Shown here one piece after another: positions 1 to 64,000 of a DNA stretch of 64,000 bases. Under the pieces are notes generated by a model. The model saw nothing but the letters and a program-made list of their open reading frames with translations, had not been told where the DNA came from and searched no databases. How positions within the stretch are numbered: the stretch's first letter is position 1; the number at the start of each line of letters is the position of its first letter. Made by a program: the position numbers and the translations under genes. Source of the DNA: Trichoplax adhaerens (taxonomy: Eukaryota > Animalia > Placozoa); NCBI RefSeq assembly GCF_000150275.1, contig NW_002060954.1:620001-684000 (forward strand). Direction: 5' to 3'.

Positions 1-1027
1 GGATGTAATGTTCAAAAGTGGGGGAGTTAATTATTAGAAAGTAGATGTTTTCATAAGATGAAAGTGAAAATTTCACGGAAAATAATTATTCTAGGACAAG
101 AATAAGAGACAAAAATATGTTGTGACTCACTCCATTGCCCTCACTAGGAGAATATATTATTTTTTTAAAAGATTCTATTACTAATTTGATCATAAATAAA
201 TAATCTATCAGGAATGAATTTGTAGGGTAACAATTCCTAGAAATCCAACGAAAGCGGTTATTATGTAATCAATTGCATAAATAAAACCGAGCTTCAAGAG
301 ACATTAATCTATAAGGAAGGTAACAATAATCAAGATTGTCAATGATACTAGAATAAAAGGACAATATTTATTGCTGATTAGTTTTGAATAATACTCTGTT
401 TTTCTTTAATAGAAAATATAGTATTAGATCCCGGTTCCACTGTTTCTCACAACATATAACTTTGGAGCAGTAAACATCAATAAAAACTTTTGTACGCTAT
501 GAAGGAATAAAAATTAGTAGATAGCTCAATATCTGGCGTAACGTACGATATACTTGAGGGATAAATAACGATTGCTTGTCTAATAATAATTATATAATGA
601 CCCTAAAGATACTATCGTCAATTTTCATAATACTGTATATAGTTCGCAAAATTTTATTCATTTACCTTGATATGTTTATACTATACAATAGGTATTTGTT
701 TAAGAATAAGTAATAAATATTTGATGCGAATAAATCATCTGAAACTGATTGTAGTATTGAAATGTAGACAAAAATACATGTATTTTTAGGCAACAAAATC
801 ATTTTCAAAGCAACTTTATAAAGTATTATTTCAAAGCTATATATAGATTATTTTTTTCAATAATTGGCGTTGAATCTGTAAGAACAGCTTTGAGAGATTT
901 GCATAATTACTGAACATGACGGTAATTGAGTGATCAATTTCAATGATTGACGTGATCTATAATCATCATAATTATTTTATCCCCATACTAAAGCATTATT
1001 AAAGGTATCTTTTGGTCTTCTTTGTTC

Positions 1028-2975
1028 GGTACTGTACTGTATGTGCAGTACGTACCGATGTTACACCCTTTTATTATTATTATTTATTTATAGGTACTGT
1101 ACTGAAATGTACCGGCATCGGCATGGCGGAGAGACTGTACTGTAAGATTGATATAAGGATTGAACAAAAAGAATTTTATTTATTATTAATCCAGCTGATT
1201 ACTGTGTGATTCGATACAGCCACAAAATTAGAATAACTTTTTTTTAATATGCAGTATATATTAAGTTAAGTTAAATGAAATAGTGATAACACAATCAACG
1301 CCAATACAGTACTTTCATCTTACGTGTACAGTAATAAGATGTGAAATACTGTACAGTACAGTATTTGCACCTGAGCATGCAAAGTGTACAGTACTGTACG
1401 TACAGTACAGTAAAGTACAGTATACTGTAGTGAAAGAGAGAGTCAGAGATGGAGGCTGAATGTACAGTACTGTACTGTAGTGTAGATTAGATTTGATGAA
1501 TATTCAGCTACACGGATCGTTTTTAGCAACTGAAATTAATTAATAAGAATTAGGTATGATATCCTAGATAGAGAGTTTTCCCGATACGTTCAGCATGCAG
1601 CCCACCAATAACAGGAAAATACTTGTATTTTAGTATTTTATTCCTTTCTATTCACAATTGCACCATAAAACTTAGAAAAATAATCCGTAAATTTGTTTAT
1701 GAGCAGTGCCAAAAATAGTACTGTACTGTACTGTACAGTACACTACACTGTATAGTACAGCGTACAGTACAACAGATTAAAATTTGCAGTATTATACCAA
1801 CAAAACATTGATTGCGAATGCTACAGTACAGACTACAGTAGTACAGTAGATTGTTAAATAAATGAACGTTAATTATTGCCAACAAATCACTGTCCATTAT
1901 TACGTAACCAGGACTGCGTCATCTCGGCGCCGTATCTAGTAATCCGGTAATCATTCCCGTAAGTGTTTTAAAATGATACGACGCATCGTACAAAAACTTG
2001 TTGTTCATATATTATGTCTTATCTAAGGAACAAACAACAACCCACCTTGAACAGTATTACCGACGCCCACTTCATTTTATCTATTTGCAATTAACATCGA
2101 AAAAGTACCGCCTGCTTTTGTTCACCAACTATTTACGCGTATGACTACAACGTTGAATAACAATTGCTACCTTGTTTTTTATGTAACATCATCACCAATA
2201 AAAACAGAAGAATAGGAACATCTAGTGAAACATACAGAATACAAACAAAAATATAAAGAAGGGGAAGGTTGTTATCTTATTTTTTCTCGCTAATTTGTAA
2301 ATTCATAATCTCATCTTTAGTGTTGATTCCACTTACATACAGTACAGTTATGTTATGATATTACTATGTACTCATCTAATACAGTAATTTATTACCATGA
2401 CTGTACACAGTACTGTACAATACTGTACTGTACTGTACCGTACAGTGCAGTAGTAACACAGCACATTGTACTGTACTGTACAGTACAGCAGAATGACCTT
2501 TCACTGTACTGTACTGTACACTGTACAGTACCGTATTGTGTCAAAGACTTTTCATTTGTCAACATCAAGTCGTGAACATGACTCCTCTATCTTGATGAAA
2601 AAGTACTATTGTATACTGTACAGTACAGTACAGTGCAGTACAGTGTACAGTATGTATGCTGTATTACAGTAATGAGATTGTTCATGTTCTTTATTTGCTT
2701 GAGTGCAATTTTTATGGTTACTCTGCGTATTTATTTACTTAAACCTGATTACTGTATAAAAAGAGAGATAATAGTATATGACGAGAATTAACTAAAAGAA
2801 TAACGCAAGTTTAAAAATAAACTTTAGAAAAGCAAAAAATACTTTATGCTTATTTTTTGTATAATTAATTTGTCATACAGACGGTTTAGATTGGCTTTCG
2901 ATCGAATACTTGTAATTTCTTCTAGTCAACATCTACAGTATGCTGTGCAGCACACTGTACAGTACTGTACATTAT
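1028..2975. repeat. Clusters of TACAG/CTGTA pentamers and ACAGTACTGT palindromes upstream of Tbx2/3
   Basis: Dense runs at ~1030-1480, 1715-1850, 2335-2670 and 2930-2975. They generate the spurious CTVQYS-type ORFs. Confidence 0.85.
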
Positions 2976-3736
2976 TATAAAACTGTCGCCGTAAAATAAA
3001 ATAATACTGTAAAGTGTAGATTTAGTTATTTCTTTCAATTTCCCTCCTCCCAGATTCTTAATCTTGACATCCTACTTTTATCACCTCTTTCGTCGCAAAC
3101 GTATTCATTTCACCCTAATATATCTACTTTAGTTTGCACCTTCACCTGATTTTCGGGTTAGCTAAAAATTCAGTCTCTTCATTAAAATATACGCGTAAAT
3201 TAAAAGATGGTCCAATGTAACATAAATCATATTACCGGTATTATTTTAAATCACCATGAATCTCCATATTGTCCATTCAGTGCCAGGAAGAGTAAGAAGC
3301 AATGGATGAAGTGATGATTGATGAATGACGACTGATGACTAGATGACTAGTGATGAGTGACGACGATAATTGACAACATTGTCAAATAACATAATACAGA
3401 ATCGCACAATGACGTACTGTTCTGTACCTTTGTAATTCCGAAGCATAATGTATAACAACAATATCACTGTATACAATTTCTATACAAAGCTATTTGAATG
3501 CGAATTGTAGAAAGAGACGATACTAACGAATTAAAAATGAAGAAAAACAATAGAAACATACTGCAAAAACATCGATGAGTCTATTTTTCTTTTTCTTCTC
3601 TTGGCCTATCATTCTTCTTTTTGTTCTGAATGACAGCTACATACAGTATTAGTAAATAACTTTACATGTCATCTAATTCAGAAGATATGTACGGTTGATT
3701 GGTTCCTATTTATTGTTTACAGTAGTATAAAGCGAG

Positions 3737-4248
3737 AAGTGTCGAGGGCATTACAAAGCGATGACACCTCATCAATAGCAAAATATGTTAAGAGCTATTA
3801 CTTTACACCCCATATGTCACCATTATTATCGTTTAACTGGCTAGTTGCTGAGAATAACTATCAATAGAAACGGCATTAGGAACCTCCTCAATTTTTCATT
3901 AATACTTAAAATTGTTTGTACGGTACAACTGACGCTATATTACAGTTGGCCGGTGACCGAGTTTTGCTCACTTCCACATCATACAGTACTAAAAGGATCA
4001 CTGAACTGAAAGCTAACAACTGAAGGGAAAATTTATCGTGTACAATACGCTGTTTTTTTTTACAAGTACCAGGTATAAATTCAAAGGTGCATAATTTTAG
4101 ACGACAGAAAGAAACTACCTACAAAGACGACGAAAATTAAACATTTCGCGTTCACGGCCTTTCCAATCTGTGGCTGAAAAAAGGTAATGTTAAAAGCTGA
4201 ACACTACGGTATCACCTTTTTCAAAATGGCAGTGTTATTAGGGTGTTA
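3737..4248. promoter_or_regulatory. T-box half-site-like motifs in the Tbx2/3 upstream region
   Basis: AAGTGTCG ~3737, TGACACCT 3762-3769, TTACACCC ~3803, CAGTGTTA ~4230, GGGTGTTA 4241-4248. Confidence 0.4.
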
Positions 4249-4719
4249 ACTTTACTGCCATTCTCAAGTACTAAAATTGTCGAAAAAGGCTCATAGGCTA
4301 ACCTTAAATGGATATGTACTGGATAACGCTACATAGTGTAATAATTAGTTGATAAATTCACCTTATACGGTATTTTTAAAATGTTTAGAACGTCAATTTA
4401 GTACTCGTATAACTCAATTCGTTAACATTTTTCACTACATAAATTTATCAACAGATAAAGAAGGCTTTTTACCCGTATCCTCTATCCGCAACAGACATAA
4501 TTGTCAAAGAAAACGGCATCAGACCACCGCTAGTTGAGATCTAACTACTAGATCTCACATACGTATAATTAACCTGAGAACCTAATATTCACAACTCTTC
4601 TGACGGATTCGAAAAAATTTTTCAGTGAATTCTACAATAATTCTCTTAGCTGATCATTATCCATTTGGATTCTTTATATCTTGCTGATTTCACATTTACA
4701 GTACTCACGTTGATCAAGT

Positions 4720-7700
4720 ATGCTGCCGTCTTACACTACACCGCCGAACTTACAAACTTTCCAGTATCACCCATTTGCTACTGGCGCTAACTCTAACATG
4801 AGAGATTTCTCGGTTAATGCTCTATTAGCACATCCACCATATATTACAGCCCCTCAACCCGCTCCGAGTTCCTACCCAAATTACGCAAATCCAACGGCTT
4901 CGGGCGCTTTTCATAACGCGCTGCCATATTATAGCAATTATCCAATCGGTTACAATCAATATAAAGGATACGTGATGCCATCTTCACAGGCTGGACCATC
5001 ACCATACTCCATTCCTTTCCCGACGTATTTGCCACCACCACCTTCAACAATTAATTGCGACGCTAAATCGAAAGGAAACGAAGATATCAAAGTAACGCTT
5101 GAAAACAAAGATTTATGGGACAAGTTTCATAACTTGGGTACTGAAATGGTCATAACGAGATCGGGAAGGTAAGAAGAAGTATAATAGACTAAAGTCCGTA
5201 GAAATTATTCGGACAATATGGATTGTAATATATTCGTACCGTATAGTACATGATTAAGGCACAGTACTGTATAGTATGTAGCGGGAAGGCTGATTTATGC
5301 CTATTGAGACGGTAGATACGATATACGCGTATGAACGGCAGTGCACACTCATTAAAAAATCTTTATTCATTCTGTACAGTACAGTATTCTCTACTTGCTC
5401 CTGCCTTTTCAGATAATTATAAGTGATTACTTTTTCGAAATTGGTATCCTGGAAAATTTGCGTGTATTTTAGGTTTACACCTAACAAAAAGTTACTTCTT
5501 ATTTATCACGCTACTTCACTTAAGGTGTAGCGTAACCTTAATTTCAATATTCAAATACCCACTCGTTCGAGGATAAAAGGCAAAACTGTCATTAATGTTT
5601 ATGTTACAGCATTTTAAGATAAGATATTTTTCTAGGATGAACTTGAGTGTGTTATGGTAATTATTTATAACTATTATACTGTAGACTACAGAATGACTAC
5701 AGTATCTGTGCTACGGTACAGTATAGGCAGTCAAAATGCCACTATAATGTAGTTAGCGTTAGATTGAAATCTAGAGGTTTAACTACAGTACTGTACCCTG
5801 AAGTTTATACCTGTAATTTTACTAAATGATACTGTACACAGTACTGTACTTAATCTACTGTACATACGAGTACAGTGCGATATGTTTATCGATTTTAGTT
5901 TGACACAGTAATAACCAGTATTTCCCGGATAAGAACGTACAATTTTAAGTAGTATTTATTGGCTATAGTCGGTACTGTAGTATCAATATACGAAATACTG
6001 TACTATTGCAATCTCAGAATTTAGATCTGATTTCCCAAATTTTTATCTAATCTACTGCTTAATTAAAATGAAATGAACGCACGAAATGTGTACTTCTAAT
6101 CTGACCGGATCAATAACTACAGTATGATCAAATACTGTACATCGTGAGTACTGTACCTTATTAAGCCACAGCGATTCACCTGAGAAAACTAATACGGTAT
6201 ATAAATTTACTACAGTATTTGAATCACACACATTTTACAGTTTCAAACTACTGTACAACAGACCACTAATATTCAGATCTGATTTCATCGTTATTTTCTT
6301 TCTACTGTTTGTACTGTACAGTATATGCAGTATCCTAAAATATATTTTATATACATCTTTTATCGTTTTAGTGATTGTGGCAATAAATTTTTATCTAATC
6401 CTTTTTTGTTATTATGTTAGAGAAGTAGCCTACGGTTGTTATTTCGACTCAAATTAATAATCTTGCCTGACTCGACACATAGTCGCTTTCCAGTCATTTT
6501 CTTAGTAGGGTGTCCTTTGAAAAGTCGATAGAACAAACAAAGTTGTTGTGTTATAATCCTATTGTGTCAAAATGATTTCATCATACCTTCTTCAATATGT
6601 TGTTTATTGACCAATAATAATAACAAGCAATATTACAAGCAGTGGCGTCAGCACAATGAAATTCCTGAATGAATCATTCACAACGAAATAACGACAATAT
6701 TATTGTAATTATTATTAGCTCTGCCGTCGTTGCATTATCTTCATTTTCCAAGCGACCAGTAAATTACCGTATACTATACAGTATGCCAAGTACAGTACTG
6801 TACAGTACAGTATGTATAGTAAGGTATCTTGCAGCTGACCTTAATGCTAAGGTTACAGTGACCGCTGGCTGTACTGTACAAAGGTCGTGAAAAAAGTTAC
6901 TACAATTAGCCCTGTACGTACTTACCATATAGATCAAACTGACTAAATTATTAAGATTTCGTGACCGATTTATGGTACTTACAGCTTATAGAGCTAGCCG
7001 CGAGTACTCAGTCATTTGATTCCTTCTCACTTGCTAAAATAGCACAGTACTGTGTTGTGAGCTAAATTGAGTTAAAATTGCACATAAGGATAATAAGTAG
7101 ATATTTTTATTGTTTCTCCAGATGTCAATCTTATTTATTGCCTTATGAGTTGTGAAACAGCATTTTTATTTGAAGCTGTTTCCTATTTACTTCTTTTTTG
7201 TTCGCATACATGTTTTGTCACAGCCATTACCATTCATTGATTTTGTTGTTGTTAAGGATGACGACAATACAAAACACCGAAATTATTGTCATTGGTAATG
7301 TCTGTCTACAATTTTATATACAATGGTGAATAATTTATTACCATTTGATTGACAAGCGGAACTTTGACGCATTAATGGCGTACATAGTTTATTACTTTAT
7401 TAATACCAAACAGTGAATCACTATTCAGATTAAGATCATCAGTAGATCGTAAATAAGCTTACCATTCGGTACAGTGCACTATGCAATATTAATAGTGCTT
7501 GTACTACGGTGTAGTGGACGATAAAATACGCGGACAGTTACAGTGCTGTATGCTACAGTATTGCACAAAGACTTACCCTGCCGTACGATGCTGCAGCGAA
7601 GCCAACTTTTTATTGCTGCAATGACTGTACAGTAATGTATCATCGTTTAAGCTATTTACGCTGAGTATCTGAGTAATCGGGGTTATTATGGCTGGGCCTA

Positions 7701-9309
7701 CTGTACAGTACAGTACTTGTACAGTATTATATTCAGCAGTAAAATGCCAAAAATGTGAATTAAAATACTGTAATGTGTTACTGCAGCAAGATTGCTTTAA
7801 TACAGTACTGTACTTTACATAATCGGAAACTATGCTGTAACGTCATGTTTTGGCCTGACCGTGCAGTACTGTATAGTACAGTACATTTAAACGTCGTAAG
7901 AGTCAAATATTAAATTTAAGAGTTAATTAAGAATTTTTTCAATGGCAGTACGATCTTCCATGCTTAGAGTAAACATTACGTTTAAAAAATTTATTTATAA
8001 AAATGCAATTTAATCAATACTAAATACGTACGAAGTCGATCATTTCTTACCGTAAATGTTATTTACAGGCGAATGTTTCCAGTAATAAAGGTCAACGTTA
8101 CCGGACTAGACAGCCGAGAAAAGTATATCATGATGATGGATATTGTTCCGGCTGATGACTACAGATACAAATTTCATAATTGTGCCTGGACGGTTGGAGG
8201 AAAAGCAGATACAGAAATTGTCCCAAGGATGTACATTCACCCAGACTCACCATCTACAGGTTATCAGTGGATGCAGAAACCGATTTCTTTTCATAAGATT
8301 AAACTAACGAACAATGCGGACGACAAGCATGGATATGTACGTTTGCAATTCTTAGATCTACTTATTAACTAATTAACTATTTTTATAGCTTTTATAGTAG
8401 TTCCTAGATATCGTATGATGTCCTATACAGCGATATCGAACTCAGTTGCCTTTCATTTACTTTTTCAGACTATCCTTAACTCCATGCATAAATACCAACC
8501 GAGGATTCATATTATTCATGCCAACGATTTGTTTCAGTACCCTCATAACACCATGAAAACGTTTGTCTTCAAAGAAACTGAATTCATTGCAGTAACAGCC
8601 TACCAAAATGAGAAGGTACTATAAACTGCCCTTACGAATACACTATATACATATGTTTCGCTTATTTGCGATTTTCTTTGATCTAATCATCGCTTGTGGT
8701 AGTAAATGATGATTGTTTTCCGTATTTACCCTTCTCACTATAATTAGATAACCCATTTAAAAATCTACAACAACCCCTTCGCCAAGGGTTTCCGAGATTC
8801 GGGAACCACAGGTTCTAAAACTTCTGATCATAACCATACAAGGTTGGCACTCGTCTTTATCGCTGTACTACTATACGTACTGTATATCATATAAACGATA
8901 ACTTATGCGTGTTAACATATCCTTTCATAGCAGAATAGATTTTTAATATATCTTTTCTACTTTAGGAAAGATGAAGAAGAGGGTAGTGATGAAGACAACT
9001 TAATTGAATCTAGTACCTGCAAAGAAAGCTCGCTTGAAAATGTATCGTATAAAGGTAATGCATATTTCCTTTATTCTGATATGATGTTGAGATATTAATG
9101 TACTAATTTTTGTCAATGCCTCAAAAAATTTAGATGATGCTTGTGACGTTACGACATGTGCAGAAGTAACTAAAGGTGAAACAAACTCTGCAAGAATAAA
9201 AATTAGTAAAGAATACCAAGATGATCCAAAATCTATCAAAAGCGTCAAGAGAGAGCTAGTAGAAAAGCCGAGTAACCATAGGCACGAAAGAAAGTATCAC
9301 CCGTATTGA
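4720..9309 (+). CDS. Tbx2/3: T-box transcription factor, Tbx2/3 (omb) class; ~407 aa, 6 coding exons
   Basis: Exons 4720-5168, 8069-8336, 8469-8615, 8748-8842, 8966-9054, 9134-9309. All introns are GT-AG and the total of 1224 nt is in frame. Complete T-box ([30 protein letters not shown] ... [17 protein letters not shown] ... [17 protein letters not shown]). N-terminal YHPF plus DFSVNALL resembles the Tbx2/3 N-terminal signature. The protein ends RKYHPY*. Confidence 0.93.
5260..7890. repeat. Dispersed TACAG/ACAGTACTGT motifs throughout the 2.9-kb first intron of Tbx2/3
   Basis: Examples at 5261, 5373, 5785, 5830-5850, 6311, 6775-6812, 7699-7725, 7801 and 7864. Confidence 0.75.
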
Positions 9310-10476
9310 AAACGACGTCAATTTAGTAGATATTAAATTTACTTGTCGCCACTCACGCCTCTTCGTGGTAAATGATGTAGAGAAACTGGAAGGATAATAC
9401 TATTACTGCCATAGTAATCCAATAGCACTGTAATGTAAGTTAAAATCGAGAAAATTCCGTACTCAAGAAAGTAGTTCAAATTTTGGTTACATTAACTGGT
9501 TCACACTCGTGTCGTTGGTGTATAGTATAGTAGTGACGTTTTCACTATAGCTTTCAACGTCCTTATGGAGCGGCCACTGTTAAAATTAAGTAACTACTAT
9601 GTGACTTTCGATCGATAATGTATAATAGAAATGTATAGTAGCATTTAAAGTACAATTTTCAATCATTCGGAAAGATCGCTTCTGTCACCTTATACTATTT
9701 TGCAGTACAAGGCGCAGTATCAATCGCCCTTTATACAGTCTACTTATTTTTAATTTAAGCAACTTACGCCTAAATTAGCTATTGTAATTCATCTTTAGAA
9801 GTTGCGTTACATGCAATTATTTCGATTATATACATCTTTCATGTTGCTTTACTAGTAACGATTGATCTCATAGACGTTTAATATTTTGTGTACTGTTCTC
9901 GACCTCATTTCATTTGCTTCGACTGTAATGCAAAAACTACGTTCGCAGATTATGACAACTAGTAAGGCTCTATCGGTAATATTTCAATACTGAAACAGCA
10001 GTGATATCGTAGAAGTGATAAAATGAAGTTATGAACTATACTTGCTGTCCATCGGTTTTGCTATACTGTACTGTTGTATCCTTTATTACAATGGCTGCTG
10101 CAATTATGTAAAACATTCTCTAGACTGTGCTCTTTGCAGTAATGAATGAATCGTATAATGTAAGAATTACAAAAATTGAAGGTGTGTAATTATATGGCAC
10201 TGTATGTGCTACGTAGATCCTGTTAATTAAACACATTTTCTACATAATGGTACCTGTTATAGAAATTACCGCATGACTATAATTATTGTTTTACTTGAAA
10301 TTAATGACTATGTTGTACCATTATGTTGTATCAATATGTACAAGCAGAATTATAATATGATATAATACGTATCTGTACATGTATGTCTATTTACGGTAAA
10401 AATATATATATATGCGTATATTATGTCTATATGTACATTATGCAGTGTATGCGTACTGTATATACACGTATATACT

Positions 10477-10482
10477 AATAAA
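10477..10482 (+). other. Candidate polyadenylation signal of Tbx2/3 (would give a ~1.2-kb 3'UTR)
   Basis: First AATAAA I could find downstream of the stop at 9309. It is preceded by TGTA-rich sequence. Confidence 0.35.
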
Positions 10483-12143
10483 ACATATTGAGGCAAATAG
10501 CTGTGTTAACAATAATAGTAATTAATTAATTAAAGCAGAGCTTCAGACGGATATAGTGCATAATAGAAATCATTATGATCCTGCAACATTCGTGATGGTG
10601 TAATGGCATATTATACAAATAACGTGGTAGATTAAGCAATACAGTGTCCCTATGAACGTGTTCTAATTGAAGAAACTTTTGTGACGTTGTACCGGCTTTG
10701 TAATATTCTAACCGCGGGAATTCGTGCTCTTACGAACTCGTATATCGTATTTCAATGTTCTCAACGATAAATTACGTGTACACTACCAGTAGTGGGATTG
10801 TTCCCGTAGGTAATACTGTAAAGTATTTATTTAATGTTAGTTCGTTTCTTGAACCCTGTAATGAGCACGCAAATTATGAACAACATAATATCTATATGTA
10901 ATATACGTACAGCAACTAAAGAGTACATGTAGATGCAGAGTGATAATAAGTGTATAAAACACATTTGATTCTAGTATGCTTAACAGACTTTAAAAAGTAG
11001 ATATAGTACTAGTACCAGAGGATAAGAACTGTAAAGTATATTAGAATTGTACTTATAATGATTACTGCGATAATAATATAGATTCAAAAATTGATTTACC
11101 TGCATAACCAAAGTGAATATTTTAAAGACGAAAAGGCACGTAAATTATTATTTATCATTATATATTATTGGCACATTTAGAAGTCGGCATAATTTTCGTT
11201 TATCATAGCTACATTATAACGTTTATGTTATACTAATAGAAAATTACTCTTTTCTGTAATAAATCAGAAAAGTTTTAATTTCAATATGCTAGAATATTTA
11301 TCATTAAATTAATTCTTTAACGAATTATTTATACCATTTTATACTAAAAAATTATTTGAAAAATTATGAGTATGCGATGAAATAAAAATGTAAATAACTG
11401 TTTTATTTCGAATCCTATTACCTGTATATTAATAAAGAGGCGTTTCACCAATAAATTTACATGATAAAGTAGATCATACCTAATGTTCATCTTATCCAAC
11501 TTACGTATTAAACTGTAGCTTATGGTAAACTAAAGTTCGTAGGGTAAGGGCATTTACCATTTCGCTCAACGCTCTCAATCATAACGATGACTTTTACTTT
11601 AATACTCCTTTATTATTAGAATAAAATATAATCTGTTGCTAATAATAGTTGTATCACCAGAGTTAGTTATCAGTATACTCTAAATTATTGTGAGGAGATA
11701 CCATATTAGCAAGGAATTTCACAAAGCTTTAGTAGATAAGTTATGGTAAATGCATTTTTACGTTTCATTTGTTCTCAATAGAGAATATTGCCCTTTCACC
11801 CCTATGAAATAATATGTCTGCATACGTGCTCAGCTGTTCACTAAATTGATGATATTTAATATGGAGTAATTTACATAGCAATTATTGCGAAAGATTTCTA
11901 AAATTAAACTATTACTACTTATCCAGCATTTATCATTGCTGCGATTTTTGTCTTCACTAGTCACTACATAGTAAGAAGATCAGGGAACGTTTTTGGGCTG
12001 CTGTAATTCAATCAGTTGTATGTACAATGCAGTATATGCGCTTACTACCTAGAGATAATTGGTCGTAGTTCGCTTAATGGCACTGTAGCCAGACACTTCT
12101 GTGGAACGAAAAAAACCATGTTTCAGCTGGTGAATAATACCAG

Positions 12144-12349
12144 AGGTGTTAATATCCACATACGTAATTTACATCTTACAGCTTATTGGCTACAAGACTT
12201 TCTTACAATACAGACAACATGTACTATAACACCTTACCGTTGTAATGGCACGGATGATTTTTAATTAAGACTTTGCCCTGTCAAAAAATTCGGATACAAA
12301 CTATTAGACATTTGGCGAAGTGTGATCAGTCGGATCGTGTCTAACACCA
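12144..12349. promoter_or_regulatory. Cluster of T-box half-sites upstream of Tbx4/5
   Basis: AGGTGTTA 12144-12151, TAACACCT 12227-12234, AAGTGTGA 12318-12325, TAACACCA 12342-12349 (T-half-site consensus AGGTGTNA). Confidence 0.5.
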
Positions 12350-14141
12350 TCGAAGAAAACGCCGTCGAAGTGGTAAGCAAAATTCGGTCGTAGGGATTGA
12401 AATTAGATTACGTGCAGCGCAGAGAATTAATAAATGAAAGCAAAGAAATTGTAGTGGTGACAAAAAAATTCAACCTAAGTTACAAATATACAATTGTGAC
12501 AATATTAATAGCAAAGCATCAATGAAAACGCAGTAATCATAGTTGAGCGATAATTACTTGATTGTATGCGAATGTCGTCAAAAATTTAACCAATTGTCTA
12601 ATAGATAGATCACCGAGAACGATTTATAATAATTATTTGAACTGGACCTTCAACCTGTTATATAATATATTCTATGAATTGTCTTGGATGAACATAAACG
12701 CATATTATTGTTACATTACATCATACACAGTTAAGTTAAAGATAGATTAAAATTTTATACAGTATTCCATTGATATCTTCACTCCTGTCCGATAGCATAA
12801 ATTGTAATACCATATAGCAATCGCCTAAGATTATATTATATTCGCGTGCTAAATTAAGGTATACTATAGTTTCTGATATTGCTGTATGTTTTTAGACTGT
12901 TCCATAGTTAAGAGCTAAAGGTAAAAGAGTAATCAAAATATTAGTGTATGGGTTTACTGTGAACATATTGCCAAAGGTAGCGCTGCAGTCATTTCAGAAA
13001 TTGGAACCGGAAAAAATTATTAACGATCGGATAATTATAATATGACTAGAAAGCTGTTTTACTCTTTTCGACAGTTGGGATATAGATAGATCCGATGTTT
13101 GTACTGTATATGGGATGAGGCATTACTGAATTAATGAAATGACGACATACTCGTACATTCTCCAATTCTAGATTAACTTCGTATATTAATTATATACCAA
13201 TATCAGTAAAGCTAAATCTAATCTCAATGACCATTTACGCCTTGATGCCATCAAATTATAGCTAATGTACAATATTATACTTGTCTTGTTAAGCCGCTGC
13301 TTTACTTTCCAGTATATGTTATGGTTGTTTGACTGCTATACCAATCATGATACAATATGTGCTATATCAAATTCTCGAAACGGTATTAATTCGACGCTAT
13401 GCTGTACTTTGTGTTCCTGTAATTTTCTTTTAGCTTATAGTAAAACTATCTATAGTAATGTCAATCCTACAGCAATCCCATAGTATAACATAAATGTACG
13501 TGTAAGCATCTATGGAGCAACAACATATTCTCACTTGAATAACTTTATAAAATTACTTAATCTACTAATATCATGGTATGATAATAACTATTTGATATCA
13601 TCAACTTACACTAGTTTTATACGATGTTTTACGTTTGTAACTAAAGTAAAACCAGTATCATTCTATTGTTATAATAGCCCATCATTTATGAAATTATTAC
13701 TTTAATTTAAAGTCAAAATACCAATTTTAGTTGTTTCGACTGTAAATATATGGCACAGTAATATTTTGCACGACATTCTAAGCAAATTGAAGCAAACAAA
13801 ATTATTACAGTATATTTTTAATTATAGTGTGATAATAAATGATGCAGTGACGTAATGAAAGGCAACATGTGAATGATGTCATTCAAACAAATGTCTGCTA
13901 GTCTGTTTCTATCGATAAGATACTAGCTGGGCCCTCATATTAAAATTATTGTTGTTCGAAGCGACGCTCCGCTTTTCGCGTACGGTAGTCATGATGTATC
14001 AGAGTACATTGCTGAACATATTGTGCCGTTTCACTTATCAATTTTCGATTTCATATTACTGTTTTTCTCTACGATCTTCGATTTTGCCTGTTTCTCAGTT
14101 TTTCTTTCGACATTTAATGCATTATTTAACTGAAACAGGTC

Positions 14142-17100
14142 ATGAAATCTGCAAAGCGCTCGGAATCAAATTCGAATTGTTTTAAAGATGGCCACATTGA
14201 TGCCCATTCTCTGACCGTAGCTTCTACCGGACCGAATTGTACAAATCTGACCACCACTACACATCGTGATCATTCTGCCATCAAACTCTCATTAGAAAGT
14301 AGAGATTTGTGGCAAAAATTCAACGAGTGTAAAACGGAAATGATTATTACCAAGCAAGGAAGGTACACAGTGAACCGATTTTAATATACTTACAGTATAT
14401 TCTTATATACTGTACAGTACTGTATTGACCGTCGTTTTGTTTACCGATTACATTATTATTAAATAATATAATTGCCGGTTTACTCTAGTATTTATCTTTA
14501 CTATGTGGTCATGTATTGCACAGTGGTACCGTAATACGTCATCGAAATCTATCAGTTCAATACCTTCACATCTCGAGTTTGGGCATTACGTTGCTGTCCT
14601 TTATAACATACTATACGTACACTAAATTAATCAATATCGTAAAATCACTCTGCAGAGTAATACAGATAGTGAATTAGAAAAGCTTGAGCAAATTCGTACG
14701 TAGCCATTAAGTTTAACACGAAGCTGCAAAAGAGTTGACATACTGTACTGTATATAAGACAGCTTAAAACCTATTTAAGCTAATTTCTTCAACTTTCTAG
14801 TCTTTCAATTAGTTCAGGATGTAGCTTCACTATAGCGTTTCGTATAGAAAAAGTTAAAATTACCTTATGTGTATCTTTATACCCATAAAAACTTTATATT
14901 ACATCACGTTCAATGATCTAACTGATGAATGCATCTTGGTGTGTCCATCTTGTGAAAATAAATAGAAACTACAATATATAGTATCTGCCCAAAAAGCCAT
15001 GCAAATTTTATATCGTACTACATTTAGAGCTGCGAGTACTGTTTCGTGAATAAATAGTACAAAGATTTAAAATAAGATGCGATTTTATTAATTTTACAAT
15101 ATTGATACTGATTCTATTTCATGTATTATAACTGATACTGGACAGACGCATGTTTCCAACTATTAAAGTAAGCGTAAGTGGAATGGATACAAAAGCAAAG
15201 TATCTAGTATTAATGGACGTCATAGCTGTTGATGAAAATCGCTATAAATATCAGCACAATCAATGGACAGTCGCAGGCAAGGCAGAACCAGCTATTCCTA
15301 ATCGCTATTACTTTCATCCTGACTCACCGAGCACTGGAACACAATGGATGCGTCAAGTAATTTCATTTCAAAAATTAAAAATAACAAACAATCAAATGGA
15401 TCCCTTCGGACACGTAGGATTCTTACGGAATCATTTTACTAATTTTAATTTTAAGTAATAAATAATTAATTAGATTAAACCGACATGATTAACGTTCAAT
15501 GATTACTTTATTTCTCGTTCTATAGATCATTTTAAATTCTATGCATAAATATCAACCGAGAATTCATATTATACAAGTTTGCGGTCAAGATAAATTCTCT
15601 CCTTGCGTTAGCAAAGCCAGTGTTTTCGTCTTTAGCGAGACCCAATTTATTGCCGTGACGGCTTATCAGAATTCACAGGTAAAACAGGAATTTTACGCAC
15701 GTTATTTATCAATTAAATGGTCAAAAATTTCTGTGTTAGAGAACCTAATAAATTTCCCTAATAGCGTACTCTACATTTTATGATCGTTATACTTCCGCAT
15801 ATTACCGTATATCAAATATTTGCTTTAAAATTTATGTAATATTTTCGATAATACAATCAGATTACAGATTTAAAAATTCAGTATAACCCCTTCGCCAAAG
15901 GATTTCGATGCGGTAAAACCAGTGAACGTCGCCCAAGGCGGTTAGTTAATCACAAATACTTGGATGATAACAAATTAAAATTCTTGAAAAACAGCACAGA
16001 TAGATTTATTGAAAAAAATCGTTATAATTCTTTCTAATAAAGCGTAAATATTAGTAGGCGATCACTAATACTTATATTAACCGAGTGCAAATGCTGTTAA
16101 ACACTTATATACGCTACAATTTGATAATTTTAAAATGTATAACTGTTCACTAAAATAGTCGTAAGAAAATACCGGCATGCGCATCTGATCTTAGCAGCTA
16201 TAACCCTACACCAAGCTCAAGTTCTAGTAAAGAAGATATGGAAGAGGTAAGCAACGGAGAAATGATACACCACGAACATCACCTGCAACCGGCGCACTCT
16301 TTCCATCTTGAAAAAGAAATGACAAGCATCTTTGGGAACGGAGAAAACAGTGATAATCCCATCTATCGTATTCCTGTGGATCACCTGCATTCATCAGGTA
16401 ATATGCACGTGTAGCTATATATAAATACTTACTCACGATACCGGCTGTTCTAATGAAAACGATAATCTGAAGCTAGCTTCTTAGAGAGTATGCATATCGG
16501 CCAAATTTTCGCGATTGGATATAATAGATCTAAATAGAAAACAATTGTCGTATCAAAATTTAAGAATTTTACGATCATGCAATAAAATGTACCGTATAGA
16601 AAAAAATATACTACAGAACGCTACAGTCAAAAGATTCTTACCATTTATTATTACTCACAAACAATTGTTCACTGCTAGTAAAATTTGACTTTATAATTAT
16701 TGTCGTTATCAACTATCAATTTATTTTCATTTGTTTAGATGATAGCAGCTTCATCATATCTTCCAGCGATAAGCAGCCCAAAGAAGCCAAAATAACACCT
16801 ATTTGCAACAATGTAGAATTGTATGGTAGTAATAATGGATCTTATTTTTATGATAATTCACTGCCCTTAGATTACAATACTTCGTTTCCGATTAACATTA
16901 ACGGTAGCAACTTTGGAAGTTACAATGCTTCAGTAAATGATAGTAGCAGTAGTAACTGCAGCATTAATGGTAGTAATAGTAGCTTGTGTAGTAATGGCAG
17001 CAATATGATGGCAAATATAATGACTCCACCGTGGAATGATGAGTTCAATCATGCTAGCGATCCTTCGAATACTTACTGTTCATCATATGACATTAACCAC

Positions 17101-17514
17101 GGAAATCCGGTGATATCGTGCAATCTTCAATCGCTAGGATATCAGTGTAGTAACATTGTTACCAATGTAATGCAATCTCCTCATCAAGATATATTGTGTA
17201 ACTCTCATCAAACCTCACAACTATCTCAACAAATGCAGCAACAACATGATAACAATAATTGTTCGTCAACCTATCTATTATCGGATATAAATACCCCAAT
17301 TACTCAAACTGTGCATACGAACATCGCTACTATCCATGCTACCAATTACACTGATCTGATTGGCACATCCGTATCAGCTATAACTCCAACAAGTGGCACT
17401 TTACAAAGGAGAAACTGCATTCTTTCAAGTAGTACCAATAGTTCCAATAATATAATTCCTGCACAGCATCCCTTGTGCCATAATATTAATAGTAATGACA
17501 TCCAATACTGGTAG
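14142..17514 (+). CDS. Tbx4/5: T-box transcription factor, most likely Tbx4/5 class; ~578 aa, 6 coding exons
   Basis: Exons 14142-14362, 15146-15413, 15526-15678, 15861-15940, 16159-16397, 16739-17514. GT-AG introns, 1737 nt in frame. The T-box has Tbx4/5-type motifs GKAEPA, WMRQxxSFQKLK and [17 protein letters not shown]. Basic RRPRRRKK follows the T-box, then an N/S/Q-rich tail. It lies directly downstream of Tbx2/3 as in the known cluster. An acceptor-like AG at 14137-14138 suggests a further upstream exon, so the start codon is less certain. Confidence 0.8.
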
Positions 17515-20500
17515 ATTTATGATACTGCTTTGACATCAACTAAAATTGACGGTCATGTTGATGCTCAGATATAAGGTATAATTTAAATTTCGGCAAAAAC
17601 GCAGTCCGGAAGAGTCCCGCCGAAGTGAGTTTGATGTAATTTCTTTGATATCGCTGAGGCCTTGTAAGTTTTAAATTTAGCTAACAATTTTTACTCGTTA
17701 ACTGTATGTCCGTTTACTTAATATACAGTCGATATATCTATCTACCATGTGATATTATTGCTTAGGATCATATCGCGGATTCAATTGTAAAATTGACCTA
17801 ATTACTGTTAATGCCCGATTACGATAACTGTGTTATATTTAAATTAGAGTGTTAATAATTATAATATACTAATCAAAGCAAGAAGGGATATTTGTTAAAA
17901 CGATATGATAACAAATATAATGCTGTAGTAGTAATATAACCTACTGTTTAGCTTTATCTTTAGTCTAGAAATTTCTTAAATTAAAGCCAAATTACGGCTA
18001 AATTTATTTAGCCTATTGTTTACATTTTATAAATTCCATGGTTTTCATGGTGAGCAAGTCTTAATTGACTATTAATGAAGAATGAGAAAATGAAGGCTTA
18101 ATTGCGTCATTTCTTACTTTCTTACTGATTGTTACGAAGTTAAGCAATGCTTTCAAAATTGTAAGATTATACTATTATAATTATAATAGTATAATGCATA
18201 TAAGTTTGTGCGTATGGAAATTAAAAGGTAATTGGAATCATATTATTAGGAGTAATTAACATTAGTATAAACTAATTTCTAGTTGGAACGTGATTTAAAG
18301 TAGCCTCCAAATAAGTTCACCCAACAATGTTATACCGAACTAGAGTGTCAAGCGCCTGTCATATGACTACATCCGATAACGATATCGAAATCCTAAAATT
18401 ATTGCATCGACGAAATACTAAGTAGACTCCGATTATTTATGTAGTGTAACTTATTATACGGATCTTATCAAACATAAGGAAAAAATTATAGTGTAGAATG
18501 CGACACTTAATGATATGGATGTATTGCAAATTAGTAATATGGAACTTTTTATAAAACTTTTCTAAAGCGGACAAATTGAAGATAGCGTTACGTAATGCAG
18601 TTTATACTAGATATATACTGTAGTTAAAATGAAATCTTGTTGTTATACGCTAAATGCAAAGACTGCAAAGAATCAGCTTTCATGATGTAGAATAATTGTC
18701 TAGAGTCACTGAATTAGTTAGTCACTAGATGGTCAAATTGATAACCAACTAACACGACGATCACGGATATATAAGCGCTTGCTAATACGATGATGACTGA
18801 CTAGTGACTATGGCTACTGTGAATGCTATAATATCGGTAGGTATGGCTATACAAGCTTCTGATCATAGAGCTCAATTAATTGGATGACAGATATGCTACA
18901 CAATTTATCAGCAACAATGTCTGGCTAAATGTACGAATTGGCTGGATTGCAAACGCATAAGGAAATGATGAGTGCACATGTTCACTAAACCATAAAGGTC
19001 ATATGGATGACCGTATGATACGACCAAATAGGGTCTATCTCTTGTTCGATTAGGTACAGCTGTATTATAGTTGTGATAGATTATAAAGCTCTAAATGTAA
19101 ATTACTTCATAACAAACGTTCACTATTATAAGTCCTAGAAATCAGTAGTCTTCATCAAGGAAATCAAAATACTTTAATTTATTGCAGTTAAATTTCAATA
19201 TTGCACCAGCGTCTATTGTTCTACTATTTTATTGAAAATTATAAACAAAACTACAGTATTACGCTTATAACTCTACAATTATAAATTTCAGGTCATATGG
19301 TTCTCGTAATTATAAATCATTGTAACTGAAAATGGCATCGAAGTTGAGTACTATGTTCAGAAGAACTCTATGGTGATGTTACTTTAGAGAATTACTCTAT
19401 TTTTGCAACTCAAATTTCAAGTTTCTAAATTATACATTACGCAGTAATGTCATCTGATATTTCAATCACTGACATAATCATACTATTCTATTAGTAGTTA
19501 TGGAGCTAAATAAAATCGCTCCGAAGCAAAACTTTTATATTTGGACGTAAAGAAAGTAGATAAAATTCGTGGTAGAAGAAAATTTATTTCATTTACTGTA
19601 GGTTTTGTAGAATTAGACCGAAACAAAGATAACAATTGTAGTTAATGGTTATTACTGTTTGAAGACTCCTTAGCATAGTCTTCTAGATGATACACGTAAG
19701 AATTGCAGTGCACTAGTAACATGATTTCTTTCTAGTGGCTGAACTATTCTAACTGTTTCAAGAATTACAATACGTAAATATTTCTACTAAAGTTTATCGA
19801 TATTAAAGCACAATGGAACGACTATTAGAGTATCATCTACCCTTCTATGTCTACTAAATTCCTTTAAATGGATATTTGCTTCTACAGAATTCTAGAAAGA
19901 CTAATCTAGTAACATTTATACGAGATACAATGATTATGATTGGTCAGTAGGAAAGAATTTATTCTCTTCGATGAGTCATTTGTCCTAGGTGCTTCTATTA
20001 TTAATAAGAAAAGCCGAGCAAGAACTTAGCAAATCACCAACTTCTAATTTGTCAAGTTGAATTATCTCAGGCCTACTATGATTATAATCTAAGTTATGTT
20101 TAATACTTTAGTATTATTATAAAACTCATCCCTAACCTATTAGTATCACTTAGGAATATCTTTTGAATGGCATCTTTGAAACACCTACAATAAAGATTTT
20201 CGAAAAAACGTACATAATAGTAAAGACGAGAGTAATAGAAGTTAAAGCCCATGCAAGCGAAAGATGCTCAAACAGAACATTTTAGATCGATTTTCGTTAA
20301 GCCATCAACTATGAACAATTAATACTGAAATGAAATTGATTACCACACTTGTAATTGGCTTATTTACCATATAATCGATATCAAAATTTTATCTAAAAAA
20401 CAACTTACTGAGCTGATTGTCATCGCGAGTCATCAAGTCAACAGTAAATTTAGAAGCTAGAGCAGAGGCAATTTCTATCAATTAAAATATAAATTCAATA

Positions 20501-23500
20501 TTTAATATCTGCCAAATAATCCAAATCAAATAATTATACACGCCCACCTTCAGTGCGAACAAATCGTGCAGCGGCTCCTAGTATACGATATAGGAAAGTT
20601 AAGTAAGAAAGAATTTACAGAACGAGTCGTAAACTCTGTCTAACTAAAAGCAGTGAAACTTCCATTACTAATAATTTGAGAAGTACAGTATTTTGATAAC
20701 AACTGAAGTACAAAGTTCGGATTATCTATAAAGTTTTAGATTCTTTATTTCAGCGTTGACTCTACTACAAAACAAAATGCAAAATCATAACTAATAATAT
20801 CTTATATCTGATAAACGTATTTCAGGCTAAAACCAATCTGACTACAAAATTGGTAACAATACATATATGTACACACAATATAATGATCTTAATCAGATTA
20901 GCCAACATAGATTTGTTCTATCACTCTCAACTTAGACCAAGGAATTCAAAATTAAAGGCCATCAAACAAATTGCATAAGAAATTATTATACCTAATTTTG
21001 CTCTCAGAATCCTCTCAAACGATCGTTCAACATTTCTTTTCGACTCCAATGGTAAAAGATTAACTATAATCACGTAATCAATTTAGTAAGGAATGTCGTT
21101 AAGATTAACGTTATCAATTTATTTAAAGTTAGCTTTGAATTTAAACTAATCAACCGCTTAAAATTTCTAAAGTTTATAAGAAGCAAATGAGTTAACGATG
21201 AAAAATTGGATTAAGTTTTTATGAATTGTATTTAAATTTCATCTATTATAGACTCGACTACTATCTGCATGCCCTTCATCTGCTAGCTTATAATTGTTTG
21301 AGACTCAAATGATAATGGTTAATTTTTACTAAAAATAATCTAATATTATAATTCTTGAAAATAAACTGATAATATAAATTCAATACAAGTAAAAATTCTC
21401 AAAGTTGGCTACTTCTTACTCGGTGGAAAATCTATAATAAACGTTAAACAAGAACAGCACAATTAAGATACTGATAACTGCCACATAATTAAGTCACAAA
21501 ATTTTAAAATTGAGATAAGAGATTGAAGAATAGTTTCCACGTTAGATCTTTTCGTACCGTCAGATTGATGGGCGTCGATCAAGGTAAGAAAAAAAACGAA
21601 TAAAACCAAAAGTATTGTAATTTTTGCCATGGTTGACGGGAAACTATAATTTAAAATGTAAGTGTAAGACTATTTGAATCATTTGGCAATAAAGTACTTA
21701 TACGTCAATTATTATCCAACTTACACCAAGAATAATACTTCTACGGTTTTAAAATACTTGAGAAACTGGTTAAGTATAAATCACTGAAAATACATACGAT
21801 ATATAGTTGAATACATTATATACGAAGCAAGATATTAGCAATTTAATTATAAGATTTCGATAAAAGACTTAATAAAGGTTCAGTAAATGTTAGCTCATGT
21901 TAATGCCATTAATTCAGCTATTGCTTAAATAATTAAAAAATACGCAATATAGGCTTCCTAAGACTCGCTGTCATTAATTTTTAATATAAAAATGGGCTAA
22001 ACCAGGAAAGGTACAGTACTGATTTTGCAAACTTTCAACAGATTAGTAGTAAAACAGGCAGGAACTTGATAACAACAGGTTTGCTCATCTTATGGAAAGA
22101 ATATTCGTTAGCGTTTATATTAAAAGCCATAACTACTGTAGGTTTCCTAATTAGACTATACAGAACTCAATGGTCGCGGTAGAACCAAATTCGTTCCAGA
22201 GTTTACAATAGCAGATATTACACATAATACGTTATATGATCTAGACTTTAATATTTTTGCACCATTTTGCTAATGAATGTGATATAAGCACATAAAAAGA
22301 ATAGACTCGATTAGATAATACATATGCTCGTATTGTAATTAATGATATCAACTTTTTCATGCTAGCTTAAAGAAAATTTAAGCTATGATTACCGGTCATA
22401 AAATTACTATTAGCAGATATGAATTATGATTTAAATTTAGCCATGCGATTCTAATTTTAGGATACTATACATAAATAAATAAATTTACCAGAATTCATAT
22501 GAGTAAAAACTTTAAAGATTATTTAAAAAGAAATCAGGTAAAATGAGTACAAGTAATTTAACTGAATCGAATCCAAATTCTAATAACTTTTTATCTGCAA
22601 ATTTTTAAAATAAAAAATACTGGTACATATAGCATATAACATGCGCATATTACCTAAAATGATTTAACTTTCAAACTGAGAAGAAAGGTATTTAATTTAG
22701 CTGTACGAAATGAAAATTGCCATACGGTAACTTTTAAGAAATTGTACTAACGTCAGTCTGAAATCATATTATATTACCTCGCTATCTACGTTTATTTGAA
22801 TAACTTACGTGCAAAATTTTAAGAAGGTTCGAAGAGCAAAACGAAATTACTTCTTTTCAGTATATCTTTGAAGTATCAGTAACTAGAAAACTTCTGGTTT
22901 AAGCCAAAATTAGTTAGTGATCTATAATTCTGATAAACATCCTTATATAGGCTAGGGTCGGAAACTGTGAAGATAATAGAAGAGAAAATAGACGGGATAT
23001 CATTGCTCAAAATAAAAAAGCCTTCTTCTTATTTAATTGATGATTGGTAGATATAAATTGCGTGATATTCCATTATTATCAGGTTAAAATAAAATAACAT
23101 TACATTTTAAATCTATAAACTTATTTTTAAACGTCATATTTGATCTAACTTGTCAACAGCCATCTCTCGCTGACATATTCCCTGAAATATATATCCGCTA
23201 ATTATTGTTTGAGCCTGTCAAAAGCGTCCGACAGCAACTGATTTTAAATGACAGGTATTAACATGGCAACCTAAAGTCAAGGAAATAACCTAAATTATCT
23301 TTATGTAGAACTAAATTTCTACGGTATATAAGTATAAATTGAACTCATTGTTTTCCTAATGGCGTATAAGCTATTTTTATCAATAGTAACAGAAACCTTC
23401 AATATTTAACCATCGACATTATATGGTGCCTATTATTTGTGATTTATGAAACCGTAGCAGTCACGATATCTAATTATCCCTTTAATTCTTATCAATCCGA

Positions 23501-26500
23501 TTATTACGTATAATTAAAGCATCATATTACATTCGCCTATAAGTAGTATACCATTTGTTAGTATCGATATGTCTACTTGTAAAACTAAGGTCAATGTGCA
23601 AGACGAACCACTCATGGCACCTTAGAAGTGACGTTTAAATTATTAATAATCAATTATAACTATTGATTTACTTTGTTCTTTCTTTTCTTCGAATCAAAAT
23701 ATAACATTTTTTCTACTCAATTTTAATGATGATACTTATGAATAGAGTTCATAATTAATAGTTTTGTAATCCGATACCTGATAATAAAATAGTAAAGAAG
23801 CTTTAAAAAATCATTAAACTTATCCAATTAAAATGTTTGCCCTCAGAAGTTTTATTATTCAAAATATATACTGCTGGAGTATTTTAAGAATCATATCGCA
23901 ATTGAGAAATTATGAGGTTTTCGAATGACATTATCTTCAATTTTAAATTTTGTAGATTCTATAAATATAATTCGTATAAAGTTTAACCTTAGTATTACTG
24001 GAGGAAATTTTACAATACAATTTATAATGTGAATATGAAGGAAACGAAAATGTTCAATAGCAACAAGAAATAACAATAGTGAGAACAATCGCTAAAATAG
24101 TAATTTTCGCAATTGCAGGTATTACTTCTTTAAATTGCGATTCCAAAATCGATCTTTTGTTTTATTTTTTCTGATGTTGATAAATACGGATCATCTGAAG
24201 TATTATTTTGCTCTCTATGAATATAAACAGGCTGATTTCAAGATAAGACAGACCTTTCACCAGCTTTGTTACTTCGATGATAACCGGGATAACATGTTTT
24301 GAAGTTATTTCTGGAAATAAAATATCTACACAAATCCTTTCATTATACCTTTGCAACTTTTGTAGACAAAATATTGGTTACAAAGCATGGATAATTATCC
24401 AGATGTTTGAGATTTTGGTATAAAATAAACTTACAATTATACATCACGTGTACTTAAGCTTAAATAAATAGATTTAGATAAGGATGTATATAAAATGCCA
24501 TTATACAGGACCATATTATTAATTTATGTTGATTTAAAGTAGGATAAGTTAACTGCTTTACTTGGTATTATATTAGCTCTTACAAATATTGGTTCATCTT
24601 AAAAATAGAAATAAGTTAATTAAAACTGTATAGCCAAACAAAGAAAGTTAACTAATGAAAATAACATTATACGATGGTGAATCATTTGTTATCGATTCGC
24701 AAACTTGATAATAGTTTAAGTTTTAACTTATAAGATACATTACCTAATACCATAAATATAATCAAAATATTAATTATCTTTATTAGTTCACATACAATCT
24801 TTTGTTTTGTTCTGTGATATTGATTTGATTATTTATCGATCTTTTTCATCATTTATGCAAGCTCCACTGAAAGCTCCGCAACTTTAGAAAGAACTTGAGT
24901 TACAAAAATTCATAAATCAGACTATCGCTCTAAACAAAATTTTAGTAGCAGTGCTTTGACTAGAAGGCATGATAAATATAAGTCTGATCTATTAAATCAT
25001 TTATAGTATAATATTCTACTTTTCAACTCCATTGAGTAAACTAAGTAATACGAAAAGTGCAAATAATATTTCAAGAACTGCCAAGAATATGTCGTTAACA
25101 TGCAGGCCATTGTCATATTAAAATATAATTTTGTTACATTAAAATTTGTTTCTATTATTTTATCTGGAATAATGTATAATTTAGATATGAACCAAAATTA
25201 TGGCAGTACTTGTATTTGTGGTGAAGATATAATACATAAATTATTTTTAGTTCAATGTCAGTATTCGGAACAGCAGCAGTAGTAATTATAAAAGATGAAT
25301 TTACTTCATGTACTCTGGTTAGTATTGCTTGTTTACGGGTATTGCAGCAGTCACTTGGATATCATTTTACCCGTGTGTTGACTTGAGTAGTCATTTAAGG
25401 ATGTAAATCGTTTTTACAACTTTGCTAGTTAGAGTAAATTGGACATCCACTTTCATTTAAGTTTTAGATTGCACAGATAAGATAGAAAGTGAAATGAAAT
25501 ATTATTATGATATGAATACTAGACATTTAAAATAGAAATTAATGATCTTTTGAATATAGTATTGTATCATTCTTTATTGTCATAATATTAAAAATCCATC
25601 AATCTTGATATACAGAACCAATGTTATAACAGTTGTTTAGCTTTTGAAATAACCATGATTGACTATTGATGGATACTGCCTTTATCAATACAAATATTAT
25701 GTAACCAAGAGAAATGTATATGTTGATGATACATGTCAACGAAATTGGTTATTTTTCCTACTACTTCCACAATCTTTGAGTGTTCAATATAGTTATAATG
25801 TAACTAAACCAAAATAAGATGCGAAATTTTAGCAATAATACGAGTGATTTGCTACAGCAATCTCATGCTATATGATTTTATTTTTGATTTCATCTCTTAA
25901 TACTTAAAGCACATACTAATCCAATCCCGTCTCTACATCTGTAATAAAGTGTCTTCACAAAAATAAACAAGAACCACAATTTCTTTTAAATTTTACTTTA
26001 CTTCATTGCTTAGGTTCATTTAATTACTACCAAGAGCTATTTCTAGACTATATACAATCTTACAATCTCATATATAATTTGCCTATTTTTGCATAATCTA
26101 ACAACTTTAGTCTTAGATATATTTGGGGCTAGACTACATGTCTTCTCTATATCATAATTAAGATTTACTGCACCGTTCTTTCGCTAAATTAAGACTTTCG
26201 TTATTATTTCTATTCTATTGATTCTGCTTCAGATCACTTACTTCATAAATTTGCTCAATTACTGATACTTCGCTGTTTGATTCAAGCAATCAGCTTACTA
26301 ATTAAGAAAATTCAGTAATTTATCACTTCTGTTACGAATGCTTTGTAAGCCATAATGATAAGGACAAATGAGCTTGATAAACGCTATTTCACTGATTTCT
26401 AAAGCAGGTCTTAATTACGGTTCATATGTACAGAAATGAATTCGTAATCCATAACATCCCTTTTTGTCTCGAAGTTAAATGAATTCATAAAATAACAGAA

Positions 26501-29500
26501 TAAATTAATTACTGGATTTATCTATAATAATTGACAATTGTAACAAAATTAAATGAGTTGTATCACTCTAGTTCGTAGTTATTAATTGTTAACTAATGAA
26601 ATTTAGATTTTATTTCAGACTTATCGTAATAAGGTTATTGTTATGGTTGAATGCGAAATATGTATGGCTGTCTCAGTGAATAGTTTACAGTGTGAATTTG
26701 GTAACAATTTCTTTATTTATAGGTGGCAATGCATATATGCGAGCATAATTTTCCTGTTTCAATATTGATATCAACACCCGAAAAATCTGCCTTTTGCACT
26801 TCATTCTTACCTACGCTTCAGCATTTGTTGAAAAATTGGCTATTCTAAAAAACACAAAAATTCTAGCTTTTAATTAGTTAGTGATTCATTATTTATAATT
26901 AATGGACGCCTAGGATATTTATTTGAAATTTTAGTTCTTCTTGGGTATTGTATTGAAATTTTTGAAGCTACCACCCTTCTAGAAATTCTAGATTAGTGCA
27001 AGTTAGATGCTGTAAATATGCCTCAAACGTTGACCAGATCAATGAGTTCTAGAATTGACATTCAATATACACATAAGCAACAAATGTAAGGGCCCTGAGG
27101 AGATACTGTATAAAATATTAACTTATACTATACAATCGGAGTATAAGAATTTTGAAGGAAAATCTTATTGTAGTCACAAATCTATAGGTTCTGTATATAT
27201 TCAAAAATCTTATATGAGGAAGAAAAAAATTCTAGTAATACTAGTCGTAACTGAAGAAAACTGAAACTCTGCCTTCGGTTCCTTATCATGAGCACAGCTG
27301 ACAGTGCGAAGATTTACTAGCGTCTTCTTAATTGTCATTACTATTATGTTTTTAAATATTTATCGCGCACAGATATAATTGATAGGCAATAAATTGTCAT
27401 CAAAACGAGACAGAGTTGTCGATCCATAGCTTTCAGTAAAACATTGAGATACTGTGTTAACACAACATAAAGTGTTTCAATTCGTATAGATTTCGTTAAA
27501 TACGTATATATGTCTCATATGGAGAGTATTAATTATTTATGGATGTTTATAGTAAAATTTTACATCAATATTGCTTAGGCATAAATATTGATAATTAGGG
27601 TAGTATTATTTAATAATCAAAATCACAGTATAAAATCTTCACATTACTTCACCAATACTAGTAATTATACTTATCTGGATCAAGTTGATTTAAATTCCCA
27701 TCCGTTAGTAAAATTTGTATTATTAAAGTCTTTAATATCATTTGTTTAATAAAAATTTAACTTACTAATAACTTCAAATTTAAGAAAACTAAATATACCC
27801 CCATATTACTTTTTATGTTACGGTAATAAACTGATGTCCGGTTGCAATACAATAGAATAAAGTTTAATTGCTAATAGATTCAACAAAAAAGATTTAACAA
27901 ATATGAATATATACTACTGAGAAAAGAGATAAGCTAAAGTTTAATTAATATTATCAGACTATACAGACTATACCGTAAACAAAGATACCGTATTCTACTC
28001 AGTGACACATTTACTGTGTGTATCATGGAATCTTTTAAAGTAGATTTTACGTACTAACTTTTTCATTTTAATTGCATTTTGGATACCATTTGTTCTGTAA
28101 AGATTCAGTATTCTAAGCTTTCTGAAGGCGTAAATATTTTATGTAGTTAAATATGACATAGATAAACAATACAATCGAAATTAGACACATAGAAATCGAC
28201 ATTTATTGGCTGTTATTAACGATTATATTCACTCTTCGTCTAGAAATATTTTATTACGAAATTTTGTAAATATAGTCACGGACGTGCGATCGTTTGTTTA
28301 TTAACTTAGAAATCCAATAAATCGACAAGATTTTATGTTTTTATATAAAAACTCTGTAAATTTTAAGTTTTAATGATTAAGTTGAGAGATCCACTGAAAA
28401 TAACTTCTAACGCATCGGTGATAGTAAATAAAGTAAAAAATTCTAACTGCTAAATATTTTGTATATTCACGAATAGTAACAAACATTTTAGATAAGTGTG
28501 TTCGGTTTTTATTTAATTCTACTTGCATTAATTAATTAAGCTATCTGCAAACGACTAATTTTATAACTTTGAAAAGTTATATAGATAAAATATTTCGTCA
28601 GATCGAATAAAAATTATTTGGCTACGTGATTTTGCCATAAATTTATAATGTATAGTTGGGGTGTCAATAGTTTAAGGATCATACAATGAAGTAGTTTGTT
28701 TATCGAAAATATCTTACATTGAGAATAACTAATAAAGGTCCACTTAAAAGTAATATTAAATAAAATCGGCTATTTGCATATTACCAACTATAATAACTTT
28801 GAACAAAATCAAATAATAACTCGTTTTTAGCTGCTTTAATCTTTGCTCATTAGATGTTTTTTTATTCTTGTATAAATAGATATAAATGTTATGCCTGTAT
28901 TTGTTAAAAGTATTTGTTATTACAATAGACATAAGGTATGATATTTAAATCTGATCATTTCTTATTTAATTTAATTATAGGCTGCTATATAGAATCATGA
29001 ATAGAATGAAATAGGACATCAAATTGTAAGCTTTAATACCTGTAAATATTTTCTGAAAGTCCTTATTTAATTAAATATGTAGAACATGAGGGTATGAGTG
29101 CATTGTATATAGTCTAAGTACGCATACATTTTGTTGAATTGGTAGATATTTGCATTCAAATTTCTATTATAAGTGAGCCCTAGAGCTATTAAATTAACTG
29201 CATTTTGATAGTAAAGAAAGCCAGTATCAAATAAGAGCAATGATATTCACGATTATGAGTAGGTCGAATTAAATTCAGCTGCCGTAATTATATAAGGCCG
29301 TTAATTTCTGGCAAACTTTTAGTTTTATGGCTGACAAGAAAAAGATTAAAACATTTCCTCATATGTTAGCAGTTATTGAAATGAAATGACCCTAGACGAT
29401 TTCAAAGAGGCTTACAGAAATATTAGTATCACATTTAATACTTCCGCTTCTTTTATCTTTCGCTGTAGAAATATATACGAGTATACTGTATATTTAAGTT

Positions 29501-32159
29501 TTACTTCATTAAATTAGTATTATAGTTATCAATCAGACTGAAAAACTTATAATTGCTAAAATTGCTATTTATACGGTAGAAGAAATCATGCTGTTTATGA
29601 CCTATGATTTATCCTTATATATCAGCAATAGTACATCACATAGGAGCAGACTATAAATGTTTTATTTGATACAATAACCTAGTGATTGTATGGTCTTGCA
29701 GTGTGTGAGAGTTTAATTTAATTTAAATATAAAAAACTCACCTTTAGTGCTTAAATCAAATCTATTCTTATATAGTTTTAATTTATATGGATCTTAATTT
29801 GCCTTAGTTACGTTATTATTGTATTTTTGTAGGCCTTCATAAGTATTACTGAACTTTGACTAGTTATAGCTAATTTTTTATTCTAGCCTTTTTACCTTAT
29901 AGATTTATTTTGTACAGTACGTTCTACGTTATAACTATTCGCCCTAGGGCTTCAACAATTCTTACACATTAGCAATACATTCACTCCGATTTCAACTATC
30001 TTCAATACAAGGATAATGTGACGATATTATTAATTAAATGACCATTTATTCTTTGACAATGCTAACTATTGTTTCAGTAATATTGATCGTCGTATCAAGT
30101 TTCAATATTTATACTATTCACTGCTTACAACCAGCACTCATGTTATACGGTATAAGTCACTTATGGTATCTTGTCCAGTCAGCGAACGTGCATTCGCACA
30201 TGTCTACTAAAATAAATCAACTTGGTGTGAACTTATATGGCAATAAACTTTGTTTTAAGGCAAAATTTTAAAATTTTAATGCCTCTGAATGTTATTGTAA
30301 TACAGCAAGAACAGTTGCAATTAAATAGGAGAATAAACCAAATCATAGGCTTTTCACCGTCAGATTTATGAATGATACCCGTACACTGTGATACTATATT
30401 ACATTACACTCAGGCTTTTCGATATTGAAATGTGTTAACGTACAGTATTCGCGTTTGTTATATTAAATCTTGCTACATGCATATGAGCCTAGTGTTGAAT
30501 GTTATTCTCTGACAAAAGTCATTAGATTGAGTTGGATATATGTCCTTACTCCATTAAATTTCCTATTGAAGCTATATAGTTCTAGGTAGTTGCAAGACGA
30601 ACCTAATTAATGTAATAAAGTGAAGTTTACAAGAAGCTGTAGTTTTTTTGTATTTTTGAGAAGACACTTTATCACAGAGGTAAAAGACGGTTATGGTAAA
30701 AAATATCGATCCCATTGGTTTATCTTACATTAAATTTAGATTCAATTCAATGCCATATGTAAGATCAAACTCCATTTCTAAGGATACAGTCAGTAATAAC
30801 TTATTTTAGAAGCTGATCAGAATTTTTGCTGACTATTTTATGCCATATTAAAGAAAAATTATCTTGCGATTCGCTAGTATGTTCTATGTAATCCCATGTA
30901 GTTTACCATTTTCGAGTTGCATACACTCCTCAACACATCTTGGAAATATATTCTGATGGAGTATAGTTCCACGTACTTGATTATAACGTATGATGTTCTT
31001 ATTTGTTGTAATTTTGTAATACAGACTTATACCATATATCTCGCACTTAATACAATCTGCATATGAGCATATTTCAATTGAGTATTGACATTTTATTAAT
31101 TATGGGTTGTCGTTTACTAATACAGGATCATTATTACGTTGCTAGGTACATAGCTTAATTACAGGACAGTTTATCCATTCAAATACACGCGAAGTAGTCA
31201 TTTAATTCTATTTACTATCTTTAGTATACCTTTGGGACGTTGAATAGGATTGCATGACTTTGAACAGTTATAAGTTATAAGCCAATAATTTCATTACAGT
31301 TTCAGAAATTAAATTAGATACAGGATATATTACGATAGCTACTATAATATACTTTTAAAATACTGACTAAGGAAATATCTCTGAAATGAAATATACATGT
31401 AGAAATACATGATATTCATAGGTAAAGTTATTTCATTGTAGGTATCATGATTATTTAGCAATAAGAATAATTTGCATGATCTAATATAGTGTTATCGATA
31501 TTACCGCCTAACTGCCTTCGATTTCTTACTCTTCCCAGTAGATTTGTAAGTAGTTATTAATAGATGTGATCTATCATAATTGTATAATTTTGATTGTGTG
31601 ACATTATCATAACCTGTCTTTGAGTAAGATAATTTAAAATTAGTCTCAGCATATTAGGCCGCATGAAACTAAACTTTTAGTTTGTTTTTTTGAATAATAT
31701 ATCATAACAATAGATGATCGAAATTCAACATGTACTTTAGTCTACCTATATTTTAGCCAAAATGTAAACATATTTCTATAAAATCTGGCGTTTTTAAAAT
31801 TTATTAACAGATAATTATTACTTTTCTGATAAGAATTTTTCGTTATGAAAATACCTTTCGCTTTTTTATTTATCGTAATAATTCTAGCTTGGTGATTCTT
31901 CTACGATTATTTGAGTTGATGAATTAGTTATATGAATGTTAGTGTTTTCTGGTAAAAGTTACCTTAAATATCCTATTGCTCTATGATTACATTTTATTAT
32001 AGCTAATCAAAGTATAATCTATACAATACTAAAAGATTAATGAGTTGCAATTAAGATAGTATTATAAATATAGATTGCTTTCAATTATATTTTAGTAGAA
32101 ATACAGAAAAATTGATTTCGTATTCATCATGACAGCCTTACCGTACCAAATACCGCTCC

Positions 32160-34893
32160 TTAGTTTTCTATATGGCATCAAATGAAATTAATTATTTTTT
32201 GCATATTGAAAATGAAAGCAGTAGTTGTTAAAAAATATACGTTTAATGGCACAATATGTCCTAAATATAGCAAAGATACTAGTATAGTAGCAATCTTACT
32301 ATGTATATTGCGCATATATGGGGCTTTCATCCATAATGGCACAAGCATAATCTCTTGTTGACTTGGTGTAGATGCTATTGCTGATTGAAATTAAACCAAT
32401 TTTAAAGCGACAGAGTTTTTAATCATTCTAATATTGAAGGCTTAATCGTTGCTACTGTAAATTATCGCTCTACCTCGTTAAAATTACTATAATTGATAGA
32501 TAACAATCGATTCTACAATAAATACTTTATAGCATTAATGGCAAGGCTAGCATAATAATTTTCTAATAATTTAATCATCCTATTTAGCCACTGGCAGCGT
32601 GTAAATTCTTAAATATAAAATCTAATGGTTTGAATAGTAATACGTAATCCTGATATAAGGATATAACATTTAGAATAGCACAGTATGCCGATACTATAGG
32701 ATTTTAATTAATAATCTAATTGTCATGGGAAAATTGGATAGTTTAGTCGTGTACTATATGTGAAACCAGTTTACGCATTATTTACGTAGTATAACAAACC
32801 TTCACGAGATAGAAGATTTTCGCGTGATTCACTATCATCTACTTGTATGTATATTAAAAAAATTAAAAAATGATTACTTTTATGTTATGACATTTTTTAA
32901 AATATCGAATACAACCGTATAACCTATTTTTTTTTATATTAAACTCAGATATACTGTAGCTTATAAAGCATCAGCACGATATCTTACTTAGATTGTATGC
33001 TAGTACATTTTACCTCTGAGAAATATTGGCAGGATTCGGTATTGATCATTATCTGTTATTGGTAATAGATGGTAAGTCATTAATGTTACCGTAGTGTAGT
33101 GATGAAAGTACTCTCATTGCTTACTTTTACGCATTGAATCTACACTTTGTATCTTTATTCTAGTAAATAGAATTAGCATTTCATCGATTTCATATGGATA
33201 CAGAAAGTTGAAACTTATTTTGGATTTACAAACAAGAACTGTCACATTTCTACAGGTAGCAATTACAATTTAGTAGCATCTATTTAATTCTATCGGACTT
33301 CAAATAACACGATAGGGATATAAATTTAAATATCCTTTTCTTTATTAATTTTACAGTAGCTATATTTCACTAGAATTAGAGCACTATTGATTTGTAATCT
33401 TAGAACCGTAATTATAAGCAGGCAATAGACAGCTACTTTATTGATTTTGTAATTACAATATCGTCGAAATCTATGAAAAATTACTTCATAGCAACTATGC
33501 ACTAACAAGGAAACGCTATTACTATCATAGGATGGAAATATAGTGCAAGTACTTCGATATCACAGAATATTACTGTAGTTCTACATTGGGTGTATAATAT
33601 GAACTTATATCTGATAAAATTAATCTGTTTGAAAAGTGACATGTAACATGTTATAGTAGATTATTAACGTTTTATGAATAAGAATAGCAATCACACTGAG
33701 AGTGGCTCGGTTTGTAAACAGAAAAATCTATACGAGCATATACAGTACATGCATAGTGTGATCTGTGTTTCGATATGTAGTGCGCAATAGATATCTAGTT
33801 TAGCTGGATGTGATAGGTAATTTATGACTTTTTATTGTAGTTCAAAACAGTTATCCAAAATAATAAGTTAGCACACTGATCATCTAGGATTGATCGGTAA
33901 TCTTTTTTAATTTAAATATTTTATTTGATAGGATAATAAAATTTATACGTTCATTATTTACCGGCTGCTCTGGCTTTTTCTCGACGAAAAAAGAATGGAA
34001 TCATTTGAGAGTTTTGTTGCTCATTTTGTTGCTCATTTTGTTGCTCATTTTGTTGCTCATTTTGTTCCTCATCTTGTTTCTTATTTTGTTTCTCATTTTG
34101 TTCCTCGTTTTCTAATATGAACAGATTCACAATAGTTATCATAGCTCAACTTAAGTGCTATAAAATTCTTGTAAATATAATAAGTTAAATAACATAGATT
34201 TCATTAAATTATACTATCACAGCAATATCGATCTAAAATGTGATTCTAAGTCTTCCTAAGTTAGTTATGATAGGATAGAATCGTATTGTACGGCATAAAA
34301 CAAATACAATACTGGTACAGTAATATTATATATAAAAATATAAGTTGAACACTGATATTTTGATAAACTATGCTTTATAATTGTACATAATCTGGTCTAA
34401 ATCATATCTTGATATTAATTTCAATGATCTATAGTATGAGTATGACCTCTTCTATCAGGGCTTATAGATAGATACTATATGATGTCTTGGTAGTAAATCT
34501 AAAGATCAAGCTGTCTTTTAATTGTTCTAGTAGAACTTGATTATGACGTAAATCAGTAAATTGAGCCTACATAATTATGTTGTACTAGACCTATAATTAA
34601 ACATGGAATCTCTATCTGATCGTAAATTTTTCACCAATATTGCAATATCACCACTACCGCACCTGTTAATAATACGGTATATATATATACAATGACTATT
34701 ACCACGTAAATATACTTAACAGAAGATTTTTGCTTCTCTATTTACAGTTAACTTCGCCGTTTACAATTTAAACTATTATAAATGATCGAAAAATTCGTAA
34801 TAAACATTACTACATCAACATACGAGTGACATATCGAGCTTTTATTTCAGTCACTGTCAGCAAAACTATCGCCAGAATGATAAGCTTGTTCAT
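32160..34893 (-). CDS. Putative neuropeptide precursor (signal peptide, NEQQ acidic spacer, IPFFF/LPIFL/VPLWM peptides), ~128 aa
   Basis: Exon 34893-34824 MNKLIILAIVLLTVTEIKA/RYVT (AAACCATG start context, donor GTATGT, phase 1). Then 34111-33962 (150 nt) ...NEQQNSQMIPFFFRREKARAA; 33052-33014 (39 nt) DNDQYRILPIFLR; 32838-32800 (39 nt) DDSESRENLLSRE; 32380-32300 (81 nt) AIASTPSQQEIMLVPLWMKAPYMRNIH; tentative end 32167-32160 (KN*). All internal exons are phase 1-1 with AG/GT boundaries. Confidence 0.68.
34012..34110 (-). repeat. 12-bp tandem repeat (TTTTGTTGCTCA)n, ~8 units, coding (NEQQ)n on the minus strand
   Basis: Directly visible. It lies inside the 150-nt exon of the putative prohormone. 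Confidence 0.9.
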
Positions 34894-37190
34894 GGTTTCG
34901 ATTGATCTGAGGACTATTGAGTAAAAAAAGTAAGCTATTAATACAATTAATGCGTTTGCTAAACCTCATAAATTTTAGATTTCAGATAGGAACGCTAGAC
35001 ATAATACTTCGTATAAATACTAATCAATAGTAATAAAAACGAGACGGATATATCGAGCGGTTATGGAAAAATTTAAAGTTTTTGAATTTAAACAACTTTA
35101 AATATGGTAGGATAACAAAATGATTATAACTTGAGAAGGTTAGAAATAGAAAGACAAAATATCCTAATGTCAATGATACGATAGCTACAGCCAGAAGACC
35201 TTAATTCAAGATTGCTTAACTATATTTATCAAGACGCTTTTCAGGTGCAGTTAACCTGTACCGGCCTTGCATGTTATAGGCACCATGGTAAATGAAATTT
35301 ATGCATGTATGTGAGGTTGATAGATCAAAAATCTTCAAAACTTTAGAAAAATAAGATTTATTGAACAAAACCTCCTTTACGAAGATACAACGTAATCGAT
35401 TAACTGAGGATCTCTAATGAGAAACAACTATCTTATACTGAACTACTCGCTTATATACTTTTTCCCGTTTACAGTCTTAGCACCTCACTTACTACACACT
35501 TCCTTATTAGCATCTCAAATACAGGATAGCTTACATCTTTCATGTGAAGCTCTAGTGTGAGCACTGTAGCGCTCTTCTTTAAAAGGATTACAGTTACTAA
35601 GCTAGCTATATCTAATACTTAAGCCTCTAACGAGAATATCTATCACATGTTGATCACAACACCTACGGTAGACATTACTAAATATATCATCAACTTAGAA
35701 TACAATATTACACTGTCTTACAATGTAGTTCAACTTCTACAGCATGATAATTTACTAATTTTTACGAGATATCAAATTTTAATACATTAGTAATGATACG
35801 CCGTTATTAAATATGATTAAAAAAATAAGGTCATCTTAATTTTTGGAAGCAGGAAGTTAAACTAATGATTACTATGTTTATGAGAGCAATCTATCCTGCA
35901 AATCATTCTAATATTGACAATTCCATAAAGAGTATATATTACCTAAGTTTAAAGCTATACTACAAGGGCGAAAACGGTTGTCTTATATATAAGCTGTATA
36001 CTACATATATATTAAAAGTTACCTAGTCGGACAAGAATCGGATTTTACAGTCGTTTATAAAAGTTTTATTGTTTCTATTACACTGATAATATATAATTGT
36101 AAAGATTGCAGATACTTTGTCCAATTGAATAGATCCATATAATATGGCTTATGATAGATTTAATGCTAATTTAGCAACTATAGTAACAGAATTAAAATGA
36201 TCTTAGAGGTAAATTAGCAAAAGAAAGCTTCACAGATTCAGTATATTTTATTCTAATGTTAGCAGGTACGAAGCACGATGACTTATTGTTGATACTTGTA
36301 ATGCTACTGACATTGATAAAGAATGATTCTCGTAACGTGACGATAAGAAATTAATAGATCGAAATAGATAATACTGGAGCGGTACAAATCTAGTAATAGC
36401 AATGCCAGGTCTAATCTTAATGTATCTAATGAATCCTTGGAAACATTCACAATACGAAATAAAAACTGCTCATTAAGAGTACTGGTAATAAACATAGCAT
36501 AAACTGATAGAAACATAATTATAGTTATTTCTAAAGATTACTTTTTATCATAGAGCAATCAATTTTGAAAAGTTAAAATCGAATTTTAGAATAATGCGCT
36601 AAACTTTGTAAATATGGTATTATACGAACTTTGTTTTGATATTTGATGCGAATAAACTCTAAATTAATTATACCATATTAGAAAAGTGAGAATTTAACGG
36701 ACCGTTTTAAATACATATTTTTACAATTTAATTTTACTTTCCTCACGTGAAAAAGATTTAAATATTTTAACGATAAAATAGAATTCGGGCTTCACACGAA
36801 TTTTTTTATGATATACTTACAGTTATCAACAAGATATAAGTTGGAGAATGGATATTGAATTTAAGGCCTGAATATTATCGCGCTGTATTTTTATATTCTT
36901 ATGGGATTACTAATTTGCATGTTACGTGAAAGACATCAAGTCAATAAATAAAATTTTAAATAATGTACGAGTCATATCTTAATGGTAAGCAAATACAATA
37001 TACTTAATTTAAATCGATACTTTGTTGCTAAGGTCACTTTTAGAGTTAACAAACTGCAGGTATAAATTCGACGCAATTTTGAAACCAACTCCAATATATA
37101 GAAGATTTTAAGAAGTGAATATAGTGGGAGGGTTTGTGCTATAAATCTCAATCTGTATCGAATCATGGCGATTAAGGAATCCACGTTTAC

Positions 37191-37264
37191 TTCATATCTC
37201 GCGCTAGCCTCAACTATAATCGCACTGATAGCTTAGATAGCAACAAATTTTAATTGGAAATTTT
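37191..37264 (-). pseudogene. Decayed signal-peptide exon resembling those of the two prohormone genes
   Basis: After an acceptor it reads LKFVAI*AISAIIVEASA/RYE. There is an in-frame TAA at 37235-37233 and no ATG. The signal followed by R-[YH] matches the 34893 and 49435 genes. An upstream GTAAGA donor at 37418 suggests a 5'UTR exon. Confidence 0.4.
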
Positions 37265-40200
37265 CTGTAACATCCGTAAACGGTATTTGTATAACTGCAA
37301 TATTGTGATTAATTATGCTGCTTATACATGTTGACTTTTTATTATTGAAAGCCCCAGTTGTTCATTTCTTTTTAACTACACAAAGAAAAAATGAATAAAA
37401 AACAATGACTTCTCTTACCGTCTGTTTTAATATTTGCAATGTTATTTTGCTTATAAGAATAAAAACAGATCTTATTATATACTGCTATCCTTATGATGTT
37501 ATCCTTAGTTACTCGACAAAAAAAGCATGACTTCGAATCAGTTTCAGTAGGACTGGATGTATGTGACAGCTTCTTGTATTTCTTGCTCTTATTTTGACTT
37601 ATCTAATCGAGATTAGTCACTATAAATTTTTTTATTGTTTTAAAAGAACTGCAAGTACGTATATTTTTATTTATAGATCCATTGATACAGTCTAAGATTA
37701 ACATTATGAGCTGAACCATAAATGGCACCAAAAAAGAAATTTAATGTAATTATTTTTTCGAAAATCTCCGAAATATCTCGAGTTGAAATGTTGCCGTGGT
37801 TGAAACGGATGTTTATGTTACAGTATCTACATGGCCATCACATCTGTATTTAACTAACTCATAATTAAGATATTATTCAAATAAGACATTCGTCAAGGAA
37901 TCGGTTATTTACTTTCGAGCATCAGAAATGCATTATGTGTTTATATCTCATGCAGCTCTGTGTCCTACATTTTAATTTAAAAATTTATTTACAAACTTTC
38001 GACTTACTAGACTGTCAAGTCAAAATATACTTTAGCACAAACCAATTGTTCGCTGGCATGTGAACTATGTCAACATACAGCGCTGAAATACCGTCATTAT
38101 AAAAATAATGGCAACTCTGTTAATTACTAGCGATCTGTTTTTCTATTGCTTCTCATCATTAAATTCATGCACTAATGATTTTATGGAAAAAGTAACAAAT
38201 TATTTAACGATCTCACTTTCTAATATCTGAATCATCTGCTATAAAATTGATTATAACTGCAAATATGAAACCATTTTACTTAAGGCCTTATGCGATCGTT
38301 GTAGTGCCTCTATAAAATAAAAACATTTGTTTCGATTTCAAAATAAATAATCGCGAAGCTATTTAATTATTAATAGCAAACCTATTAATAAACCAAGCTA
38401 TTACCTTACGTAACGGTTTTGGAGCCTCATTAAGAAGGAAATGTAGCATTTTACATTAATTACTCACTTAGCATATCTAGTATTTACTTTACTTTGCTAA
38501 ATTGATGATTTTAGTCTTTTAACTGTCGTAGTAAACAAACGTAAAATACGAAATTTTAGTATTGTAAAGCCGGACTTTCCATGAAATGTATACATTCCTC
38601 TAGGAACTTATAGAGGCCACAAATAGGACGTACTTTTTCAACAAAAGATGCTTTATCGGTTTAGTTTTTAGCTGCGTTCCAAAATAATTTTACAAATTAG
38701 CTCACGGAGTAATTTATGCTAGTAGAAAGCAATGATGCCATGGTAGAATAATATATTGGATCAAGTCCAATACTTTGTGAATCATTCCTGTATGACATTC
38801 ATTACAGTAGATTTAATAATTCTTTTGACATACCTCACATTATAACCTCTAAATCAGCATCATCTCTGCGTGCCTTTCTTATCTGAGTAAACGACTTTAA
38901 GAAATGAAACCTTTTAAGCTAACTACGATAATTTTACTTTATCTCACTGTGATACCGAAAGTCCCTCTTTCACATGATTTCTTGTTTAGGATCACTGTAC
39001 AATTAATTCCAAGTAAGTATTGAGTTGTATAAACAGAGTCTTTGTATCATCAAATAAAATTTGATACATTTATCATTTGGATCTTATTACGGCATGCATA
39101 TTTTCTGCATAAATTAAGAAAATAATGACAGGCAAAAAATATGTCTATCATAAGTACGCGTACATTTATCGAAACATGTTATAGAATACGTCGCATAACA
39201 TCCTATGATCCAATATCGTTCTAGCTATTACAGGAATCTGATCATAGATGCTGGGTGTTACACTTGATTCAATAGATTTACTATTCATATCAGAATAATC
39301 ATGACTAATTACTGAATATCATTGCTCGATTTTAAACTTATTGAAACAGATCAGATTTCCACATATTTTGCGAAGGAGTCACTACTCATGAATTCGTCTA
39401 TATTATGTGCTACTTTTGCAAAACGCTCACTCTTGACTACTAGCATCTAGTAAGTAAGCTTAGTTTCAAAAGTATGAGCACTGATTTCGCTAATATCAGG
39501 GACTACTTAAATAAAGAGAAACAGGACACGATTGTTAACTACATAAGCAAAGAGCAGGCCAACTATTTTGCTGGTCATTTTAACTGTACTGTACATTTGC
39601 AATCGTAAACTATTCTGTTCAGTGTCATACTCCAAAGCAGCTACCAGGTTGGTTTTGCCAGTATGGTATACAGTTATAGTGGTGGTGCACGGTAAAATGC
39701 CAACAAAATAATTAGCCTACTCATTTCTAGTAGTCAGCGGTGGTATTCCGTCCTCTCTTTTTTCGAGTAGTCCTTGTTGATGATGTACGTATAGCAGATA
39801 AGGCATGCATCTTAGACGATAAAATAAACAAGCTTGAAATACTATCGGTTTTTATTAAGATCTACTTAAATTTTTGGCAAAGGCTTTAAGTAAATAGATC
39901 AATATATACATTTTACACTCACTATCTATTTCATTATAATGAAATATAAAGTTTATAAACTGCGACTATATTTACCATTCAGAATAGATTAGTGGACTTA
40001 ATCTATAACAAAATACTGAATACGAGTAATATGCAAAACATCGCCTTGCTAGCCTAAAAATAAAATCGCAGTATGATAGCTAAGTCTAATAGTGATAGTA
40101 AAAGATAGGAAAGAATTCATTTGTACGATACTAGTAATCTTTAATCTCTGTAATACTTATTATGCCCAGTAGCATAGATTAGTTCGATTATAAGTATACT

Positions 40201-41965
40201 ATAGTGTTAACTATTATTGATGGAGGCGAAGACAAGATGATTGAGAGTAGATAGCCTTTTATTTTTAGATAGAGTTAGGAGACGAAATAGAGATTGGTTA
40301 GCCTCGTGACAGAGAGATTATAGACAAGAAGAAAGAGCAGTGCAATCTACGTATATTTATAAGTTATTCGGCCACAGTCTAGTCTTAGGAATGTGTCTAG
40401 TGCCAATAAGCATTATAGATCTATTATAATATTACTACTGCAGGTTCAACAGATCATTGCATAGTAAGTGATTAGTTCGATCGCGTAACATACATTTTTT
40501 GAGTATAGTAAAAATTAGAATGTTCAATATGGACTAGATGACTGTATTTGATGATTTAATTACGTACATACGCGTAGATATATTTACGTAATGCCGATTA
40601 AATTGAGTTGTAACGATTTAAAATAATAGGCAGATATCCAAGAAGTAATTTTAGCTTGATATTTTTGAACTTAAAGATCAAGCTATCGTAGCAGGGTATC
40701 CGATAGAACGAATATTCTTGGTCATATAAAATTGTTTAAGGTATAATCTATTGAATGACATCAGGTATTCATTCACATATAACAAACATATTTCTATGAT
40801 TTCTGATATGTTATGATCTCTGGTCTTAAAAGTAAGTAAATATAAATTGCTCATCCATCAGTTCGGATTTTAACATTCAAGGATTATATCCAAAGATAAA
40901 ACTAGCAATATAATGGTGTTGCAAGTTTTAGTATTAGCGGTAATCACAATCGCAATATACTATGAAGAGTCCTAAATATAATTTTACTAGTGTAGTTTAT
41001 ATCTCAGCACGCGCAATTCCGGCATAGGAATAGTAAAGTTAATATCCTTGTCACAACGTCGTTTGCAACAATCGGATTCCCGTTCCACACTTATCCTACT
41101 CTCCTCTGTCCTACCGTAAAACTGCCACCAGGCGTCACTACTCGCTCCACTTCAGCGAAGGACCTCAGTCAACAGTAAAGGCGGACTAGAAGCGTCTGGA
41201 TAAATTTACTAAACTAACTTTATTAGGTCTCCGTATTTTCCTCCTGCCTAGCGAGGTAAATTACAACCTCTTATATACTTGTATCAAATCTACACCTTTT
41301 CCACCTGTTAATTATTCTTATGCATAACTTAGTCTTTTCTATAACTTTGTAATCCTGTTAATTACTATCGAACAAATATGTGATAATTGATATTATTATG
41401 CGCTAATAATATTATAGCATCAATTAACAATTTAAGATCTAGCAGATTCCCTACAAGTGTGACAACCGCCATTTTGGTTATTACACGTCATTGGCATATT
41501 AAGTACCTTACTTCTACACACTCGTTAATGGAAGTCCATTAACGATTGAATCTCACAATATTAACAGATCATAATATTTATGATTATCTAATCGTAACCG
41601 TCTATTTCTTCTTCAATAACATTATCACATAATATCTTAAACCGTAACAATCCTTGAAAGACATACGTTTATCAGCAATTAAAAAATCTAATGGAGTAAA
41701 CGATTGAAGTTTGAAAGGGAAACGATAACATATAGTTATTATGTAATCGAACATGGAGCTAGGAGCCTCTGTTCGATGTTAGTTTCTCACCATGGGGATT
41801 GGGTGCCCGTGTTATCATTTGGTTGATTACACATGGGGTTAGTTAACCTTATCCACAACTGAATGCGTCATGAATCCGAATGATTCGATATCTATTTACG
41901 TCTTTATTAATTCGTAGTAGAATTCCTTTGCAACTGTATATATTTTTGCGTGTAGCCAGAATGCA

Positions 41966-41988
41966 GTTATTATTATTATTATTATTAT
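41966..41988. repeat. (TTA)n microsatellite
   Basis: Directly visible, ~7 units. Confidence 0.85.
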
Positions 41989-44900
41989 AGAACTAGCGTA
42001 GATGTGATGATGGTGATACCCCTAGTAGAATAGAGTACAGTGCTGTGGCATCGGAAATATTCTAGCAGTCACTGTGAAACTGCTTCATACAAAATAACTT
42101 GAATGCCATTTTTCATTAGTCATTTTAAACAATTTCAACTACTTTTGTATGCAGCAGTTTTACAATACCGGAATATTTTCAGCACCACTATATTTAATTT
42201 CCTGTTAACACAAATATTAAACCGCTATTAAGGCTGACTTGTATACTGGTTGAGCTGACCGTACGTGTTCCAGTGATTATTGGTTTGTATTCGAAATTTT
42301 AAGGAAATAAAATAAGTCAATACTGCAGTATAAAATAATAAAAACATCCAAAATCAATTACTTAAGGTTTTGATGATCTATTTATGTGAAATTTGAGCCA
42401 ACTTCAATGTAAATCCCTTGAAAATTTAAAAGATCTAATTAAAGGCTGCACCATAGCGGAATTGCCCTCTATCAGCATTGAATTAAAATTGTTACTGTAC
42501 CTGTACATATGTATATTAAAGACTCTACTTTTATAGAGGGTCCGTAGTTTACTGTATAGTATTTGGTAACTGCAGACTAGCAATATCATGCAGTATCTTT
42601 AGTTCTACAGTATGATGTACGACAGAGACCTGCATTTGTTGAAGTCGATTTGCATAGTTGTACAATTCACACTTATACACTAATACACGTACAGTATAGA
42701 CGATTTGTGATGTGTTCTACACCGTGGACTACTAAAATTTACATTTTATTTTTCGCGTTTTTCTACTAAAACATGTGTACGCGTATGTTCTACTCTGTTA
42801 ACATTTGTTACAGTCACTTTTATGACATGAGAATAAAGTACTACCAGGGTAGCGATATAGCATTAAAGTCTTAATTCAAATATATAGTATTATGGAAGCT
42901 ACAAAAATATTGTAACGTACAGTACTATCATCAAGTGATAAATAAATTTAACAAAAACTCGTGTATCGATTTTCGAGGCATTGTAACATACATGAGTAAC
43001 ATGGCTAATCTTGGACAAATTGAATAAAATATTGCCATTTTAAGTTAGTATAATTTTATTAGATGTTTGTCATTAATAAGGTAAGGAAGGAATAATTTGC
43101 GGTATAGCGTAACAAATCATCACATCTAGATACCATTTTACGAAGTGTTGCACCATGATAAAATACACAATTTTTGATTGATCATACAAGACGTGTAATC
43201 TATAATAGCTCAATTACATTGTTATTGATACCCTTCACGACATAGAATAGTGTTACAATAATACTAGAATATTATTGTTAGTAATGTTGTGTGCTAGTGC
43301 AACTTTATCATTATATCCACGCACAAACTATCATATCATTTAATTAATTAGTTGACTAAATATCATTTTCTTTTATGAGCCTACTTAATGCTAATAAAGT
43401 CTAAGCTTAGACCAGAATTATTGAATTTAAACTAGTATGTTGTTCATTGTTGTCTACCTCAGCGATCAAGGATAGAGATTCGAGATAGGATTATGAAGGA
43501 AATCGGGCTACCATCAGATTAGATAACGTGTTATCAACGTTAAGACAATCCTGCAATTTGAAATACAACAGAATATTCACTTAGAACCAAAGCTATTTAA
43601 TATATGCCATAATTGGCGACTTAACACTGTAAAAAGACTATTCGTAATAAGGAATGTCTACAGTTAATCCATAATAGGCTAGATGAAGTGTCCTGTACTG
43701 TAGCTTTCTTAATGTACTAATAATGTACCGTGTACAAACGAAAATGTGAGTCAACTAAAATAGAGATTATGGCAGTATGTTATTATCACTACTGACAAAA
43801 AACTAAATGTATATTAATTGTAAACTTGATATATAATTTATACCTATACATAGCAAAAATTTTACCTTTGTTGGAACTAAAGATGGGAAATTTTTCCAAA
43901 GATGGCGACGGAACTTCTGTACTCAGGATGATTATAATTTTTATCAGTAAGCATTAGAAGGCATGAATCAAAATAAGTAACTTAATAATTTTGTTGACCT
44001 GTAAGCTTAATTTTCTAGCTATTAAATTGCGTTTTAAATAGACTTCGAACTAATCTACAATTATATATCTGCTACATTGAATCAGACCGTACAAGTAATC
44101 TTTCTCATTTAATTTTAGCTATTTATTAATCCTAGCTACTTAACCTCGATTTCAGCTGCCTTAATTAATCTCGCCTTTCATTTCTCTTCGCTAATTTTAT
44201 TATTATGTTAATAAAATTGGACAAATTAGAATTATTATTTAAAAGCTGTAGTTAGAAATATGTAAGTGATTAGTAATTTTCTAAGCTAAATGCTTTCTCG
44301 TTGCTAATAATGAAATGCTTTAAACGAGTTACATATGTATTAATTTCAATTTATCATGTGATTTAGTGTAATTGCTTAAAAAAGTAAGGAATAATATATG
44401 GCTGGAGTGTTTAACTATTTACATTTAATTTTAACCCAGTCAATTTTATAATTTTAAATATCTCACGTTCTATCTAATTAATCTTATTTTTCTAATTAAT
44501 TTATATCTAAGTGGATATGCATTAGTCGTTCATAGCTTAAAATTCACTACTAATAATGAGACTAGCAAAATTTATTATAATTTTATACTGCAAAGAGAAA
44601 TCAAAAATTAAAGAAAACCTATAGCTCAGAAAATATGAGAACTGTTGGCAGGAACTGACTTTTAGGTTACGATTTTTTCTAGCTAAATTATGAATTTTAT
44701 TGGACCAATATTTTTATTGCTAAATACGTGTTTGCTCGCAAGCATTTGAAATCCGTGATAATGAATTAATATTTCGAATTAATAACAGTAACGAAAGGTA
44801 CAAATATAGAATAAGGCCAATTGGACATTGGCTATCATATGCTCTTATACACTTAATATGAAATGGCCTTAAACAGTGTATCATGTTCTAGTGAATATAA

Positions 44901-46184
44901 TACCTCATATGTAATCAGAGCATTTAATGTACATTTACAATTTATAAGCACATATTAAAATTATATACTACAGTGGCATTAACGCGAATGCACACGTACA
45001 TAAATACTAATACTATTAACTCATCCATGTAATTATTAGAAGTATGGTAGGCCCAATGCAAAAACACAGTTGTATTATGATAGACGGAGTTTTTAACTAT
45101 TATAAAATATATAAGAATTTCTATAAAATGATTTCAACATAGTTTTCATGGGGATAATTTTTATACCTAATGATTCAATCGATATGCAAATAATCTACCT
45201 TACTATTTTATTGCTTTATGAATTGATGTCAAATGATTAATTATATAAGATTAACGTTATTTTACAACATATATTTACATCGTAGCATACGCATACCTTG
45301 TCTTCTTGTTTTTAGTAAAGCATCTAGTTCTAAAATAAGAGAGTAAATTTTCACAAGTGAGATTATATAAAGCGATTAGTTTTTTAAATATGCTAGCATA
45401 TATCCAGTAAGACTTTGCAATTTTATCTATCTTTAGAAGTCGAAGATATCAACCGCTAAAGGCTAACTGCTGTACTAATGAAATGTTGTTAAGCAATGAA
45501 GGTAATATTATCTCAACGTATTTACTTGAAATCGGCATTTAATATTGCTGAAGAATGTACCTGGTAGACTATGCTGGTACTGACTATTTTTAAGTTGATT
45601 AAAGTACGGCGTTAATGTCTTCATAACTTTAATAATACGTATTCTGGATTAATTAATATTAATTGTCACTGTAAATAATGCATTCACGAATATCAGAATT
45701 TTTATCATAAAATATTCAGTAAAATCAACAAGCAATCATAATGTTACAAATAATCAAAACTTGAATTCTTGTAGTAAAGTTCAGCTTGTGCTATCATATA
45801 TATCACCGATGTCTATATATCATACAGTAGAAAAACTAATGTTAAAGCGATTTATTCTCAATAGATCCAATATCAGCAAGTCACAAATTAAATTATTAAA
45901 TATCTATATTAATTTACGGTATGGCAAAAGTAAACTGGATTACTTGTTTGTTATTGAAGGAGCTGCGTTTAATGTGTAAGAGTGACAATGCAATACGTGT
46001 ATTCGTAAAATCTAGTTATAATCAGCTAAATAAGTAATTAACTAGTTAGTAACATTTTAAGTATATCCAAAGCTTGATAATGTTTCTGATCAACGTAACT
46101 ATACGTTTGTGACACGGTATTACATTAGAATCTCTATAGATTACTGTGATTTTGTTGCAAATGCCTATATTTGTCATAGCATAG

Positions 46185-49100
46185 CTAAACTATTTCAACG
46201 TATACCTACTGTTAAGACATAGAATTATCGATTTATTAACTGTGTAATGAGGAAATAAGTGTATAATTATGAAATTTGAACGGACCTTCATCATGTTTCT
46301 TATTCCAAATGTAAGGATGGCTATCTGCTTAAATGGAATGTTTACTAGTTATTCAATCTAGTTAATAATATACTATACTCATATCGCGATAGGTATACCA
46401 CAATTATAAATGATTTTTTGATTAATTCTGTCTGTATTTGCTACAAATAGAAATGAAAGATTCTCTACTTCGATAAAGTACTGTATGTATCATTTATTCT
46501 ATCTACTTGAAGCATTATGTTGAAATTAGTATATAATCACAAATTCCAACAGACTTTGTCTACGCTTATTCCAGAGTAAAAATTTAAGAGGGAGTGATGC
46601 AGCTATTTCGACGAAATATACACTAATTATTTAATCTAACCATAATATAATCTTTAAACAAATATATTGTAAGGGAATCTTAACGGACCTTCTTGACGCT
46701 TATTCCAAGGTACATCGACCAAAACACCTATTTTGATTGAATATACGATAATTTTTCGATCTAATTAAATTACTATACGTTTTATGCTTATATATATAGA
46801 GATATATATAATTAGAAATCCTAACGGACCTTGTCGACGTTTATTCCAAGGTATATCGAGCAAAGCACCTGTTTTGATTAAATATTCGACAGTATTTCGA
46901 TCTAATTACATTACTGTGTTATTTTTATATATACGTATGCATAATAAGAAATCCTAACGGACCTTGTTGACGTTTATTCCAAGGTATATCGAGCAAAGCA
47001 CCTGTTTTGATTGAATATTCGACAGTATTTCGATCTAATTACATTACCGTGTTATTTTTATATATACATATGCATAATAAGAAATCCTAACGGACCTTGC
47101 TCACGTTTATTCCAAGGTATATCGATCAAAGCACCTAGTTTAATTGAATTTACGATAGTATTTCGATCTAATTACATTACTATACAGTATTATGTTTATA
47201 TATATGCATAATAAGAAATCCTAACGGACCTTGCTCACGCTTATTCCAAGGTATATCGACCAAACCACCTATTTTGATTGAATACACGATAGTATTTCGA
47301 TCTAATTACATTACTATACAGTATTATGTTTATATATATGCATAATAAGAAATTCTAACGGACCTTGTTTACGCTTATTCCAAGGTACATCGACCAAAAC
47401 ACCTATTTTGATTGAATATACGATAGTATTTTGAACTAATTACATTGCTATCTTATATCGTCATATTTATATAAAGTAAGTACTAACGGACCTTGTTTAC
47501 GTTTATTCCAAGGTACATCGACTAAAACACCTATTTTGATTGAATATACGATAGTGTTTCGATCTAATTACATTACTATGTTATGTTTATATAATTCGAC
47601 GAAGGATACGCTAGTTATTTAATCTATGTATCACATAATGTTTATAATGAACATTTAATAAGGGAATTCTAAATGGACCTTGATTGCGCTTATTCCAAGG
47701 TAAATCGATAGGACTGGTACTCTCTGCTTCGATGAAATAACAATAGTTTTCGACGTAATTAATAACTATATTATGCTAAAATAGGTATAGCGATGAGATT
47801 CTAACGGACCTTCTAAACGCTTCTTATTTTCAACGAAATGGAAAGATTTCTTAGCTATATTGACGAATACGTTTTACGTACAATTAAACACTTCGTCATG
47901 AATTACATTACTATGTTATGTTTATATAATTCGATGAAGGACACGCTAGTTATTTAATCTATGTATCACATAATGTTTATAATGAACATTTAATAAGGGA
48001 ATTCTAAATGGACCTTGATTGCGCTTATTCCAAGGTAAATCGATAGGACTGGTACTCTCTGCTTCGATGAAATAACAATAGTTTTCGACGTAATTAATAA
48101 CTATATTATGCTAAAATAGGTATAGCGATGAGATTCTAACGGACCTTCTAAACGCTTCTTGTTTTCAACGAAATGGAAAGATTTCTTAGCTATATTGACG
48201 AATACGTTTTATGTACAATTAAATACCTCGTCATTAATAAGGATCGCTACCATTAACTCAGGTATTATTTTAATTATATGAGAATTGGTTGAGATTAGAT
48301 CCTGAATATAGAATAAATTTGCATCGTGATTACATATCGTGTAGTCAGCTTACGGACACAGAACTATGTTATTGTCGTTTTTGTAATCTGACTCTTATAT
48401 CTTTTATTATAGGTATACGTTGTGAGGGAATTTATCTAATTAGTGACAATCATCATTCATACTAATAACTCTTCCTCCAATCTTTTACTGAAATCTTAAC
48501 AAACGATTTCTGTAATCTAATAACATTTTCATAAATATTTCCTCGTGTCAAAGATAAAGTTATCGCGAACTAGCAAACTGCATATTTGAATGTTACTTGA
48601 AAGATAGATTAACTTTTAGATAGTAAGGAGATTTATTCTTCAATGCGATTTAGCCATTGATAGTAACATAAAATGATACGCAGGTCTAGAAACAATAAAT
48701 TTGTTAAAGAGGTTTATCATTTTCCTTTAACAGACAGTCTAATCAACGATTGGTAATTGATTTTGAGTAGAGCATGTTAAATGAATAAAATAAAAACGAA
48801 ATAGGAAACTGTAAAATAAAAACCTACAGCAATAGTTTCTTGGTGTATTGCTACTTATGTTTATCCGTATATTTATTCTTAAATAGTCATTGATTAGTTA
48901 TTTATTAATTGTAATATGAGATATTTCAAAAGGTTTATTTGACTATATTTATATCATTTTCTGTTTAATCGTAATAGTCATTCGTATATACTTTTATAAT
49001 GTACTTACCGCGTGCTACGTTGTCGCTCAAATCACGAAGGAATCCTGTTATTTAATAAAAAATTAGATTATCGAATGCATTGCACTTGAAAAGATTCAAG

Positions 49101-49435
49101 TACATTAATACGTTGTAAGATAAGAATGGCGCTGAATTAGTGTACAGATTTTTAGATGTTACTCACCGACTTTGGCTTTGAGACTTTCTACGACGTCTCG
49201 TTGCTCTGTTACCATAACAAGAAAGAACCAATAGAGAAGTTAATATTGTTGTTAAGTAATTTTATACTATTGTTGGTAGCTGACTATCGCAGTTACAGGT
49301 TATTCTTTGAACTCATAAAAAGTGCAGAAGGAAAATTGAAGCTACTTGTTCACTTTAATTACCTTCGATATGTCTGCAATCAACAAGGACACAGATCAAA
49401 GAGATAGCAATTAGAATGTTCAAGAATTTTGCCAT
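46185..49435 (-). CDS. PWN neuropeptide precursor (prohormone), ~250 aa, encoded by ~17 phase-1 micro-exons
   Basis: Signal exon 49435-49363 (MAKFLNILIAISLICVLVDC/RHIE). Then 49205-49167 EQRDVVESLKAKV; 49044-49009 GFLRDLSDNVAR; 48189-48145 and 47854-47810 AKKSFHFVENKKRLE; 48058-48014 and 47723-47679 ESTSPIDLPWNKRNQ; 47530-47492 and 47402-47364 GVLVDVPWNKRKQ; 47268-47230 GGLVDIPWNKREQ; 47134-47096 GALIDIPWNKREQ; 47001-46963 GALLDIPWNKRQQ; 46868-46830 GALLDIPWNKRRQ; 46727-46689 GVLVDVPWNKRQE; 46602-46555 AASLPLKFLLWNKRRQ; 46464-46399; 46324-46286 DSHPYIWNKKHDE; probable last exon 46189-46185 (V*). Every internal exon is AG/GT-bounded, a multiple of 3 and phase 1-1. EQGALLDIPWN matches the Trichoplax PWN peptide as recalled. 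Extra exons between 48190 and 49008 and the 3' end are uncertain. Confidence 0.88.
46270..48235. repeat. ~133-bp tandem array (exon+intron units of the PWN gene) including a near-identical 335-bp two-exon duplication
   Basis: The TAACGGACC anchor recurs at 46681, 46822, 46955, 47088, 47222, 47356, 47484, 47802 and 48137, with variants near 46279, 46547, 47670 and 48005. The block starting ~47566 is repeated at ~47901. Confidence 0.95.
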
Positions 49436-49555
49436 TTTCGTTTTATAGCTATGTAGATTGAAAGAGAAATATTTATCAATTAATTCTTTGGCTAATTAAT
49501 ATCTCAAAATAATTCTGAAATATAAGTTAGAAGGACACAATTACTTATAACGCAC

Positions 49556-49577
49556 ATATATATATATATATATATAT
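49556..49577. repeat. (TA)n microsatellite just upstream of the PWN signal exon
   Basis: Directly visible, ~11 units. Confidence 0.9.
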
Positions 49578-50375
49578 GATTGACCATATTATATGGTGTG
49601 TATTCAAATCGAAGCAGTAATTGTTGGTCTGATAAAAATAACGACATATCCTGGGCGTAAAAGGATTTTAATTAATATAAAGTATGTGAAAAACTATACT
49701 GGGTTATACTAAGATGCTGCAGATACCGGAATAAGAAAATTAGGGTATAAATAGAGACAAAAAATTAACAATTAGATGAATTATTGAATACAATTTAATA
49801 GACTGCTTCATTCTAATGTCATACTATGGATAAATGGGTGTATAACTAATACATAAAGTTTTTGATCTATTCTGGATTCAGCATGATTTATTTGGATGGT
49901 CTCGCTTTCATTCAAATGATAAGGTCTTATATATATAACATATACAAGATTTAACTTATAAAATGACTACTTAGGGCATATTGTAATTAGTAAGGAACTG
50001 AACCAATTATTAGACGATAATTTTTTAGAAGAATTTTATAACATCTATTGTGAAGAGTGTATTCCCTTTGATTTCAAGCCAAAGATTTTCAACATTAAAA
50101 ATTGATGCGAAGATAATTATAATAAGCATAGTCAATTTCACAAAATATAAACACATGAATTTAGATTGTTAATATGATTATTTGAATTCTATTGTAAGGC
50201 TTACATGAAAATAAATAGTGAATTGAGGTACGGTAAAAATTTAATTTAATATCCATAGTATTGTTCTACTTATCCTTTTTTTATATTAAACTTAACGACT
50301 AATTATAATTATCAAGCAATAGCGGTATCAGTACGTTTCAAAATAAGAATTATCAAAATGAGAACTATCATCTGT

Positions 50376-50388
50376 TTGCCTTTGACCT
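50376..50388 (-). promoter_or_regulatory. Nuclear-receptor DR1-like element ~950 bp upstream of the PWN start codon
   Basis: The minus strand reads AGGTCA-A-AGGCAA, an HNF4/RXR/COUP-TF-type DR1. Confidence 0.3.
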
Positions 50389-53300
50389 TTAAGGTCGTCA
50401 CAACAGCTATATCAGCTATGCATCATATACGTTAGGTATACTTACATAAGATATAGAGTAAAATCAATTCAACACGTATGTATGGTCTGTTTTGTTTGCA
50501 ATGATCGTGTTACAGTTCGTAATATAAATTTTGAGTTAAATTAAATACTGTTCTATACTGCAGTAAAATTAAGTTAATTATTACTGAATTAACCTTAAAT
50601 ATGCGATTTGATCATATTGATACGTCGCATCGATACTTAAGAACTATATTGATTTCTGGCTTTTGGAAGTTCATAGTGTTTTCTTAAATAGATATATGCA
50701 ATCATCGTATGCGTATTTCAAATTAATTGTAGTTACCGTGTGTTCTTGTGAAGAAATTCTCGTTACGTATTAAACTTCCTACAGATTCTATTCCGAAGCC
50801 TAGCAAGTATGATGCACTTGACCTTTATCCTTCAATACTCTGTACTTAATTATATCTCTAGTACTTTCCTAACTATCTGCTAATAAAAAGCATTCAATGG
50901 CTCAATAGGACTAATGAACCTTCATTTTATTGTATGACAATTAAATCCTTGTACATAGTGTATTTTTTAAATATTTCAATAGTAAAGTAGCATTTTAAGG
51001 AAAAGATAAAACAATTAAGCTATAATTTTTAGCCAAGCTAAAGTCGAATGTTTCATTGTTTCGTTTCTTAGAACTATCTAAGAACATTTCATACTACTTC
51101 GCTGATGTCACTAGTTATGAAAGCACTATCATGATTATAGCGTTGTTGTTAGCATCTGTTAGCCTATCGTTTGCCGAAGTTATGCAGTTCTGTAAGATTT
51201 AAGAATAGCAGTTTAAAGATTATTTTTTAAGGTGCAAGTACCCTAACAAGATGTTGAAATGAATCAAACTTATGGATACTTCGCTACACAAAATGCTTCG
51301 TTTCTTATTGCATGCTATTCTCTTCCATACTATAGGTATACGAGTGCATGACTGCAAGTACCGTAATTGCGTCTTTACCAACGTTATTTTAAAAATTGTA
51401 ACCAACTGATTAAATTCATATGTACTGATTCATGAAATAATTATAATATATCGCTATCGAATTAGGCACAAGAATCAAATAAAATTTTAAATATACACGT
51501 TATGATTTGACTCATAAATAATTGCATGTAGCAGTCAATTTGTTAGGATCTGTCAAAAAAATGACACATATTGAAATATTTGCTTCAATTCGCTTTCAGG
51601 ATGAAAGGATTCACACTTGCATCAAGCTAAATCATTATATACGAATGATTAAAAATATCTATCGGGCTTTTATTTAATCAAAACCATTCTAGCAACCATT
51701 TAACATAGTTAAATAATAAATTAATTTCTTAAGCAGCTATCGATTGTACTTTATAGTTGAAGCTTAACGACTAGATATTTTATTTCATTTATGATCAAAA
51801 TGAGATGATCGAAATAGAAAATATTGATGTGATGATAAGAAATAGAAAAGAAAGATAGTGCGCGTAGTACGGGTTTATTTCGGTGTTAAAAAACATGATT
51901 TAAGAGAAAGGCTTAATAAATAGAATTCTTACTTACAGTGATGTGATTTTCTATTAAAATTATTCCAGATGTGATAGTGGGAAAGTCGAGTCCAGAATTG
52001 AATAAACTTGCTGGAGAATCTACTTATATAGATAAATAAGATTAAGTTAATTAACATATTATGAAACCATAATGTCAACGCGTCATTAATCGGCCAACTG
52101 AATAGATACTGATGTTGCTTATGCTTGATAATCAGATCTTTTAATGAGACCTTATGGTAAAATATTAATTGGATCTGAAAGGTAATGATGACAGACAGTT
52201 TTTATTTCCGTTTCATTGATATCTATTGAGACAATAACTGCTTGGACTACATCTACATTGGTAATCAATTGAATTCAATGCTTTAGTCAATTAGTTTTAC
52301 TAATTATATTTTTCTTTACTATTTTTATATTTGAGTGACGTTCAAAATTTGAGAAAGAATAGTCTGAGTTACCTATATTTTTGGTTCTGTGGCAATAAAC
52401 GATCAAGACGAAATATCAATAAGTTATAATAATCATAAAGAATAGAAAAGGCTTCTAAATAATTGTTGGTATTGATAACAAGGATGTTCTTTGCTATCAT
52501 AATGATGAACAAGGTCATATTTAAGTGCCGTTAATGCTATTATTGCTAATTTTAACCACCTCACTATCGTTATAGGATCAAAGATTAGAATGAATATGAG
52601 TAGAAAACTATTAATAATACGAATAAACGACATCAAAGTGCAATTGATGAATAGCTAGAAATTAATATCAATATTGAACCTGTTTTGATCATCTCAACAT
52701 CCTGTTTTCCGCTCTCAACTATCACCATTCACAACTTATAACTATTATGATAAAATATTTACTTGTAGAATTGTAAACTTGGCTTACAGTTTTTCCTACA
52801 CAATTTCATTTTAATGCAGTTACCGTACCGTGTATTTAATTGCCTTCAGATCTTGTATCCTTTTTATTATTTGATTGTTTATATGTTTATTTTGACAGTG
52901 CAGCCAGATATAGCCTATGAAAAACGATGTTCAATCTTATTATCTTACAAAATTGTAAAAGCTATCCACCAAATTAATCATTAATATCAACTATACCCGT
53001 TCTTTCTGGGAAAGATTATTCATTGCTATGTAAAAAGTGAAATTAAAAGATGACTTGAATGATTCATACTAAAATTATAATTAATATTTAAACTTAATGA
53101 ATAATCTGATGTGCAAAAGAACGTAAATTAAGTTTCTCTATTCATTCCTTTATCATTTTTGCCTTATCAATCGATTATAATTAATGGGTTCCTTATATAA
53201 GGGATATGCCCTAATTTCAGCAGCATATGAAAGCAGCTGTATTTTTTATAATTTCTTAACATATAATTAACATAGTGTTCCGTAATCTCATTGACTTGAT

Positions 53301-56300
53301 TCACAGTAGAAGAATATATCTTAATCGAAAGCTGATACTGATTTCATTTCAAAACTTCGGATTCATTAAATTTAAGCGCAACGTTTTCTTCAAATTTGAG
53401 TTAGATCATGAGTATGTATATAAGCAAATTAATACTTATTCTCTTATCTTGGCTAAGAAAGTTTCTTTCTTTCCTGTCTAGATATTCTAGCAACTAAATG
53501 AATATAACGCTTTCAGTTGTATTTAGCATTTTAATTTCCCTAATCAGATGAGTATGTGCTCAACGTCATATTTGGGTAATTAATTTTAAGTGCTACCAGA
53601 TGAGTAATGACCAGGTAAAATTTTACATAATGTGTATGTGTTACTTAAAATGGGAATTTCTAGAACAAAATTTGGCTTGTTACATTTTTGTTGGAGATCC
53701 AACATGTTCTGTATCCTATATTTCTATTGAATAAAATGAAATTTAGTGCGTAAATAATAGGCTAGACGATGCAAATGAAATGAATATTATAATAAATCTC
53801 CTAAAATAAATCAAATAACTTCCCTATTTATTTTTTTGTTTAGTAGTGAATTTCAGCTGTCTATCGGCGATCAGAGTAGGCTTGCTCCGTCTATATTCTA
53901 AAAAATAAGATATATTTATTGCTTAGGTGTTGAACTAATGAGAAGAAGTCCACTATAATATAATCACAATGAACCTGTCAAAAACAATCTATTTAATTGA
54001 AAATCTTTTATCAATTGCTCATTTTCATTACTATAATTCTAACAGTAATATTTAATGATCCACGGTTATATTTCGTTAATTTGGACTATATGTAGTCATG
54101 CTTTATAATTTACTATTAAATTATTCCTCAGTAAACGTCTATAAGCTTTACTTTTCATATGAAAAATCTGAAACAATAGATTAAACATAGATATTATTAT
54201 TTATGCAATCTGTCTAGTAATTAATGGTGATGGAATTTGAAAGATTTGATTTCGTTCGTTATTTACTTACTTCCAAGATTATATTTAGATAGGGATAGCG
54301 AGAAGAGAAAGAAGCAGGAGTGGAATGAACACAATAAGTAAATACCAGAAAGAGACTTTTGATTGCGGGCCAGTCTAGTTTTTCTAATTTTTTCTACACT
54401 TCAGTCAAGCTCCTATCCTACCGATATAAATCAACATACGAATCTGCTCCTAATATAGCGATATAAATAGCGGCCGAAATCAGCTAGCTAACTGTTTACT
54501 TTAAATTAGGCTACCTCTACATCTGTTGATTATTTTGCTATAGTATCGCAATAGTTACAGCACATATTATCTTTTAGCTGAATTGGTTTCTCTCACTTTA
54601 TAGTTTAAAGTAGACGATATGATAATTCAAATGGGATAGGGTCGTTGATTTTAAGGATTTAGTTAAGAAGCTTCATTACGATCAATTGTAAAATATTCCA
54701 CGCTAATAAATCTGATGCTAGTTTCAATTTTAGAAGTTGGTTATATAAGCAAATGCTGAATGAAAGGGGTAGGTCACATCGTATTACTTTTATCTAGGTA
54801 AGTAAAATGGAGAGATTTAACAACTATGAGATTTAATTGTCTTCTTAAATGTAAACTAGCGTTGGCATTGTTTAATAATAAATAGGAGGTCTAATAACTT
54901 TTACTGCATATAGGATCTCTTCATAAGCATTAAAATAGTGTGAAAGTACTAAAAAAGAGAAAGTGTATTCTTATTTGAATGATTTAATAGATTAAGCTAC
55001 CATCTGCTTTACATTATCAACCATAATACCAATGGAAGCGTTACTTTGTTGTTACAGTAAAAATAGTCAAGTTCTAACAAATAAAAGGATTATTATTATA
55101 GTAAGAGACGTTACGTTATTCACATGAAAGGTACCTTAATCGATCCATCTTTATACCAATATATCTATCTCATTTTTAGCCTATTTCCAAGAAATAGAAC
55201 GTGGGCCAAGTGATGTTATTAGTTTTACGTTTACAATATCATTAGTAATTGAAGTTTTCCTACAGTTAAGAAATGCAAATAGTAATAGACTTACTAGCAA
55301 GAATGCAATCAATTCTCACAAAGAGTATAAATTTTATTCATTTCAAATTGCTGGATGTATTTAATCTTCTTATTTTTACTCGTTGTGCCATTCATTGTTA
55401 AATGATTTTAAATCTACAGATAGACACGATCTTAATGAACACCACAATGGTAGCTAATATCCTAGTTCGCTGCATTTATTTTCATTTAAACTAGCAAAAA
55501 CCAACTCGCAATTTTAACATTTTATAAGCCTTATTTCTAAGACGTTAGCTTAAAAAACACGAAAAGGCATGGATTAATCTAGGCCTGCGATCTCAATTAT
55601 ATGGTTAAAGATGTTTGGATCGGCGAATAAAATTGATTTAGAAAGTATTTATATACTAAGAAATAAACGCAAAGCAATAAAAAATATAAATATAATCATT
55701 GCGCTATGATTTTACAGTGATAGATGAAAGCATCTTGTACAATAATTAGAGATTATGATTTCTAGTGAAAGATTATGATCAAGAATCAAAAATTAAAGGA
55801 ATAATTTATTGTATAAGCTTTTATCTAACATGTAGCTGTACCTAAAAGAATAGTTAATCATTAATAAATTAAAAATATCTAGAACTTAATACTTCTTCAG
55901 TCTAGTATAAAAAGTTAATTATGAGCAGAACAGGTTTAAGTCTGACCATTTACACTATGCATAAGCTTAATGTAAAACGGTTTACGGCCATAAAATTATT
56001 GTTAAGAAAATAGAAATTTAAATGTAATCGAAATTGGATCCTAAACGGTCAATACTTATCAATAATCTACGATTATCGTTATTATTTTGAAAATTAAAAT
56101 AAAGCCATTTGAAATCCAGCATACAAGTACTCTGAGCCAATTTTAAAGTTTCGATATAATATGAGTTATTTTCGAGAGATCAAATAAATTGGTGATATAA
56201 ATAACAATGAAATTCAGAACATAGAAAGAAAATGTCTTCATTCATTAATTCGCTTAGAACGATCAAGGTATTAGTGCAAAGAACTACCGGTATTTTATTT

Positions 56301-59300
56301 GAAATTTTTAATGACGAGATGACGATTGTAGTTAAATACAGTGCAAAATTTAAATTAAAATAGCCTAAGACAACAGCTTTAGCGAGAAAAAAGTTCCGTT
56401 CTTTTATCGTTTTAATCAAATATAATAAAATGAAAGCAATGTTGTCATTACGTACTTGATATTTAAAAGGTTTCTGCCTATTTCCTTCAACTATTGCAGC
56501 GCTTGTAGAATACTAACAATATACTTCCACAACATGGCATCATTATAAAAAAGAGAGTAAAGTAATTAACATCCTGTCACCATACTTTCAAATATGATAG
56601 ACAAATAATCCAAGGTAGATATTTGTTGCTATGAATAGTCTATGGTAAACTATACAGCAATGAGAGTAATTGTCAATAAACTGTTAGCTTCTAACAATTT
56701 ATTTTTTAACCTTTTTCTTTTTATATAATGTAATCTATAGTGGCCGTGAATAGTAACATGAAAATACTGCTAGATTGTAAATTTACATTAACCTACTTTA
56801 TTCCTTCAATATTACTTAATATCTAAGAAAAGTTATTGATGAAGCAATACAGTGTATTATACATCGCTATTTTGTCTTGATATACAGGTAAGTAAAACGA
56901 TGACTACGTATCAAAGTAGCGAAATATTTTTAGCATGATCACACTATAAAATAATGAAGATATTTCATGTACGTACGTATTGAAGACAAATATCAGTTCT
57001 ATTTGGATTTTATTTAATTAATGATACACAGCAAATGAAATAGAAATCTTTAAGAATATAAAGTTTGCATTGGTCGATTTATTAACTGATGAATGAATAA
57101 ATTAATTTTACAGATCTGCAATTCAGGAACGGCAATGACTGCCTGCTTTAAATGTAGTGGTCAACATCTTGAAGTCTTTTGTTCTTATTACTCAGCGATA
57201 GTAAAGATCAGAGTAATTACTTAACTACATTTTTACTTAGGAAAGAATAAAGAATTAGTGTTCTAATTAATCAGAATTTAGCATAATTAAAATAAAACAA
57301 GATGACTATTTTGCACACTGAAAATTCGTAGAGATAAAATAGAGAAATCTTTGTCTAACATGGTTACATACTATTGGTGAACCTCTACCTATACGATGAA
57401 AAACAGAAACACTTTATCTTTTACTTAATGGGACGAGAGAATAAGTAATTAATTTCTAAACTTAACACAACTACGTTAGCTAAGAAATAATCGTTAGTTT
57501 GTGAGATCAAGTCCAAAATTAAATTAAGAACATTGATTCTTTTTAAACAATTAATTATGTTTAAAATGTACCAAGGGAATATAGAAGGGGAACGATAAAT
57601 TCAAGATGGTAATATAAGGAAACCTAATCAAAAATATCTATTATGATTGGATTTACTGCGATTTAAACTAGTTTCATAACAACGGTACTATATGAATACA
57701 TAGCGAAGGAATTCACTTGCATAATGATTGATATTAATACTTAATAGATATCACTTATGATCGCATATGCTGTATAGCATTGAGGTGAGTGATCTTTCTT
57801 TTCTATAGACTGACAAAGAAAGTAAATACGGCGGACATTTTAAAAGAGTAATATGGCACAATTACAATAAAATAAGGAAATCAGTGTCACGGTACGAACC
57901 ACCGTGAAGAGTAAATGACCAAATTTAGTGGTAAACATTTATATATGGAGATAAGTAATGACTTACAGTAAGAACTACGATAGTTATTTTGTTACGGTAA
58001 ATTATACTGTACTACTAATAATTCTGCGTATGAATAAACTGTAATCTAATTATCTAAAATCGTTCAGTACATGTCTAAGATTATGAATAATTTCTGTATT
58101 AATTTAGCTATCCAATATAAACTAAATTTCATGAATTGTTATGACTCATACATGATAGCTGCTGCCGAAGGGTGTCTAAGCTCGGTAGATAATTGAATAA
58201 AAGAAGGGTTCTATAATTATTTAACGTAGAAGCAAAGGCGTCTGAATTCTTGTGGGATAGTTAAGGGATACTGAATCCCCGAGACTATAGTAATTTAGAG
58301 ATTTGTTTTACGTTATCTTTATCACGAAGCTGGTTTGTGACAGTCAGATTCACAAACATCAGATAAATTGAATGAATGATCGATTCTGAATGGCTGTACG
58401 TTTGTTTACATAAAATAGTCTATAACATCTCAAGAACATACGCATAAACAACAAAGTATAAAATATACAGAAAACAATTCACATTGATTGTAATAGCTTA
58501 TACTCTTTCATTTTATGAGAAAATACAGGTCGTAAATGAATTTATTTTATAAGGGCGGTAAAGTAATCGTTAATGATATGGTATTTTGACTTCTTTCGTG
58601 TCAAATATCTTTCGTCTTGACATGCATTAATTGAAAAACCCTTCGAGCTTAATATCAAATAATACAAGCAGAAACACTGTATTCTACTATAGTTCATTTG
58701 ATGATGATGCATCTACAATGATTCCTACCTTCAGAAATCTACGCATTTGTCTTAAATGTAGCAGAGAGACTTTAGACTGTCTGAAGATATATTAAAGAGA
58801 GATCTCTAGCGAATTTCTTAAAACTAAAACATCATACGTTAAAAATGTAAAAATGAGTATACTTTGTAGTTTATCATACCTTATATTACAAACAACGTTG
58901 TGAGTATGATGATTGCTTCCAAGAATGAAGATTGTAGGCTAGTTTTACATAGTTATATATTCCTTAGGTAGCCTTATTTTACAAAAAGCTAGTACGTACA
59001 GTAGTAATAGCTAATGGAAATCAAGAGATTGAAATTACAGCACTGTTTATAATGAGGTCCATTTATTTTAAGCATTTTAATATAGATTTCTCTTATTTTA
59101 AAAATTATTGTAACAAATTCTATCATAGGTTGAACAGCAATTAACGGTAATTTCTCAATCACAAACGAATTTTATAATATAGATACAGTCAATAGACGGA
59201 TAATTTATAGCAAGATATCGGTCTATTCTTATCTACCTTTTTTATTACTAATTACTGTAAAATAATTATCAAGCAGTGCTTGTACTTCAGCTTACTAAAA

Positions 59301-61573
59301 ATTACCGTTATAGGCAAGAACTATAGTAAGAAAAATAATAAAAATAGTTACAATATTTTTGGAAACTGAATATTGATATATAAGAATAAATACAGATATT
59401 ACATCAGCTTTTGCTATCATGCTCAATAGTTAACAATCTATTGCTTATTAAAGTGGTAATTCGTCTTTTAAATGTGGTATATATTCAAAATTTATAACCA
59501 TGATGAGGTATTAGAGAAATAGAAGTGGAACATAGCTTAGAGTACTAGAGAATCATTTATATGTTTAATGATTTCAAATCATATCTACAAAAAATTAATT
59601 TAATTTGGTTTCATATTTAAAGATGAACTACCTGTATTTGTATTTCTAAGATTAATTGTCAAATTTCAGATGGTTATCGGCAAATAAGGTAGGAACTTAA
59701 ACCAAAATGAAAATATTGATACAGAAACTAGAGTATTGTATCGAGAAATAACATTTACTCGTTATCGGTTAAATTTTTGCAGATCTTAAAAGTTGCTCAT
59801 ATAGATCATCGCCTCAGAATATGAAATCCAGTTCTTTATTATAGCGATTTACACTATTATAGTTTATAAATTCATGTCGATCAAGTGCTTGCATAAACAA
59901 TGTAAGTAGAGTATTGTACAATGTCCTATGAGACTATAAAGATATCATTTAATGCACGATGTTCTAGCACTTTACTCGTAGGCTAATGCTATCAATTAAA
60001 ATATGTAAATTTATAAAGCAATTCCATTGATGATAATTATCGTTCGTATTCAAATCTGGATATTTAGATATTATTAATCTGATGTACGACTGTTCCGTAC
60101 AATAATTGATAATTTATCCACATTTTAGTTGGGTGTTCGAATTACAAAACAATGGCTGCAATAACCATGCTGACATAATACCCTCAGAGGTTATAGTCAT
60201 TTTCTCGTTTAGACGCACTAGTTTTCGACTCACAAAGAATCTGTGCTATTTGGCACTAGAAGCGAGATTTAAAGGTATAGTGTGTAGTAACTATAGCACA
60301 GTTGCTCTAAAAATTCACATTTTCATGCATTGAGTATTTTTAAAAATTCAAATTCATTGTTAAAGATGAACGCTAACAGTAATACAGATATGAGTTAGCC
60401 ATGTTTTTGATAAATTTTTCGAATGCAAGGCAAAAAAGTGAAATACAACATTTTTGCATATTAATAATTGTGTTACAAATTGTTTTTTTTAAATCAATCA
60501 AATAGAATAAACACAACATCGCATTGAATATAGTTGCAACGGAAAATAAAGAGCATGTGTATAATAGATGATCACATCTCAAAAGCCAACATATTTAATA
60601 GTGGTATATATAATTAATATTTTAATGATACAGTAATACAGTTCTACAAAATCAAAATAGTCTACAATATGTATTAATCAACAATCCAATATCATTCAAC
60701 ATGTCGCAAGAGCAATGAACTACGATAAATAATTCAACATGAATCCTTTCTTTTTCTAAGATTTTATATAAAACTGAACGATAATTATAATTTATGATAG
60801 TCGTGTATACAAAGACATGCATAGCTATTTTAGTTATGATTTCGTTATAATTTATAAATCATAAAACATTAATATCAAGAGATTACTTTTTTAATTATGA
60901 ATGATAAGCGCCAAATGTCTTCCAACAAAAAAGCAATTACAGCATTCAATGGCTGCGTAGTAAACGCGAAATTATTTTCATCGTGGCGTTGGCTTCTACA
61001 AATACATGTAGATTATTATAGGAGGCATTAGGTATCAATGATATAAAATCGGCGTTATGGACCTCCACAGGGTTGACACGCTTTGTTTGCGCAACATCTA
61101 GATCTATCCATACCATATCTTCATAGTCAAACGATGCAACAATCAACTTTATAACGTCAAAACGATCTTAATAGTTTCAAAGGTGAACATCGAATTCTAA
61201 TGAAACACGTTATATTACCTCAGTCGATAAGTTATCTGTAAGCGATGCAAGAAAGCAAAGTATTTTACAGATACTCTCAAATACTGCTAAAAGCACAAAA
61301 TCTATCCGTAATTTTCTCAGAATGGGATATATTTTTCGTTAAGAAAATTTCATAAAAAGTTGGATCTAGCAGTCAACAATAGTAATAACGGATTTAATAT
61401 TTTACGCCAAATAGGTGATAAAATAATGAAAATAGATTATGCCACAGATATAAACTCGTCGGTAAACAGTATATATTTTAAATGTACATTTGTAGTAGAT
61501 AGCGCTATCTTGATAAAAAGAGTCCATGAAATTTTAATATTTTGTGTGAACATTACGCATCATGAAGCACCGA

Positions 61574-63938
<2,365 letters not shown>

Positions 63939-64000
63939 CTAATAAAACAAGAAATGCCATGAAACTTATCTGATTTTCTTCTTTTGAGTTAACTAATATT

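Follow-up and report, generated by a model that had tools for sequence, protein, structure and literature searches.

Placozoans coordinate their behaviour by secreted peptides and without neurons, and each added peptide is directly testable for a behavioural effect. The precursors of the pyroglutamate (pGlu) peptides of cnidarians contain acidic spacers; the N-termini of the peptides are trimmed back to Gln although no basic site precedes it, and cleavage at basic residues takes place on the C-terminal side. The Trichoplax peptides MFPF, WPPF, LF and LFNE are non-amidated, and their precursors likewise show acidic spacers and C-terminal basic cleavage. The peptides of the PWN precursor start with Gln, carry a hydrophobic-Pro-Trp stretch near the end and have a free C-terminus, followed by K/R in the precursor. 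A PWN peptide makes animals crinkle, and PWN-positive cells are located at the animal's margin (PMC13128682). In the entries examined from the catalogue of Najle et al. 2023 (PMC10580291), the PWN precursor of Trichoplax sp. H2 (TrH2_000337) reaches a fold change of 1318 in the cell type peptidergic_delta, i.e. the PWN cell type, and a second gene, of orthogroup OG_1926, yields the peptide pQLSVSKMPF (H2NP026; flanks [N] and [K]), which was verified by mass spectrometry (MS) and corresponds to pQLKVHNLPF in the Hoilungia orthologue. A third gene, TrH2_TrispH2_000336, is unnamed in Table S5 of the same work, where it is assigned to OG_3968 with the species entry 'Tadh,TrH2' only; it has its maximum fold change (78.4) in peptidergic_delta, and its class is 'nosignature_nSP_nTM', i.e. 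it was scored as having no signal peptide. These published expression and MS data refer to Trichoplax sp. H2, which is not the sequenced strain.

In the present work we have analysed a 64-kb stretch of the T. adhaerens genome (hereafter the window), in which an AT-rich region (27-29% GC) carries three peptide genes in the same orientation. Two of them are the counterparts of the named or MS-verified precursors above:

21630-20150, minus strand: OG_1926 precursor gene (TrH2_TrispH2_000335), ATG at 21630, stop at 20152-20150
~49435-46185, minus strand: PWN precursor gene (TrH2_TrispH2_000337, OG_1925), ATG at 49435

The gene between them is very probably the T. adhaerens copy of TrH2_TrispH2_000336 and encodes a 128-aa pre-propeptide of the PWN-type 'delta' peptidergic cells that is processed to peptides. 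A first-pass annotation of this DNA had proposed a secreted placozoan peptide precursor of a possibly undescribed family. The suggested novelty does not hold for the gene itself, which Najle et al. 2023 already list in their Table S5 with three MS peptides. That peptidergic cells make small peptides from it is thus on record, whereas in the entries examined neither its signal peptide nor the three predicted hydrophobic peptides are. What is new here is therefore only a corrected gene model and the prediction of these three peptides, and the gain is incremental, as the gene has been catalogued and its type is well known.

The gene has eight exons on the minus strand, six of them coding, and exon arithmetic gives a product of 128 aa, since the coding sequence sums to 387 nt (128 codons plus the stop). 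All of its introns have GT..AG ends. Exons 2-5 measure 150, 39, 39 and 81 nt, all are of phase 1-1, and the codons split across exon boundaries are those for Q, D, D, A and K. The translation by exon reads MNKLIILAIVLLTVTEIKARYVT / NEEQ...NSQMIPFFFRREKARAA / NDQYRILPIFLR / DSESRENLLSRE / IASTPSQQEIMLVPLWMKAPYMRNIH, in agreement with the first-pass text. The features of the gene are as follows, where X12, X18 and the like denote public RNA sequencing runs:

36888..36895, minus strand: TATAAAAA box, putative promoter element, ~38 nt ahead of the 5'-most base found in RNA
36821..36857, minus strand: 5' non-coding exon of at least 37 nt, from RNA contig ends; GTAAGT donor after 36821
34824..34913, minus strand: exon 1, with 20 nt of 5'UTR, ATG at 34893-34891, 23 codons plus 1 base; from an X18 contig
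34824..34913, minus strand: product of exon 1, predicted signal peptide MNKLIILAIVLLTVTEIKA, RYVT after it
33962..34111, minus strand: exon 2, 150 nt, encoding Q, eight NE[EKQ]Q-like units and NS-QMIPFFF-RR-EKARAA; 3' joint in 4 runs
34012..34111, minus strand: 12-nt tandem repeat of the NEQQ-like units, 8.3 copies, 90% matches
34083..34111, minus strand: pQNEEQNEKQN, split Gln codon (34824 + 34111-34110) plus nine codons, then KK
33987..34007, minus strand: predicted peptide QMIPFFF, NS before and RR after, from translation only
33014..33052, minus strand: exon 3, 39 nt, encoding D-ND-QYRILPIFL-R; flanking joints in 4 runs
33044-33018, minus strand: predicted peptide QYRILPIFL, within exon 3, R after
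32800..32838, minus strand: exon 4, 39 nt, acidic spacer DDSESRENLLSRE; flanking joints in 4 runs
32300..32380, minus strand: exon 5, 81 nt, encoding A-IASTPSQQEIMLVPLWM-K-APYMRNIH; joints in 4 runs
32360-32328, minus strand: QQEIMLVPLWM, third peptide of the first-pass annotation, within exon 5, K after
32142..32167, minus strand: exon 6, 26 nt, completing the Lys codon and adding Asn and a TAA stop (32162-32160); the 18 nt of 3'UTR after it end at a GT donor
31289..31900, minus strand: 3'UTR exon, start at 31900 seen in RNA, end inferred from 612 X12 contig letters past exon 6

RNA contigs from four public runs (four studies) were compared with positions 32000-35100. The joints 32380/32800, 32838/33014, 33052/33962 and 32300/32167 were found in all four runs, and the joint 34824/34111, which links the signal exon to exon 2, was found in X18 alone, in two contigs, in one of which three letters are changed where exon 1 ends, so that Ile replaces Thr23. 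All five coding joints are thus seen in RNA, and the signal exon and four symmetric phase-1 exons drawn in the first-pass annotation are borne out by both the exon translations and these joints. The first 45 nt of exon 2 are uncovered in the runs other than X18; this gap is uninformative about the exon 1/2 joint, because the NEQQ repeat breaks assemblies and some libraries are suspected of a 3' bias. No exon-skipping joint was reported among the RNA contigs of the four runs. The word depth of the spliced contig is 823 in X12 and 455 in X14, as against 3-10 for intronic pieces. The gene is therefore real, spliced and highly expressed. The AT-rich genome, the tiny exons and the blank protein databases might speak for chance open frames or a mis-spliced model with no real coding gene behind it; however, every joint is present in RNA contigs, and exons 2, 4/5 and 5 are each represented by an MS peptide, which refutes the chance-frame reading and leaves this explanation with hardly any probability.

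The RNA also extends the first-pass model at both ends, by a non-coding 5' exon, by a start of exon 1 at 34913, and by an intron in the 3'UTR. The X18 contig covers 34829-34913, and its letters upstream of 34913 match 36821-36840 exactly; a loose end in X15 matches 36828-36857, and the two matches together point to a non-coding first exon, with a predicted transcription start at about 36857. This exon holds no ATG, and the ATG at 34893, which starts MNKLIILAIVLLTVTEIKARYVT, is the first of the mRNA; the exon 1 donor, GTATG, follows 34824. At the other end, contigs of three runs leave 32142 for letters that match 31871-31900, so that an intron of 241 nt (32141-31901) lies 18 nt past the stop codon. 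One X15 contig joins 32113 to 36857. An inversion in the organism concerned was discarded as the source of this joint, since the 32142-to-31900 splice is retained in runs of that organism; the joint is probably a cDNA or assembly chimera.

At its N-terminus the precursor carries a predicted signal peptide, formed by MNK, an 11-residue hydrophobic core and TEIKA. The best 12-residue hydrophobic window of exon 1 has a mean Kyte-Doolittle value of 3.12, and the exon ranks in the top three phase-1 signal-like exons on the minus strand of the window. The label 'no signal peptide' of the H2 model can be traced to its start: upstream of exon 2 the frame stays open to an ATG in intron 1, such that MITIVNLFILE precedes NEEQ, and a model that starts there reads through the end of the intron and misses the signal exon. 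The present model corrects the published one by adding the signal exon and both UTR exons.

This correction bears on the most abundant of the three MS peptides recorded for the H2 gene. ENEEQNEKQN was reported with a dehydrated N-terminus, 4 peptide-spectrum matches (PSM), an abundance percentile of 0.96 and the context [L].x.[K] (PMC10580291). The 'L.E' context arises because the end of intron 1 was read as coding; in the RNA-supported exon 1/2 joint the first residue is Gln, from a codon split as C|AA. The dehydrated Glu form and the pyroGlu form derived from Gln are isobaric (1242.5113). Given the same mass and the spliced Gln codon, H2NP027, as this peptide is named, is best interpreted as pyroGlu-NEEQNEKQN, with its N-terminus at the split codon and a cut before KK. 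The second MS peptide, EAIASTPSQQE (2 PSM; PMC10580291), runs from the final codon of exon 4 across the split Ala codon into exon 5, and thereby backs the exon 4/5 junction at the protein level. It starts directly after Arg, which indicates cleavage at a single basic residue, and it ends at the Glu before IMLVPLWM, which argues against a pyroGlu start of the third hydrophobic peptide and for a start at IMLVPLWM. The third MS peptide, LVPLWMKAPYM (1 PSM, low abundance, context [M].x.[R]; PMC10580291), lies inside exon 5, and its Lys is uncut. The pQQEIMLVPLWM of the first-pass annotation, with its cut at K, is thus in conflict with both of the exon 5 fragments. Hydrophobic peptides may be lost in extraction.

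Based on the gene model, we propose the following processing. Signal peptidase would cut after Ala19; a prohormone convertase would cut the pro-region after KK, RR, R and perhaps K, the basic residues that come after the candidate peptides (KK, RR, R and K), with trimming by a carboxypeptidase; the N-termini would be trimmed back to Gln, which would cyclise to pyroGlu. Amidation is not expected, since Gly precedes none of the basic sites, and the C-termini would be free, as in PWN, MFPF and WPPF. The products would comprise pQNEEQNEKQN, which has been observed if the MS peptide is derived from Gln, and further pQMIPFFF, pQYRILPIFL, and either IMLVPLWM or pQQEIMLVPLWM, with calculated [M+H]+ values of 912.432, 1145.672, 1002.552 and 1370.685, respectively. 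The hydrophobic peptides would be co-released with the PWN peptides and act on neighbouring cells. On the basis of their sequences, the predicted peptides would be of the placozoan type: they would begin with pGlu, have Pro and then hydrophobic residues close to the end, and keep the C-terminus free. They differ in sequence from MFPF, WPPF, LF and LFNE, but the proposed processing and the acidic spacers resemble those of the precursors of these peptides and of the cnidarian pGlu peptides.

Three exons (2, 3 and 5) each carry the Q...P-hydrophobic motif followed by a basic residue, as was claimed from the first reading and is confirmed by the exon translations. Over all six frames of the 64-kb window, the pattern P-[FWILMV]-[FW]-[FWILMVN]-[KR] has 6 matches, and three of the six fall in this gene, for which a rough Poisson estimate, with a motif defined post hoc, gives an expectation of 0.003 for 128 aa. 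pQMIPFFF, pQYRILPIFL and pQQEIMLVPLWM are predictions from translated exons. QMIPFFF, QYRILPIFL and QQEIMLVPLWM were absent among the Table S5 peptides examined (PMC10580291), and no paper containing the three strings was found by a full-text search, whose coverage does not extend to supplements. None of the 11 peptides tested by Varoqueaux et al. 2018 (10.1101/360925) matches the precursor, in line with the first-pass annotation, which had not placed it among known placozoan peptides. Of the secreted placozoan precursor originally proposed, what stands is thus the signal exon, the basic sites and the peptidergic cells, the last as anticipated, since the published single-cell data put the H2 counterpart in PWN-type cells; on the other hand, the three proposed peptides are still predictions.

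It could therefore be argued that only the acidic pQNEEQNEKQN, perhaps together with peptides of the NEQQ repeat, is functional, and that the hydrophobic stretches serve as spacers or for sorting and are not released as drawn. The acidic peptide is the sole abundant MS product (96th percentile), and Najle et al. picked it, as H2NP027, among the 60 peptides of their receptor docking (PMC10580291). The MS fragments of exon 5 ignore the predicted peptide boundaries. However, in each of three exons a hydrophobic segment is exactly framed by Gln at its N-terminus and basic residues behind it; the neighbouring genes give verified peptides from the same grammar; acidic repeats are the usual spacers of such precursors; and in the two receptor blocks examined the docking scores of the acidic peptide are among the lowest. 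We therefore regard a purely acidic product as unlikely, though deserving of serious attention. We put forward tentatively, as a possibility somewhat short of an even chance, that pQMIPFFF, pQYRILPIFL and a peptide with IMLVPLWM at its end are genuine secreted signals which the marginal 'delta' cells would release together with PWN, and that their gene, part of a co-oriented cluster of three peptide genes, either evolves fast or was born in Trichoplax. They are short enough for synthesis and come from a gene co-expressed with PWN; if the proposal is true, they would form a new set of hydrophobic Pro-containing peptides, and the gene would offer a tractable case of neuropeptide genes arising from micro-exon arrays.

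The layout of the precursor, with a signal peptide, an acidic N-terminal half and a basic and hydrophobic C-terminal half, is also like that of the arminin-like genes of Trichoplax (PMC11452194), and might suggest a secreted peptide of the defensive or antimicrobial type. These genes, however, are expressed in epithelial cells and encode 150-250 aa with Gly at the end (PMC11452194), whereas the present gene is enriched in peptidergic delta cells according to the entries examined in PMC10580291, and its C-terminal half would be cut to fragments of 7-11 residues, a length that does not suffice for membrane-active helices. A defensive role is accordingly quite improbable. Database searches assigned the precursor to no Pfam family. 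In the protein and genome searches the exons were used singly, not as the joined spliced protein: the 70-aa open frame around exon 5 gave no homologous protein candidate in a protein database search, and the 62-aa frame around exon 2 had no hit with E <= 0.001 against 1.84 billion representatives. The meaning of these two blanks is limited by the low-complexity repeat and the shortness of the exons. Exons 2 and 5 match only themselves in 105,631,681 bases of 1414 contigs, i.e. the gene is present in a single copy. The unit Q-x-x-P-F-F is common to QMIPFFF and the QDYPFF of TaELP, the precursor of the endomorphin-like peptide (QDYPFFGN). TaELP, however, is encoded on another contig (at ~640.9 kb), where one exon holds three repeats of 11 residues that carry Gly-Asn/Ser and are set apart by KKR or RKR, whereas only one of the three OG_3968 peptides is alike, and its Q-x-x-P-F-F unit occurs singly and is followed by F-RR; TaELP was rejected as a relative on gene layout.

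Further close comparisons are those with the two neighbours, whose H2 counterparts, together with that of the middle gene, are consecutively numbered (000335, 000336, 000337). In all three genes the signal exon ends in phase 1, and every intron that was read is of phase 1. The PWN precursor gene is on the same strand, ~10 kb upstream, and is expressed in the same peptidergic delta cell type; its signal exon has 73 nt of coding sequence against 70 nt in the OG_3968 gene, and it has phase-1 micro-exons, many of 39 nt, the length of exons 3 and 4 of the OG_3968 gene, a likeness of architecture only. VPLWM-K of the OG_3968 gene resembles the V/IPWN-KR of PWN. The PWN peptides, on the other hand, straddle exon junctions, whereas each OG_3968 peptide lies within one exon, and the two genes were placed in separate orthogroups in the published analysis. 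Repeats of the form [IV]PWN-K-R are absent from the OG_3968 gene, the only IPWN matches in the window being those of the PWN gene at 46.8-47.3 kb, and blastn between the two loci returned noise only. The OG_1926 gene is also on the same strand, ~10 kb downstream, and its peptide grammar is shared: [N/S/D], then pQ..., hydrophobic-Pro-Phe, then K/R. It differs in having a single C-terminal peptide copy, expression in the eta cell type and conservation in Hoilungia, whereas OG_3968 has recorded entries for Trichoplax alone.

No sequence homology among the three genes was found: blastn with the PWN and OG_1926 genes gave noise, exon-by-exon local alignment against shuffles gave a best p of 0.016 in 36 comparisons, which is not beyond the multiple-testing level, and the alignment of the signal exons among the neighbours was uninformative. 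Common descent of the three genes is thus a hypothesis drawn from their architecture and position. In Hoilungia, the PWN gene is g06965 and the OG_1926 gene is g06967, with a single gene, g06966, between them, which is a candidate positional orthologue of the OG_3968 gene. The locus, lying between two peptide genes and apparently mirrored in Hoilungia, provides a concrete site at which the origin and turnover of peptide genes can be followed. Two small likenesses among the genes serve as hints only: where exon 2 ends, 'KARAA|D' resembles 'KAKV|G'; and both exon 5 of the OG_3968 gene and exon 4 of the OG_1926 gene open with 'IAS'. In addition, a candidate exon for 'DEPIFVR' at 24578-24592 was set aside on the basis of its translated context, which has a stop two codons upstream.

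The window holds a third minus-strand peptide gene, which matches TrH2_TrispH2_000335 (OG_1926):

20150-21630, minus strand: OG_1926 peptide gene, with the signal exon MAKITILLVLFVFFLTLIDAHQSD and coding exons

Its five coding exons are separated by introns that are all in phase 1, and its predicted product ends in ...DDNQL/S/VSKMPF-KR-YS and a stop codon, the last exon junction falling inside pQLSVSKMPF, a peptide of TrH2_TrispH2_000335 detected by mass spectrometry (MS). The Hoilungia orthologue carries pQLKVHNLPF. The three peptide genes of the window, i.e. this gene, the main gene (OG_3968) and the PWN gene, lie at intervals of about 10 kb, with no obvious feature in the intervening DNA, and the part of the window that holds them (~20000-60000) has a GC content of 27-29%, compared with 31-36% at the window ends. 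On the plus strand, another signal-like exon may belong to an additional small secreted product:

51131-51191, plus strand: signal-like exon MIIALLLASVSLSFAEVMQF, with a phase-1 end at a GTAAGA donor

A candidate next exon at ~51336 on the same strand would contribute a Cys-containing tail.

At the 5' end of the main gene, a single 894-nt contig of the public RNA run X15 (record 13) passes from plus-strand 32000-32113 straight into the 5' exon in sense orientation, starting from 36857. Although this 32113/36857 joint resembles that of an inversion, the likelier explanation is a chimera of cDNA or assembly origin, which would mark the 5' end of the mRNA. Two elements lie just upstream of the inferred TATA box of this gene:

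36912-36919, minus strand: ATGCAAAT octamer, a putative POU-type site
just upstream of the TATA box, minus strand: CACGTAAC element

RNA run X18 contains two versions of the end of exon 1 (34824-34828), CACTC (Thr23) and TATTC (Ile23), at similar depth, which could represent two alleles or two strains in the sample. Furthermore, a G>C difference at position 34055 in runs X14 and X18 changes Gln to Glu within the repeat of the main gene.

The endomorphin-like peptide precursor TaELP, which was compared with the main gene's QMIPFFF, is encoded on another contig, and its layout there agrees with the published description:

L003 1423-1614 (G000:C1388, ~640.8 kb): TaELP locus, one open frame with three ...DYPFFG[NS]-KKR/RKR units

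Follow-up and report, generated by a model that had tools for sequence, protein, structure and literature searches.

The window, as we call the whole stretch of 64,000 nucleotides analysed here, carries on its minus strand a cluster of three real, separately transcribed prohormone genes, two of which are probably old paralogues; the third may be read either as kin of its neighbour or as separate in origin, and a fourth locus proposed before represents a chance pattern. We put the probability of this reading as a whole at roughly 0.6. The window DNA is 99.3% identical to that of Trichoplax sp. H2, and the genes are named 335, 336 and 337 after their counterparts there, TrispH2_000335, TrispH2_000336 and TrispH2_000337. 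An earlier note had described three minus-strand loci sharing one blueprint as a hidden cluster and the best candidate for an undescribed system. While two of these loci, at 34893 and 49435, are real minus-strand prohormone genes, and the local same-strand array of prohormone genes composed of symmetric phase-1 micro-exons is present, the cluster is not hidden, as 335, 336 and 337 are all public gene models with listed mass-spectrometry peptides (Najle et al. 2023, Table S5, PMC10580291); since both genes and peptides were already published, there is no undescribed system here. The same source places highest expression in peptidergic delta cells for 336 and 337 and in peptidergic eta cells for 335. 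The features discussed below are as follows.

20150..21630, minus strand: gene 335, third cluster member, overlooked in the earlier note (TrispH2_000335; peptide H2NP026, pQLSVSKMPF), from spliced translation
21630-21558, 21431-21420 (12 nt), 21063-20992, 20577-20548, 20474-20409, 20184-20150, minus strand: the six coding exons of 335, introns all in phase 1
31877..36862, minus strand: gene 336, second prohormone gene (homologue of TrispH2_000336; peptide H2NP027), from RNA joints and translation
~36862 to 36821, minus strand: 5' non-coding exon of 336
34913-34824 (ATG at 34893, signal peptide), 34111-33962, 33052-33014, 32838-32800, 32380-32300, 32167-32142 (stop 32162-32160), minus strand: coding exons of 336
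near 31905, minus strand: start of the 3' exon of 336
35310..35722, no strand assigned: interspersed repeat of ~415 bp in intron 1 of 336, not an exon of that gene
41049..41649, no strand assigned: young interspersed repeat of ~600 bp in the spacer that separates 336 from the last PWN exon known
43866..49435, minus strand: gene 337, the PWN neuropeptide precursor (homologue of TrispH2_000337), from exon scan and translation
49435-49363, 49205-49167, 49044-49009, 48189-48145, 48058-48014, 47854-47810, 47723-47679, minus strand: coding exons 1-7 of 337
47530-47492, 47402-47364, 47268-47230, 47134-47096, 47001-46963, 46868-46830, 46727-46689, minus strand: coding exons 8-14 of 337
46602-46555 (weak donor), 46324-46286, 45329-45297, 43916-43866, minus strand: coding exons 15-18 of 337
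46676..48238, minus strand: tandem exon-plus-intron units within the PWN gene, from Tandem Repeats Finder and exon scan

Gene 336 is transcribed and spliced, thus transcription in the interval extends beyond the PWN gene, as the earlier note had supposed. Its exons are defined by GT..AG minus-strand joints, each found in 1-4 RNA-derived runs compared over 32100-38000, and their translation gives a precursor of 127 aa. The RNA joint 34913/36821 shows an acceptor 20 nt ahead of the ATG. The signal exon encodes MNKLIILAIVLLTVTEIKA with RYVT behind it and closes in phase 1, and the rest of the coding sequence consists of symmetric exons (150, 39, 39 and 81 nt) and a last coding exon of 26 nt that includes the stop codon. 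Contigs from four runs held the fully joined form only and gave no exon skipping, although such contigs drop rare variants. In the public model of TrispH2_000336, which is flagged 'nSP', a product of 146 aa has Leu ahead of ENEEQ (Najle et al. 2023, Table S5, PMC10580291). In contrast, spliced RNA contigs link the signal-peptide exon directly to the ENEEQ exon, to read RYVT-QNEEQ; gene 336 does carry a signal peptide, and the public model is in need of correction. The published peptides ENEEQNEKQN, EAIASTPSQQE (which crosses an exon junction) and LVPLWMKAPYM map onto the precursor, in which basic sites follow the peptides as FFF-RR, IFL-R and LWM-K. While the N-terminus was reported as 'dehydrated Glu' (Table S5, PMC10580291), the most abundant 336 peptide most likely begins with pyroGlu derived from Gln, the mass of which is identical.

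The PWN precursor 337 has a signal exon encoding MAKFLNILIAISLICVLVDC followed by RHIE, which ends in phase 1 and has a predicted acceptor 13 nt ahead of the ATG; exon scan and translation identified at least 17 more phase-1 exons behind it, with internal lengths of 33-51 nt that are all divisible by three. The earlier observation of a phase-1 intron followed by symmetric exons, recurrently of 39 nt, was borne out in both genes, exactly 39 nt being found for two exons of 336 and nine of 337. The 5' UTR exon of 337 and its 3' end beyond 43866 are predictions. Signal peptides were called by eye, with one mass-spectrometry N-terminus: the published 337 peptide [C].RHIEEQRDVVESL starts directly after residue 20 (PMC10580291), and the published peptides agree with cleavage of the signal ahead of RHIE and with several of the exon junctions. 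Among these, RHIEEQRDVVESL, DVVESLKAKVGFLR and pQAKKSFHFVEN cross exon junctions (PMC10580291), and EQGALLDIPWN crosses the junction of exons 47134-47096 and 47001-46963. The exons yield RHIEEQRDVVESLKAKVGFLR, pQAKKSFHFVEN (twice), VDVPWNK and EQGALLDIPWN as exact matches to published peptides; the PWN units end in KR, and KK and RR sites are also present. The FPIF exon at 43916 matches Hoilungia SFPIFGHQ, there preceded by AELEALLEARR. The PWN peptide makes the animals crinkle (Varoqueaux et al. 2018, bioRxiv 10.1101/360925).

Within the PWN gene, Tandem Repeats Finder identified a 134-bp unit in 6.9 copies with 86% matches, each holding one 39-nt PWN exon, and a 335-bp unit in 2.0 copies with 97% matches, each holding two 45-nt exons; no further copies of these units were found elsewhere in the genome. 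Micro-exon copy number in this gene has clearly changed, and the micro-exon turnover claimed earlier thus stands inside the PWN gene; the tandem duplication claimed to link 336 and 337 is not supported, their similarity being at chance level (below). Neither the 39-45-nt phase-1 exon per peptide nor the 134- and 335-bp units were described for the PWN gene in the literature searched.

The spliced translation of 335 is identical in every residue to NCBI protein P0001 and is the same as TrispH2_000335; it opens with MAKITILLVLFVFFLTLIDA, has internal exons of 12, 72, 30 and 66 nt and a cleavage site at MPF-KR, and its 5' UTR exon is a prediction. The gene is flagged 'wSP' (PMC10580291). A Smith-Waterman comparison with 337 scored 47 against 27.4±4.4 for shuffles (p = 0.003), a modest value with partly post-hoc statistics, and p was 0.005-0.04 when signal peptide and remainder were shuffled separately. 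The first coding exons of the two genes are alike: each starts with MAK, contributes 73 nt of coding sequence, equal to 24 codons plus one base, and has an AG 13 nt ahead of its ATG. In both, a phase-1 intron splits the Gly codon of L[KR]AK[VL]G behind its first base, and the motif occurs in the Hoilungia peptides YKAKLEYL and ILRAKLGAASRFI as well. In Hoilungia the PWN gene is g06965 and the 335 orthologue g06967. On the other hand, no DNA similarity was found between 335 and 337, and a phmmer search of 1.84 billion proteins returned 335 itself as the sole match. From this protein and exon likeness, 335 and 337 probably represent old paralogues, and 335 is a better candidate than 336 for a paralogue of the PWN gene.

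The third locus of the earlier note, near 37250, did not hold up. This signal-exon look-alike (37190..37270, minus strand), 330-400 bp upstream of the 336 start, is neither an exon nor a demonstrable relic: the ATG is absent, an in-frame TAA lies within the supposed signal peptide, and the donor is in phase 0 (GAA/GTAAAC), unlike the phase 1 of the real genes. Its DNA local score against the real signal exons was 13, under the shuffle mean of 16.8. In four RNA-derived runs, depth was zero over 37222-38000 and no joints were found; two faint unspliced contigs (depth ~4) reach 37202-37216, its 3' edge. With the blueprint relaxed far enough to admit this locus, the two strands of the window together gave 8 occurrences, against 6.2±2.6 in first-order Markov random sequence, which is a chance frequency.

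The blueprint shared by 335, 336 and 337 is itself largely generic for secreted peptide genes of this genome. It is a general feature of secreted proteins that a phase-1 intron comes after the signal exon, with a phase-1 excess at signal cleavage sites (PMC1626468), and 6/6 Trichoplax neuropeptide signal exons examined end in phase 1 within a few codons of the predicted site; the SIFGamide, WPPF and FFNPamide genes show this too. Since phase-1 introns near signal cleavage are general, the blueprint alone is no proof of common descent. Independent internal exons in the three cluster genes were divisible by three in length in 17/17 cases. A second cluster, RWamide-WPPF-FFNPamide, spans less than 25 kb and includes in FFNPamide a gene of the same micro-exon design. 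Among multi-copy precursors, PWN and FFNPamide place one peptide in each tiny phase-1 exon, whereas SIFGamide, WPPF, RWamide and MFPF hold all peptide copies within a single exon.

It had been proposed that tandem duplication of one ancestral micro-exon prohormone gene, with fast turnover of peptide micro-exons, produced 336, 337 and a relic at 37250, giving different families from one locus. The two genes lie ~7 kb apart on the same strand, are both expressed in peptidergic delta cells, have phase-1 introns throughout and repeated 39-nt exons, and have R-[YH]-[VI]-x(1-2)-Q at the head of the pro-region, with a pGlu peptide next; LPIFL of 336 resembles the FPIF exon of the PWN gene and Hoilungia SFPIFGHQ, and the confinement of 336 to Trichoplax (orthogroup OG_3968, no member outside; PMC10580291) fits a young or fast-evolving copy. 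However, full-length comparison gave a Smith-Waterman score of 32 against shuffle means of 33-35 (p = 0.5-0.7), the N-terminal 62 residues gave p = 0.39, and the signal-exon score of 23 lies inside the 15-26 obtained with the unrelated SIFGamide and WPPF controls, which is the degree of likeness that unrelated secreted proteins of the same genome have and the outcome that the earlier note had itself named as counting against its claim. DNA of exons and flanks showed nothing over background, no promoter words common to both genes exceeded control, proteins of these lengths should share a tripeptide like PIF by chance, and the 37250 locus is unexpressed. With similarity and relic both no better than chance and the blueprint generic, common descent of 336 and the PWN gene can be called possible rather than probable, and the full scenario of duplication and turnover is unlikely.

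Alternatively, 336 might be separate in origin, either as a de novo gene of the spacer DNA or through capture of a signal exon, with its PWN co-expression due to a shared regulatory neighbourhood and its architecture generic. Its restriction to Trichoplax, its undetectable similarity to neighbouring genes and the existence of FFNPamide as a micro-exon secreted-peptide gene elsewhere in the genome are consistent with this, as is its largest exon, a low-complexity Q/N/E 12-nt repeat (34012-34111) typical of young coding sequence. However, a gene whose five coding introns are precisely phased, and whose three similar hydrophobic-Pro-aromatic peptides each have one to three basic residues behind them, looks evolved rather than newborn. 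A purely unrelated 336 also leaves three likenesses to PWN as coincidences: the cell type, the 39-nt exons and, ahead of the first pGlu peptide, the spacer Arg-[Tyr/His]-[Val/Ile]. We also consider a separate origin improbable. A single phase-1 micro-exon prohormone gene as the ancestor of all three, with frame-neutral turnover of peptide exons as a general route to new placozoan neuropeptide families and the design of the FFNPamide gene as another product, is likewise doubtful.

Under the preferred reading of three real genes, with 336 as a Trichoplax-only gene that shares its cell type with PWN, each gene begins with a short non-coding exon (predicted in 335 and 337), followed by an ATG exon with a signal peptide of 19-20 residues, a phase-1 intron and later internal coding exons of 12 to 150 nt, all divisible by three. 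After signal cleavage, putative processing enzymes would cut the precursors at KR, RR, KK, K or R and trim them, and N-terminal Gln would cyclise, to release PWN-type peptides, pQAKKSFHFVEN, pQRDVVESLKAKVG, pQLSVSKMPF and pQNEEQNEKQN; additional 336 products ending in IPFFF, LPIFL and VPLWM are predicted. The PWN array may have grown by duplication of exon-plus-intron units, the gain or loss of which preserves the reading frame because all exons are symmetric.

Micro-exon genes of schistosomes reportedly have a similar design, with a signal-peptide exon and then many very short symmetric exons, secreted products, frequent clustering and a frame kept on exon skipping or duplication. However, their sequences are unrelated to those of the Trichoplax genes, and they are said to vary the protein by alternative splicing, unlike the Trichoplax precursors, which are cut into repeated bioactive peptides. 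In proglucagon and VIP/PHM, internal duplication gave rise to the exons, one for each bioactive peptide, yet these are few and longer than 100 nt, whereas Trichoplax exons measure 30-51 nt and recur up to 9-19 times, with the mature peptide lying across the exon junction.

The literature searched held no description of 335, 336 and 337 as a cluster; this view, the corrected 336 model and the finding of one peptide per phase-1 micro-exon in PWN and FFNPamide are new here. Placozoans coordinate behaviour by secreted peptides in the absence of neurons, thus the origin of their peptide repertoire bears on the origin of neuropeptide signalling, and three genes of peptidergic cells, PWN included, lie in a single same-strand cluster. 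The contrast of PWN and FFNPamide with SIFGamide, WPPF, RWamide and MFPF is a concrete and testable one for the evolution of peptide copy number.

Strong RNA depth in intron 1 of 336 is due to the ~415-bp interspersed repeat there, with at least 104 candidate copies, of which the 40 scored have 91-94% identity; RNA over it is loose-ended at either side and carries many variant letters. The younger repeat of ~600 bp occurs in dozens of genomic copies with 97-99% identity.

The genomic setting proposed in the earlier note, an interval running from T-box genes to BCAS3, was right, and both flanks were located in the window (C1403:620001-684000 in the 105.6-Mb, 1414-contig genome assembly used for own-genome searches), which is AT-rich (GC content 27-36%). 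A 21.5-kb stretch shares 99.3% identity with Trichoplax sp. H2 contig NOWV01000003.1, and an Rfam search of the window returned no match. Three prohormone genes, the counterparts of TrispH2_000335, TrispH2_000336 and TrispH2_000337 (hereafter 335, 336 and PWN), were placed as follows.

Features of the window
~4.7-17.5 kb, plus strand: two T-box genes
21630-20150, minus strand: gene 335, located by searching all six frames for QLSVSKMPF, a published peptide
21431-21420, minus strand: 12-nt micro-exon of 335
36862-31877, minus strand: gene 336, from RNA contig joints
49435-43866, minus strand: PWN gene, from reading of the strand and a scan for phase-1 open segments between AG and GT
61.5-62.3 kb, minus strand: BCAS3 C-terminal domain

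The cluster had been put forward as a candidate for an undescribed system; in fact these genes are already on record together with their peptides and cell types (PMC10580291), and the bioactivity of PWN has been published too (10.1101/360925). In the literature, covered incompletely, we found no account of nuclear micro-exon neuropeptide genes in Trichoplax, of the 335-336-337 cluster or of the exon design of FFNPamide and PWN. What is new here is a corrected model of 336, a view of the cluster with 335 as a member, and the finding that peptide arrays are spread over micro-exons in some genes and confined to one exon in others.

In the phase-1 scan the first coding exon of the PWN gene reads MAKFLNILIAISLICVLVDC|RHIE plus one base, and it is followed by 17 more exons of 33-51 nt, nine of them exactly 39 nt, with one exon for each copy of the pattern G-x-L-x-D-x-P-W-N-K-R-x-Q. 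The array contains a 134-bp exon-plus-intron unit repeated in 6.9 copies (86% matches) and a second repeat, a 335-bp unit with two exons, in 2 copies (97% matches). The mass-spectrometry peptides published for TrispH2_000337, the 'PWN_precursor', namely [C].RHIEEQRDVVESL, pQRDVVESLKAKVG, DVVESLKAKVGFLR, VDVPWNK and [N].pQAKKSFHFVEN (PMC10580291), agree with this exon model, and several cross predicted exon junctions; EQGALLDIPWN, the synthetic peptide used by Varoqueaux et al. (10.1101/360925), crosses the junction between two 39-nt exons. Exon 43916-43866 (EVPSPSLEKFPIFSSNK) comes after ELDALLKTRRQ and has a parallel in Hoilungia, where AELEALLEARR precedes pQDDSQKPALLSFPIFGHQ. A 5' non-coding exon and an end beyond 43866 are predicted. 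A candidate degenerate PWN-type exon was also noticed at 46555-46602 (AASLPLKFLLWNKRRQ, 48 nt), with a weak donor, gtctgt, and an ending A instead of G. The DNA that separates 336 from the final known exon of PWN is occupied by a very young repeat family of ~600 bp (41049-41649, copies 97-99% identical) and by two older repeats at about 42220-42460 and 40190-40490.

The structure of 336 was read from RNA contigs aligned to 32100-38000, drawn from four runs of four studies; such contigs give splice joints, recognized by CT..AC ends on the plus strand (GT..AG on the minus), but are uninformative on expression level and on rare isoforms. Joints 32167/32300, 32380/32800 and 32838/33014 were present in all four runs and 33052/33962 in three, while 34111/34824 was found in runs X6 and X9, and 34913/36821 in X9. 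By these joints, a short 5' exon extends to 36821 and is followed by coding exons of 90, 150, 39, 39, 81 and 26 nt. The start at ~36862 was placed by a contig end and a TATA-like site, and a further 3' exon beginning near 31905 was judged from a loose contig end at 32142. Translation gives a product of 127 aa, with signal peptide MNKLIILAIVLLTVTEIKA, then RYVT-QNEEQNEKQN-KK, a Q/N/E repeat and three peptide-like stretches before basic residues (QMIPFFF-RR, QYRILPIFL-R and QQEIMLVPLWM-K), terminating in KN-stop.

Another 5' exon was considered for 336 and rejected. It had been suggested by a TATA-like site and a donor near 35450-35375, but the RNA joints give ~36862-36821 instead. The RNA signal at 35310-35722 belongs to an interspersed repeat of ~415 bp in intron 1, of which at least 104 candidate copies exist at 91-94% identity and whose strong multi-copy RNA depth could be mistaken for an exon. 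Nor is 336 the MFPF gene, which was located at C1410:7.68 Mb. One contig of run X7 runs from 36862 into opposite-strand sequence near 32107-32078, and may represent a chimera of the 5' and 3' ends of 336, produced during assembly or by template switching.

The public model and the RNA conflict at both ends of 336. Najle et al. flagged their model 'nSP', with Leu preceding ENEEQ, and listed the peptides ENEEQNEKQN (curated H2NP027), EAIASTPSQQE and LVPLWMKAPYM (PMC10580291), of which EAIASTPSQQE crosses the 32800/32380 junction. The public H2 record is 146 aa long and its last exon corresponds to window position 31507 (31507-31628), whereas the RNA contigs place the stop in a 26-nt exon, 32167-32142, and run on into the 3' exon near 31905. 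At the 5' end the contigs put the signal exon upstream of the ENEEQ exon, thus the junction codon becomes C|AA, Gln. Since pyroGlu formed from Gln is equal in mass to a 'dehydrated' N-terminal Glu (111.032 Da), we infer that the abundant 336 peptide is most likely pQNEEQNEKQN. In X9 the 34111/34824 joint carries a five-letter variant, GAATA in place of GAGTG at 34824-34828, which changes RYVT to RYVI before the first Gln; therefore the residue preceding the pGlu site differs between strains.

Gene 335, a member of the cluster that the earlier note had overlooked, has six coding exons (73, 12, 72, 30, 66 and 35 nt) with all introns in phase 1, and its spliced translation matches NCBI TrispH2_000335 (P0001, 95 aa) at every residue. 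Its expression is assigned to the peptidergic eta cell type (PMC10580291). We consider 335 and PWN to be probable paralogues (probability about 0.7). The two precursors align with p = 0.003 by plain shuffle and p = 0.005-0.04 when signal peptide and rest are shuffled separately; they share an exon-1 layout, with an AG that precedes the ATG by 13 nt and a coding part that opens with MAK and comprises 24 codons and one further base, and in both a phase-1 intron falls within the Gly codon of an L[KR]AK[VL]G motif that is seen in Hoilungia peptides too. The Hoilungia orthologues, g06967 of 335 and g06965 of PWN, lie two gene numbers apart, which suggests that this neighbour pair is older than the Trichoplax-Hoilungia split. 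Database searches for relatives of 335 with exon-level references and P0001, including phmmer against 1.84 billion proteins, returned 335 alone, and the PWN signal exon found no match but itself in its own genome.

The earlier note had suggested that 336 and PWN may descend from one ancestral gene by tandem duplication. An origin of 336 in common with either neighbour seems unlikely. In its favour, R-[YH]-[VI]-x-Q opens the pro-regions of both 336 and PWN, LPIFL of 336 resembles FPIF of PWN, and expression of TrispH2_000336 is highest in peptidergic delta cells, the cell type of PWN (PMC10580291), though none of these likenesses is statistically secure. The Smith-Waterman score of the spliced 336 product against that of PWN was 32, with shuffle means of 33-35 (p = 0.5-0.7), and the N-terminal parts gave p = 0.39. 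Signal exons within the cluster scored 23-28, as against 15-26 for comparisons with the unrelated SIFGamide and WPPF signal exons (two control genes), an outcome that the earlier note had itself named as refuting its reading. Alignments of signal-exon regions and whole-gene blastn against the window gave AT-rich background only, and upstream 10-mers shared by 336 and PWN (3) showed no excess over controls (2.1±1.8).

A supposed third signal exon with 'RYE' near 37250 (37270-37190, minus strand), 330-400 bp upstream of the 336 start, is treated as chance: it has no ATG, contains a TAA within the supposed signal peptide, has a phase-0 donor (GAA|GTAAAC) unlike the real genes, and aligns locally to the 336 signal exon at a score under the shuffle mean. 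Matches to a pattern relaxed enough to admit it (a run of 16 residues, 10 or more of them hydrophobic and no more than one a stop, followed by R-[YH] and, no further than a few codons on, by GT[AG]) number 8 in the window, where random sequence gives 6.2±2.6. RNA depth was zero in all four runs at 37222-38000, faint contigs at 37028-37216 reached a depth of ~4, and across 37028-38000 the four runs showed no joint at or around the locus.

As for the shared blueprint of signal exon, phase-1 intron and symmetric micro-exons, phase-1 introns are known to be generally in excess where signal peptides are cleaved (PMC1626468), and the signal exons of SIFGamide, WPPF and FFNPamide likewise end in phase 1. 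The scan for AG-39-GT exons, of the kind proposed in the earlier note, yielded more on the minus strand (10) than on the plus (4) or in random sequence (4.0±2.1), but does not discriminate, because most true PWN exons were missed under the acceptor filter used. While SIFGamide (42-nt spacing), WPPF (45 nt), RWamide (24 nt) and MFPF (36 or 72 nt) carry contiguous copies in a single exon, the FFNPamide gene has the same design as PWN.

Micro-exon array outside the window
C1410:2313774-2317089: FFNPamide gene, at least 19 peptide copies

Its copies lie ~132 nt apart, each of the seven copies read lying on its own 30-nt phase-1 micro-exon (ctag|..QFFNPGKR..|gtaaga), and a candidate signal exon with a phase-1 end, MKTLFILLVASVALPLIIAAK, lies ~1.9 kb upstream. 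RWamide, WPPF and FFNPamide form a second neuropeptide gene cluster, at most 25 kb apart (C1410:2292323-2317089), and their gene numbers in Hoilungia are close together as well. Given the phase-1 excess, the FFNPamide design and this second cluster, micro-exons and clustering are general among the secreted-peptide genes of this genome and no signature of one locus.

What the first reader, a model, noticed from the sequence alone, without database searches (positions are those of the whole stretch)
46185..49435. The 'satellite' is a neuropeptide gene: one PWN peptide per 39-nt exon
Seen: each ~133-bp unit read on the minus strand is AG|39 nt|GTCCGT and encodes G-[AVG]-L-[LVI]-D-[IV]-PWN-KR-x-[QE]. 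Nine PWN-KR copies splice in frame to a signal-peptide exon at 49435-49363. Substitutions inside exons are synonymous or conservative (AAA/AAG Lys, TTG/TTA Leu, I/V). Established: prohormones carry repeated peptides flanked by dibasic KR sites, often within one long exon. EQGALLDIPWN is, from memory, a described Trichoplax peptide. Inference: peptide copy number here is expanded by duplicating whole exon+intron cassettes. This architecture is invisible to ORF finders and liable to be repeat-masked.
Basis: partly seen in the sequence, partly recalled or inferred. Interest (0 to 1): 0.92.

Follow-up and report, generated by a model that had tools for sequence, protein, structure and literature searches.

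The report
Known Trichoplax PWN neuropeptide gene

Summary
On the minus strand there are seven ~133-bp cassettes, each with a 39-nt exon encoding G-x-L-x-D-[IV]-PWN-KR-x-[QE]. Two 335-bp cassettes each hold two 45-nt exons.

RNA contigs from three studies carry GT..AG joints exactly at these exon borders. Every internal coding exon is phase 1-1 and the frame stays open.

This is the PWN precursor. Varoqueaux 2018 tested EQGALLDIPWN. Najle 2023 lists the gene as TrH2_TrispH2_000337, with mass-spectrometry peptides that match my exon translations across three kinds of junction. It is the only such locus in the 105.6-Mb assembly.

- The gene runs from a 5'UTR exon ending at 51937 to at least exon 45329-45297.
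- The "KRLE mini-exon" is a full 45-nt exon encoding the detected peptide SFHFVEN.
- The LWN exon is skipped, and the proposed last exon near 46200 is not used.
- The gene is not invisible to annotation.

The modest additions are whole exon+intron duplication and exon-skipped transcripts, one of which lacks every PWN exon. The scan noted this same stretch before (s1-756302). The gene is already known, so interest is low to moderate.

The parts
51937..52000 (-). 5' untranslated exon. The donor CACT|GTAAGT at 51937 is established; the start near 52000 is inferred from a TATATAAG box near 52030.
   Evidence: The loose end at 49448 in runs X4 and X6 matches 51966-51937 exactly and uniquely. Sequence read.
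49363..49448 (-). Exon E1: 13 nt of 5'UTR, ATG at 49435, 24 codons plus 1 nt. Encodes the signal peptide and RHIE.
   Evidence: Joint 49205/49363 in X4 and X6. Translation. The mass-spectrometry peptide [C].RHIEEQRDVVESL places the mature N-terminus after Cys20.
49167..49205 (-). Exon E2, 39 nt, phase 1-1, encodes EQRDVVESLKAKV.
   Evidence: Joints on both sides in X4 and X6. Mass-spectrometry peptides pQRDVVESLKAKVG and DVVESLKAKVGFLR.
49009..49044 (-). Exon E3, 36 nt, phase 1-1, encodes GFLRDLSDNVAR. It is a branching point, joined to A1, to P2 or P7, and to T1.
   Evidence: Joints 48189/49009 (X4) and 47400/49007 (X4, X6); loose end at 49009 equal to the start of T1 (X4, X6).
48145..48189 (-). 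Exon A1, 45 nt, encodes AKKSFHFVENKKRLE. First exon of 335-bp cassette 1.
   Evidence: Joint 48189/49009. Translation. SFHFVEN peptide detected by mass spectrometry.
48014..48058 (-). Exon B1, 45 nt, encodes ESTSPIDLPWNKRNQ.
   Evidence: A-to-B joint seen in X6 and X10 (placed by the tool as 'goes back 249' because the two cassettes are nearly identical) and loose ends in X4. Translation.
47810..47854 (-). Exon A2, a copy of A1 with one synonymous difference.
   Evidence: The mass-spectrometry peptide [N].pQAKKSFHFVEN.[K] requires a B-to-A junction, so both cassettes are translated.
47679..47723 (-). Exon B2, identical to B1.
   Evidence: Joint 47528/47677 in X4. Translation.
47492..47530 (-). 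Exon P1, encodes GVLVDVPWNKRKQ.
   Evidence: Joints. Translation.
47364..47402 (-). Exon P2, encodes GVLVDVPWNKRKQ.
   Evidence: Joint 47266/47362 in X4, X6 and X10. Translation.
47230..47268 (-). Exon P3, encodes GGLVDIPWNKREQ.
   Evidence: Joints 47266/47362 and 47132/47228 in three runs.
47096..47134 (-). Exon P4, encodes GALIDIPWNKREQ.
   Evidence: Joint 47132/47228 in three runs.
46963..47001 (-). Exon P5, encodes GALLDIPWNKRQQ. With the EQ of P4 it gives the published EQGALLDIPWN.
   Evidence: High depth in the RNA runs. Its own joints are not resolved because P5 and P6 are 97% identical. Published peptide.
46830..46868 (-). Exon P6, encodes GALLDIPWNKRRQ.
   Evidence: Joint 46725/46828 in X4 and X10.
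46689..46727 (-). Exon P7, encodes GVLVDVPWNKRQE.
   Evidence: Joints 46725/46828 and 46324/46689.
46555..46602 (-). Decayed cassette (48 nt, still open, AASLPLKFLLWNKRRQ) with the donor changed to AAA|GTCTGT. It is skipped in the RNA seen.
   Evidence: Joint 46324/46689 bypasses it (X4, X10), and the depth there is at intron level. Sequence.
46286..46324 (-). Exon IWN, 39 nt, encodes DSHPYIWNKKHDE.
   Evidence: Joint 46324/46689. Loose end at 46286 in X4, X6 and X10.
45297..45329 (-). Exon T1, encodes ELDALLKTRRQ. The acceptor at 45329 is shown. The 3' end is unresolved: either donor GTATGC at 45296, or read-through to a TAA 36 nt on, with AATAAA at 45212.
   Evidence: The loose ends at 46286 and 49009 match 45329-45302 uniquely. 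Sequence and reading.

Best explanation
This is the single-copy gene for the PWN prohormone of Trichoplax, transcribed from the minus strand.

Gene layout:
- A 5'UTR exon ends at 51937.
- It is spliced to a signal-peptide exon with the ATG at 49435.
- Two spacer exons follow.
- Then come 12 used peptide cassettes: A-B-A-B, P1 to P7, and IWN.
- Last comes at least one tail exon, beginning at 45329.

Every internal coding exon is 33-45 nt and phase 1-1.

Processing:
- The product enters the secretory pathway, and the signal peptide is removed after Cys20. This step is shown by a published mass-spectrometry peptide.
- The product is then cut at KR, KKR, KK and RR sites, and the basic residues are trimmed. 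This step is inferred from the established prohormone convertase and carboxypeptidase pathway.
- The result would be nine PWN-ending peptides, one IWN peptide and two SFHFVEN peptides.

The N-terminal x-Q of each PWN peptide comes from the preceding exon, so each mature peptide straddles a junction. I infer that x is trimmed and Q is cyclised to pyroglutamate.

Copy number grew by unequal crossing-over of whole exon+intron cassettes. Because all exons are symmetric, skipping any of them keeps the frame, and such skipped transcripts exist.

Applied PWN peptide makes the animal crinkle. The gene marks the 'delta' peptidergic cells at the body margin. Both points come from published work.
For: Splicing: GT..AG minus-strand joints lie at the predicted borders in X4, X6 and X10, which come from three studies. 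There are none in the DNA-like run X1.

Reading frame: it is open through 16 exons, all internal ones phase 1-1.

Identity:
- EQGALLDIPWN is the PWN peptide tested for behaviour.
- Najle 2023 Table S5 lists PWN_precursor TrH2_TrispH2_000337 in peptidergic_delta cells.
- Its mass-spectrometry peptides are RHIEEQRDVVESL (spans E1/E2), DVVESLKAKVGFLR (spans E2/E3), pQAKKSFHFVEN (spans B/A) and VDVPWNK. VDVPWNK has 4 hits in the propeptide, which equals P1, P2, P7 plus P3 with one mismatch.

Single locus: the degenerate D[IV]PWNKR pattern hits only these 7 places in 105.6 Mb, and a DNA search of the genome finds only this array.

Cassette duplication:
- Introns are 82% identical overall and 95-97% in the pairs P3/P4 and P5/P6. 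The donor GTCCGTTA is shared by the A, P and IWN cassettes (B has GTCCATTT) and, decayed, by the dead LWN cassette.
- The 335-bp unit differs at 7 of 335 positions.

Marginal PWN+ cells.
Against: - Intact mature PWN peptides were not detected in the published peptidomics; only the fragment VDVPWNK was. The exact mature ends are therefore inferred.
- The joints P4-P5 and P5-P6 and the RNA joint B1-A2 were not individually resolved, because k-mer contigs collapse near-identical exons.
- The 3' end beyond 45297 is not established.
- Within-array substitutions give no clear sign of purifying selection (pN/pS 0.63 from very few sites; third codon positions are as conserved as first and second).
- All RNA evidence is from assembled contigs, which cannot give isoform proportions.
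Confidence: 0.95

Rival explanations
1. The exon-skipped transcripts (E3 joined to P2 or P7, E3 joined to T1) are splicing noise. It would be tolerated because every exon is symmetric and the GTCCGT donors are weak. On this view they are not a regulated way to change the peptide mixture. This rival concerns only the added claim, not the identity of the gene.
For: - The skipped joints have lower contig depth than the canonical one in the same run: 40.6 against 216.8 in X4.
- The donors depart from the usual GTRAGT at positions +3 and +4.
- A rare joint from 46641 that runs into a stop codon also exists (X10, depth 7.5). This shows that some mis-splicing occurs.
Against: - The same two skipped forms recur in two independent studies (X4 and X6).
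- They use exact exon borders.
- Contig depth is a poor measure of abundance.
Confidence: 0.6
2. The array is a non-coding satellite or minisatellite, and its open frame is accidental.
For: It has a tandem structure with AT-rich spacers and would be masked as a repeat.
Against: - Spliced RNA is present at high depth, with intron-level depth in between.
- Published peptides match the translation.
- GC content is 42% in exons against 25% in introns.
Confidence: 0.01
3. The array is an untranscribed or decaying duplicate, and the real PWN mRNA comes from another locus.
For: One cassette (LWN, 46602-46555) is indeed out of use.
Against: - No other D[IV]PWNKR-coding site exists in the assembly.
- No other DNA match exists.
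- RNA contigs lie on this locus at 99% identity or more.
Confidence: 0.01

Closest known systems
PWN precursor of Trichoplax (TrH2_TrispH2_000337, orthogroup OG_1925; Najle et al. 2023, PMC10580291; peptide from Varoqueaux et al. 2018, bioRxiv 10.1101/360925)
   Same: It is the same gene, or its ortholog in a near-identical strain. The published peptide and all the mass-spectrometry peptides I read for this precursor in Table S5 occur in my exon translations, apart from one 'Homolog'-class match that differs by one residue. The hit counts per propeptide fit the full array.
   Different: Nothing in kind. What I add:
- the exon-by-exon layout;
- the 5'UTR exon;
- the dead LWN cassette;
- the exon-skipped joints.

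I found none of these discussed in the open-access texts I searched.
Xenopus laevis caerulein and magainin genes (tandem peptide-encoding exons; Roelants et al. 2013, PMC3731216)
   Same: - Several tandem-repeated exons each encode one peptide copy.
- The copies have diverged very little.
- Expansion is attributed to unequal crossing-over.
- Alternative splicing changes copy number.
   Different: - They are unrelated in sequence and lineage: vertebrate skin-defence peptides derived from cck.
- Here the peptide straddles the exon junction, and the exons are 39-45 nt, all in phase 1.
Schistosome micro-exon genes (MEGs; bioRxiv 10.1101/2023.06.21.545858)
   Same: They encode secreted proteins built mostly from very short symmetric exons. 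That exon skipping gives protein variants in MEGs is from my own knowledge; I did not check it here.
   Different: - MEG introns are long, and the exons are not tandem copies of one cassette.
- The products are not dibasic-flanked repeated peptides.
- There is no homology.
SIFGamide precursor gene in the same genome (G000:C1401:696477-698303)
   Same: It is a multi-copy neuropeptide precursor of the same animal.
   Different: Its copies follow each other every 42 nt with no introns, which is the classical one-long-exon layout. The cassette layout of PWN is therefore not a general rule in this genome.

Membership tests
Neuropeptide / prohormone precursor | N-terminal signal peptide | tested here: met
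   There is a hydrophobic stretch FLNILIAISLICVLV after M-A-K. The published non-tryptic peptide [C].RHIEEQRDVVESL starts right after Cys20. SignalP was not available.
Neuropeptide / prohormone precursor | Repeated short peptides flanked by dibasic cleavage sites | tested here: met
   Nine PWN-KR copies, one IWN-KK copy, two SFHFVEN copies flanked by KK and KKR, and one RR site.
Neuropeptide / prohormone precursor | Processed peptides present in the animal | tested here: inconclusive
   From the literature only. pQAKKSFHFVEN, pQRDVVESLKAKVG and the fragment VDVPWNK were detected, but intact PWN peptides are listed only as 'previously described'.
Neuropeptide / prohormone precursor | Expression in secretory (peptidergic) cells, and bioactivity of the peptide | not testable with these tools
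   From the literature: peptidergic_delta cells, marginal PWN+ cells, and crinkling on application of 20 uM peptide.
PWN precursor gene (identity) | Encodes EQGALLDIPWN and is the only such locus | tested here: met
   The P4/P5 junction gives KR-EQGALLDIPWN-KR. The genome-wide pattern search hits only this array.
Tandem exon-duplication peptide genes (caerulein/magainin type) | Each repeat is a separate exon, with homologous introns between them | tested here: met
   Joints at every resolvable cassette border. Intron identity is 82% on average and up to 97%.
Tandem exon-duplication peptide genes (caerulein/magainin type) | Symmetric exons, so that copy number can change in frame, with splice variants observed | tested here: met
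   All internal exons are phase 1-1. Joints E3 to P2/P7 and E3 to T1 were seen in X4 and X6.
Schistosome-type micro-exon gene family | Homology to MEG proteins | not tested
   This is an analogy of layout only. The exons are too short for the protein search tools, and the joined product was not searched.

The most novel reading that the evidence does not exclude
The symmetric phase-1 cassette design may be put to use and not merely inherited. On this reading, peptidergic cells set the dose and mixture of peptides by skipping cassettes. Transcripts that join E3 directly to a late PWN exon, or to the tail exon with no PWN copy at all, do exist.

The true mature PWN peptides may also be pyroglutamyl decapeptides, pQG[AVG]L[LVI]D[IV]PWN. 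Their first residue would be supplied by the upstream exon. They would differ from the 11-residue E-Q form used so far in behaviour and docking work.
Probability: 0.2. Interest if true: 0.55.

Novelty: already known. Interest (0 to 1): 0.3.

Why it matters
Placozoans coordinate behaviour with secreted peptides and have no neurons. PWN is one of the best-studied of these peptides and serves as a cell-type marker.

This work gives an exon-accurate model of the gene, which shows three things:
- Each peptide is assembled across an exon junction.
- A transcript without any PWN copy exists.
- One cassette is dead.

These points help with:
- probe and knock-down design;
- interpreting peptidomics;
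- choosing the right synthetic peptide for receptor work.

As an evolutionary case, the locus shows copy number growing by exon+intron duplication. It sits in the same genome as the classical one-exon layout of SIFGamide. None of this changes what the gene is known to be.

Tried and rejected
- **Joined product not searched.** A script joined the exons only to track the reading frame and printed per-exon translations from window coordinates. The exons give 11-24 residues, below the useful length of the protein search tools, so no protein database search was run. Identity rests on published peptides.
I used a degenerate DNA pattern instead.
- **A possible second promoter or 5' exon** was suggested by short repeats 1472 bp apart. 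The alignment shows only scattered AT-rich matches, so I take it as chance.
- **The 3' end.** Beyond 45297 I could not decide between splicing and read-through.
- **Literature searches** for a description of the exon layout in placozoan neuropeptide genes found nothing. This covers open-access texts only; Nikitin 2015 was not readable.
- **The entry in table 5c** (47003 to 46696 with five letters between) could be a P3-to-P5 skip, or an arbitrary placement among near-identical exons. I left it unresolved.
Full report
**1. What is in the sequence**

Read on the minus strand, the region holds two tandem arrays. One is a 134-bp unit x6.9 at 46676-47593. The other is a 335-bp unit x2.0 at 47566-48238. 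The core CCTTGGAATAARCG occurs nine times, all on the minus strand, against 0.03 expected from shuffles.

Each short unit has the form AG|39 nt|GTCCGTTA. Each 335-bp unit holds two 45-nt exons. A script that follows the frame from the ATG at 49435 finds 16 exons with no stop. Every internal exon has a length that is a multiple of three and sits in phase 1-1.

**2. RNA evidence**

One search found 22 runs, and I laid four of them on 45900-49700. X1 behaves like DNA: its depth is even and it has no joints.

X4, X6 and X10 come from three studies and carry joints whose skipped parts end CT..AC on the plus strand. That is GT..AG on the minus strand, exactly at the exon borders.

The joints seen were:
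- E1-E2, E2-E3 and E3-A1.
- A-B, placed as 'goes back 249' because the two cassettes are almost identical.
- B-P1.
- P1-P2, which is ambiguous with P7 because the first 32 nt are the same.
- P2-P3, P3-P4, P6-P7 and P7-IWN.

Depth is at intron level between exons.

Two loose ends point outside the laid stretch:
- The one at 49448 matches 51966-51937 uniquely. This is a 5'UTR exon with donor GTAAGT, preceded by a TATATAAG box.
- The one at 46286 matches 45329-45302 uniquely. This is a further exon, T1, which follows a TTTTAG acceptor.

The cassette at 46602-46555 still has an open frame (LWN-KR). Its donor has changed to AAA|GTCTGT, and it is bypassed.

**3. Identity**

EQGALLDIPWN is the 'PWN' peptide that makes Trichoplax crinkle. 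In the window it is formed by the EQ at the end of exon P4 and the GALLDIPWN of exon P5.

Najle et al. 2023 list the gene as PWN_precursor, TrH2_TrispH2_000337, orthogroup OG_1925. It is most strongly expressed in 'peptidergic_delta' cells.

Their mass-spectrometry peptides fit my exon translations and cross junctions:
- [C].RHIEEQRDVVESL spans E1/E2 and marks signal-peptide removal after Cys20.
- DVVESLKAKVGFLR spans E2/E3.
- [N].pQAKKSFHFVEN.[K] spans B/A, so both 335-bp cassettes are translated.
- VDVPWNK has four hits in the propeptide, which fits P1, P2 and P7, plus P3 with one mismatch.

PWN is also used as a marker of marginal peptidergic cells.

The window lies in a 105.6-Mb assembly of 1414 contigs. 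From memory, that size matches the 2008 T. adhaerens assembly; I did not test this. A fully degenerate pattern for D-[IV]-P-W-N-K-R hits only the seven P exons, and a DNA search finds only this array. The refuting case of 'another locus' is therefore excluded.

The single exons are too short for the protein search tools.

**4. How the array arose**

Introns between the P exons are 82% identical on average, and 95-97% in the pairs P3/P4 and P5/P6. The 50 intron bases before each acceptor are 87% identical, and the exons are 88% identical. The two 335-bp units differ at 7 positions.

The donor context AAG|GTCCGTT recurs in the A, P and IWN cassettes and, decayed, in the dead LWN cassette; the B exons have GTCCATTT. 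The whole peptide region therefore descends from one exon+intron cassette that was multiplied and then diverged.

Third codon positions are as conserved as first and second positions (90% against 87%), and pN/pS is 0.63 from few sites. It is weak as evidence of selection; the case for function rests on the RNA and the peptides.

In the same genome the SIFGamide gene has its copies every 42 nt with no introns. The cassette layout is therefore specific to some genes. I did not check it.

**5. How it most likely works**

- Shown: transcription, the splicing pattern, signal-peptide removal, and the presence of SFHFVEN-type and N-terminal peptides.
- Taken from the literature: cell type and behavioural effect.
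- Inferred from the established prohormone pathway: cleavage at KR, KKR, KK and RR, followed by trimming of the basic residues.

One further inference concerns the N-terminus. The residue just before each G...PWN is always Q, and it is encoded by the preceding exon. The residue before that Q varies (N, K, E, Q, R). The same precursor yields pQAKKSFHFVEN with the preceding N removed, and many Trichoplax peptides start with pyroglutamate. The mature peptides may therefore be pyroglutamyl decapeptides.

**6. Exon skipping**

X4 and X6 both contain a contig joining E3 to an exon that starts like P2 or P7. Both also contain a contig joining E3 directly to T1, which leaves out every PWN copy. The joints lie at exact exon borders and involve the non-repeated exon E3, so template switching between repeats is unlikely.

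Whether these forms are regulated or noise cannot be told from contigs. I lean towards noise (0.6). The joints found here show that skipping happens.

**7. Comparison with what is known, and verdict**

The gene is already known and annotated. The layout has a clear precedent in the tandem peptide exons of the Xenopus caerulein and magainin genes. It also resembles schistosome micro-exon genes in form only.

I found no open-access text that describes the exon layout of this placozoan gene. The exon-accurate model, the dead cassette, the skipped forms and the pyroglutamate prediction are small additions. The implied novelty does not.

Noticed in passing
G000:C1401:696477-698303 (loci L006-L008): The SIFGamide precursor gene of the same genome has at least 37 copies of K-S-I-F-G-G-K coding sequence, mostly at a strict 42-nt spacing on one strand. 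This is a single long exon without introns and contrasts with the PWN layout.
   Followed up: partly
If so, peptide genes may be clustered here. I did not examine it.
   Followed up: no
window 46641-46688: There is a rare alternative donor (ATG|GTTAGA at 46641) joined to exon 46324 in run X10 at depth 7.5. It extends exon P7 into the intron and meets a TAA, so it is likely a splicing error.
   Followed up: partly
window 49545-49586: A (TA)n microsatellite lies in the first intron, about 100 nt upstream of the signal-peptide exon. Contigs of run X1 break there.
   Followed up: no
window 49199: Run X6 has a loose end (TGTTGGTTCTTTCTTGCTATGGT) that resembles the opposite strand of the adjacent intron. 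It may be a strand-switch artefact of library preparation and remains unexplained.
   Followed up: no
window 48021, 48161, 49389, 49431 and others: Single-base differences between runs fall in and around the exons. One example is 48021 G>A, a synonymous CGC to CGT change in exon B1, seen in run X1. These look like strain or allele variants.
   Followed up: no
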